From Candidatus Limnocylindria bacterium (GTDB lineage Bacteria > Chloroflexota > Limnocylindria > QHBO01): 40,975 nt of DNA. Below are positions 1 through 40,975 of this stretch, piece by piece. The translations under genes and the position numbers were made by a program. The number at the start of each line of letters is the position of its first letter. Position 1 is the stretch's first letter. The stretch is taken from assembly GCA_036375355.1 (NCBI GenBank), contig DASURX010000135.1, positions 1-40,975 of the forward strand, written 5' to 3'. Under the pieces are notes generated by a model. That model did not search any database. It was not told where the DNA came from and worked only from the letters and a program-made list of their open reading frames with translations.

Positions 1-260
1 CCGTGTTCCGGGTCACGGTCCAGCGCGAGCCGGTTCCCCAGCAGCCGCGACGCATGACCGAGGGTCGAGTGGACGTGGCCACCGGAGCGGTGACGGCGGC
101 CGCCGCGGGCGCTGGCGCCGCGACCGGGCCGGCGGGGAGCAACGGCAACGGGCGCGCCGCCGGCGGGCCGGAGCCGGTCAAGGCGGGGCCGAAGGTCGGC
201 CGCAACGACCCGTGCTGGTGCGGATCGGGCAAGAAGTACAAGCGCTGCCACGGCGCCTGA
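1..260 (+). CDS. secA: Preprotein translocase SecA, C-terminal fragment (5' end outside the window)
   Basis: The ORF is open to the window edge. It ends in [22 protein letters not shown], the SecA C-terminal zinc-binding tail, preceded by an Ala/Gly-rich linker. Confidence 0.85.
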
Positions 261-316
261 GCAGCCGCTGCGAACCTGGGTACAACTTCCCGGAGGGACT
301 GGGACAAAGAGCCCTC

Positions 317-345
317 TTGGCGAACGCGGACGAAGGCGCTAGCAT
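317..345 (+). promoter_or_regulatory. Candidate sigma-A type promoter: TTGGCG (317-322), 17-nt spacer, TAGCAT (340-345)
   Basis: Hexamers and spacing read directly. It lies in the 440-nt secA-prfB gap, upstream of the hairpin and the Cys-rich ORF. Confidence 0.35.
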
Positions 346-352
346 GCTCGAA

Positions 353-386
353 ACGGAACGCGAGACGCGGTGATCTCGAGTTCCGT
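353..386 (+). promoter_or_regulatory. 5' leader hairpin: ACGGAAC/GTTCCGT outer stem, CGAGA/TCTCG inner stem
   Basis: Arms are complementary at 353-359/380-386 and 361-365/374-378. GGAGGG (398-403) follows directly. Confidence 0.4.
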
Positions 387-395
387 GCGCTGCAT

Positions 396-716
396 GTGGA
401 GGGCTTCGTGAAGCAGCTGACCGCTCACGGTCGAGGCACAGACACCACCACTACCACCACCTCTCCTCCCCCTCGAGCAGCCTCCCTGCCGCTGGTCACT
501 CGCTTCAGAGACCCCTCTCAACCCTACGAAGACCTGATCATGTGCGAACGCGACTGCATGCGATGCAGCTACGCCCTGACCCTCAACTGTGACGGCAACT
601 GCGGCTCCTGCCCACGCCAGGGCTACTGCCCGTGCGTGAATCCGGCGAAGGTGCGCAGCAAGAACGCGCGCGTCGAGATGGAGCTCCCCATGGTGGCGGC
701 CGGTGGACGGAATTAA
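396..716 (+). CDS. Cys-rich small protein, 8 Cys within 31 residues. The start is uncertain: GTG 396, GTG 408 or ATG 540.
   Basis: The translation contains CERDCMRC...CDGNCGSC...CPC, with CxxxCxxC twice. GC3 is high from about codon 45 onward. GGAGGG lies upstream of GTG 408. The stop at 714-716 overlaps prfB ORF0. Confidence 0.4.
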   Translation: MEGFVKQLTAHGRGTDTTTTTTSPPPRAASLPLVTRFRDPSQPYEDLIMCERDCMRCSYALTLNCDGNCGSCPRQGYCPCVNPAKVRSKNARVEMELPMVAAGGRN

Positions 717-1819
717 GGACGAGGCGACGCGACTGGCGCGCCTCGTGGCCGACACGGCGGTGCGGCTTTGACTTGCCTGCCAAGGAATCCGAGCTCGCCG
801 AGCTGACCTCGCGCACCTCGGACCCCGACCTCTGGAACGACCCCGCGACGGCGCAGTCGGTGCTGCGCCGGGCCGATGAGCTGCGCGACGAGATCGGCGC
901 GTGGCGGGACCTCGAGGCGCGCGCCATCGCCCTGGCGGAGATCGCCGAGCTGGCCGAGACCGATGCCGAGGAGGGCGACGGCCTGGAGGCCGATCTGCAG
1001 CGCGACCTCGACGCGCTGCAGGCCGACTGGACGCGGATGGAGGGCAGGCTCCTCCTGTCCGAGCCGTACGACGAACGGCCGGCGATCGTATCGGTCCATG
1101 CCGGCGCCGGCGGCACGGAGAGCCAGGATTGGGCAGAGATGCTTTTGCGCATGTACCTGCGCTGGGCCGAGCGCAGCCGCTACAAGACGGAGATCCTGGA
1201 CCAGACCGAGGGCGAGGAGGCCGGGCTGAAGAGCGTCACCTTCGGCGTGGACGGCCGGTGGGCCTACGGCCGCCTCAAGAGCGAGCGGGGGGTGCATCGG
1301 CTGGTGCGCATCAGCCCGTTCGACTCGCAGAAGCGGCGGCACACCAGCTTCGCGCTGGTGGAGGTCATGCCGGAGGTCGACGAGGCGGCCGACATCGAGA
1401 TCCGCGAGGACGACCTGCGGGTCGACACCTACCGGTCCAGCGGGGCCGGCGGGCAGCACGTCAACAAGACCGACAGCGCGGTACGCATCACGCACCTGCC
1501 GACGGGGATCGTGGTCACCTGCCAGAACGAGCGCTCGCAGGCTCAGAACAAGGAGCGCGCCATGGCCGTCCTGCGCGCCAAGCTCGTCGAGCGCCAGCAG
1601 GAGGAGCGCGAGGCCGAGCTGGCTCGCCTGCGCGGCGTGCACGTCGAGGCCGGCTGGGGCAACCAGATCCGCAGCTACGTGCTGCAGCCGTACACCATGG
1701 TCAAGGACCTGCGCACCGGCGTCGAGACGGCCAACCCGACCGCGGTGCTCGACGGCGAGCTGGATCCGTTCATCGAGGGCTACCTGCGATCGCGGATCGG
1801 CGAGGAGGCGCCGTCGTGA
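703..1819 (+). CDS. prfB: Peptide chain release factor 2, with programmed +1 frameshift: join(703..768,770..1819)
   Basis: ORF0 runs from GTG 703 (MDGIKDEATRLARLVADTAVRL) to CTT TGA C at 766-772. The +1 frame continues DLPAKESELAELT...DPDLWND and carries the SPF (RISPFDS) and GGQ (SGAGGQHVNK) motifs. Confidence 0.93.
766..772 (+). other. RF2 autoregulatory +1 recoding site, CUU UGA C
   Basis: An exact CTTTGAC heptamer sits at the junction of the two prfB frames. The in-frame TGA is at 769-771. Confidence 0.85.
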
Positions 1820-2559
1820 TCGGGGCGCTGGACCGGCCGCTGACCGCGGCGCAGGCCACGGACAGCCAGCCGGTGATCAGCATGGTCGACGTGGGCATGA
1901 CCTACCCCAACGGGAAGGTCGCCCTGGCCGATGTCAACGTCAGCATCCCCGGCGGCGACTTCGTCTTCCTGGTCGGCCCGTCGGGCGCCGGCAAGTCCAC
2001 CTTCATCCGCCTCCTCATCCGCGAGCAGCTGCCGACCGCAGGCCGGGTGGTGGTGGCGGGCCGCGACCTGTCGCGCATGCGCCGCGGCGAGGTGCCGAAG
2101 CTCCGCCGCCGGATCGGGATCGTGTTCCAGGACTTCCGCCTGCTGCCCGCCAAGACGGTCTTCGAGAACGTGGCCTTCGCGCTGGAGGTGACCGGCGCGC
2201 CGCGCTCGGAGATCCGCCGCCGGGTGCCGCAGCTGCTCAACCTCGTCGGCCTCCAGGAGCACGACGAGCACCTGCCCACCCAGCTCTCCGGCGGCGAGCA
2301 GCAGCGCGTGGCGATCGCGCGTGCCCTGGTGCACGACCCGGCCATGCTGATCGCCGACGAGCCGACCGGCAACCTGGACCCGGTGACGTCGTGGGAGATC
2401 ATCCAGCTCCTGATCCAGATCAACGGGCTGGGGACCACCGTGCTGATGGCGACGCACAACCAGGAGATCGTGAACGCGATGCGGCGGCGGGTGCTGGCGC
2501 TGGAGCACGGCACCCTGGTGCGGGACGAGTCCGGCGCGGCCTACGAGCGCGAGTACTGA
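1816..2559 (+). CDS. ftsE: Cell-division ABC ATPase FtsE. Alternative starts are GTG 1873 and ATG 1882.
   Basis: It has Walker A GPSGAGKST, signature LSGGEQQR and Walker B LIADEPTGNLD. GTG 1816 overlaps the prfB stop (GTGA). ftsX follows. Confidence 0.9.
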   Translation: MIGALDRPLTAAQATDSQPVISMVDVGMTYPNGKVALADVNVSIPGGDFVFLVGPSGAGKSTFIRLLIREQLPTAGRVVVAGRDLSRMRRGEVPKLRRRIGIVFQDFRLLPAKTVFENVAFALEVTGAPRSEIRRRVPQLLNLVGLQEHDEHLPTQLSGGEQQRVAIARALVHDPAMLIADEPTGNLDPVTSWEIIQLLIQINGLGTTVLMATHNQEIVNAMRRRVLALEHGTLVRDESGAAYEREY

Positions 2560-2563
2560 GCCG

Positions 2564-3457
2564 ATGGCCTTCTTCCGCTTCATCGGCTTCGCGGTCGTCC
2601 GGGCCTGGCAGGGGTTCTGGCGCAACGCGATGATGAGCCTGGCCGCCACGGCCACCGTCATCCTGATGCTGGTCCTGCTGTCCGGGCTGTTCATCGTGAT
2701 CGGCGGGCTGAACTCGGGCCTGCAGTTCATCGAGAGCAAGGTGGCGGTCACCGCGCGCCTGGTCGACGGCTTGCCCCAGAGCCAGCGCGACATCCTGATG
2801 CGTGACGTCGAGCAGCTGGCGGGCGTCAGGTCGGTGACCTACGTCAGCCCGGAGATGGCGCTCCAGCGCCTGCGCGACGCCTACCGCGAGCGGGGCGAGG
2901 AGCTGGACCTTGGCGGCGCCAACATCAAGCTCTACTCGAGCATCGAGATCGCGCTCACCGACGCGAACATGTCCGACCAGGTCGCGAACGCGCTCAAGGA
3001 CCGATCCGAGGTCGAGCGCATCACCACCAAGCAGGCCGACTACGAGAAGCTGCTGGGCATCATCGGCGTGATTCGCACGGTCGGCATCGTGGCCCTGGCC
3101 CTGGTCGGCCTGACCGTGCTGTTCATGATCGTGAACACCATTCGCATCGCGGTCTACTCGCGCGCGAACGAGATCGAGATCATGCGGCTGGTGGGCGCTT
3201 CGGACTCGTTCATCCGCTGGCCGTTCATCCTGGAGGGCATCCTGTGCGGCATGATCGGCGCCGTCATCACCGTCGTGCTGGTGGCCATCGTCTGGGATCC
3301 GATCCAGCCGGTGATGGTCCAGGTATTCCAGATGCCGACCACGGTCAGCGCCCAGTTCCTTGCCAGCCTCTCGGCGATCGTGCTGGCGGTCGGGCTCGGC
3401 GTCGGGGCGCTGGGCAGCTGGATCAGCGTGCGCTCGAACCTCTCGTCAGCCGCGTGA
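2564..3457 (+). CDS. ftsX: Cell-division permease-like protein FtsX
   Basis: It lies 4 nt after ftsE. There is an N-terminal TM segment, a large extracytoplasmic loop and three C-terminal TM segments, which is the typical FtsX layout. Confidence 0.9.
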   Translation: MAFFRFIGFAVVRAWQGFWRNAMMSLAATATVILMLVLLSGLFIVIGGLNSGLQFIESKVAVTARLVDGLPQSQRDILMRDVEQLAGVRSVTYVSPEMALQRLRDAYRERGEELDLGGANIKLYSSIEIALTDANMSDQVANALKDRSEVERITTKQADYEKLLGIIGVIRTVGIVALALVGLTVLFMIVNTIRIAVYSRANEIEIMRLVGASDSFIRWPFILEGILCGMIGAVITVVLVAIVWDPIQPVMVQVFQMPTTVSAQFLASLSAIVLAVGLGVGALGSWISVRSNLSSAA

Positions 3458-3587
3458 CGCGGCTGGCGAGCCGTTTCGCCGCTCCATCGGGCAAACCTGC
3501 GCGGGAAGCGCTTCGCCTGCGAGGTCTTGCCTGCTGCACCGGGTAATCCCACGCACGACAAGGAGGTTCTGCGTGCCCCGCGCTCAG

Positions 3588-3668
3588 GATTACCCGATGT
3601 GTCGGGCGATTCCGGCCACCCCACGGGCTTCAGGGGAGGAATTGCCCGATGTGTCGGGGGATTCGCGG
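3588..3668 (+). repeat. Two copies of a roughly 27-nt hairpin-containing direct repeat, core CCCGATGTGTCGGG
   Basis: The core is identical at 3593-3606 and 3645-3658, 52 nt apart. Both copies have GGA-T-T on the left and GATTC-CGG on the right. Each core is itself a CCCGA/TCGGG hairpin with a TGTG loop. Confidence 0.5.
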
Positions 3669-3735
3669 AGCACGCCCACGACGCGGCCGGTAAGCGAAAC
3701 GTAACTCGCGCGTAACCGGCCGCGGAGTGAGCCGA

Positions 3736-3744
3736 TGCTAGACT
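3736..3744 (+). promoter_or_regulatory. Extended -10 promoter element TGCTAGACT. A TSS here would leave a very short leader before ATG 3758.
   Basis: It fits the TGnTAnnnT pattern and ends 13 nt before the ctp start codon. It lies within a 16-mer repeated at 38515-38530. Confidence 0.4.
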
Positions 3745-3757
3745 CCGCGCCGCTGAC

Positions 3758-5209
3758 ATGACCGATGAGACGGGCACTCCCCTGAACGCGCCGGCCCCGC
3801 CGCCGGAGCGCGAGCCTGCCCCGCCGCCGGCACCGCAAACCGCTCCGCTCGCCCCTCCCGCGCTGCGCCGCACCGGTCCGGTGGCCTGGGTCGTGTCGCT
3901 GGCCCTGGCCGCCATGGTCGGGGCGCTGCTGTTCGTTGGCGGCTACCTGGCTGCCGGCGCCGCAGGAGGCTCATGCGCCGCTCCCAACGAGCAGTTCGCC
4001 GCCTTCTGCGAGGCGTATGACCGCCTGAAGGAGCAGTTCGTCGACAAGCTGGATGACAAGGCGCTGGCCGAGGGCGCCATCCAGGGCATGTTCGAGTACG
4101 GCGTGAAGGACCCCTTCAGCGGGTACATGTCGCCCGATGCCTACCAGCGCGCGCGCGAGGACCTCTCCGGCGAGTTCAGCGGGATCGGGGCCGAGATGGG
4201 CGTGCGCAACGTCGACAACCCCGACAACCTGGGCGACTGCTCGTCGCAGCTCAGCGATGCCTGCGTGCTGGTCGTCATCGCGCCGCTCGAGGACTCCCCG
4301 GCCAAGAAGGCCGGGCTGCAGGCCGGCGACGTGGTCACCGCCATCGACGGCGAGGCGGTCAACGGCATGACCCTGGACGATGCGGTCGGCAAGGTGCGCG
4401 GCAAGGCCGGCACGGACGTCACCCTCTCGCTGCGTCGCAACGACCAGGAGCTGGAGCTGACCATCACCCGCGACACGATCCAGATGCGCGAGGTGACCAG
4501 CCGGATGCTGGAGAGCAACATCGGCTACGTCGCACTGCACGGCTTCTCGAACGCCAGCGCGGACCAGTTCAGCGCCGCGGTGGCAGACCTGCTGGACAAG
4601 GGCGCGACCTCGATCGTGTTCGACCTGCGCGACAACCCCGGCGGCTACATCGAGGCTGCACGCAAGATCGCCTCTGAGTTCCTGGCCGATGGCGTGGTCT
4701 TCAGCCAGGAGTCGGCCGGCGACGAGGTGAAGACCTGGGAGGCGACCGGCGACGGGCACGCCACCGATCCGAACATCCCGGTCGTCGTTCTGATCAACAA
4801 GGGATCGGCATCGGCCTCGGAGATCGTGGGGGCCGCGCTGAAGGAGCGCGGCCGGGCGACGGTCATCGGGCAGCCCAGCTACGGCAAGAACACGGTCCAG
4901 CTGTGGGACGACCTGCAGAACGGCGGCGGGGTGCGGATCACGATCTCGCGCTGGTTCACCCCGGATCACAACAGCGTGGCGCCGGACGGGATCCAGCCCG
5001 ACATCACGGTCGAGGTGCCCGACGGCACGCCGCCGGAGCGCGACCTCTTCCTGGAGCGCGCGGTGCAGTTCCTCACCAACCAGGCGACCGGCGAGCACCG
5101 CAGCCCGGTCCCGTCGGCCAGCGCGCCGGGCAGCCCGTCGGCGCTGCTGACGCCATTCGGCTCGCCGGTGAGCTACGACCCGCGCGGCCTGGCCGTCGGC
5201 CTCGGCTGA
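3758..5209 (+). CDS. S41 family carboxy-terminal processing protease with a PDZ domain, an N-terminal Pro-rich segment and a TM anchor
   Basis: PDZ-like PAKKAGLQAGDVVTAIDGE is present, as are the S41 motifs DLRDNPGGY and GSASASEIVGAAL. Confidence 0.9.
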   Translation: MTDETGTPLNAPAPPPEREPAPPPAPQTAPLAPPALRRTGPVAWVVSLALAAMVGALLFVGGYLAAGAAGGSCAAPNEQFAAFCEAYDRLKEQFVDKLDDKALAEGAIQGMFEYGVKDPFSGYMSPDAYQRAREDLSGEFSGIGAEMGVRNVDNPDNLGDCSSQLSDACVLVVIAPLEDSPAKKAGLQAGDVVTAIDGEAVNGMTLDDAVGKVRGKAGTDVTLSLRRNDQELELTITRDTIQMREVTSRMLESNIGYVALHGFSNASADQFSAAVADLLDKGATSIVFDLRDNPGGYIEAARKIASEFLADGVVFSQESAGDEVKTWEATGDGHATDPNIPVVVLINKGSASASEIVGAALKERGRATVIGQPSYGKNTVQLWDDLQNGGGVRITISRWFTPDHNSVAPDGIQPDITVEVPDGTPPERDLFLERAVQFLTNQATGEHRSPVPSASAPGSPSALLTPFGSPVSYDPRGLAVGLG

Positions 5210-5237
5210 GGGGGCGTTGCGCTTCCTGCCGCCGGGC

Positions 5238-5246
5238 TGGTAGCAT
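5238..5246 (+). promoter_or_regulatory. Extended -10 promoter element TGGTAGCAT
   Basis: It fits the TGnTAnnnT pattern and lies 29 nt after the ctp stop. Confidence 0.35.
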
Positions 5247-5252
5247 CCTCGC

Positions 5253-5373
5253 CAACGAAAGGAGGTGGTGTGCAGTGAGTAGTCCCTGTCACGCCACCAC
5301 CGAGGCGGTGAAGTAGGACACCTCTCGCGTGGTAGCGACGGAAGAGCCGGCCCCAGCGGCCGGCTCTTTCTTT
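5253..5373 (+). ncRNA. Candidate roughly 120-nt structured leader or small RNA, possibly encoding a 13-aa peptide (GTG 5275 to TAG 5316)
   Basis: It is bounded by the -10 element and a strong terminator. AAAGGAGGTG is at 5258-5267. GGTGGTGTG (5264-5272) can pair with CACGCCACC (5290-5298), and alternatively GGAGGTG with CACCTC (5319-5324). Confidence 0.3.
5343..5373 (+). terminator. Intrinsic terminator: 10-bp stem AGAGCCGGCC/GGCCGGCTCT, 5-nt loop, TTCTTT tail
   Basis: The stem is perfectly complementary at 5343-5352/5358-5367 and is followed by a T-rich run. Confidence 0.7.
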
Positions 5374-5404
5374 GTCCCCTCCTACGATTCCAGGAATGAG
5401 ACCG

Positions 5405-5878
5405 ATGTCCGAGCCCAAGACGGAGCACACCGTCGCCGTCAACCGCAGAGCGCGCCACGACTACGCCATCGACGAGGTGATCGAGGCGGGCCTGGTGCTG
5501 ACCGGGACCGAGATCAAGTCGATCCGCGCCGGCCGCGCCAACCTGGCGGAGGCCTACGCGCGCGTCGAGCACGGCGAGGCCTGGCTCATCGGCGCACACA
5601 TCGCGCCCTACGAGCAGGGCAACCGCAACAACCACGAGCCGACACGCACCAGGAAGCTGCTGCTGCATCGGGACCAGATCGCCGAGCTCGTGGGCCGCAC
5701 CCAGGCGAAGGGCTTCACCCTGGTGCCGCTGCGGCTCTACATTCGCGGCGGCCTGGCCAAGCTGGAGCTGGGTGTCGGACGCGGGAAGAAGGCGCACGAC
5801 AAGCGCCGCGCCATCGCGGAGCGCGACATGCGCCGCGAGCTCGAGCGAGAGGGGAAAGAAGCGCGCATCAAGCTGTAG
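5405..5878 (+). CDS. smpB: SsrA-binding protein SmpB. Alternative start is ATG 5396. The TTG 5372 in the ORF track lies inside the terminator tail.
   Basis: The translation reads [34 protein letters not shown]...KLLLHR and has a basic C-terminal tail. It lies directly upstream of ssrA. Confidence 0.92.
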
Positions 5879-5902
5879 CGGTCGGGGCAAACCGCACAGG
5901 TG

Positions 5903-5931
5903 TTCACACCGGGAGCGGCGCGTGGTAGGAT
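5903..5931 (+). promoter_or_regulatory. ssrA promoter: TTCACA (5903-5908), 17-nt spacer, TAGGAT (5926-5931), with a TG extension
   Basis: Hexamers and spacing read directly. It ends about 20 nt before the mature tmRNA 5' end. Confidence 0.5.
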
Positions 5932-5951
5932 GGATCGGTCAATCGGTTCGT

Positions 5952-6312
5952 GGGGATGTCAGGTTTCGACAGGGCTCAGGAACCGGGAAATGCAGGTCGA
6001 GGTCGCCCGCATGGCCTCGTAAATCCGCGGGCAAGCCAGCAACTGGCAACCGTCAGTTCGCTCTCGCTGCTTAGTCAGTGAGCATCGACGTCGTCCCCCC
6101 TCCCCGGACGGCGAAGATGTCATCAGGGGAGGTGCGGCGTCGCCGACTCCGGTGAGCGGCGTCAAAGAGCCGAGAGGCACGCCGGATAGCGCGCGGAGCA
6201 CCCCGCCGGTCGGGGGCCCGCAAGCGAAACGCTCGTAGGCCGGATAAACCTGTAGCACGTTCCCGGCAACTCGGTTCTGGACGGGGAGTTCGATTCTCCC
6301 CCATCTCCACCA
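5952..6312 (+). ncRNA. ssrA: tmRNA (SsrA), about 361 nt, with encoded CCA. The predicted tag is (A)GKPATGNRQFALAA.
   Basis: The 5' end GGGGATGTCAGGTTTCGACAGGG pairs with the 3' end CATCTCCACCA, including the G3:U pair. The T-arm is GGAGTTCGATTCTCCCC. The tag frame GCG/GGC (6027/6030) runs to TAG at 6072-6074 and ends FALAA. Confidence 0.93.
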
Positions 6313-6351
6313 CACCTTCCTCGAGGTACTCGGTCCAGGGAGACGACGACC

Positions 6352-6786
6352 GTGAGACCGATTCGCACGCTGGCGGCCGCGGGGGCGCTCCTGCTCGCCG
6401 GTTGCAGCCTCATCCTCCCGCCGAACGACCCGTCACCGTCGGAGCCGGCGATCGGCGTCGGCACCGCTACCTGGGCGCTGTCCGCCGACGAGGAGATTGG
6501 GCCCGAGACGCAGTCCTTCACCGCGTTCGTGACCGAGCGCGATTGCGCCAGCGGACGCTCGAGCCAGGGTCGGATCGTCGGCCCGTCCATCGACTACGAG
6601 GCCGACGCGGTGGTCGTCACCTTCGGCGTCCGCGGCCTGGGCGGTGTCCAATCCTGCCCCAGCAACCCGGCCACCCGCGTCGAGGTGCGGTTGCGTGAGC
6701 CCCTCGGCCAGCGCGCCCTCCTCGACGGCGGGCTCGGCGATCGGCAGGAGCCACCTGTCTGCGAGGCTTCCCCGAACTGCATCTGA
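6352..6786 (+). CDS. Putative lipoprotein
   Basis: The signal peptide carries the lipobox LLAGC (MRPIRTLAAAGALLLAGCS). Codon bias is good. No family was recognised. Confidence 0.7.
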   Translation: MRPIRTLAAAGALLLAGCSLILPPNDPSPSEPAIGVGTATWALSADEEIGPETQSFTAFVTERDCASGRSSQGRIVGPSIDYEADAVVVTFGVRGLGGVQSCPSNPATRVEVRLREPLGQRALLDGGLGDRQEPPVCEASPNCI

Positions 6787-6864
6787 GCATCCGGCGGTTG
6801 ATCGGTCCGGATGGCACTGGCCCGATGGCGTGGCTCGCCTCACGCTGTGCGACGGAGGTGACCG

Positions 6865-7335
6865 ATGAACAGCCTCGTCATCTACGCGAGCCACAAGGGC
6901 AACACCAGGCGCGTCGCGGAGCGCATCACCGCGATCCTCGCCGAATCCGGATCGGCGCAGATGTTCAGCACCGATGAAGCGCCAGCGCCCATTCCCGCCG
7001 AGGTCGACCTCGTGGTGATCGGCGGACCGACCGAGGGCCACGGCATGACGCCCGAGATCGTAGCCCTCCTCGAGCGCATCGAGCGGCAGGGGGTACGAGG
7101 TCGCCGCATGGCAGCATTCGACACGCGCCTGTGGTGGCCGCGCTTCCTGTCCGGGTCGGCCGGCGACTCCATTGCGCAGCGACTGCGCGCCGCCGGGGCC
7201 GAGTTCGTCGGGCCGGTTGGAAGCTTCATCGTGACCATGAAGCCGGAGCTCCAGCCCGGTGAGCTCGAGCGCGCCGCGACATGGGCCGCCGCGCTCGCGG
7301 ACGCGCTTCGGGAGGCGGTGCCGGCCGGCCGCTGA
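6865..7335 (+). CDS. Flavodoxin-like protein
   Basis: The N-terminus reads MNSLVIYASHKGNTRRVAERI, a flavodoxin FMN-binding-loop style sequence. GGAGGTGA lies upstream of the ATG. Confidence 0.7.
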   Translation: MNSLVIYASHKGNTRRVAERITAILAESGSAQMFSTDEAPAPIPAEVDLVVIGGPTEGHGMTPEIVALLERIERQGVRGRRMAAFDTRLWWPRFLSGSAGDSIAQRLRAAGAEFVGPVGSFIVTMKPELQPGELERAATWAAALADALREAVPAGR

Positions 7336-7402
7336 CCCTCGCCCAACTCTCCTGGGCAAGGTCCGACACCCCGGACGAACTCTATGAACGCGGCCGGGCG
7401 TG

Positions 7403-7411
7403 TGCTACCGT
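7403..7411 (+). promoter_or_regulatory. Extended -10 promoter element TGCTACCGT
   Basis: It fits the TGnTAnnnT pattern and lies 75 nt upstream of ATG 7486. Confidence 0.3.
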
Positions 7412-7485
7412 GCGCGCGCATCGCGGCTTCCCGGGTCCGGGGCCCGTATCCAGCCGCGCGAGGGAACTGGAGGGCTGCGCGTCAT

Positions 7486-8076
7486 ATGGACTTTTCAAAG
7501 CTCAGCAGCAACGACAAGCTCGCCGCGTACGGAGCGATCGCCTCGATCATCGGGCCCATCCTCTCGTCGTTCGGCTTTGGCTTCGGCGTGGGGTGGCTGA
7601 CGCTGCTCCTCGCGCTCGCCATGCTCTTCATCGTCTTTCAGCCACAGATCGCGCCGCAGACCCAGCTCCCCGGGACGAAGGGCAGCCTGATGGTCGTGGT
7701 CGGCGGCATCGCCGCGGTCAGCGCGGCGCTGGCACTGCTCACCAGCCTGGGATGGTTCGGCCTGTTCGGCGCGAACATCGTGTGGGCGCTCGGATGGCTG
7801 ATCGGCATTGCCGGCGGCCTGCTGATGGGCTGGGCCGGGTGGCAGGCCTTCCAGGCCGAGGGCGGCAAGTTCCAGGTCGGCACGACCGCATCCGCCGCTC
7901 CTGCGGCGACTCCGCCCGGCTCGCCCGCTGCGCCGGCCGCGTCGGCGGCAGCGATGGCCAGCGAGCCCGCTCGCAGCGAGCCGATGACCAATGAGCCCGC
8001 CGCGGACGCGTCCGCCATGTCCGAGGACGCCGCAACGGCGGCCGAGGACGAGGCCGACCGGGGAGGCATGGGCTAG
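7486..8076 (+). CDS. Integral membrane protein (about 4 TM) with an Ala/Pro-rich acidic tail
   Basis: ATG 7486 is preceded by GGAGG at 7468-7472. Hydrophobic segments include IASIIGPILSSFGFGFGVGWLTLLLALAMLFIVF. No family was recognised. Confidence 0.65.
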   Translation: MDFSKLSSNDKLAAYGAIASIIGPILSSFGFGFGVGWLTLLLALAMLFIVFQPQIAPQTQLPGTKGSLMVVVGGIAAVSAALALLTSLGWFGLFGANIVWALGWLIGIAGGLLMGWAGWQAFQAEGGKFQVGTTASAAPAATPPGSPAAPAASAAAMASEPARSEPMTNEPAADASAMSEDAATAAEDEADRGGMG

Positions 8077-8082
8077 CCCCAA

Positions 8083-8511
8083 CTAGGACCCCATCGCCTC
8101 GTTCGCGCGACGCACGAGCAGGTCGACCAGCTCGGCCTGCTCGTCCGCTGCCTGGCGCGCGGCGACGAGGCAGCCGGCCACGGCATCGGCCCCCAGCCCG
8201 TCATCGATGGCGTCCACCGCCTCCGCCAGCAGCCGGCGCCGACCCGCGTCCGATTCCCCGTCAGCGACGTGCCGAACGACGTCGGCGATGTCGGCGTGCG
8301 TCGCCTCGTGGGCCACGGGCGGCTCGTCCAGGAGCTCCTCGAAGTACGCGATGGCCAGGGCGATCAGCAGGTCGGCATCGGCATCGGCCAGGGTGATGCG
8401 GTCGCCGGAGCCGATGGCCAGCCGGTAGCCGCCGCGATCCCGCGACAGGCCGATCCAGGCGTCGCCGACCGGCAGCGTGCCGATCGCGATCGGCTCGTGC
8501 ACCGCAGGCAT
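8083..8511 (-). CDS. Acidic hypothetical protein. Start taken at ATG 8511. The longest ORF, to 8628, would overlap jag.
   Basis: It is an ORF with genome-typical codon bias immediately downstream of jag. No family was recognised. Confidence 0.5.
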   Translation of the reverse strand: MPAVHEPIAIGTLPVGDAWIGLSRDRGGYRLAIGSGDRITLADADADLLIALAIAYFEELLDEPPVAHEATHADIADVVRHVADGESDAGRRRLLAEAVDAIDDGLGADAVAGCLVAARQAADEQAELVDLLVRRANEAMGS

Positions 8512-8530
8512 GCCTCGAGGGAAGCGGACC

Positions 8531-9538
8531 TCAGGAATCGATCTTGGTCGCGGGCAGTACCACGATGCGCCGGCTGGGCTCCACGCCCACGCTCTGGGTG
8601 CGAACCTTCGGGTTGTCGACCAGGGCAAGGTGCACGATGCGGCGCTCCAGCGCCGGCATCGGCTCCAGCTGGATGATCTTTCCGCTCTGGATGACGCGCT
8701 TGGCCGCGCGCTCAGCCACGTCCTGCAGCTGCTGCTCGCGGCGGCCGCGGTAGTTCTCCACGTCGACCGCGATGCGGTTCCACTGGCCCTGGCTCTTGGC
8801 CACGATCAGGTTGACCAGGTGCTGCAGGCTGGCGAGCTTCTCGCCGCGCCGGCCGATCAGCACGCCCAGGTCGTCGCCGCGCACGTTGAGCTTCGACGTC
8901 TCGCTGCCCATGGCGATCTCGACGGTGGCCGGCACGTCCATCAGCCGCAGCAGCTCCTCGAGGACGGACTTGGCCTCCTCGAGCACCGCGCGCTCTTTCT
9001 CACTCAGCTCCTCGAGGGGCTTGGCAGGAATGAACGGCGCCGGCTCGCGGCCCTCGCGGGGCTCGCGCGGCCGCGACTCCCTCGGCTCGCGCGCGGGACG
9101 ATCCGCCGCAGCGGTGCGGGTCCGTGGCTCGCGCGCGGCGCGCGGACCGCGCTCGCGGCCCCCACGCGTCCCGCGGCCACGCTCTCCACGCGTCCCGCGG
9201 CCACGCTCCGCGCGGGCCAGGGCCTCGACCTGGTCGTCGGCCTCGGCGGGGGTGCCTGACTCGGCGGGGGTGCCTGCATCGGCCGGTGTGACTTCGTCGA
9301 CCGGGGGTGCATCCCCGGCGCGCTCCTCGGGCTCGGTGGTGCGCACCGTTTCGGCGGCCGCGATCGCGGACTTGGGGGCCGCCAGGATGCGGGCCTCCTC
9401 GCTGCCGACGCCCAGGATGCCGCGGCTGCCCTGGGACAGGATCTCGATGTCCAGCTCGGAGAGGTCGGACGCGAACTCGCGCATCGCGGCGCGGATCGCC
9501 TCCTCCACGTTCTTGCCGGTGAACTCACGGAACGTCAT
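8531..9538 (-). CDS. jag: Jag/KhpB-like RNA-binding protein: Jag_N, a disordered Arg/Glu/Pro linker, then KH and R3H domains
   Basis: The N-terminus reads MTFREFTGKNVEEAIRAAMREF and the C-terminus carries MPALERRIVHLAL (R3H). Its ATGA overlaps the yidC stop. Confidence 0.88.
   Translation of the reverse strand: MTFREFTGKNVEEAIRAAMREFASDLSELDIEILSQGSRGILGVGSEEARILAAPKSAIAAAETVRTTEPEERAGDAPPVDEVTPADAGTPAESGTPAEADDQVEALARAERGRGTRGERGRGTRGGRERGPRAAREPRTRTAAADRPAREPRESRPREPREGREPAPFIPAKPLEELSEKERAVLEEAKSVLEELLRLMDVPATVEIAMGSETSKLNVRGDDLGVLIGRRGEKLASLQHLVNLIVAKSQGQWNRIAVDVENYRGRREQQLQDVAERAAKRVIQSGKIIQLEPMPALERRIVHLALVDNPKVRTQSVGVEPSRRIVVLPATKIDS
9162..9278 (-). repeat. In-frame tandem repeats inside the jag linker
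   Basis: A 24-nt unit occurs twice (9162-9185 and 9186-9209, 23/24 identical), encoding RGRGTRGE/RGRGTRGG. An 18-nt unit occurs twice (9243-9260 and 9261-9278), encoding GTPAE. Confidence 0.8.
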
Positions 9539-10680
9539 CGCTTACGGCCTCGTCGTTTCTTCTGTCCCGGTCGCTGCGGGCGCTGGCCTGGAATGCCAGG
9601 CGCGACGCCGGGGCGTGGTGCTGCGGGCGGGGAGGTGCGCGCAGCGCCGTCCCGCCCATCGGTCTGGTTGGAGGGCTCGTCGTCGCGCCGCCTCGGAGCT
9701 GCGACCGAGCCTACTGGCGCCGGAGCCCAGCGGGGCTGCCAGCCAAAGAGGGGGAACAGATTGCCCCAGCCCATGATCGTGTACTGGTGGACGACCAGGT
9801 AGGCGGTGTAGACGATCCAGTACAGGATCAGGCCGCTCGGGAAGAGGCCGCCCCAGAACACGGTGAGGAAGGGGAACAGGTAGGTCATCGTGTTGCTGGT
9901 CGCGGCGGTCGGATCGTCCGGGTTGGGCTTGGGGCTCGTCATCCGGACCTGGACGAACTGCAGGATGGCGGCGACCACCGCCAGGCCCGAGAGGGCGAAG
10001 CCCGCGATCGGGATGGCGAAGACGTGGTCGATCTTGGCCAGGTCCAGCCCGAACAGCCAGCCGACAGTGGTGTGGATCGGTCCATCCAGCTTGATGGGGT
10101 CGATCAGCTGGCAGTTCAGGGGCAGGAACTGCGGCAGCTGGCTGAACTGGGGAAGGTTGCAGGCACCGTTCACGGCGATCTGGTAGTGGTTCGGGCTGTC
10201 CGCGATCGCCTGGACGAGACCCTGCGACTGGAGCGCATCGAATGCCGCCTGGTTGTCGGCGTTCGGCGTGAAGCCCTGGATCACGCCGGAGGCTCGGTTG
10301 AGGACCGAGTACAGCGCGTACAGCAGCGGGAGCTGCAGGAGGAGCGGGACGCAGCCGGCGGCGGGGTTGACGCCGTGCTCCTTGTAGAGCGCCATCGTCT
10401 CCTCCGAGATCTTGGCGCGGTTGCCCTTGTGCTTGCGCTGCACCTCGCGGATGAGCGGCTGCATGCGCTGCATCTCGCGCTGGCTGCGGATCTGGCGCAC
10501 GAAGAGCGGCGCCAGGATGGTGCGCACCACCACGGTCAGCACGATGATCGCCAGCGCGAAGTCGCTGAGGAGGATGCCGTAGAGCGCCACCAGCAGGTTG
10601 AAGAGGGGCAGGAAGAAAACGTCCCACGGCGGGGTGAAGTGCTCGATCCCCAGGAAGCCGGCGCCCAGGACGGGGGTCAA
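9535..10680 (-). CDS. yidC: Membrane protein insertase YidC, short form, with a basic C-terminal tail
   Basis: It is multi-TM with a conserved core (LPLLYALY...GLILYWIVYTAYLVVHQY) and sits in the rpmH-rnpA-yidD-yidC-jag order. The start is TTG 10680. Confidence 0.9.
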   Translation of the reverse strand: MTPVLGAGFLGIEHFTPPWDVFFLPLFNLLVALYGILLSDFALAIIVLTVVVRTILAPLFVRQIRSQREMQRMQPLIREVQRKHKGNRAKISEETMALYKEHGVNPAAGCVPLLLQLPLLYALYSVLNRASGVIQGFTPNADNQAAFDALQSQGLVQAIADSPNHYQIAVNGACNLPQFSQLPQFLPLNCQLIDPIKLDGPIHTTVGWLFGLDLAKIDHVFAIPIAGFALSGLAVVAAILQFVQVRMTSPKPNPDDPTAATSNTMTYLFPFLTVFWGGLFPSGLILYWIVYTAYLVVHQYTIMGWGNLFPLFGWQPRWAPAPVGSVAAPRRRDDEPSNQTDGRDGAARTSPPAAPRPGVAPGIPGQRPQRPGQKKRRGRKR

Positions 10681-10705
10681 CGACGTGTCGCTCCGCAGGA
10701 GTCGC

Positions 10706-10912
10706 TCATCGGACCGGGTCGTAGCCGCCGGGATGCAGTGGGTGGCAGCGGCTGATGCGCTTGAGGCCCATCCATGATCCCTTCAGCAGTCCGTAGCGCT
10801 CGATGGCGGTGTAGGTGTACTCCGAGCAGCTGGGCGCGTACCGGCAGGATGGGGGCAGCCATGCGAACAGTCGCTGGTAGGCCCGGATCATCCCCAGCCC
10901 GATGACTCTCAT
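10706..10912 (-). CDS. yidD: Membrane protein insertion efficiency factor YidD
   Basis: It carries the hallmark [45 protein letters not shown]. Confidence 0.9.
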
Positions 10913-11307
10913 TCAACGATCCCCGATCGCTCCAGGAGCGATCCAAGCGCCCCGCGCAGCTCTCCGTAGTCCGCCGATGCCGCCTCCGGCCTGGCGATCA
11001 GCAGCAGGTCCCAGCCCGTGCCCATCGCCGCCAGCCGCTCGCGAACCAGCTCGCGCAGTCGTCGGCGCACCCGATTGCGCTGCACGGCCCCACCCAGCGC
11101 TCGGGAGGTGCTGAGGCCGACCCTCGTCTCCGGCCGATCGGTGCGCAGGCTTCGCAGCACCAGCAGCCGGGTCGAGCGGACCGTTCCGTGGCGCCCGAGA
11201 GCCTCGAAGTCCGCCTTGCGCCGAAGCATCGGGAAGGGCGGCACCGGGAGGGCCTCGACCGCGTCAGGCGGTGAGCCGCTTGCGTCCCTTTGCGCGTCGT
11301 CGGGCAA
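10909..11307 (-). CDS. rnpA: RNase P protein component. The longest ORF is given; an internal ATG at 11229 would avoid the overlap with rpmH.
   Basis: The motif [22 protein letters not shown] (RNR motif) is present. It lies between rpmH and yidD. Confidence 0.85.
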
Positions 11308-11398
11308 GCACGCGCCGACCGCCCTTGGAAGCCATGCGGGCGCGGAAGCCGTGTTCCCGCTTCCGAGCGCGCTTCTTGGGCTGGTAGGTCCTCTTCAT
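11264..11398 (-). CDS. rpmH: 50S ribosomal protein L34
   Basis: The 44-aa translation is [44 protein letters not shown]. Confidence 0.95.
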
Positions 11399-11658
11399 CG
11401 GTGCGTGCCTGGTCCTCGTACAGCGGCGGCGAGTTTCGATTGCCCGGAAACACACGAACGGCTGGCGCTGGCGCCAGCCTCACGCGATGGCCGTCTCCGG
11501 CTCGTCTCGCTCTGCGCGGCGATTCTACCCCAGACCGCCGCGGGGGTGTCAAACGCGCGAGGCGTGCCGTGACCAACGCCGTCGCGGGACGGGGACCATT
11601 GGCTCAGGCGCGGCGGGTGGTGCGCTTCGGCAATTCGTTGCCCACGCCGAGAGGGCGC

Positions 11659-11667
11659 TGCTACACT
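11659..11667 (+). promoter_or_regulatory. Candidate dnaA promoter, extended -10 TGCTACACT
   Basis: It fits the TGnTAnnnT pattern and lies about 110 nt upstream of ATG 11778. Confidence 0.35.
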
Positions 11668-11777
11668 GGCCCGACCCTCGACGCCGGAAGGCCCAAACGC
11701 CGGGTTCCGCGACCGCCGGAGGGAGTAGGATTCCGGTCCCGACGACCCCTCCGAACCGAGTCTGGAGACGCCGATTG

Positions 11778-13118
11778 ATGGATGCGAAGCAGGTCTGGCG
11801 TGCCGTCCTGGGCGAGCTCCAGGTGAGCCTCTCGCCCGCCAACTTCGAGACTTGGCTCAAGGACACCAGCCTCGTCGAGATCGACGAGAACCGCTTCCGC
11901 ATCTCGGCGCCCAACGGTTTCGCGCGAGACTGGCTGGACAACCGCTACCGGACCCTGGTGAGCCAGACCCTGGCCCGGGTGGTGGGCGGATCGGTCCAGG
12001 TCGAGTTCGTGGTCGCCGACGCGCCCGGCCCGCTGCCGGAGCAGGCCGACGAGGACTCGCTCCCGCCACCGCCCGCATCGGCCGGCGGCAACACCGTCAA
12101 CCTTTCGAGCCGCTACGCGTTCAGCAACTTCATCGTGGGCAGCGCCAACCGCCTGGCGCACGCCGCGGCGCTGTCGGTGGCCGAGCGCCCCGGGCACGCC
12201 TACAACCCGCTCTTCCTGTACGGCGGGGTGGGGCTGGGCAAGACGCACCTGATGCATGCCATTGGCAATGCCGTCGCGGGCAAGTTCCCGCGCAAGCGGA
12301 TCCTGTATGCCACGTCCGAGAAGTTCACCAACGACTTCATCAACTCCATCCGCGAGCAGAAGATGGAGGACTTCCGGAACCGATACCGCCGCATCGACGT
12401 GCTGCTCATCGACGACATCCAGTTCATCGCCGAGCGCGAGCGGACCCAGGAGGAGTTCTTCCACACCTTCAACGCCATCCACGAGGCCGGCAAGCAGATC
12501 GTGCTCTCCTCGGACCGGCCGCCGAAGGCGATCACCACCCTGGAGGAGCGGCTCCGCTCCCGGTTCGAGTGGGGCCTGATCGCGGACCTGACGCCGCCCG
12601 ACCTCGAGACGCGCATCGCCATCCTGCGCTCCAAGGCGGAGGACCAGCTGAACCTGATCCCGCCGGAGGTGATCGAGTTCATCGCGCGCAAGGTGGTCAG
12701 TAACGTCCGCGAGCTGGAGGGCGCCCTGAACCGGGTCATCGCCTACGCCAGCATGTCCGGCATGCCGATCAACAACGAGCTGGCCTCGGCGGTGCTCTCC
12801 AACGTCATGTACAACCCCAAGAAGCGGTCGATCACCCCGCAGCGCATCGTGCGCGCGGTGGCCGACTACTACGGGGTCAACCTGGATCAGCTGCGGTCGT
12901 CCAAGCGCGACAAGGCGATCGTGGTACCGCGCCAGATCGCGATGTTCCTGATCCGCGAGGAGACCGACATCAGCCTGCTGCGCATCGGCGCGGAGCTCGG
13001 CGGGCGCGACCACTCGACCGTGCTGCACGCCTGCGACAAGATCGCGCGGGAGCTCGCCGAGAACGACGAGATGCGGCGCGAGATCGGCGCCGTGCGGGAG
13101 ATGATCTACTCCGAGTGA
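11778..13118 (+). CDS. dnaA: Chromosomal replication initiator DnaA
   Basis: The start MDAKQVWRAVLGEL follows GGAGA. The AAA+ Walker A is GGVGLGKTHL and Walker B is LLIDDIQF. The C-terminal DNA-binding helix reads DHSTVLHA. Confidence 0.95.
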   Translation: MDAKQVWRAVLGELQVSLSPANFETWLKDTSLVEIDENRFRISAPNGFARDWLDNRYRTLVSQTLARVVGGSVQVEFVVADAPGPLPEQADEDSLPPPPASAGGNTVNLSSRYAFSNFIVGSANRLAHAAALSVAERPGHAYNPLFLYGGVGLGKTHLMHAIGNAVAGKFPRKRILYATSEKFTNDFINSIREQKMEDFRNRYRRIDVLLIDDIQFIAERERTQEEFFHTFNAIHEAGKQIVLSSDRPPKAITTLEERLRSRFEWGLIADLTPPDLETRIAILRSKAEDQLNLIPPEVIEFIARKVVSNVRELEGALNRVIAYASMSGMPINNELASAVLSNVMYNPKKRSITPQRIVRAVADYYGVNLDQLRSSKRDKAIVVPRQIAMFLIREETDISLLRIGAELGGRDHSTVLHACDKIARELAENDEMRREIGAVREMIYSE

Positions 13119-13456
13119 CGGGTCCCGAGCGCCTCCTCGGCGTGGATAACCGGCCCGATATCGTGGATATCCCCTTCCGTGTGTGGACAACTGTCACCAC
13201 CCCGGCCCGCCGCGCGTCGGGGTTGGCCACCATCGGCCCACCGCCGACAGCCGGTTGATCCACCGCCCGGCCACCGACTATCCGCAGCGCTCTGATGGGC
13301 GGCCGCCGCACGCGGTGAACGCGGCGCCATCGGGCCATCCACAGCGTCCACACCCCTACGGGGACGGCGGCTGACTGAAGTATCCTTCTGGCTACCTCGT
13401 AACGGTACGCAAGCTAGCCCGTGGATTAGTCCGATGGGACCGCGGGCCCCGAGTGG
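13119..13456. other. Probable oriC: a DnaA-box cluster in the dnaA-dnaN intergenic region
   Basis: There are seven 9-mers close to TT(A/G)TCCACA. They are 13141-13149, 13162-13170, 13182-13190 (TGTGGACAA, the exact reverse complement of TTGTCCACA), 13255-13263, 13335-13343, 13345-13353 and 13420-13428. A less GC-rich stretch lies at about 13374-13432. Confidence 0.75.
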
Positions 13457-13474
13457 GTGAGGGTTGAGGTCTCG

Positions 13475-14596
13475 ATGAACGTCTCGGTGATGCAGGAGAA
13501 CCTGGCGCGCGGGCTCGGCGTCGTGAGCCGGGCGGTGAGCAGCCGGGCGACCTTGCCGGTGCTCGCCAACGTCCTCCTCAAGACCGAGGACAGCGGCCTC
13601 AAGCTGACGGCCACCAACCTTGAGATCGGCATCAATTGCTGGGTCCCGGGCAAGGTGGACGAGCCGGGCGAGATCACCGTCCCGGCCAAGCTCTTCAACG
13701 ACCTGGTCGCCTCGCTGCCAAACCAGCGCATCGACCTGCAGCTGTCCGCCAAGGACCGCACGTTGAAGGTCACCTGCGGCGGCAGCCGCTCCACCATCAA
13801 GGGCATCGACGCGGACGAGTTCCCGGTGGTGGCGGCCATCGGCGACACCCCGGCCACCAGCGTCGACGCGCGGGCCCTGCGCGAGGCCCTCGGCGAGGTG
13901 GTCTTCGCCGCGGCCAGCGACGAGAGCCGCCCGATCCTGACCGGCGTGCTGACCCGCCTGACCGGCGACACCATGACCCTGGCGGCCGCGGACAACTACC
14001 GCATCGCGGTCCGCAGCCTGCGGCTGGCCAAGGCGGTGAGCCCCGAGATGAGCATCGTGGTGCCGGCGCGCTCGTACGCCGAGCTGATGCGCATCCTGCC
14101 CGACGCGGAGGCGCCGATCGAGATCACGGTCACGCCCAACAAGAGCCAGGTGCTCTTCCACGTCGAGGGCATCGACCTGGTGTCGCGCCTGATCGAGGGC
14201 GAGTTCCCCAAGTACGAGCCGGTGATCCCCACCTCGCACACCAGCCGCGCGGTCCTGGACCGCGAGGCCTTCCTGGCCGGCGCGCGCCGGGCGAGCATCT
14301 TCGCGCGTGACAGCGCCAACATCGTGAAGGTCGAGATCGGCGGCGATGGCGAAGCGGTGGCGATCACCGCGCACGCGGCGGACGTCGGCGACAACGCCGA
14401 CGCGCTGGAGGCGAGCATCGAGGGACAGCCCACGACCATCGCCTTCAATGCGCGTTACCTGATCGACGTGCTCTCCAACCTGGGCGCCGACGAGGCCGCC
14501 CTGGAGCTCTCCGGGCCCCTGGCGCCGGGCGTCGTGCGCGGGATCGGCAAGGACGACTACGTGCACGTCATCATGCCGGTCCGCACCGCCTCGTAG
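13475..14596 (+). CDS. dnaN: DNA polymerase III beta sliding clamp. The ORF track start GTG 13457 is also possible.
   Basis: It starts MNVSVMQENLARGL, is about 373 aa, and follows dnaA. GAGG lies 6 nt before ATG 13475. Confidence 0.93.
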   Translation: MNVSVMQENLARGLGVVSRAVSSRATLPVLANVLLKTEDSGLKLTATNLEIGINCWVPGKVDEPGEITVPAKLFNDLVASLPNQRIDLQLSAKDRTLKVTCGGSRSTIKGIDADEFPVVAAIGDTPATSVDARALREALGEVVFAAASDESRPILTGVLTRLTGDTMTLAAADNYRIAVRSLRLAKAVSPEMSIVVPARSYAELMRILPDAEAPIEITVTPNKSQVLFHVEGIDLVSRLIEGEFPKYEPVIPTSHTSRAVLDREAFLAGARRASIFARDSANIVKVEIGGDGEAVAITAHAADVGDNADALEASIEGQPTTIAFNARYLIDVLSNLGADEAALELSGPLAPGVVRGIGKDDYVHVIMPVRTAS

Positions 14597-14664
14597 GCCT
14601 TCTCAGGACCGATGGCCGCGGCGCGCCACCCGAGCGGGCCCGCCCGGCGCGGCCGGAGCCGACC

Positions 14665-15849
14665 ATGCGCCTGACACGCCTGCTGCTCGAGGACTTCCGC
14701 TCCTACGCGCGGGCCGAGCTGCACCCCGACCCGGGGCTGACCATCGTGGCGGGGCCGAACGGGGCGGGCAAGACCAACCTGCTCGAGGCGGTGCAGGTCG
14801 CCGTCACCGGGCGTTCGCACCGGGCCGCGGCCGAGGGTGAGCTGGTGCGCCACGGCAGCGACTTCGCCCGGGTCCGCCTGGACCTGTCGGACCCCGATGG
14901 CGCGCACGGCGCGCGGCTGGAGCTGCTGCTCCCCGCGCCGACGGCGCCGGTGGAGGTGCGCAAGCGGCTGCTGCTCAACGGTGTGCCGCGCCGCGCGGCC
15001 AGCGTGGGAGAGGTGGCGCGCACCGTCCTGTTCCGCCCCGAGGAGATGCTGCTGCTGGTCGGCGCGCCCTCGGAACGGCGGCGATTCCTGGACGCGATCC
15101 TGGCCCAGCGCGACAGGCGAGTGGCGCGCGACCTCGCCGAGCTGGCGCGGGTCCTGGCCCAGCGCAACGCCCTGCTGCGCGCCATCCGGCGCGAGGAGGC
15201 CGGCGAGGAGGGCCTCGGCTTCTGGGACGAGCAGCTGGCCGGCACCGGCGCGCGGGTGATGGCCGCGCGGCTGCACCTCGTCGCCGAGCTGGACGCCCTG
15301 CTGCCCGCGCTGCACGACGCCGTCGCGCCGGCAGACGAGCGCCATGCCGCGGTCCGGATGGCATACCAGGACACGCTGAAGGAAGCCTGGGAGGGGAGGC
15401 CGGAGCACCCGGCCGGCGGCGCGGCCGTGACAGCCGAGGAGCTGGCAGCCGCATTCCGGCTGCGCATCGCCGGCGCCCGCCAGAAGGAGCTGTGGAACGG
15501 GGTGAGCCTGGTCGGGCCGCAGCGCGACGACGTGCGCGTGGAGCTGGCCGGCCGCGACGTGGCCGCGCACGCCAGCCGCGGGCAGCAGCGGACGATCATC
15601 CTTGCCCTCAAGCTCGCCGAACGGGAGCTGCTGGGCCGCGACGGGCCCGAGCCGATCGTCCTGCTGGACGACGTCTTCAGCGAGCTGGACGCGCAGCGCT
15701 CGGAGCGGGCGCTCGCGCTGCTGCTCGATCGCGGCCAGGTGCTGGTGACGATGGCCGACCTGGCCGCGCTGCCCGCGCGGCGCCGGCGGGGCGTGCCGAT
15801 CTGGCAGGTCGGCGACGGTCGCCTGAGCCTCGCGCCGCGGGTCGCCTGA
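14665..15849 (+). CDS. recF: DNA replication and repair protein RecF
   Basis: The N-terminus reads MRLTRLLLEDFRSY, Walker A is GPNGAGKTNLLEA, the signature is SRGQQRT and Walker B is VLLDDVFSELD. Confidence 0.9.
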   Translation: MRLTRLLLEDFRSYARAELHPDPGLTIVAGPNGAGKTNLLEAVQVAVTGRSHRAAAEGELVRHGSDFARVRLDLSDPDGAHGARLELLLPAPTAPVEVRKRLLLNGVPRRAASVGEVARTVLFRPEEMLLLVGAPSERRRFLDAILAQRDRRVARDLAELARVLAQRNALLRAIRREEAGEEGLGFWDEQLAGTGARVMAARLHLVAELDALLPALHDAVAPADERHAAVRMAYQDTLKEAWEGRPEHPAGGAAVTAEELAAAFRLRIAGARQKELWNGVSLVGPQRDDVRVELAGRDVAAHASRGQQRTIILALKLAERELLGRDGPEPIVLLDDVFSELDAQRSERALALLLDRGQVLVTMADLAALPARRRRGVPIWQVGDGRLSLAPRVA

Positions 15850-16199
15850 TGGGCCGCGCAGAGGAGGCTGCCGCTGCGGTCCACCGGGCGATGCTGGCCT
15901 GTGTCGGCCCCGGCGCCGCCGAGCAGCTGGCGCTGGCCCAGGCCCGGCTGGCATGGCAGGAGACGGTGGAGGCGGCAGGCCTGGCGCGCGGCGGCATGAC
16001 CAGCCGGCTCGTGGACGTTCGCAACGGCACGGCCCGCGTGGAGGCCTCCGAGCCGATCCTGGCGCAGGAGCTGCGGCTGCGTGGCGAGGCGCTGGTGGAC
16101 GCCGTGAACCGGCGCATGCGGGGCCGGCCGGGGGCGACCATTGAGCTGGCCCGGCTGGACATTTTGGTGGGGCGGGGGCGGAGTGGCGCCTCCCTATAA
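15849..16199 (+). CDS. DUF721 / DciA-like protein
   Basis: Its ATG overlaps the recF stop (TGATG). It is about 116 aa and occupies the canonical post-recF position held by Rv0004/DciA in actinobacteria. The call rests on position and size. Confidence 0.65.
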   Translation: MGRAEEAAAAVHRAMLACVGPGAAEQLALAQARLAWQETVEAAGLARGGMTSRLVDVRNGTARVEASEPILAQELRLRGEALVDAVNRRMRGRPGATIELARLDILVGRGRSGASL

Positions 16200-16262
16200 T
16201 CGGTCAGCCATCCGACTCACCCGACCGATGCGCCGAAGACGGGGGAGCACGCCACCGCAGCC

Positions 16263-18485
16263 ATGAGCAAGCGACTGGGGACCAGGATCGGGCTGCCGGC
16301 GCAGGAGGATCGCCTGCCTGGCGCCCTGGACGTGGTGCGCTTCCACGAGCCGACGGTGGGCGCGCTGGCCCGCACGAAGGGCAGCCTGTTCCTCCTCGCC
16401 CAGCTCACCGGCGGCGACCAGGCCCTGGCGCGCGCCACGCGCGAGGCGCTGGAGCAGATCGAGCACGACTACTACTACGACCTGTCGGTCGGGCCGCTCG
16501 GCGCACTGGCCAAGGCCCTGGCCAACGCCAACCGGCGCCTGTATCACGGACGCGGCCGGCTCGGCATCCCGCGACGGGCCGGGGTGAGCGTCATCGCGGT
16601 GGCCATCCAGGGCCGGGAGGCGCACGCCGCCAAGCTCGGCCCGGCCGCCGCGGTCGTCCTGCGCGGGGGCCGCATGTACGAGGTGCCGCCGCCACCCGCC
16701 GTCCACGAGGAGGACCCGCGCGTCCGCGAGCGGCGCGTGGCCGCGACCCTCGGCGAGGCGCTCGAGATTCAGCCCTACACCTGGCACGGGGAGCTGGCGC
16801 CAGGCGACCGCCTGGCGCTGGTGAGCCGCAACCTGGCGCACGTGGTCGGGGTCGAGGAGCTGATGCGCGCCCTCGCCACCCTGCGGCCCGCGGCGGCGGT
16901 GGAGCACCTCGAGCGAGTGTTCCAGATCAGGGGCGGGCACGGCTCGGACGGGGTGCTCGCGATCGAGATCACCGAGCTGACGCCCACCACCACGACCCAC
17001 CAGCTGGAGCCGGTGCGGCCGGCCGAGCCGCTGGCCGGCCTCCCTGACCAGAGCCCGGTGCCCCTGGCCGACGCGATCGGAAAGCTGCTGCACCGCATCG
17101 GCGACGGGATCGATGCCGGGCAGGCGGCACTCGGCCGCGGGATCCTGTACGGCTTCAACTTCCTGCTCGCATTCGTGCCGCGGCGCCGGCCGGGGTACCC
17201 GCGCCAGATCCTGCGCACGCAGGTCGTGGAGGAGGGCCGCCGGCGGCGGCTGGGGATGGCGGGCATGGTCCTGCTGGCCGGCGTGATGGCGGTCGGAAGC
17301 ACCGTTGCCAGCCTGCCCACCGCGCGGCCAACCGAGGCCATCCCGCGGGCGCTGATCGCGCGCGAGGCGATTGAGGAGGCGCAGTCGCTGATCGCCCAGG
17401 TGCAGAAGCGGGAAGACGGAAAGACGCTGCTGCAGCGCGCCCCGGACACGGCCAGGGACCTGTTGAACCAGGCGTTCGCCGCGGTGCAGCGGGCGACGGA
17501 CGCGGGGGTGCCGAGCGGTGCCCTCGACCGCCTGCGCGACCGGGTGGACGCCGGCCTGGACACGCTCTACGCCGTGGCGCGCCTTGGCGAGGCGACGACC
17601 GTGGTCGACCTGGCCGCAGCCTTCGAGGAGATCGATCCGCTGGATATGGTGATCGCCGGCGACGGCTCGGCCTGGGTCATCGAGGATGCCCGCGGCCGGG
17701 TGATCCACGTCGACCCGGTGAGCGGCGAGGCGACCGTCGTGCTGCGCTCGGGACAGGCGGTCGGGGAGCTGACGGCGGGTGCGCCCTGGATGATCGCCAC
17801 CGCCGCGACGGACGTGGTGGTGATCGACCGCCAGCGACAGGCGTGGCGCTTCGACCTTACCGAGCGCGAGCCGCGGCCGCTGACCATCCCGGGCCTGGAC
17901 GCGCTGGCACCCGCCAGCCACCTGCTGGCGGCGCTGCAGCATCGGCCTCCGCTGGAGATCTTCAACCTGTATGCGGTCGACGCCGCGACCGGCATGGTCG
18001 ACAAGTGGTCGCCCGCCAACGTCGTGCCCGTGGTCTACCCGACGCCGCCCGAACCGTTTCTGGTCGAGGAGGCGGACCTCTCGCCGGCGAGCGCCCGCGA
18101 CCTGTTCGTGGACGTCAACATGTGGCTCCTGCAGCGCACCACGCTGACCCGGGTCAACTTCGGCGTGCCGCAGTCGCAGGAGGACTACTCGCTCGACCCG
18201 CCGCCGGACGCGGAGGTGCGCGCCGCGCTCGACTACCGCCTGCTCGACGGCGCCACGGTCGGGGATCGCGAGCTCTTCTACGTGTACGACGCGGCCAACG
18301 CGCGGATCATCGCCTTCCAGCGCGCCGACGGGGCGTTCGTGCGGCAATGGCTCGCGCCGCGGCGCGGCGAGGCCGCCGGCGTGCTGGACGAGGTGCTGGC
18401 CATGAGCGTCGCATCGGTGGCGGACGGACCGCCCTTTGCCCTGCTGCTGACCCCCAATCGCGTCGTCCGCGTCGTCCTCGAGTAG
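16263..18485 (+). CDS. Membrane-anchored PP2C-like pseudophosphatase with a large C-terminal beta-rich (propeller-like) domain
   Basis: The N-terminal roughly 230 aa align by eye to the PP2C/PstP motifs, but the metal-binding Asp residues are replaced. There is a TM segment (LGMAGMVLLAGVMAVGSTVASL) and a repetitive beta-strand-like C-terminus. Confidence 0.7.
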   Translation: MSKRLGTRIGLPAQEDRLPGALDVVRFHEPTVGALARTKGSLFLLAQLTGGDQALARATREALEQIEHDYYYDLSVGPLGALAKALANANRRLYHGRGRLGIPRRAGVSVIAVAIQGREAHAAKLGPAAAVVLRGGRMYEVPPPPAVHEEDPRVRERRVAATLGEALEIQPYTWHGELAPGDRLALVSRNLAHVVGVEELMRALATLRPAAAVEHLERVFQIRGGHGSDGVLAIEITELTPTTTTHQLEPVRPAEPLAGLPDQSPVPLADAIGKLLHRIGDGIDAGQAALGRGILYGFNFLLAFVPRRRPGYPRQILRTQVVEEGRRRRLGMAGMVLLAGVMAVGSTVASLPTARPTEAIPRALIAREAIEEAQSLIAQVQKREDGKTLLQRAPDTARDLLNQAFAAVQRATDAGVPSGALDRLRDRVDAGLDTLYAVARLGEATTVVDLAAAFEEIDPLDMVIAGDGSAWVIEDARGRVIHVDPVSGEATVVLRSGQAVGELTAGAPWMIATAATDVVVIDRQRQAWRFDLTEREPRPLTIPGLDALAPASHLLAALQHRPPLEIFNLYAVDAATGMVDKWSPANVVPVVYPTPPEPFLVEEADLSPASARDLFVDVNMWLLQRTTLTRVNFGVPQSQEDYSLDPPPDAEVRAALDYRLLDGATVGDRELFYVYDAANARIIAFQRADGAFVRQWLAPRRGEAAGVLDEVLAMSVASVADGPPFALLLTPNRVVRVVLE

Positions 18486-18501
18486 GGCCTAGAATCGGTC
18501 C

Positions 18502-19050
18502 ATGGACGAGCCACTGGGCCGGGTGCGGCTGATCGAGATGGTGGTGGAGAGCGTGCGCGTCCACATGCTCTCCAGCCAGCACGTGGTGATCCTCAAGGAG
18601 TCCGAGCGGGACCGATACCTCCCCATCTGGATCGGCCCGTCGGAGGCGAACGCCATCGCCATGCGGCTGCAGGGCCTCTCCGCCGAGCGGCCGCTGACCC
18701 ACGATTTGGTGGTCAGCATCCTGGGTGCGCTCTCCTCGTCGGTGAGCCGGGTGGTGGTCACCCACGTGACCGACGGCACCTTCCATGCCCGCCTCTACCT
18801 GGAGGCGGCCGACGGCAGCGAGGCGGAGATCGACTCCCGCACCAGCGACGCCATCGCGGTGGCGGTGCGCACTGGCTCCACGATCTACGTCGACGAGCGG
18901 GTGCTCGACGAGGCCGGCGTCGAGCCGGAGCACGAGGAGGGCGGCGACGAGACGGACGAGAAGCTGGCCGTCTTCCGCGAGTTCGTGAACTCGCTCGATG
19001 TCGACCTGGAGAGCGGCGAGAAGGGCCCGCCTGGCGAGGAGCAGGGCTAG
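18502..19050 (+). CDS. Bifunctional nuclease family (DUF151/BFN) protein with an acidic tail
   Basis: The translation reads HVVILKESERDRYLPIWIGPSEANAIAMRLQG...RPLTHDL...FHARLYL, a typical BFN core. Confidence 0.8.
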   Translation: MDEPLGRVRLIEMVVESVRVHMLSSQHVVILKESERDRYLPIWIGPSEANAIAMRLQGLSAERPLTHDLVVSILGALSSSVSRVVVTHVTDGTFHARLYLEAADGSEAEIDSRTSDAIAVAVRTGSTIYVDERVLDEAGVEPEHEEGGDETDEKLAVFREFVNSLDVDLESGEKGPPGEEQG

Positions 19051-19805
19051 CCCCGCAGGACCGCCTCTCTATCGGTCCACAGGCGCCAGCGCAGCACCCC
19101 CAGGTCACGGAAGGTGCGCAGGATCTTGGTGAAGCTCGCCCCCGTGTTGGTGCCCGCCGCACGCGGGAAGTGGTTGACGCCGACCTGCGCCATCTTCACG
19201 CCTCGGGCGCGCAGCTTGATGAGCAGCTCGGCCGACAGGAACGGACCGTCGGCCTCCAGCCGCAGGCCGTCGAACACCTCGCGCCGGAACAGCTTCATGG
19301 CGCAGTCGATGTCGCGCACCCGCAGCCCAAAGGCGGCCGACACGATCGCGTTGTAGGTCTTGGCGATGAAGATCCGATGGAAGGGATCGCGCCGCTTGAT
19401 GCGAAAGCCGATGACCGCGTCGACCGGCTTGCGGGCATCGTCCAGCCGTACCAGCAGGCGCTCCATCTCGGCCAGGTCGAACTGCAGGTCGCCGTCGCTG
19501 AAGCCGATGAGCTCGCCGCGCGCGTTGGCGAAGCCCGCCTTCAGCGCGCCGCCGTAGCCGCGGTTGGGCTGATGGTGGACTCGCACCCGCTCGTCGGCCG
19601 TGGCCAGCGCATCGGCCAGCTGCGGGGTCCCGTCCGATGAGCCGTCGTCGACGATCAGCACTTCGAGCGAGCCGCCGACGAGCGGTCCCAGCTGCTGGAG
19701 GGCGAGCTCGACGGTGCGCTCGACGTTCTCCTCCTCGTTGAAGGCCGGGAAGAAGAAGGTCAGGCGCGGGCGGCCGGGCGGCGGGGTCGCCACGGGCTCG
19801 GTCAC
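19047..19805 (-). CDS. GT2 family glycosyltransferase, polyprenol/dolichol-phosphate sugar synthase-like
   Basis: The motifs FFFPAFNEEENV, LIVDDGSSDGT, NRGYGGALKAGF and GFSDGDLQFD are present. Its GTGA overlaps the upstream GT-C gene. Confidence 0.88.
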   Translation of the reverse strand: MTEPVATPPPGRPRLTFFFPAFNEEENVERTVELALQQLGPLVGGSLEVLIVDDGSSDGTPQLADALATADERVRVHHQPNRGYGGALKAGFANARGELIGFSDGDLQFDLAEMERLLVRLDDARKPVDAVIGFRIKRRDPFHRIFIAKTYNAIVSAAFGLRVRDIDCAMKLFRREVFDGLRLEADGPFLSAELLIKLRARGVKMAQVGVNHFPRAAGTNTGASFTKILRTFRDLGVLRWRLWTDREAVLRG

Positions 19806-21439
19806 TTGCGGCCCTCGATGCGGAGCAGGTCGGTATAGCCGGGGTAGGTGGAGACGGTCGTCGTCTCCCAGCGGGCGAGGATGCGCTCGACCTCCCAGTG
19901 GGGCGGCACCACGTACACCGGGCGGCGCCCCAGGTAGGCCTGGATCGCGGCATCGATCGTACCGTACCCGTCGTCGATGATGTTCCGCTCGTCGATGATC
20001 TTGACGTCAGGCCGTTCGCCCAGCACCCAGCGGTGGTACCACAGCGGCGTGCTGTAGCTCCACCAGCTGACCAGCACCGCATCGGCCGGGAGGGCTTCCT
20101 GGACCGATGCCACCCACGCATCGGCATCCCGGTTGGCGGCGGACTCGGACCGTTCCCCGTAGAGCGTGATGAGCCCCGCCGCCGGGAGCATCGCCCCGAA
20201 GAGCACGACCGCGGCACCCGCTGCGATGGCCGCGCGACGGCGCCCGACGAGCCCCAGCGTGCGGCGAGTGGCCTCCGCGAAGGCGCGGCCGCTGGCCGCC
20301 GAGAAGGCGCTCACCGCCACGCCGATGAGCACCGCGCCGACCAGCACGGTCAGCATGTAGTACCGGTCGATGTCGCCGTCCTGGAAGTTCATCGAGTACG
20401 CCACGTTGGCCGCGACTAACAGGCCCAGAAATGCCAGCGCGCGCGGGTCGCGGACCACCATGACCGCCGCGCCCAGCGCCGCCACCAGCCAGCCGGGGCC
20501 GACGAACTGCGCTGCCAGGATGCGGTCGGCATCGGCCCACTTGAAGCCCAGGTTGCTCAACGGGTCCGAGAACGGGTCGAACAGGTGGGAGAACTGCTCG
20601 GCGAAGACCAGGTAGCGGAAGCGCTCCCAGGTGTTGGGATGGGCGTAGAAGAGGGGCGGCTCCGGCGGCGTCAGGGCCCGGATCGGGATGTAGGCGTAGA
20701 CGGCAAGGCCGATGGCCAGGCACAGCGCGCAGCCGAGCACCAGGCGCCAGCGGCGCCAGATGCGCGCGTCCACAAGGAACAGCCAGGCGGCGATCCCGAA
20801 GGCCATCAGGCCGGTGAGCGGATGGTTGCCCATGCCCAGTCCGAAGACGAGCGCCGCGGCCATCAGCCAGCGACCCGGGCGTGGCGCGCCGCTCCACTCC
20901 GCTGAGCGCCAGCTGACCAGCAGCCATACCAGCAGCGCCACGACCAGGATGTGCAGGGCGTGGACATCGGCGCGCAGGGCATTGCGCCACGGCTCGGAGG
21001 CGAAGGCAAATCCCAGGCCGGCGATGGCCGATACCGCCGCGACCGTCAGCCGATGCCGCTCCTCCAGCAGCTGCGCGGCGATGAGCACCACCAGGCCCGC
21101 GGAGAGGGCCACGCACACCGCCGACAGCAGGTTCATCCGCCAGGCGACCTCGCCCCAGGGCAGGGCGTGCGACCACAGCCAGCCGACGAGCGTGTAGGTC
21201 GGGAAGCCGGTGGGGTGGAAGATGGACAGCGTGTACGGCACCGTCTGCGCCTCGGCGGTGTCCCAGAAGCCGATCGATGGCAGCAGCGTGCGCAGGTAGA
21301 TGGCGAACGCCACCAGCGCGACCGCCACCGCGGCCCAGGTCACCTCGGCCGTGGCGTAGGGCAGCACCGGGCCGCCCCGGCGCGCGGCAACTCGCTCCGG
21401 GTCGGGAGCGTCCGGAGCTCGATGTATACTCACCGCCAC
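19802..21439 (-). CDS. DUF2723 / TMEM260-like GT-C membrane glycosyltransferase
   Basis: It is multi-TM. The first loop reads IGFWDTAEAQTVPYTLSIFHPTGFPTY, matching the DUF2723 D..E / HP.G.P signature. A soluble C-terminal domain follows. Confidence 0.8.
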   Translation of the reverse strand: MAVSIHRAPDAPDPERVAARRGGPVLPYATAEVTWAAVAVALVAFAIYLRTLLPSIGFWDTAEAQTVPYTLSIFHPTGFPTYTLVGWLWSHALPWGEVAWRMNLLSAVCVALSAGLVVLIAAQLLEERHRLTVAAVSAIAGLGFAFASEPWRNALRADVHALHILVVALLVWLLVSWRSAEWSGAPRPGRWLMAAALVFGLGMGNHPLTGLMAFGIAAWLFLVDARIWRRWRLVLGCALCLAIGLAVYAYIPIRALTPPEPPLFYAHPNTWERFRYLVFAEQFSHLFDPFSDPLSNLGFKWADADRILAAQFVGPGWLVAALGAAVMVVRDPRALAFLGLLVAANVAYSMNFQDGDIDRYYMLTVLVGAVLIGVAVSAFSAASGRAFAEATRRTLGLVGRRRAAIAAGAAVVLFGAMLPAAGLITLYGERSESAANRDADAWVASVQEALPADAVLVSWWSYSTPLWYHRWVLGERPDVKIIDERNIIDDGYGTIDAAIQAYLGRRPVYVVPPHWEVERILARWETTTVSTYPGYTDLLRIEGRK

Positions 21440-21487
21440 CTTGGTTTGCGAGACCTGCCGGCGCCGGTGAGCGAGGCGCCGGGAGCG

Positions 21488-24400
21488 ATGACCCGCGACT
21501 CCGTGAGGGAGCGGGGCGCGTGGCCATTCGGTCTGCGCGTGCCGCGCGACCCCGCGACCGCGGTCATCCTCATCATCGTTGCTGGCGTGCTCCTGCGCGT
21601 CCTGCTTGCGGGCGTGCTGCTGCCGCTGAGCGGGTTCCGCATCGACGTCGTGGACTTCTCGGCCTGGGCGCAGCGGCTGGCCGACGGGGGACCCGGCGCA
21701 TTCTACGAAACCGGCTACTTCAGCGACTATCCTCCCGGCTACCTCTACGTGCTGTGGGTCATCGGATCGGTTGGCAAGGCCCTCCAGCCGCTGACCTTCG
21801 GCGTCGACGTCACCCCCGGCCTGGTCAAGCTCCCCGGCCTGCTGGCCGATGTCGGCGTGGCCTGGCTGCTGTTCGCGTACTGCCGCCGCTTCCTGCCCGG
21901 GCTGGGCGGCTGGTCCGGCGAGCGGATCGGGATGATCGCGGCGGCCATCTACGTCCTCAACCCCGGCACGATCTTCAACTCAGCGGTGTGGGGCCAGGTC
22001 GACTCGGTCGGGGCGCTGGTGGTGCTCGGCACGCTTTACCTGCTTGCCCGCGGCTGGACCGAGGCGGCCAGCGTGGCGGCCGTCCTCGCCCTGCTCGTCA
22101 AGTTCCAATACGCGTTCGTCATCCCGATCGTGGCCATCGTCGGGATCAAGCGGCACCTCTTCGGCCGCTCCACCGACCCCGAGCTTGACGGACGGCCCGA
22201 TCCGCTGCGGGTCCTGACGTCGCTGGCCGCGGGCCTGGGCACGCTGGTCGGGCTGATCTGGCCCTTCGGCATGGCCGTCTGGTCCCCCAGCCAGCCGAGC
22301 CATAGCCTGATCGACAAGTTCGTCGCGGCCGCGAACCAGTACAAGGGCCTCACCATCAACGGCTTCAACTGGTGGCGCAACCCGTGGAGCGGGCTCGGCG
22401 ACACGATCACCTGGGGCTGCGACGCACCGAACCCTCCCGGATGCACGGATGGTGCCGGGATCGCCTTCACCATCGGCTCATCGGCCGTCAGCTGGCAGTT
22501 GGTGGGCACCGTCCTGTTCGTGCTGGTCGCGCTCGTCGCGTACTGGTACGTGGCCCGGCGCGACGACGCCGTGGGCCTGCTCGACGCCAGCCTGGTGCTG
22601 GCGGTGGCCTTCTTCGCGCTGCCGACGCGGGTTCACGAGCGCTACCTCTTCCCGGCGCTGGCGCTCGCTGCGCCGCTCGTGGCGCGCGGCTGGCGCTGGG
22701 CGGTGCTCTACGGCCTGCTGGCGCTGTCCTTCTTCGCCAACGTGTACTGGGTCTACACCGCCGACTGGTCGTTCGCCGGCGACCCGCCCATGAACCCCGG
22801 CGTCGGCGGCCTGCCGATGACTCGCGACCCGTTCCTGGCCGGCACGCTCTTCAGCGACTGGGGCATCTACCTGCTCTCCTGGATGAGCCTGCTCCTGCTC
22901 GGCTTGCTGGTCTGGCGCACTTCGCGCCTCGCCTGGCGGGGCGTGCCGCTGCCGGAGCGCGCGCCACTGGCCGCGGCCGCCGGCCCTCCGCCACAGGCTG
23001 TGGGCGCTCCATCGGTCGACGACCTGCCCGTGGCCGACCCCGGCGGCTACGAGGGCGGGCCGCTCGAGCGGCTGCGCGCCTGGCTGCGCCCGGACCCGAG
23101 CGACCCGTACCTGCGCGAGAAGCCGCGACGCCTGGACCGGCTGGACGTGGCGCTGGTCATCGGCCTGGTGCTGCTCGCCTTCGCGTTCCGCCTGTGGCGG
23201 CTCGACACGCCGCGCGGCATGCACTTCGACGAGGTCTACCACGCCCGCTCCGCGACCGAGTGGCTGGCCGACTGGCAGGAGGGCTGGACGCGCGACACGT
23301 ACGAGTGGACGCATCCGATGCTGGCCAAGTACCTCATCGCGGCGGGCATCGTGCTGGCGGACCCGAACAAGGTGGTGGCCGCGACGGAGGTCGAGGAGCC
23401 TATCAGCGCCCTGGCGATCGCTCCGCAGCGGACCGCCTACAGCCGGCCGATCTCGGTGGCCTTCACGGCGGCCGGCGGCACGACGATCACGGCACGCAAC
23501 GCGGTGAGCGGGGAGGTGATCGCCCGCTGGGACGCCCCGGCGGCGGTGGCCAGCCTGGGCTACGACCCGGACAGCGAGCGGCTGCTCGTCGGTCCGGTCG
23601 CGGGCGGGGACGTGACGATCTACGACCTGGCGGCCTTCCTCTCCTCGCGCGGGGAGCGCTCGCCCCCGCCAGTGACGCAGAGCATCCCGACCGGGCTGGC
23701 CGGAGTCGTGGAGATCCAGGTGCCCGACGCCCAGGCCGTGGTGCTATTCCGCGGCCCCGATGGCCTGGTCGAAGTCGAGCGCGTGACCGGCGCGGAGCTG
23801 GCGCGGAGCGAGATTCGCGCCGGCGGGATGGGCTACCTGCCGGGGACCAGCAGCGACGACGCCGAGGGACCGATGGTCGTCGTCACCGACATGGACCGCG
23901 GCGTCCTGGCGGTGCTCGACGGCGGGACGCTGCAGCCGCTGCGCGCCGGCACCGGCGACCGGATCGAGGAGCTCCCGGCACCGCCGGTCGGGCCGCTCGC
24001 CCTCCAGGGCGGCGGCAACGACCTGCAGGTTTTCGTGCTGGTCGGCGCGCTGCCCGCCAATGACCAGCACCCGGCGGTCGAGGGCGGCATGGCCGTCTTC
24101 GACCAGCGCGTCAACCTGATCGACACGGCGCCGCTGCCCGGGGCCCCGAAGCTGATCGGCTGGCAGGCAGCGTCCGATGCCAGCGTCTGCGGCTCGGCGG
24201 TGGGCGGCTGCGGCTGGCTGATCTACGTCGCCGGCGACGATGCCTCCAGCGGGCAGCCGGCGGTGTGGGCGGTGCAGCCCATCGGCACCAGCGCCAACCA
24301 GGCCTCCGGCTTCGCCGCCTTCGACACCACGCTGCTGCCCGGCGAGCCGACCGCCATGGCGTTCGACGTCAACAACCACGACCAGGACGACGACCACGCC

Positions 24401-26182
24401 CGGCTGCTGGTGGCGACCGACGGCGGCCAGCCCCACCTGGTGCAGGTCGACGTCGGCAGCAACGCCTTCGCCTGGCGCCTCGCCGGCATCGCCTTCGGAT
24501 CGATCCTGGTGGCGCTCATCTACCTGCTGGCCGCCACGATGTTCCGCCGCCGCCGCATCGCCGTCCTGGCCGCCGCCTTCGTTGCCTTCGACGCGATGAG
24601 CTACGTGATGAGCCGGATCAGCATGAACGACATCTTCGTGGCGGTCTTCATCGCGGCGGCGTACCTGCTCTTCTGGCAGATCTGGTCCGGCCGCTGGGCG
24701 CGCAGCGCGTGGTGGGTGCTGCCGGTGGTCGGCGTGCTCATCGGGCTGGCGGCAGCCACCAAGTGGGTCGGCATCTACGCCCTGCTGGGCCTGTGGGTGC
24801 TGGTCCTGGCCCGGTCGCGCCTGGGACGCTTCCTGCTGGTGGCGGCCGTCGCCTTCCTGGCGGTGGTGGGCGGCATCGGCGCGCCGTGGCCATTCCTGGT
24901 GGTCTGCCTGGCGGCGCTGGCGATCGCCCTGCTCGTGGTCTGGCAGCGACCGATCCAGCTCGACATGCGCGACCTGGGCGGGCTGGCGGCAAGCGGCGTG
25001 GTGCTGGGAGGCATCGGCCTGGCCTTCGCGATGGCCTTCAACCAGGTGCCGGGCGCCAGCGAGCCGCGCAGCGCGGTCGAGCTCGTCTTCTCCGTGCTGG
25101 CCCGCGGCACCCAGGCGGCGTGGCCGGCCTGGATCATGGTCGCGCTGGCCGGCGTGCTGCTGCTGGCGCGCGCGGTCCTGTCGCTGGCGCGTCCCACCTC
25201 GGACCGCCGCTGGCTGCAGCCGGGAGAGATGGCGGGCTTCGCGTGGCCGTGGATCGGCGCCAGCCTGGCGGTGATCCCGCTGGTCGTCTATTTCCTGTCG
25301 TACGTGCCCTACCTGGAGCTCGGCCACGCCATCTCCGGCGCGAAGGCCGGTCCGGGCTACGGCTGGGCGCTCGACCAGCTGCAGTTCCAGATGTTCGGCT
25401 ACCACTTCGGGCTGCAGGCCGGGCACGCCTCCGCCTCACCCTGGTGGAGCTGGCCGCTCGACCTCAAGCCGGTCTGGTTCTACGGGCACGACATGGACAA
25501 CCGCACCATCGCGGTGGTCTACAACGGCGGCAACCCGATCCTGTTCTGGGCTGGCGTGCCGGCCATCGCCTTCTGCGCGGTCATGGCCTGGAAGCGCCGC
25601 TCTCCGGCGCTGGTGCTGCTCGTCGTCGCCTTCGCCTTCCAGTTCCTGCCGTGGACCCGGATCGAGCGCGCGACGTTCGCGTACCACTACCTGACAGCGG
25701 TCATCTTCGCCATGGTGGCGGTGGCCTACGTGGTGGACGAGGCGCTGCGCTCCTGGAACTGGCGGCCGTTCGCCATCGCGTTCCTGGTGCTGGCGGTGAT
25801 CGCCGGCATCCTCGTCTATCCCATGGGCGCGGCGCTGGCCATGCCCGACTGGTACATCAACCAGGCCCGTGCGCTGCCGCCGTGGAACTACGCGTTCAAG
25901 TTCCCCGACCCGCCGCAGGGCGACCGCGGGCAGCTGATCAGCGCGGACAGCCTGAAGCTGGCGCTCGGCGCGCTGGTCGCGCTGAGCGCCGCTGCCTTCG
26001 CCCTGTTCGGACGTTCCTGGCTAGCCGGGCCGGCGGCGCATCGAGACGGCGAGCAGGACGAGGCCGAGCAGGACGAGGCCTATCGGCCACAGCAGGTCGC
26101 GGTCGATGCCCGGGACGAACTGGTCGACCAGGAACCAGGCCCCCAGGCCGATCAGGATCAGCCCGAAGATCATCCCGCCTGA
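21488..26182 (+). CDS. Giant (about 1564 aa) fused GT-C glycosyltransferase: an N-terminal ALG6/PIG-V-like module plus a PMT (GT39)-like module interrupted by a soluble insertion
   Basis: The start is taken at ATG 21488. The ORF-track start 20951 runs antisense through the neighbouring gene. Module 1 carries FSDYPPGYLY and RVHERYLFP. Module 2 carries HFDEVYHARSA, HPMLAKY and a PMT-like C-terminus FAYHYLTAV. Confidence 0.85.
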   Translation: MTRDSVRERGAWPFGLRVPRDPATAVILIIVAGVLLRVLLAGVLLPLSGFRIDVVDFSAWAQRLADGGPGAFYETGYFSDYPPGYLYVLWVIGSVGKALQPLTFGVDVTPGLVKLPGLLADVGVAWLLFAYCRRFLPGLGGWSGERIGMIAAAIYVLNPGTIFNSAVWGQVDSVGALVVLGTLYLLARGWTEAASVAAVLALLVKFQYAFVIPIVAIVGIKRHLFGRSTDPELDGRPDPLRVLTSLAAGLGTLVGLIWPFGMAVWSPSQPSHSLIDKFVAAANQYKGLTINGFNWWRNPWSGLGDTITWGCDAPNPPGCTDGAGIAFTIGSSAVSWQLVGTVLFVLVALVAYWYVARRDDAVGLLDASLVLAVAFFALPTRVHERYLFPALALAAPLVARGWRWAVLYGLLALSFFANVYWVYTADWSFAGDPPMNPGVGGLPMTRDPFLAGTLFSDWGIYLLSWMSLLLLGLLVWRTSRLAWRGVPLPERAPLAAAAGPPPQAVGAPSVDDLPVADPGGYEGGPLERLRAWLRPDPSDPYLREKPRRLDRLDVALVIGLVLLAFAFRLWRLDTPRGMHFDEVYHARSATEWLADWQEGWTRDTYEWTHPMLAKYLIAAGIVLADPNKVVAATEVEEPISALAIAPQRTAYSRPISVAFTAAGGTTITARNAVSGEVIARWDAPAAVASLGYDPDSERLLVGPVAGGDVTIYDLAAFLSSRGERSPPPVTQSIPTGLAGVVEIQVPDAQAVVLFRGPDGLVEVERVTGAELARSEIRAGGMGYLPGTSSDDAEGPMVVVTDMDRGVLAVLDGGTLQPLRAGTGDRIEELPAPPVGPLALQGGGNDLQVFVLVGALPANDQHPAVEGGMAVFDQRVNLIDTAPLPGAPKLIGWQAASDASVCGSAVGGCGWLIYVAGDDASSGQPAVWAVQPIGTSANQASGFAAFDTTLLPGEPTAMAFDVNNHDQDDDHARLLVATDGGQPHLVQVDVGSNAFAWRLAGIAFGSILVALIYLLAATMFRRRRIAVLAAAFVAFDAMSYVMSRISMNDIFVAVFIAAAYLLFWQIWSGRWARSAWWVLPVVGVLIGLAAATKWVGIYALLGLWVLVLARSRLGRFLLVAAVAFLAVVGGIGAPWPFLVVCLAALAIALLVVWQRPIQLDMRDLGGLAASGVVLGGIGLAFAMAFNQVPGASEPRSAVELVFSVLARGTQAAWPAWIMVALAGVLLLARAVLSLARPTSDRRWLQPGEMAGFAWPWIGASLAVIPLVVYFLSYVPYLELGHAISGAKAGPGYGWALDQLQFQMFGYHFGLQAGHASASPWWSWPLDLKPVWFYGHDMDNRTIAVVYNGGNPILFWAGVPAIAFCAVMAWKRRSPALVLLVVAFAFQFLPWTRIERATFAYHYLTAVIFAMVAVAYVVDEALRSWNWRPFAIAFLVLAVIAGILVYPMGAALAMPDWYINQARALPPWNYAFKFPDPPQGDRGQLISADSLKLALGALVALSAAAFALFGRSWLAGPAAHRDGEQDEAEQDEAYRPQQVAVDARDELVDQEPGPQADQDQPEDHPA

Positions 26183-26557
26183 GCCCGTGCCGCGCCGGCG
26201 CGGGTAGGCAGGTCCACGGTAGCCCGCGTCCCACACCGGCTGGGCCGATGGCGCCGCCGCCTCGCCGGGAACGCCGGCACCCGGGGTCGCCTCCCCGCCC
26301 TCGACCGTGCCCGCGAGTGGCGCGGCTTCTCCTGGGGCAGCGGCGTAGGCGCCCGGGTAGCTGCCCTGCGGCGGTCCCTCGGGCACCACGATCCACATCA
26401 CGATGTAGAGCACGAAGAAGATGCCGCCGGTGACGATGGCGAGCACGGCCCACACGATCCGCACGATCGACGGGTCGATGTCCAGGTATTCGGCGACGCC
26501 CCCGGCGACCCCGCCGATGACGGAGTCGGTGCGGGAGCGGTACAGGCGTCGGTTCAC
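26021..26557 (-). CDS. PspC domain membrane protein
   Basis: The N-terminus reads RLYRSRTDSVIGGVAGGVAEYLDIDPSIVRIVWAVLAI, a canonical PspC domain, followed by TM segments. Confidence 0.85.
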   Translation of the reverse strand: MNRRLYRSRTDSVIGGVAGGVAEYLDIDPSIVRIVWAVLAIVTGGIFFVLYIVMWIVVPEGPPQGSYPGAYAAAPGEAAPLAGTVEGGEATPGAGVPGEAAAPSAQPVWDAGYRGPAYPRRRGTGSGGMIFGLILIGLGAWFLVDQFVPGIDRDLLWPIGLVLLGLVLLAVSMRRRPG

Positions 26558-27525
26558 GAGCAGCCTCCTTCAGGGTTGAGCTCGAAGCTGGCGGCATTGC
26601 CCTCCAGCCGGATGTCGATCTTGTGCGCGGCGCCCTCGAACCCGTCGGTGGTCCACGTGTCGTCGGACTGGTTCAGCCCCGCGTCGTCCAGGTTGTGGCT
26701 GAAGGTGATGTTGCCGTCCACCACGAACCGCAGGCCGACCGCGGGATCGGTGCACAGCTTCAGGCTCCCGGCATTCATGCCGATGTCGCCCGCCAGGTCG
26801 GTCGCGCCATCGGTCAGGATGCGGGCCGAGCCGGCGTTCATCGAGAGCGAGAAGTCATCGGCGCCGGTGCCGGACAGGTCGATGCGCAGGTCGTTGGCGT
26901 TGGGGTCGATGGCCAGGTTCGAGAACTGGCCGCCGGCCAGGTCCAGCCGGCTCGTGCCGGCGTTGGCGTTGATCTGAAGGTCGTAGGTCACGTCGGTTCC
27001 CAGGGTGACCTCCCAGCGCTGCTTGCCCTCGTTGCCGAAGCCGAAGCCACCCTCCGGCGAGCGGATGGTGAGTGAGCCGTCATCGGAGCTGAGCCGCACC
27101 TCGCGGTTGTCGCCGGTGACGCCGGTGCGCGCCTGCCAGTCGGAGCCGCCGGCCATGGCCACCTCGAGCGTCCCGCAGTTGAAGTCCAGGTCGACCGAGG
27201 CCGAGCCGCCGCCGAAGGTGCCCGACTCGGTCTGCAGGTCGGTCGGGTCGGCGCCGCCACAGTTGAAGCCGATGGTCGGGCCGACGCTGAAGAGCGCCCC
27301 GGCACCGATGCCGACCACCAGCGCGGCGACGACGGTGCCGAGCGGCGCGAACGGGGTGCGGGCCAGGATGATGCCCAGGCCGATGGCGACTAGGATCAGC
27401 GGCCACAGCCGCCAGGCGTCCACCAGCAGGTTGCGATCGATGATGCCCTGCTGCACCCCGAGCGCGACCGCTCCGGCGGTGATCAGGGCCAGCCCCCAGA
27501 AGAGGAGGCCGCGGTTGATGTGCAT
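26554..27525 (-). CDS. LiaF-like / toastrack (DUF4097/DUF2154-like) membrane protein
   Basis: The start is taken at ATG 27525 (MHINRGLLFWG). Four N-terminal TM segments are followed by a repetitive beta-rich domain (DLxIxxNAGS-type repeats). It overlaps the pspC-domain gene by 4 nt. Confidence 0.75.
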   Translation of the reverse strand: MHINRGLLFWGLALITAGAVALGVQQGIIDRNLLVDAWRLWPLILVAIGLGIILARTPFAPLGTVVAALVVGIGAGALFSVGPTIGFNCGGADPTDLQTESGTFGGGSASVDLDFNCGTLEVAMAGGSDWQARTGVTGDNREVRLSSDDGSLTIRSPEGGFGFGNEGKQRWEVTLGTDVTYDLQINANAGTSRLDLAGGQFSNLAIDPNANDLRIDLSGTGADDFSLSMNAGSARILTDGATDLAGDIGMNAGSLKLCTDPAVGLRFVVDGNITFSHNLDDAGLNQSDDTWTTDGFEGAAHKIDIRLEGNAASFELNPEGGCS

Positions 27526-27544
27526 GGCGAGATCCCTTCTCGGT

Positions 27545-27569
27545 GCGGGATTCGATATCGCGGGATTCG
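27545..27569. repeat. Direct repeat GCGGGATTCG-ATATC-GCGGGATTCG immediately upstream of the toastrack gene start
   Basis: Two identical 10-mers lie at 27545-27554 and 27560-27569, 20-44 nt from start codon 27525. Confidence 0.6.
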
Positions 27570-27697
27570 GGTTCGCCCCCAGCCTGCCCATTCTCGCAAA
27601 CCGGCGATAGAGCCCAACGGCCCTCCGTCCCCCGTCGCTCGGCCTGGTGACGTACGCCGGGTCGGCAGCCTACGTCGTTTGTCCCAGGTCCGATTCC

Positions 27698-27727
27698 TTG
27701 ACATCGAGAGGTGTGGCGCCGTATCCT
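27698..27727 (+). promoter_or_regulatory. Strong sigma-70-like promoter: TTGACA, 18-nt spacer, TATCCT
   Basis: The -35 is consensus at 27698-27703 and the TAnnnT -10 is at 27722-27727. Confidence 0.5.
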
Positions 27728-27809
27728 CCGCCGGCGGCCAGAACGAACGACCCGTCGTTCGCCATGCCGTCCGGCCAATCAACCACCTAGCGAGGACCGA
27801 TTCAAGGCA

Positions 27810-27902
27810 ATGAATCTCCTTCGGAGCACCCTCATCGCGTGCCCCCCGATGACGCCTATCAAGGGCGCCTTCGACGGGAGATCTGTGCCCGCATCGAGCT
27901 GA
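27810..27902 (+). CDS. Candidate 30-aa leader peptide or uORF (MNLLRSTLIACPPMTPIKGAFDGRSVPASS)
   Basis: It lies between the promoter and the terminator. GC3 is about 80%. The SD is weak (AAGG). Confidence 0.2.
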   Translation: MNLLRSTLIACPPMTPIKGAFDGRSVPASS

Positions 27903-27939
27903 CGAGAGCGGCGGCAAGGCCGCCAACGACAGCCACGAG

Positions 27940-27969
27940 CCGTGGGCCAGATCGGGTCCACGGTTTTTT
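27940..27969 (+). terminator. Intrinsic terminator or attenuator: 9-bp stem CCGTGGGCC/GGGTCCACGG with one G:U pair, 6-nt loop, T6
   Basis: Stem arms are at 27940-27948 and 27955-27963, followed by TTTTTT at 27964-27969. It lies 78 nt upstream of the ABC ATPase start. Confidence 0.65.
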
Positions 27970-28047
27970 GATGCCCCATCCGGGGCGTCGACACGAGCCG
28001 CGGACCCGCGAGGGAACCGCGGCTCGTTCCATCTCCGCGAGGAAGTA

Positions 28048-28998
28048 ATGGCTGAGCAACCAGAGGACAACGACATGACCGGCATCGCCGAACAAGAGAA
28101 GACGAAGACGGTCGCGGGCGAGGCTCGCCGCGCACCGATGCCGGCGCCGGCCCTGGAGAATGCTCCGCGGAGGGACGGTGGCGTCGGCGCGCCGCCGGCG
28201 CTGCTCATCGAGCACGTCAGCAAGCGGTTCTCGGTCGGGCGCAAGAAGAAGCCGGTGATCGCCGTGAACGACGTGACGATGCGCATCCCGCGCGGGTCGA
28301 TCCACGGCGTGCTCGGCGCGAACGGCAGCGGCAAGTCGACGCTGATCCGGCTGGTCAGCACGCTGCTGACGCTCGACTCCGGTCGGGTGGAGGTGTTCGG
28401 CCACGACATCGTCCGCGACGAGATGGCCGTCAAGCGCCTGATCAACCGGGTGAGCGTGGACGCCGCCTTCTTCAAGAAGCTCTCGCCGCACGAGAACCTG
28501 ACCTACGCCGCGCGCCTGTACGGGCTGGATGCCCGCCAGGCGAAGGCGGACGCGATCAGGATCCTGGCGCGGCTTGGCATCGGCGAGAAGCGGCTGGGGC
28601 GGCCGCTGGAGCAGATGAGCCGGGGCATGCAGCAGAAGGTCGCCATCGCGCGCGCGCTGCTGACCAGCCCGGTGCTGATGCTCCTGGACGAGCCGACCAC
28701 CGGCCTCGACCCGCGCTCGAAGCTGGATGTGCAGGCCTTCATCGAGGACCTGCGCGACAGCCACGACGCGACGATCGTGCTGACCACGCACGACCTGGAC
28801 GAGGCGGATCGACTCTGCGACCGGATCTCGATCATCAACGACGGGCGAATCGTCGCCGAGGACACCCCGGCCGGCCTGAAGGCGATGGTCGCCGAGCGTT
28901 ACGGCCTGGAGCCGACCCTGAACAGCGTGTTCATGCAGTTCACCGGCCGCTCCCTGGACGACGACATCAACGACGACGACGAGAACGAAGACGAGTAG
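28048..28998 (+). CDS. ABC-2 type exporter ATP-binding protein (DrrA-like) with an N-terminal extension of about 55 aa
   Basis: Walker A is GANGSGKST, the signature variant is MSRGMQQK, Walker B is LMLLDEPTTGLD and the H-loop is TTHD. The tail is acidic. Confidence 0.9.
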   Translation: MAEQPEDNDMTGIAEQEKTKTVAGEARRAPMPAPALENAPRRDGGVGAPPALLIEHVSKRFSVGRKKKPVIAVNDVTMRIPRGSIHGVLGANGSGKSTLIRLVSTLLTLDSGRVEVFGHDIVRDEMAVKRLINRVSVDAAFFKKLSPHENLTYAARLYGLDARQAKADAIRILARLGIGEKRLGRPLEQMSRGMQQKVAIARALLTSPVLMLLDEPTTGLDPRSKLDVQAFIEDLRDSHDATIVLTTHDLDEADRLCDRISIINDGRIVAEDTPAGLKAMVAERYGLEPTLNSVFMQFTGRSLDDDINDDDENEDE

Positions 28999-29022
28999 CG
29001 GAACAGAAAGGAGGTGAGAACC

Positions 29023-29226
29023 GTGTGGATCCATCCGACCCCACAGGACCTGGTCCGGCATCACGAGCGTCGCGTGGCGCAGCTGCGCCGCGAGATCCAT
29101 GGCCGATCCGGCCGCCGGCCCGTGTCCGAGAGCCGCCAGGTGCGGCGCTGGGTCGGCCGACAGCTCGTTCGCGCGGGCGAGCGGCTGGCGGCGGACCCGT
29201 CTCTGCGGCCGGTCCGTTCCCGATAA
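29023..29226 (+). CDS. Small Arg-rich hypothetical protein (67 aa) between the ABC ATPase and permease genes
   Basis: AAAGGAGGTGA (29007-29017) lies 8 nt before GTG 29023. GC3 is about 84%. No family was recognised. Confidence 0.5.
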   Translation: MWIHPTPQDLVRHHERRVAQLRREIHGRSGRRPVSESRQVRRWVGRQLVRAGERLAADPSLRPVRSR

Positions 29227-29268
29227 GGGGACGGACCGGCTCAGCCAATCGACAGGAGTGAACCAACG

Positions 29269-30069
29269 ATGACCCTGATGAGCCGCGAGCTGAAGGCGTC
29301 CTTCGCCTTCGTCGAGCGGAACTTCAACCTCTCAAAGCGATATTGGGGCTGGGAGATCGCCTGGCTCGTCTACTCGGTCGCCGGTGCCCTGGCGGTGAGC
29401 CTCATCGGCCTGGCCGAGGGGAACGAGCGGCTGCTCATCACCCTGATCATCGGGACCATCTTCTGGAGCTACCTGTCGATCGTCTTCGAGTTCATTGCCG
29501 AGGCGGTCCAGTGGGAGCGCTGGGAGGGAACGCTCGAGTACACGTTCATGGCGCCCGTGCGGCGCTATGCGCAGCTGCTCGGTGCGGCGCTGTACGCCGT
29601 CCTGTTCGGGCTGGTGCACACGCTCTTCGTCCTGCTGGTCCTGGTGCTCTTCTTCCAGCTGGACCTGGGGCACGCGAACTTCGCCACCGCGGTGACCTTC
29701 ACGCTGCTCGGCACTGTGAGCTTCGCCGGCATCGGCATCGCGGCCTCCATCCTGCCGCTGATGTACGTCGAGCGCGGGGCGCAGATGGTCTTCGTCATCC
29801 AGTCGGTGCTGCTGCTGGTCAGCGGCGTCTACTACAGCGTGGACATCCTCCCCGGCTGGATGCAGACGATCAGCGCCTTCTCCCCGGCGACCTACGTCCT
29901 GGACGGCGTGCGCGCCGGCCTGATCGACGGCGTCGGGGTGGGCGACCTGCTCCACGACGTGTGGCCGCTGCTGGTGATGGGCGCGGTGCTCATCCCGGCC
30001 GGGCTGTGGGCGTTCGGCGTGGCCGAGCGCTACGCCAAGCGGACGGGAAAGCTGAAGCGCGTTGGCTGA
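29269..30069 (+). CDS. ABC-2 type transporter permease (6 TM)
   Basis: The hydrophobic profile and size (266 aa) are typical of ABC-2 permeases. It lies downstream of the ATPase. Confidence 0.85.
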   Translation: MTLMSRELKASFAFVERNFNLSKRYWGWEIAWLVYSVAGALAVSLIGLAEGNERLLITLIIGTIFWSYLSIVFEFIAEAVQWERWEGTLEYTFMAPVRRYAQLLGAALYAVLFGLVHTLFVLLVLVLFFQLDLGHANFATAVTFTLLGTVSFAGIGIAASILPLMYVERGAQMVFVIQSVLLLVSGVYYSVDILPGWMQTISAFSPATYVLDGVRAGLIDGVGVGDLLHDVWPLLVMGAVLIPAGLWAFGVAERYAKRTGKLKRVG

Positions 30070-30140
30070 GCAACGCAGGTATCGACGGGTCCGCGGGGAT
30101 CCCCGCGGACTCACCTCCACACGACGGGAACCATGGATTG

Positions 30141-31154
30141 ATGAAGACGACTGAATCGAAGGCGGCGTCGGCGCCGCCCGACCTCCGGTTCCGGAGCCTC
30201 AGCGGCGACGAGGACCTCCACGCCATGGTGGGCATCTTCCGAGCCGCCAACCAGGCCGATGGCATCGACGAACGCATCTCGTACGAGGCGCTCGCGAACT
30301 GGATCGGCCATCCCAGCGAGCACTTCGAGCCGAGCCGCGACGTCCTGATCGCGGAGGTCGACGGACGGCCGATCGGCTACGGCTGGACGACCTGGGTCGA
30401 CACCTCTGACGGCGTGCGCGAGTACGCCACCCGCGGCCACGTTCATCCCGACTGGCGGCGGCGTGGGATCGGCACGGCCATGCTGCTGCGCAACGAGGCG
30501 CGGCTGCGCGAGCTCGCCGGGCAGCACGTCACGGACCGCCGGAAGATGTACACGGCCTTCGCGCCGGACGCGCGGCCGGGCGCGATGGCGCTGCTCGAGC
30601 GCCACGGCTACCAGCCGGTGCGCTGGTTCTTCGACATGGTCCGACCGCACATGGACGGGATCGTCGTCCCGCCGCTGCCCGAGGGCATGGAGATCCGCCC
30701 GGTGAGCGGGCGCGCCCAGCTGCGGCAGCTGTTCGACGCCGACGTCGAGGCGTTCCGCGACCACTGGGGCGGCTTCGACGCGACCGACGCCTCGTTCGAG
30801 GCATTCCTGGACGACCCGGACTACGACCCGTCGCTGTCCGTGGTGGCCTGGGACGGCGACGAGATCGCCGGAGCGGTGATCAACGTGATCAACGAGTCGG
30901 AGAACCGCGAGCTGAACCGGCTGCGCGGCCTGCTGGACTCGGTGTTCACCCGGCGGCCCTGGCGCGGCCGGGGCCTGGCATCGGCCCTGGTCGGTCGTTC
31001 GCTGGCGCTGCTGCGCGAGCGCGGCATGACGAGCGCCTGGCTGGGGGTGGACGCCGACAACCCCCTCGGCGCGCTGCACCTGTACCAGAAGCACGGCTTC
31101 GCCGTCGACAAGCGCGGCACCGAGTACCGCCGCCCGATGGAACCGGACCGATGA
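30141..31154 (+). CDS. Two-domain GNAT acetyltransferase, mycothiol synthase (MshD)-like, copy 1
   Basis: The start is ATG 30141. There are two GNAT cores: HVHPDWRRRGIGTAML and VFTRRPWRGRGLASALV...GVDADNPLGALHLYQKHGF. Confidence 0.8.
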   Translation: MKTTESKAASAPPDLRFRSLSGDEDLHAMVGIFRAANQADGIDERISYEALANWIGHPSEHFEPSRDVLIAEVDGRPIGYGWTTWVDTSDGVREYATRGHVHPDWRRRGIGTAMLLRNEARLRELAGQHVTDRRKMYTAFAPDARPGAMALLERHGYQPVRWFFDMVRPHMDGIVVPPLPEGMEIRPVSGRAQLRQLFDADVEAFRDHWGGFDATDASFEAFLDDPDYDPSLSVVAWDGDEIAGAVINVINESENRELNRLRGLLDSVFTRRPWRGRGLASALVGRSLALLRERGMTSAWLGVDADNPLGALHLYQKHGFAVDKRGTEYRRPMEPDR

Positions 31155-32161
31155 GGACCGAGGGGATCGCGGCCGACGCGATCCGTCCCGTGATCGAGGG
31201 GCTCCGCCTGCGGCCATGCTCTCCGCCCGACGGCGAGGCGCTTAGCCGGCTGTACAACGCCATGGACGCCGCGGACGGCGTCCCGTGGCGCGCGACAGGC
31301 GCGGAGGTCGAGAACTGGCTGGGCCACGCGCGCGACGCGTTCGACGCGCGGCGCGACATGGTGATCGTGGAGCGCGACGGTGCGCTGCTGGCGGAGGGCC
31401 ATGTCGAGTGGGTCGACACCACCGACGCCCTGCGGGAATACCGCATCGGCGTCGCCGTGCACCCCGACTGGCAGCGGCGGGGCATCGGACGCTGGCTGCT
31501 GCGCATGGCCGAGGAGCATGCCCTGCAGCTTGCCCGTTCCCACCCTTCCGAGCGGCCGGGCGTCTTCGGCGCGTGGCTGCCGGAGACGCGTGCCGCCCAG
31601 CGACGCCTCCTCGAGGAGGAGGGCTATCGGCCCGCGCGCTGGTTTATCGAGATGGTTCGCCCCTCGCTGGACGATCTGGGGGAGCTCCCCACCCTTCCGG
31701 CCGGGCTGGAGCTGCGGCCGGTGGGCGATGATGATCTCCGGCGGCTCTGGGACGCCGATGTCGAGGCCTTCCAGGATCACTGGGGCGGATTCGACGGATC
31801 CGAGGCGCGCTTCCGCGAGTGGGTCAGCGACCCGAAGTTCGACCCGTCGCTGTTCGTCGTGGCGTGGGACGGCGAGGAGATCGCCGGGGGCGTCACGAAC
31901 GAGATCAACGTCGCCGAGAACGAGGCGTTCGGCCGCCGCCGCGGCTGGCTGGCATCGGTCTTCGTGCGCCGCCCATGGCGCCGCCGCGGATTGGCGCGCA
32001 CTCTCGTGATCCATTCGTTGGCACGCGTTCGCGACGCCGGAATGACGAGCGCCGGGCTCGGGGTCGACGCGGACAACCCCAACGGGGCGCTGCGCCTCTA
32101 CGAGGAGACCGGGTTCACGCCGGAGTTCCGTTCGCTGGCCGTACGCAAGCCGCTGCCCTGA
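31151..32161 (+). CDS. Two-domain GNAT acetyltransferase, MshD-like, copy 2 (tandem paralog)
   Basis: Its ATGA overlaps copy 1. It is collinear with copy 1, with cores VAVHPDWQRRGIGRWLL and VFVRRPWRRRGLARTLV...GVDADNPNGALRLYEETGF. Confidence 0.8.
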   Translation: MRTEGIAADAIRPVIEGLRLRPCSPPDGEALSRLYNAMDAADGVPWRATGAEVENWLGHARDAFDARRDMVIVERDGALLAEGHVEWVDTTDALREYRIGVAVHPDWQRRGIGRWLLRMAEEHALQLARSHPSERPGVFGAWLPETRAAQRRLLEEEGYRPARWFIEMVRPSLDDLGELPTLPAGLELRPVGDDDLRRLWDADVEAFQDHWGGFDGSEARFREWVSDPKFDPSLFVVAWDGEEIAGGVTNEINVAENEAFGRRRGWLASVFVRRPWRRRGLARTLVIHSLARVRDAGMTSAGLGVDADNPNGALRLYEETGFTPEFRSLAVRKPLP

Positions 32162-32164
32162 GGC

Positions 32165-33418
32165 CTACCGCCGCTCGGCGAGCACGCGGCCACGGACCTC
32201 GTGATAGAAGTCGATGATCTGTCCGGTCACGTGTTCCCAGTCGTACTCGGGCGCGCGTGCCCGGCCGGCCTCTCCCATCTGGTGGCGCAGCTCGGCATCG
32301 GTCGCCAGCTTGTAGAGCGCGGCGGCCAGGGCGCGGTGATTGCGCGGCTCGACCAGCAGGCCCTGCACCCCACGCTGCATGACGTTCTTGTAGCCGTGGA
32401 TGTCGGAGGCGACGATCGGGACGCCGGCGGCCATGGCCTCCAGCAGCACGATCCCGAACGACTCCTGGCCGGTCGCCGGTGAGCAGAAGATGTCGGCCGA
32501 GGCGAAGTAGCGCGCCTTGGCCTCGTCGCTGACCCGGCCCAGCCACTCCACGTCGCGGATCTGGCGCAGCCCGACGTAGCGGCGGTACTCGCGCGCCTTC
32601 GGACCTGAGCCGATCACCAGCAGGCGTGCGTCGACGTGCCGCTTTCGCAGCCGGTTGTAGGCCTTGATCAGGTGGATCAGCCCCTTGCGCTCCTCGAAGC
32701 GGCCGACGAAGAGGATGTTGATGGTGCCGTCACGGAGCTCCTCGAACGGCTCGGCATCGGCGTATCGATCCAGGTCCACCCCGTTGGGGATGATCCGGTA
32801 GTCGCCGGGGAAATAGCGGCTGATGAAGTGCCGCGCCGCACCGCTGACGGCGATGCGCCCGTCGAGCTTCTCGACCAGGTGGTGGGCGAAGCGCCTGCCG
32901 ATCCAGTAGGACGGGCTGAAGCCACCGAAGGCGTGAAAGGTGCCGATGTTGACCGTCTCCGACTGGTCGAGGACGGTCGGCGACAGGAAGGGCACCAGCG
33001 GCTCGTGGAAGTGCAGGACGTCGAAGCGCTGCTCGGCCAGCAGCTGGCGGGCGCGCTGCTTGAAGCGCCAGGACAGGGTGACGCGGCCCATGCTGCCGTT
33101 GGTGGGGAAGGCGAATCCGGTGCCCAGCCGGATGATGTGCCCCTCGCTCTCGCGCTCCTTGCCGTACTTGCTGGTGATGATCCAGACGTCGTGGCCCATG
33201 CTGGCCATGGCCTCGTACGTGAAGCGGACGTGCTCGTTGACCCCGCCCGGATGCGGGTAGCCGTAGGGGCTGACGATCCCGATCTTCAGCGGTGGCCGCT
33301 GGTCCGGAGGATGGACCGATGGAGTGGCCGGCGCCCGTTCCACGCCGGCGGCCGGCGCCGTGGACTCGATCTGGGTCACGTGCCCGAGTATGACCGATGG
33401 GCCGGCCGGCGTCGCCAC
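32165..33418 (-). CDS. pimA: GT4 family glycosyltransferase, PimA-like (phosphatidylinositol mannosyltransferase), with an N-terminal extension of about 45 aa
   Basis: The translation reads LKIGIVSPYGYPHPGGVNEHV...ESFGIVLLEAMAAGVPIVASD (EX7E). It is the last gene of the PI operon. The symbol is tentative. Confidence 0.75.
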   Translation of the reverse strand: MATPAGPSVILGHVTQIESTAPAAGVERAPATPSVHPPDQRPPLKIGIVSPYGYPHPGGVNEHVRFTYEAMASMGHDVWIITSKYGKERESEGHIIRLGTGFAFPTNGSMGRVTLSWRFKQRARQLLAEQRFDVLHFHEPLVPFLSPTVLDQSETVNIGTFHAFGGFSPSYWIGRRFAHHLVEKLDGRIAVSGAARHFISRYFPGDYRIIPNGVDLDRYADAEPFEELRDGTINILFVGRFEERKGLIHLIKAYNRLRKRHVDARLLVIGSGPKAREYRRYVGLRQIRDVEWLGRVSDEAKARYFASADIFCSPATGQESFGIVLLEAMAAGVPIVASDIHGYKNVMQRGVQGLLVEPRNHRALAAALYKLATDAELRHQMGEAGRARAPEYDWEHVTGQIIDFYHEVRGRVLAERR

Positions 33419-33446
33419 CCCGCGCTCCGCCGGCGCGGCGGTGCGC

Positions 33447-34166
33447 TCACCGCCACTCCTCGTTGCCCGGGCGAAGGGTGTGCCACAGGTGACGCAGCTT
33501 GGCGTGCAGCTGGTGGCGGTAGACGTCGACGTTGTGCGCGCTCGACCAGTGCGCCCCCTCGGCGGTCACGGTCGCCGCCTCGATCGCGGCGCGGTAGTCG
33601 GCGGCGGTGGCCCCGGGGAAGCTCGTGTACCCGGTCCCGATGTGGCGCAGCAGGTGCCCGTCGGAGTTGCCCACGCCGGGCAGCCCCAGCTCGGCGGCGT
33701 TGAGGTCGAGCCGTGCCCCGTGCCGCACCCGGCCGGCGTAGCTCGGGTTGAACAGCTCGAGCGCGTCGAAGTAGACATCGCGATGCTCGTGGTCACGCAC
33801 CCGCAGCAGGCTGCGCCGGCCGACGCTCAGCGGCAGCGGGGCGAGGGGATGCGCCGCGATGGCGATCCCGCCCTGGGCGTGGATGGCGTGCAGCGTCTCC
33901 TCCAGCGGCCGCAGGGCGGGCAGCCGATGGCCGACGAACAACGCCAAGACGTGGCCGCGACGGGTGGTCACCTCCTCGCCGACGACGAGGTCGAACGAGT
34001 AGTCGCCGGCGGCATGGATCTCGGCCGCCCGCAGCGCACCGTCGATCCGCTCATGGTCGGTGATGGCCACCACGTCGAGCTCGGTCTCGCGCTCCACCCA
34101 GTCCAGGATCTGGCGCACGCTGGCGGTGCCGTCCGAGTAGAGCGAGTGCAGGTGCATGTCGGCCAT
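33447..34166 (-). CDS. PHP-domain metal-dependent phosphoesterase
   Basis: The start is ATG 34166. The translation reads MADMHLHSLYSDGTASV...VVAITDHERIDG...IAIAAHP...GNSDGH, matching the PHP His/Asp motifs. Confidence 0.85.
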   Translation of the reverse strand: MADMHLHSLYSDGTASVRQILDWVERETELDVVAITDHERIDGALRAAEIHAAGDYSFDLVVGEEVTTRRGHVLALFVGHRLPALRPLEETLHAIHAQGGIAIAAHPLAPLPLSVGRRSLLRVRDHEHRDVYFDALELFNPSYAGRVRHGARLDLNAAELGLPGVGNSDGHLLRHIGTGYTSFPGATAADYRAAIEAATVTAEGAHWSSAHNVDVYRHQLHAKLRHLWHTLRPGNEEWR

Positions 34167-34222
34167 GCCCCGATCGCCGCCGCGCCGGGGCCGCCGTCCG
34201 TGGTGACGGGCCGGTGAGACGG

Positions 34223-35128
34223 TCACGCGTCGCCGCGCTGGTCGAGCCAGATCGGCTGGAAGGCTCCGAACCACTGCTCGGGCGTCTCGGCGATCACGGC
34301 CTCGAAGCGCTGGACCATGGCTCGCGTCAGGGCCGCCGCGTCCGCCTGGCGGTCGCCGCTGCGCTCGGCCGAGACCGGCCAGGCCGTGGCGGAGAATCGG
34401 TCCGGCCCGACGCGCACCGCGCGCGCGACCAGCAGCGGACGTCCGGTGCGCAGCGCCAGGACGGCCGGACCCAGCGGGACGGTGGTCTCGTGGCCGAACA
34501 GCTCGACGCGCATCCCGTCGCCGGCCAGGTCCCGGTCCGCGGCGAGGGCCACCACCTGGCCATCGCGCAGCGCCGCGAGCATCGGCCTCATCGATTCGGA
34601 GAGCGGGACAAGGCGGATGCCGCGGCCGCCGACGATGCGTCGTTGCAGCAGGAAGCGATACAGCTCCTTCGGCTCGGTCTCCTCCACGGGAGCCACGCCG
34701 GCGATGCCGTGCGACGCGATGAAGTGGCCGAACGGCTCGAAGTTGCCCAGGTGCGGGACGGCGACGACGCATCCGGAGCGGAGGATCGGGGCGAGGGCTT
34801 CCCAGCCCTCGGCCTCGAGCATGGCGTCGATGCGGGACTCGGAGTAGTGGTGGACGCGGAGGACCTCCAGCCAGTAGCGGGCGTGCTCCACGAACGCGGT
34901 GCGCACCAGGCGGCGGAACGCCGGGCCGTCGGTCGGGCGGCCGGTGGCCGCGCACACCCTGGCCAGGTTGGCTTCGACGACGCGGCGGCGTGCCGGCGAC
35001 CATCGGTGCCATGCCCGCCCGCCCAGGTCGGCCAGCGCATAGGCGGCGCGTGAGGGCAGCATCGCGGCGGTCGCATCGGCCAGGCGCAGCAGCAGGGGCA
35101 GGCCGATTCGTCGCAGCAGCCCGGACAT
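34223..35128 (-). CDS. HtrB/LpxL-family lipid acyltransferase (PatA-like), paralog A
   Basis: The start is ATG 35128. The HX4E box is VPHLGNFEP. A conserved VELFGHETTVPLGPAVLALRTGRPLL block is present. Confidence 0.85.
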   Translation of the reverse strand: MSGLLRRIGLPLLLRLADATAAMLPSRAAYALADLGGRAWHRWSPARRRVVEANLARVCAATGRPTDGPAFRRLVRTAFVEHARYWLEVLRVHHYSESRIDAMLEAEGWEALAPILRSGCVVAVPHLGNFEPFGHFIASHGIAGVAPVEETEPKELYRFLLQRRIVGGRGIRLVPLSESMRPMLAALRDGQVVALAADRDLAGDGMRVELFGHETTVPLGPAVLALRTGRPLLVARAVRVGPDRFSATAWPVSAERSGDRQADAAALTRAMVQRFEAVIAETPEQWFGAFQPIWLDQRGDA

Positions 35129-35132
35129 CGGC

Positions 35133-36158
35133 TCAGGCGGTGACCTTCGTCCAGTCCTCGCCACGCCGCGCGGCGTCGAGCGCGGCGCGCGCCTGCGCGC
35201 GGTCGTCGTCGGTCTGGGGCCAGATCGGGCGGAACATGTACCACTGTCCGGGATCGGCGGCGACGACCCGGCCGAGCTCGTCGGCCAGCTGCTGGGTGGC
35301 GCGGTACAGCTCGGCGGGGGAATCGTCCACAGCCACGATGAGCGGTAGCCCCTCGGCACGGAAGCGCTCGCCGCGCGTCCGCTGCGCGGCCACGGGGAGC
35401 ATCGGCGCCCCCGAGCGCGCCGACAGCGCGGCGGGTCCCGGCGGGAAGGTGGTCGGCTCGCCCAGGAACTCGACCGGGACGTCGCCTCGGCGATAGCCGC
35501 CGTCACAGAACAGGACGAGGTTCCCGCGCGCCCGCAGGGCGCGGATCAGCGCTCGCAGGCGGCGCCAGCCGATGAGCATCAAACCGTGGCGCGCACGCAC
35601 CGCCTTGAGGTGCTCGTACAGGCGCCCGTAGGTCGTGTCGTCGGCGACGACGTGCATCTCCTGCCCGTGCAGCGCCAGCGCCGGGGCGATGAGGTCCATG
35701 CCGCCGACGTGCACGGTGCACAGCAGCACGCCGTTGCCGGACGCCTGCGCCTCCCACAGCAGCTCGATGTTCACGATGTCGACCAGGCCGCCGACCTCCT
35801 GGGGCGTGGTATCGGCCAGGCGCATCACGTCGACCAGGTAGCGCGCGTAGTTGCGGAACGCGCGCCGCGCGGCGCGGGCGACCTTCGGATGGTCCGGCGG
35901 CAGCCCCATCGGCCGCGACAGGTTCTCGCGAACCAGCTGCGCCTTGTCGCGGGCCAGGTCGTAGCCTGCGTTGCCCGCGGCCGCCGCGATCGGCAGCACC
36001 AGGCGGCGCGGGAGGGCCGAGATCACGCGCTCGGCGCTGCGATACCCCCAGAAGGCGAACACCTCCCTGCGGCGCTCGCCCTCGGTCGCGGGCTGGGCGG
36101 GCGCGGCCGGCACCGCCAGCGGCGGCTCGGCGACGCGGGCCGGCTGGCCGGCGGTCAT
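35133..36158 (-). CDS. HtrB/LpxL-family lipid acyltransferase, paralog B
   Basis: The start is ATG 36158, preceded by GGAGGGG. The HX4D box is TVHVGGMD. A conserved VEFLGEPTTFPPGPAALSARSGAPML block is present. Confidence 0.85.
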   Translation of the reverse strand: MTAGQPARVAEPPLAVPAAPAQPATEGERRREVFAFWGYRSAERVISALPRRLVLPIAAAAGNAGYDLARDKAQLVRENLSRPMGLPPDHPKVARAARRAFRNYARYLVDVMRLADTTPQEVGGLVDIVNIELLWEAQASGNGVLLCTVHVGGMDLIAPALALHGQEMHVVADDTTYGRLYEHLKAVRARHGLMLIGWRRLRALIRALRARGNLVLFCDGGYRRGDVPVEFLGEPTTFPPGPAALSARSGAPMLPVAAQRTRGERFRAEGLPLIVAVDDSPAELYRATQQLADELGRVVAADPGQWYMFRPIWPQTDDDRAQARAALDAARRGEDWTKVTA

Positions 36159-36184
36159 GCCGTCAGCCCCTCCGCGGACAACGC

Positions 36185-37399
36185 TCAGCGCGCTGCTGCC
36201 GCCGCCTTCGCGCCGGCGACCTTGCGGGTCGTCTTGCGCTGCGGCGTCTCCGTCCCCACCAGGGTCTCGTTGTCGTCGCCGCGGATGAAGGCCTCGACCC
36301 GCTCGCGCGCCACGTCGTCGTGGATCTGGATCGGCGGGGACTTCATGAAGTACGACGACGGGCCGACCAGGGTGCCCTTCAGGCCGCGGTCCAGGCCCAG
36401 CTTCAGGCAGCGGATGGCATCGGTGATGACGCCGGCGCTGTTGGGCGAGTCCCAGACCTCCAGCTTCAGCTCCAGGTTCAGCGGCACGTCGCCGTAGGTC
36501 GTGCCCTCCATGCGGATGTGGCACCACTTGCGGTCCTTCAGCCAGGGCACGTAGTCGGATGGCCCGACGTGGATGTCGTCATCGGCGATCTCGTAGTCGA
36601 TCATCGAGGTCACGGCGTTGGTCTTCGAGATCTTCTTCGACTCCAGCCGCTCGCGCTCGAGCATGTTCAGGAAGTCGGTGTTGCCCCCGAAGTTGAGCTG
36701 ATAGGTGCGGTCGATGCGGACGCCGCGGTCCATGAACAGCCGCGTCAGGACCCGATGGGTGATGGTGGCGCCCACCTGCGACTTGATGTCGTCGCCGATG
36801 ATCGGCAGCCCGGCCTCGGCGAAGCGCCGCTGCCAGTAAGGCTCACGGCCGATGAAGACCGGGATGGCGTTGATGAAGCCCACGCCCGCCTGCAGCGCCT
36901 GCTCGACATACCACTTGGTAGCCTCCTCGCTGCCGACCGGCAGGTAGCTGACCATGACGTCGACGTTGCGCTCGCGGAGGATGCCGACCACGTCGGCCGT
37001 GGGGCCGGGTGCCTTCTCGATGATCTGGGAGAGGTACTTGCCCAGCCCGTCGTGGGTCATGCCGCGCTCGACCGTCACGCCGGTGTGCGGCACGTCCGCG
37101 AACTTGAAGGTGTTGTTCTGCCCCGAGAAGACCGCCTCCGACAGGTCCTTGCCGACCTTCTCCTTGTCGACGTCGAACGCGGCCACGAACTCGATGTCCC
37201 GGATGTGGTATCCGCCCAGGTTGACGTGCATCAGCCCCGGGATGAAGTCGCCCTGCTTCGCGTCCTGGTAGTAGTAGCGACCCTGGACCAGGCTCGAGGC
37301 GCAGTTGCCCACGCCCACGATCGCCACCCGGATCTTGCCGTCCGACGGCCGCTTGCCGTTGGTCGCGCTCTTGCCGTTGCCGTTAGCCACGCTCTCCAT
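36185..37399 (-). CDS. ino1: myo-Inositol-1-phosphate synthase
   Basis: The start is ATG 37399, preceded by AAGGGAGA. The N-terminal motif reads [23 protein letters not shown]. The protein is about 404 aa. Confidence 0.92.
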
Positions 37400-38084
37400 T
37401 CTCCCTTGTCGTGTCGTCCGCCGCCGGCAGCGCAACAACCGCGCTGAGCCGATGGACATGCCAGATCCGCTGCACCGTGGTGATCGTCGCCAGGGTGGCC
37501 ACGATCGCCAGTGCTCCAATGAGACCGATCTCGAGGCCGAGCCCCGCCAGCGCGATGCCGGCGATGACCAGGACCAGCCGCTCCATGCGCGGCGCCAGCC
37601 CGACCGCTGCCGTCAGTCCGATGCCCTCGGCGCGGGCGCGGGTGTAGCTGACCAGGAACGAGCCGATGAGCGCCAGGATTGCCAGCAGCACCGGCAGCCT
37701 CGCGTCCCCCGCGCGCTGCAGGAAGTACGCCACCACGCCGCCGAACAGGACCGCCTCCGCGGCGCGGTCCAGCGTCGAGTCCAGGAAGCTGCCGAAGGTG
37801 GTGGTGCCCCCCGTCGCGCGTGCCAGCGCGCCGTCGACGGCGTCCAGCAGGGATCCCGCGGTCAGCAGCGCGGCGCCGGCGAGCAGGTTGCCCGTGCCGA
37901 CCAGCACCGAGGCCACGACCACGATGCAGAAGCCGATGACCGTGACCGTGTTCGCCGTCAGGTGGAGTCGCACCGCCAGCCGCACGACCGGGGCGAGCAC
38001 CGCGCGGCCGGTCTGCTTGACGCGCTCCGAGAGGAGCGAATCGCCGCGGCGCAGGTCGCGCGCCCGCGAGTGGCTAGCCGACAT
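37383..38084 (-). CDS. pgsA: CDP-alcohol phosphatidyltransferase, phosphatidylinositol-phosphate synthase-like
   Basis: It carries the motif [27 protein letters not shown] (DX2DGX2ARX8GX3DX3D). It is multi-TM and adjacent to ino1. Confidence 0.85.
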
Positions 38085-38436
38085 CGGGCAGCTCCCCGTG
38101 TCCGCCGCTCGTCGCGCGGGCGATGCCGGCGGTGCCGCCGACGACGCGCGCCTCCGCCTCGTGCAGCTCCTCGAAGGCGGCGGTGCGCAACCGGCAGATC
38201 ACCGCGCGCCCCTGCCGCCGCGTCTCGATCAGGCCGGCAAGGCGCAGGATGCGCAGGTGCCAGCTGATGAGCGGCTGCGAGAGCCCGACGTTGGTGGAGA
38301 GGGCATTGACCGGCATCGGCCCCAGCTCGGCCAGGAGGCCGATGATGCGCAGCCGGGTCTCGTCGCCGAGGGCCCGGTACAGGGTCCGCAGCCGGCGCAG
38401 GTCGCGCTCGCCGCTCGGTTCGCGAAGCATCGCCAT
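38074..38436 (-). CDS. ArsR/SmtB family transcriptional regulator. The ORF-track TTG start at 38457 is less likely.
   Basis: The wHTH reads LGDETRLRIIGLLAELGPMPVNALSTNVGLSQPLISWHLRILRLAGLI. No canonical metal-binding Cys motif is present. It overlaps the next gene by 11 nt. Confidence 0.85.
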   Translation of the reverse strand: MAMLREPSGERDLRRLRTLYRALGDETRLRIIGLLAELGPMPVNALSTNVGLSQPLISWHLRILRLAGLIETRRQGRAVICRLRTAAFEELHEAEARVVGGTAGIARATSGGHGELPDVG

Positions 38437-38451
38437 AGCAAAGGGATCGTT

Positions 38452-38490
38452 TATCAAATGCTCATTGATATAAGCGGACCCTTATGATAT
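38452..38490. promoter_or_regulatory. Divergent control region with two inverted repeats: TATCAA-N7-TTGATA and ATAAG-N6-CTTAT
   Basis: Arms are at 38452-38457/38465-38470 and 38470-38474/38481-38485. This is the most AT-rich spot of the window and lies 16 nt upstream of the arsR ATG. Confidence 0.5.
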
Positions 38491-38518
38491 GGGCCGGTGC
38501 GAGGGGCGTCAAGCCCGA

Positions 38519-38527
38519 TGCTAGACT
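38519..38527 (+). promoter_or_regulatory. Extended -10 promoter element TGCTAGACT, second copy
   Basis: It lies within the 16-mer CCGATGCTAGACTCCG, which is identical to 3732-3747. Confidence 0.4.
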
Positions 38528-38568
38528 CCGGCCCGCCGGCACCCAGCACGCCCGACCGGAGGTGAGTT

Positions 38569-39369
38569 CTGACCAGCTCGACGCCTGACGCGCTGTGGTC
38601 CTCGCGCTCCGTCCAGCTGCTGCGCCCAGCCGCCATCGAGGTCCGCGGGCTGCGCCGCTCGGCCGGCGGTCGCCCGTTGCTCGACGGCCTGGACCTCACG
38701 GTCGGAGTCGGCACCAGGCTGCTGGTGGTATCCGAGCCCGAGGGCTCGGCCTCGCTCCTGCTGCGGGTCCTGGCCGGGCTTGCGCGGCCGTCGTCCGGGA
38801 CGCTGCGACTGGCCGGGCTGGCGCGCGGCGACGACAGCGCGGCCGGCTGGGCGCGGCGCGTCTCGTACGCCGGCTCGGACCAGGCGCTCTACCCCTGGAT
38901 GTCTGCCCGCGAGGTGCTCGAGCTCGCCCTCAGGCTGGCGGGCCACGAGGCGGAGGAGCGCGATGCGCGCATGGAAGCGGTCGTGAACCGCTTCCACCTC
39001 CGCGGTGAGCTGGATCAGCCATTCAGCCGCAGCGGACCGCAGGTCGCGCAGCGCACCCTGCTGGCGGCGGCACTGATCGGCGAGCCGGAGATCGTCCTCC
39101 TCGACGACCCGCTGCGCTCCCTCGAGCCCAACGAGCGCGCCAGGCTGCTGCACCTGCCGGGCAAGCGACGCACGCTGCTGCTCGCCAGCCGCTACCCGGC
39201 CTCGGAGGCCGGCCTCGTCACCCGCGTGGCGCTCCTGCGACACGGCCGCTTGGCGCTGGACGCCCCGATCGAGGAGCTCGAGCGCCACGGCCTGCCCCTC
39301 TCGGCGCGGGGCATCAGCGCGCTCGCGGATCTCGCCGATACGGCAGCGGCGCTCGCGCCGCCGGCATGA
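38569..39369 (+). CDS. ABC-ATPase-fold protein with degenerate catalytic motifs. The start is uncertain: CTG 38569 or TTG 38677.
   Basis: In place of Walker A it has SEPEGSAS, and in place of LSGGQ it has SRSGPQ. Walker B is IVLLDDP, with no catalytic Glu. The conserved first strand AIEVRGL lies upstream of the first canonical start. Confidence 0.65.
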   Translation: MTSSTPDALWSSRSVQLLRPAAIEVRGLRRSAGGRPLLDGLDLTVGVGTRLLVVSEPEGSASLLLRVLAGLARPSSGTLRLAGLARGDDSAAGWARRVSYAGSDQALYPWMSAREVLELALRLAGHEAEERDARMEAVVNRFHLRGELDQPFSRSGPQVAQRTLLAAALIGEPEIVLLDDPLRSLEPNERARLLHLPGKRRTLLLASRYPASEAGLVTRVALLRHGRLALDAPIEELERHGLPLSARGISALADLADTAAALAPPA

Positions 39370-40091
39370 GCCGCTTCTGGGCGATCAGCGGCCTGGCGCT
39401 GCGGGAGCTGTGGATGAGCTTCCGCCTGCTGGCGCTGGTCGCCGTGGTGACGGCAGCGTCCCTGCCAGCCCTGCTCCTCCCGCCGGCCGTTGTGCCCGAC
39501 CTGGCCGGGGCGCCACCGGATCGGCTGACCTGGTTCGCGACCCTGCTCGCCGTGGCCCTGGCGGTGGGCGGTGGCGTCGCCGGATTCAGCGTGGGCGCCG
39601 AGCGGCGGCGGGGCAGCGCCGGCTGGCTCGTGTCGCGCGCCCTCCCGCGCCCGACCCTGCTGCTGGCCTGGTTCGCGTCCGTCGCGCTGGTGGTGGCAGC
39701 CGGGATGGTGCCGGCAGGCGTCCTGGCCTGGGTCGCCCTCGACGGGCCGGCGCTCGTGCCCGGTGGCCCGGTGGCCTTCGGGCTGGTGCTCGCCAGCGTC
39801 TTCGTCACGGCGGCGTTGGCGGTCGCCCTGGGCTGCCTGGTCGGCGCGCTGCTGCCGCCGCTTCCCGCGGCGCTGGTGGCGATCCTGCTGGCCGGCATTC
39901 CGATGGCGGTTGCCGCGATCCAGCACCTCGCCCTGCCCGCCATGCCAGGATCCCCGCTGGGCGTGCTGGCCACGCTTGATGAGGCGGCGCGGCCGGTCAG
40001 CGCCGCGCTGCAGGCAGGCGGGGTCGCGCTGGGACTGACGGCCGCGCTCCTTGTCCTCGCCGCCCTCGCCTTCGAGCGCGCCGACCTGTGA
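39366..40091 (+). CDS. Integral membrane protein (about 6 TM), possible permease partner
   Basis: Its ATGA overlaps the upstream gene. The translation is hydrophobic throughout. Confidence 0.65.
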   Translation: MSRFWAISGLALRELWMSFRLLALVAVVTAASLPALLLPPAVVPDLAGAPPDRLTWFATLLAVALAVGGGVAGFSVGAERRRGSAGWLVSRALPRPTLLLAWFASVALVVAAGMVPAGVLAWVALDGPALVPGGPVAFGLVLASVFVTAALAVALGCLVGALLPPLPAALVAILLAGIPMAVAAIQHLALPAMPGSPLGVLATLDEAARPVSAALQAGGVALGLTAALLVLAALAFERADL

Positions 40092-40975
40092 GCGCGACGG
40101 TTCGCATGCGCCCGGCCGCCGCCTGGGCAGTCCTGGTGGTGGCGTCGCTGGGCGTCTTCCTGGGCGGTGCCGAGCTGATGGTGGTGGCGATCGCCCTGCC
40201 CTCGGTGGTGGCCGACTTCGGCGGCTGGGCGGACCTGGCCCGCGCATCGTGGATCGTCAACGCCTACCTGCTGGCCTACATCGTGGCGATGCCGCTCGCC
40301 GGTCGCGCCGCGGACCTGTGGGGCGCGCGGCGGCTGTACGTGGCGGCGCTGGTCCTGTTCTGCGCGGGGAGCCTGGGCGCCGGCCTCTCACGCTTCGCGG
40401 GGCCGGACGCCGGCATGGACTGGCTCATCGCCTCGCGCGTGGTGCAGGGCCTGGGCGGCGGTGCGCTGGTCCCGCTCTCGATGGCCATCGCCAGCCACCT
40501 GTTCGCGGGCCGTGCCCGCGCCGCGGCACTGGGCGTGGAGGGCGCGGCAACGTTCGTGGGCATGGCGGTCGGTCCCGCCTACGGCGCCTGGGTGCTGCTC
40601 AACGTGACCCTGCCGTTGCCCGGCGTGGACCTGGCGACCTGGCAGTGGATCTTCTTCCTGAACGTCCCGGCCGGCATCCTGACCCTGCTGCTGATCTACG
40701 TGGTGGCGGGCGGCATCGAGACGCCGCGCGCGCCGGGCGGCATCGACGTCGGGGCGGCGCTGCTCATCTCGCTGGCGCTGGTCTCCGGGGTCGGTGCCCT
40801 GAGCCTGGCGGGCGAGCGCGGCTGGACCGATCCGCTGATCCTGGCCGGGATCGTGGTGGCCGCCGTCGCCATCGGCCTGTTCGTCCTCTTCGAGCTGCGC
40901 CGTCGCACGCCGCTGGTCGACCCCCGGCTCTTCGCCGATCGGCAGTTCAGCTCCGCGAACGCCGTGAGCCTGCTG
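40088..40975 (+). CDS. MFS transporter, DHA2 (EmrB/QacA-like), 3' end outside the window
   Basis: It is not in the ORF track because there is no stop in the window. My own translation from GTG 40088 reads VSATVRMRPAAAWAVLVVASLGVFLGGAELMVVAIALPSV...RVVQGLGGGALVP...WQWIFFLNVPAGI. Its GTGA overlaps the upstream stop. Confidence 0.8.
   Translation, partial: MSATVRMRPAAAWAVLVVASLGVFLGGAELMVVAIALPSVVADFGGWADLARASWIVNAYLLAYIVAMPLAGRAADLWGARRLYVAALVLFCAGSLGAGLSRFAGPDAGMDWLIASRVVQGLGGGALVPLSMAIASHLFAGRARAAALGVEGAATFVGMAVGPAYGAWVLLNVTLPLPGVDLATWQWIFFLNVPAGILTLLLIYVVAGGIETPRAPGGIDVGAALLISLALVSGVGALSLAGERGWTDPLILAGIVVAAVAIGLFVLFELRRRTPLVDPRLFADRQFSSANAVSLL

Follow-up and report, generated by a model that had tools for sequence, protein, structure and literature searches.

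GT-C glycosyltransferases are normally single-module enzymes, and their choice of acceptor is poorly understood. The known bacterial protein O-mannosyltransferases (Pmt, family GT39) are about 500-600 aa long. Several other GT-C enzymes combine a membrane core with a soluble outer domain for acceptor selection, including TMTC1-4 and TMEM260 (TPR domains) as well as AftD and EmbC (carbohydrate-binding modules), and these accessory domains are appended C-terminally or placed in later loops. In the eukaryotic enzymes PMT1, PMT2 and PMT4 (yeast Pmt1-Pmt2, 6p25; C. thermophilum Pmt4, 9i5k), a soluble beta-trefoil MIR domain lies between TM7 and TM8. The catalytic centre of PMTs is an Asp-Glu motif between TM1 and TM2, and the eukaryotic PMTs act as obligate dimers of two PMT chains (PMC12705809). 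Bacterial PMTs, such as Rv1002c from M. tuberculosis and Pmt from Streptomyces coelicolor (PMC12331936, PMC5882110), have no MIR domain, and the M. tuberculosis enzyme has been shown to have a cytosolic N-terminus and a WW-like acceptor-binding element (PMC12331936). In the three-component systems, represented by the GtrA/GtrB/GtrC type and the streptococcal Pgf systems, a GT-C enzyme uses a lipid-linked sugar outside the cytoplasm (PMC11127046).

Here, we analyzed a stretch of 40,975 nucleotides (the window) from an uncultured Chloroflexota bacterium, encoding a protein in which a PMT is fused behind a second, different GT-C enzyme and its catalytic outer loop EL1 is enlarged by a 356-aa domain predicted to be a beta-propeller. 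This is an unusual design both for the presence of two GT-C enzymes in one chain and for the domain spliced into the loop which carries the catalytic residues of the PMT. Literature searches on GT-C fusions, PMTs with a propeller, glycosyltransferases of Limnocylindria and O-mannosylation in Chloroflexi found no description of this architecture, and the initial annotation, made from the sequence alone, likewise knew of no bacterial Pmt with such a fusion and insertion. The family is nevertheless common in public databases, where it has remained unnamed or carries generic names; therefore it is the description that is new, and not the existence of these proteins.

The fused gene and its relatives

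The open reading frame starts with ATG at 21488 and runs without internal stops to the stop codon at 26180-26182, confirming the single ORF of about 1564 aa proposed initially. The longest possible version in this frame starts at GTG 20951; the homologue consensus opens with MTRDSVR, coinciding with 21488, and the frame 5' of this position overlaps a coding-like minus-strand gene. Coding-like composition across the region is confined to the plus-strand frame of the fused gene (GC3 0.92, GC2 0.50). The 3' end overlaps a convergent PspC gene (ORF 26021-26557, minus strand). A scan of the whole window for tRNA and tmRNA genes and a promoter and terminator scan of the divergent intergenic region produced no matches. 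The sequence motifs reported in the initial annotation were all found in place: DYPP at aa 80 (nt 21725), HERY at aa 383 (22634), HFDEVYH at aa 579 (23222), HPMLAKY at aa 609 (23312) and FAYHYL at aa 1397 (25676). The features of the locus are listed in Table 1.

Table 1. Features of the fused gene and the adjoining glycosyltransferase genes, with positions in the window.
Feature	Coordinates	Strand	Basis or remark
Fused double GT-C glycosyltransferase gene, 1564 aa	21488..26182	+	Continuous ORF, GC3 0.92, homologues
Module 1, GT-C of unmodelled family, aa 1-485	21488..22942	+	AF2 and Foldseek; ALG6/PIG-U/ALG3-like fold
DYPP motif, aa 80-83	21725..21736	+	First outer loop of module 1
PTRVHERY motif of module 1, aa 379-386	22622..22645	+	Predicted outer-face loop
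Linker between modules, aa 486-550	22943..23137	+	Pro/Ala-rich, variable, Arg and Lys clusters at flanks
N-terminal PMT part, aa 551-628: TM1 and catalytic outer loop EL1	23138..23371	+	Pfam PMT positions 3-62
Asp-Glu motif, D581-E582	23228-23233	+	Aligns with yeast Pmt1 D77/E78
Seven-bladed beta-propeller (predicted), aa 629-984	23372..24439	+	In EL1 between HPxLxK helix and TM2; AF2, Foldseek
PMT transmembrane core, TM2 onward, aa 985-1290	24440..25357	+	Pfam PMT positions 80-202 at aa 991-1109
R997	24476-24478	+	Aligns with yeast Pmt1 R138; invariant
PMT_4TMC region, aa 1291-1450	25358..25837	+	PF16192 at aa 1297-1444
C-terminal extension, aa 1451-1564	25838..26182	+	AF2 helix, then disordered acidic tail
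GT2, probable polyprenyl-phosphate-sugar synthase, 252 aa	19047..19805	-	PF00535
TMEM260-like GT-C, 545 aa	19802..21439	-	PF11028, E 6e-29

Sequence searches identified 1086 homologues of the fused protein, and the best 120 of these are 1275-1647 aa long and share 55-69% identity with it. Full-length homologues with the same layout form more than 100 independent clusters (JGI, ENA, NCBI, Logan), and 559 stretches in genomes of GTDB species encode a relative. Nearly all of the 77 GTDB loci fetched for the fused gene come from Limnocylindria. A distant clade with 34% identity has the same layout, in one alignment across aa 20-1418, and retains the inserted domain in place. Thus, the fused architecture is conserved across the whole class Limnocylindria.

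Three further proteins from Chloroflexota present variants of this design. In P0334 (TMC30402.1, 1196 aa) and P0337 (1026 aa), a GT-C similar to module 1 is followed by a PMT, as in the fused protein. The insert of P0334 is beta-rich and shorter (about 275 aa), and P0337 has none after the HPPLGK helix. P0250 (967 aa) comprises a PMT and a propeller without module 1. These three are either nameless or annotated as phospholipid carrier-dependent glycosyltransferases. A naturally split version with two genes, which was sought as evidence of functional linkage, was not found; the only true stand-alone PMT with a propeller is the singleton P0250, which lies in a different gene context.

It is extremely improbable that the long ORF is an artefact, whether through an error of sequencing or assembly that merged two adjacent genes or through foreign DNA inserted into a PMT gene. 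The databases do include shorter entries (600-850 aa), and the gene is broken across reading frames in several nanopore-derived MAG loci. However, the shorter entries are marked as partial, lie on short contigs or come from frameshifted loci, and the broken copies are nanopore MAGs with multiple frameshifts or genes cut at contig ends. The fetched GTDB loci with enough sequence are uninterrupted, except for a few nanopore-derived MAGs. The same layout in more than 100 clusters and in hundreds of GTDB species, the coding composition of the propeller region, which equals that of the rest of the gene, and its retention in the distant clade all argue against an assembly join, in agreement with the initial reading of one gene.

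The PMT module and its inserted domain

Module 2 (aa 551-1450) scored above the gathering thresholds of two Pfam models, PMT (PF02366, 50.7 bits versus 22.7) and PMT_4TMC (PF16192, 66.2 bits versus 32.4), a domain pair which it shares with the bacterial Pmt enzymes. The PMT profile matched in two pieces, with positions 3-62 on aa 560-626 and positions 80-202 on aa 991-1109. After in silico removal of the inserted domain, the module aligned in a single piece with residues 52-251 of yeast Pmt1, and its N-terminal part corresponds to Pmt1 residues 52-110. This part is the most conserved segment of the whole protein (82% mean identity, 37% of columns invariant). The EL1 loop carries the Asp-Glu motif, which is invariant in 68 homologues, as well as the HPMLAKY helix, and the module also possesses the R64-like and R138-like residues of protein O-mannosyltransferases. 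The catalytic loop and transmembrane core resemble those of the eukaryotic PMTs. Judged by the conservation of its catalytic loop, module 2 looks active.

The AlphaFold2 (AF2) model of this module (pLDDT 83, pTM 0.87) contains a beta-hairpin in the short outer loop EL4 (aa ~1330-1345; strands at model residues 810-825). In M. tuberculosis PMT, this position is taken by the WW-like acceptor-binding element (PMC12331936), to which the hairpin is probably equivalent. A MIR domain is absent from module 2, with no Pfam match and a relevant loop of only ~75 aa. Thus, the Asp-Glu motif in the TM1-TM2 loop, the lack of MIR and the short EL4 with a hairpin are all features shared with bacterial Pmt. 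Against the curated NCBIfam equivalog for bacterial Pmt (NF058602), the protein scored 29.3 bits compared to a cut-off of 800; this places module 2 among the distant relatives of PMTs, possibly with a different acceptor.

The soluble insertion after the HPxLxK helix, which the initial annotation had placed at 23360-24465, is evident from the split PMT profile, and its limits (about aa 629-984) were set by comparison with the insert-free relative P0337. No hydrophobic segment occurs between the two pieces of the PMT match (aa 571 to 997), and the strand-like stretches VTIYD, MVVVTD and LLVATDGG noted earlier fall inside the insert. AF2 modelled it as 28 strands in seven groups of four, mostly with pLDDT values of 85-97, and Foldseek matched it to seven-bladed WD40 propellers (probability 1.00, TM 0.65-0.75). 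A seven-bladed beta-propeller is therefore a high-confidence prediction from the model, with an extracytoplasmic location also predicted, and the first guess of the initial annotation was a good one. Pfam searches with the isolated insert, including the WD40, YVTN and PQQ models, gave no match at E <= 10. A sequence search of 1.84 billion representatives recovered only 61 relatives of the insert, mostly fragments of the same family; since the search finds essentially its own family, it gives no clue to a ligand. Only 5% of propeller columns are invariant, surface conservation is low, and no ligand site was identifiable in this domain.

In the eukaryotic PMTs as in the PMT module described here, the active site has a soluble beta-rich domain nearby, on the luminal or outer side. 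In contrast to the beta-trefoil MIR between TM7 and TM8, the fused protein has a predicted propeller, which directly follows the two short EL1 helices with the catalytic Asp-Glu and precedes TM2. The general principle of a GT-C core with an acceptor-selecting outer domain is shared with TMTC1-4, TMEM260, AftD and EmbC, whereas the domain of the fused protein sits inside the catalytic loop itself. The absence of MIR from bacterial PMTs leaves room for another domain with an acceptor-handling role.

The conserved core is followed by a C-terminal extension, for which AF2 predicted a helix (model residues 968-992) followed by a region with pLDDT below 50, and the tail has no invariant columns. The linker between modules 1 and 2 is also variable, with an undefined homologue consensus and 2 of 30 columns invariant in the sampled part (aa 521-550). 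It is probably cytoplasmic, as suggested by the positive-inside rule and by the cytosolic N-terminus of M. tuberculosis PMT (PMC12331936), a feature that module 2 would share.

The N-terminal GT-C module

The AF2 model of module 1 (pLDDT 88, pTM 0.90) has a GT-C fold, so that together with the Pfam matches of module 2 the protein does contain two different GT-C modules, as was claimed from the sequence. It would have 12 transmembrane helices with both termini in the cytoplasm. The top Foldseek match was yeast ALG6 (6snh; E 4e-7, TM 0.63/0.64 over 539 columns with 15% identity), followed by PIG-U, ALG3 and GPI mannosyltransferase I (TM 0.67 relative to target). Thus, module 1 shares the GT-C fold with ALG6 (GT57), ALG3 (GT58), GPI mannosyltransferase I (GT50) and PIG-U, and also with PimE (GT87) (TM 0.52-0.63), as well as an acidic residue at the first juxtamembrane helix and a late His-Glu-Arg/Lys-type motif. 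ALG6 and PIG-U have been listed among the structural neighbours of PimE in the PimE paper. A GT-C_B label for module 1 was dropped because the literature assigns ALG6, PimE, ArnT and PglB to GT-C_A.

Unlike these enzymes, module 1 belongs to a bacterial family and scored above threshold for none of the Pfam or NCBIfam models. Its sole Pfam match was PIG-U (PF06728), with 21.0 bits compared to a gathering score of 24.5 and covering only aa 112-226. Alg6_Alg8 (PF03155) gave no match to module 1 even at E <= 10, and weak matches in 7 of 29 family members. Neither was there a match at E <= 10 to Mannosyl_trans2 (PF04188), the model of PIG-V/Gpi18 (GT76); the name 'Gpi18-like mannosyltransferase' found on JGI entries is the source's own. 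GT87 (PF09594, PimE / DUF2029) had no match to the fused protein and was weakly matched by 4 of 29 relatives of module 1 (best E 4e-7); P0334 and P0337 match it too. The family profile showed no match to PDB sequences at E <= 10, and NCBIfam searches with the family produced weak matches to an archaeal STT3 model and to nothing else. The earlier description of this module as reminiscent of ALG6/ALG8 or PIG-V enzymes therefore holds for the ALG6-like fold and fails for membership in these families: as judged from the model, module 1 resembles ALG6 in fold only.

A total of 76 columns of module 1 are invariant, including D53, DYPP, WGQxD, K205 and PTRVHERY, and they persist in stand-alone relatives with 34-42% identity. 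D53 lies just upstream of DYPP at the start of the first juxtamembrane helix. All four residues of DYPP (D80, Y81, P82 and P83) are invariant across 68 fused homologues, and Y81 and P83 also in a set of 29 sequences including stand-alone relatives with 34-42% identity. The eight consecutive columns of PTRVHERY are invariant in both fused and stand-alone members, and this motif is a candidate binding site for the donor phosphate. Nine invariant residues with acidic or basic side chains (D53, D80, D121, D172, E192, K205, H383, E384 and R385) are located on the outer face. They are invariant or nearly so in the stand-alone homologues of module 1 (460-550 aa), which have no PMT, and from this retention module 1 looks active as well.

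PIG-U, which has a GT-C fold but is not catalytic, provides both the sole Pfam match and the second structural match of module 1. This raises the question of whether only one module is catalytic and the other, most likely module 1, is a GT-C-fold scaffold like PIG-U in GPI transamidase. Since the eukaryotic PMTs are obligate dimers (PMC12705809), a fused second GT-C body could be a built-in partner, and module 1 might replace the partner subunit. We consider this quite unlikely: the invariant acidic and basic outer-face residues, shared by relatives without a PMT, form the pattern expected of an active site, and the stand-alone members argue for an enzymatic function of the family itself.

Gene neighbourhood and possible function

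Near the replication origin, the fused gene forms a conserved island with genes for a GT2 enzyme, a TMEM260-like GT-C, a GT4 enzyme and inositol-lipid enzymes. The best NCBIfam and PDB relatives of the GT2 protein are ArnC, PgfS, a Dol-P-hexose transferase, the Dol-P-Man synthase of P. furiosus and GtrB. Its gene adjoins the fused gene in nearly all loci with sequence extending far enough upstream, in both clades, and, by its relatives, the enzyme probably makes the lipid-linked donor. Directly upstream of the fused gene, and divergent from it by ~48 bp, is the TMEM260-like GT-C gene (TMEM260 9rql, E 1.4e-14 in PDB), which is found in most but not all syntenic loci. By homology and synteny, a GT2 polyprenyl-phosphate glycosyltransferase gene therefore stands beside GT-C genes as in the GtrA/GtrB/GtrC-type and Pgf systems (PMC11127046), and a GT2 synthase partner is likewise known for bacterial Pmt (Ppm1). 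In contrast to the three-component systems, two GT-C units are fused and the third is separate, and no flippase gene was recognised (no GtrA- or SMR-like domain among window ORFs of ~150 aa or more).

We propose, with a probability of about one half, that the fused protein comprises two complete GT-C glycosyltransferases in one polypeptide which use polyprenyl-phosphate sugars for extracytoplasmic glycosylation. On the cytoplasmic side of the membrane, the GT2 enzyme would load polyprenyl phosphate with a sugar, most likely mannose or another hexose, and the lipid-linked donor would then flip across. Both active sites would face outward, with module 1 tied to module 2 by the cytoplasmic linker. 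The PMT module would pass the sugar to Ser or Thr residues of exported proteins, and the propeller beside its active site may hold or select the acceptor, comparable to MIR in the eukaryotic PMTs and to TPR in TMTC and TMEM260. Module 1 would draw on the same donor pool, and the further sugar that it adds would go to the new O-glycan or a different acceptor in the envelope. Homology favours a protein acceptor, as two of the three GT-C units of the cluster are related to protein O-mannosyltransferase families (PMT and TMEM260).

A glycolipid product would instead fit the GT4 enzyme, inositol-3-phosphate synthase (553 bits) and PIP synthase (161 bits versus a cut-off of 170) encoded in the window. 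According to this main alternative, which we regard as somewhat unlikely, both modules, or at least module 1, extend a phosphatidylinositol-anchored glycolipid or wall polymer, so that the products are envelope lipoglycans or polysaccharides and not glycoproteins; PimE and MptA/B of actinobacterial PIM/LM/LAM synthesis would be the parallel, and the propeller would be a lectin-like glycan binder. The distant clade is consistent with it, since the ~5 kb that follow the fused gene there include a GT4 gene (immediately adjacent), a PHP-domain gene and Ino1, which make up a conserved island with the GT2 and GT-C genes. Also consistent are the weak GT87 matches of some module 1 relatives, the GT87 matches of P0334 and P0337, and the fact that one of the best structural matches to module 1, GPI mannosyltransferase I, has an inositol lipid as its substrate. 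However, the fused protein itself has no GT87 match, module 2 bears the specific PMT and PMT_4TMC signature with its DE, R64-like and R138-like residues, and the third GT-C resembles TMEM260, a protein O-mannosyltransferase. In addition, the inositol genes of the window are separated from the fused gene by 6-12 kb, with unrelated genes (PspC, LiaF, ABC transporter) in between, and may be housekeeping lipid genes near the replication origin.

A bolder version of the protein glycosylation proposal, which we put forward as speculative and rather unlikely, is that the fused protein builds protein O-glycans on its own, in successive steps on the external side of the membrane. Stretches of exported proteins that are unfolded or rich in Ser/Thr would be captured by the propeller, the PMT module would attach the first hexose, and the ALG6/PimE-like module would extend the glycan from the same lipid-linked donor, with the covalent pair of GT-C units standing in for the obligate dimer of the eukaryotic PMTs. 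If true, the protein would be the first in which one chain couples two consecutive GT-C reactions, and also the first with an acceptor-binding domain built into the catalytic loop EL1.

The fused protein makes the physical cooperation of two GT-C enzymes testable, as well as the idea of an accessory domain in EL1 doing the job of MIR or TPR, and the relatives with a shorter insert, no insert or no module 1 provide a natural deletion series. Most knowledge of the Limnocylindria, a class of Chloroflexota, comes from metagenome-assembled genomes. The fused protein is a hallmark conserved in this class, and its place in a conserved island near the replication origin suggests that it is probably central to the building of the Limnocylindria envelope.

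The fused gene and its two GT-C modules

The + strand open frame spans positions 20951-26182, and the consensus of homologous proteins starts with MTRDSVR, encoded from the ATG at 21488, with GGGAG a few bases 5' of it. Since the consensus starts at this codon and the upstream part of the frame overlaps a coding-like minus-strand gene, the gene was delimited as 21488-26182 (1564 aa), in agreement with the initial annotation, whose quoted motifs were also all found where it had placed them. Coding-like base composition across the region is confined to this frame (GC3 0.92, GC2 0.50), and the long minus-strand ORFs are the usual shadows of a 70% G+C genome. Hydrophobic segments of the protein extend to residue ~476 and are followed by one at 552-570 and by many after 997, up to ~1513; the stretch 571-997 contains none. 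The fused gene and the PspC-domain gene converge and share 162 nt at their ends (26021-26182), and the portion of the fused protein within this overlap is a disordered, non-conserved acidic tail.

The initial annotation had described two different GT-C modules, the second one of the PMT type and interrupted by an insertion, and both points were confirmed. The Pfam PMT profile matches module 2 in two parts, with its positions 3-62 at residues 560-626 and its positions 80-202 at residues 991-1109, and reaches 50.7 bits (cut-off 22.7); PMT_4TMC matches residues 1297-1444 with 66.2 bits (cut-off 32.4). In silico deletion of the insert (residues 629-984) gave a one-piece alignment to residues 52-251 of yeast Pmt1 (E = 3e-4), in which D581-E582 correspond to the catalytic D77-E78, HPMLAKY to HPPLAKM, and R997 to R138; these residues are invariant among 68 homologues. 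PMTs have their catalytic centre at the Asp-Glu motif that lies between TM1 and TM2 (PMC12705809). Module 2 has no MIR domain, which is also missing in known bacterial PMTs (PMC12331936). The curated NCBI model of bacterial Pmt scored 29 bits on the fused protein against a cut-off of 800, so module 2 is a distant relative of actinobacterial Pmt and not its orthologue.

Module 1 is a second GT-C, different from module 2. Its structural model (residues 1-485; pLDDT 88, pTM 0.90) best matches yeast ALG6 (E = 4e-7, TM 0.63), PIG-U, ALG3 and GPI mannosyltransferase I, with STT3, Emb, ArnT and Pmt4 as more distant matches. Pfam returned only PIG-U, below threshold, NCBIfam returned no match, and a profile of the module 1 family found none among PDB sequences. 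Judged by sequence, module 1 belongs to no curated family, and the ALG6/ALG8-like character suggested earlier holds for the fold and not for family membership. The two modules are better described as members of different sequence families than of different structural subclasses, because ALG6, PimE, ArnT and PglB all belong to GT-C_A (PMC12041525).

Stand-alone relatives of module 1 (460-550 aa, 34-42% identity) share with it the invariant residues D53, Y81 and P83 of DYPP, D121, G169-Q170-D172, E192, K205 and R222, as well as the PTRVHERY block. Family members give weak and inconsistent matches to PIG-U, PMT_2, Alg6_Alg8 and GT87. Together with the positive-inside rule, the predicted helices suggest that module 1 has 12 TM helices, two cytoplasmic ends and every invariant polar motif on the outer side of the membrane. 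One of the two modules could be a pseudo-enzyme, but this is unlikely given the invariant charged residues, which are retained even in the stand-alone relatives of module 1.

A predicted propeller in the first outer loop of module 2

The insert had been suspected to be a propeller or lectin domain, and modelling points to the former. In an AlphaFold2 model of residues 521-1564 built from 68 sequences (pLDDT 83, pTM 0.87), residues 629-988 make up seven four-stranded groups (28 strands), mostly with pLDDT 85-97. Foldseek searches of the PDB retrieved seven-bladed WD40 propellers (TLE1, DCAF1, G-beta and a Thermomonospora WD40 protein) with TM scores of 0.65-0.75 relative to the target and 9-15% identity. 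The insert is thus predicted to be a seven-bladed beta-propeller. No Pfam model matches it, and a search of 1.84 billion representative proteins yielded 61 sequence matches, nearly all of them fragments that belong to this protein family. The topology of homologous PMTs would place the propeller on the outer face of the membrane, immediately behind the two short helices with the catalytic residues.

The boundaries of the insert were fixed by comparison with the insert-free relative P0337 (1026 aa; 6001-9081 of locus L079), in which a module 1-like unit is followed by a PMT module; its GIALFGMNGFGWRVAG corresponds to GIVLADPNK[...]VDVGSNAFAWRLAG in the window protein. P0337 also has a beta-rich soluble segment of ~100 aa that, judged from the sequence, seems to lie between its putative first PMT TM helix and the DE motif. 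Two further relatives differ in composition: P0334 (1196 aa, Chloroflexota) combines module 1 and PMT and carries a smaller, beta-rich insert of ~275 aa at the propeller site, and P0250 (967 aa), a singleton in another gene context, has PMT and propeller without module 1.

Distribution and conservation of the fusion

A search with the whole protein found 1086 homologues. The best 120 of these have 1275-1647 aa, 55-69% identity and, in most cases, a coverage of 90-100%. Their sources are JGI, ENA, NCBI and Logan, and the entries with a named organism are assigned to Chloroflexota or Candidatus Limnocylindria. When each GTDB species was represented by one genome, relatives were encoded in 559 stretches, and the 77 loci fetched from them are nearly all from Limnocylindria; the few with other labels probably reflect mis-binning, since they share the same synteny. 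Members of a second, Limnocylindrales-labelled clade (~34% identity) align as a single segment over residues 20-1418, and their insert is longer still. The fusion is both genuine and old. An assembly or frameshift artefact is excluded for practical purposes by the abundant full-length homologues and the single-segment alignment of the distant clade.

Frame-broken copies of the gene occur in a few nanopore-derived MAGs: in the 'MFD' MAGs at loci L041, L053, L055, L057 and L062 it lies in 2-11 pieces in different frames. These breaks are probably homopolymer errors and the source of shortened database proteins; the shorter entries carry a partial flag, sit on short contigs or can otherwise be attributed to truncation and frameshifts of this kind.

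Conservation is highest in the PMT catalytic loop (mean identity 82%, 37% of columns invariant), followed by the PMT core (71-75%, 22-25%), module 1 (65%, 16%), the propeller (49%, 5%) and the acidic tail (39%, no invariant columns).

Gene neighbourhood and proposed function

Features of the window around the fused gene
Feature	Position	Strand	Remark
SmpB	5336-5878	+	
jag/khpB-like	8531-9541	-	
yidC	9535-10782	-	
dnaA	11487-13118	+	ATG at 11487
dnaN	13457-14596	+	
recF	14665-15849	+	
Conserved membrane protein	16263-18485	+	740 aa, one central TM segment
Bifunctional-nuclease-domain gene			between membrane protein gene and GT2
GT2	19047-19805	-	polyprenyl-phosphate-sugar synthase candidate
TMEM260-like GT-C	19802-21439	-	
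Fused GT-C gene	21488-26182	+	1564 aa
PspC-domain gene	26021-26557	-	
GT4	32165-33418	-	
PHP-domain metallohydrolase-like protein	33447-35012	-	
Inositol-3-phosphate synthase (Ino1)	36185-37612	-	553 bits
PIP synthase	37383-38198	-	161 bits (cut-off 170)

The region 8531-15849 is a replication-origin neighbourhood with a candidate oriC in the gap 10783-11486. ARAGORN found no tmRNA or tRNA in the whole 41-kb window. The 740-aa membrane protein matches nothing in Pfam or NCBIfam. In ~60 loci its gene separates recF from the bifunctional-nuclease gene, and its identity is 60-76% in the close clade and ~30% in the distant one.

Downstream of the fused gene follow PspC-like and LiaF-like genes on the minus strand and then an ABC transporter, and the genes from dnaN through the LiaF-like one have the same order in ~60 loci. 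Among polyprenyl-phosphate glycosyltransferases, the GT2 resembles ArnC (E = 6e-18), Dol-P-Man synthase of P. furiosus (E = 2e-10), GtrB, PgfS and Dol-P-hexose transferase. The GT-C encoded upstream has a match (E = 1.4e-14) in human TMEM260, an enzyme that O-mannosylates proteins, and adjoins the two fused modules, so the cluster has three GT-C units; some loci with otherwise conserved synteny lack this gene. The GT2 and TMEM260-like genes overlap by 4 nt (19802-19805), and ~48 bp separate the start codons of the divergent TMEM260-like and fused genes.

Genes for phosphatidylinositol lipid synthesis are present in this Chloroflexota genome (32165-38198, minus strand). In the distant clade the next gene downstream of the fused one is GT4, and the PHP-domain gene and Ino1 are likewise found in the ~5 kb after it; GT2, TMEM260-like, fused GT-C, GT4, PHP and Ino1 therefore form a conserved island. 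The inositol and GT4 genes, together with the weak GT87 affinity among module 1 relatives, suggest the main alternative function, in which the protein would help to build a lipoglycan anchored on an inositol lipid, by analogy with the PimE/Mpt pathway; we consider this rather unlikely.

The locus encodes two complete GT-C modules with conserved outer-face motifs, a propeller set into the first outer loop (EL1) of the PMT part and a linked donor-synthase gene. Our preferred reading, held at a probability of roughly one half, is O-glycosylation of exported proteins: the GT2 would load a hexose onto polyprenyl phosphate, the PMT module would pass it to Ser/Thr of these proteins, the propeller would serve as its acceptor-handling domain, and module 1 would extend the product by a further sugar. 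Such a role of the propeller may be paralleled by MIR in eukaryotic PMTs, by TPR in TMTC and TMEM260, and by the EL4 hairpin of M. tuberculosis PMT.

Public sequences of the family carry generic names only, such as 'phospholipid carrier-dependent glycosyltransferase', and full-text literature searches returned no account of a tandem GT-C protein, a propeller-bearing PMT or this Limnocylindria family. Every part of the fused protein is of a known kind; new are the combination of these parts and the placement of an accessory domain within the catalytic loop.
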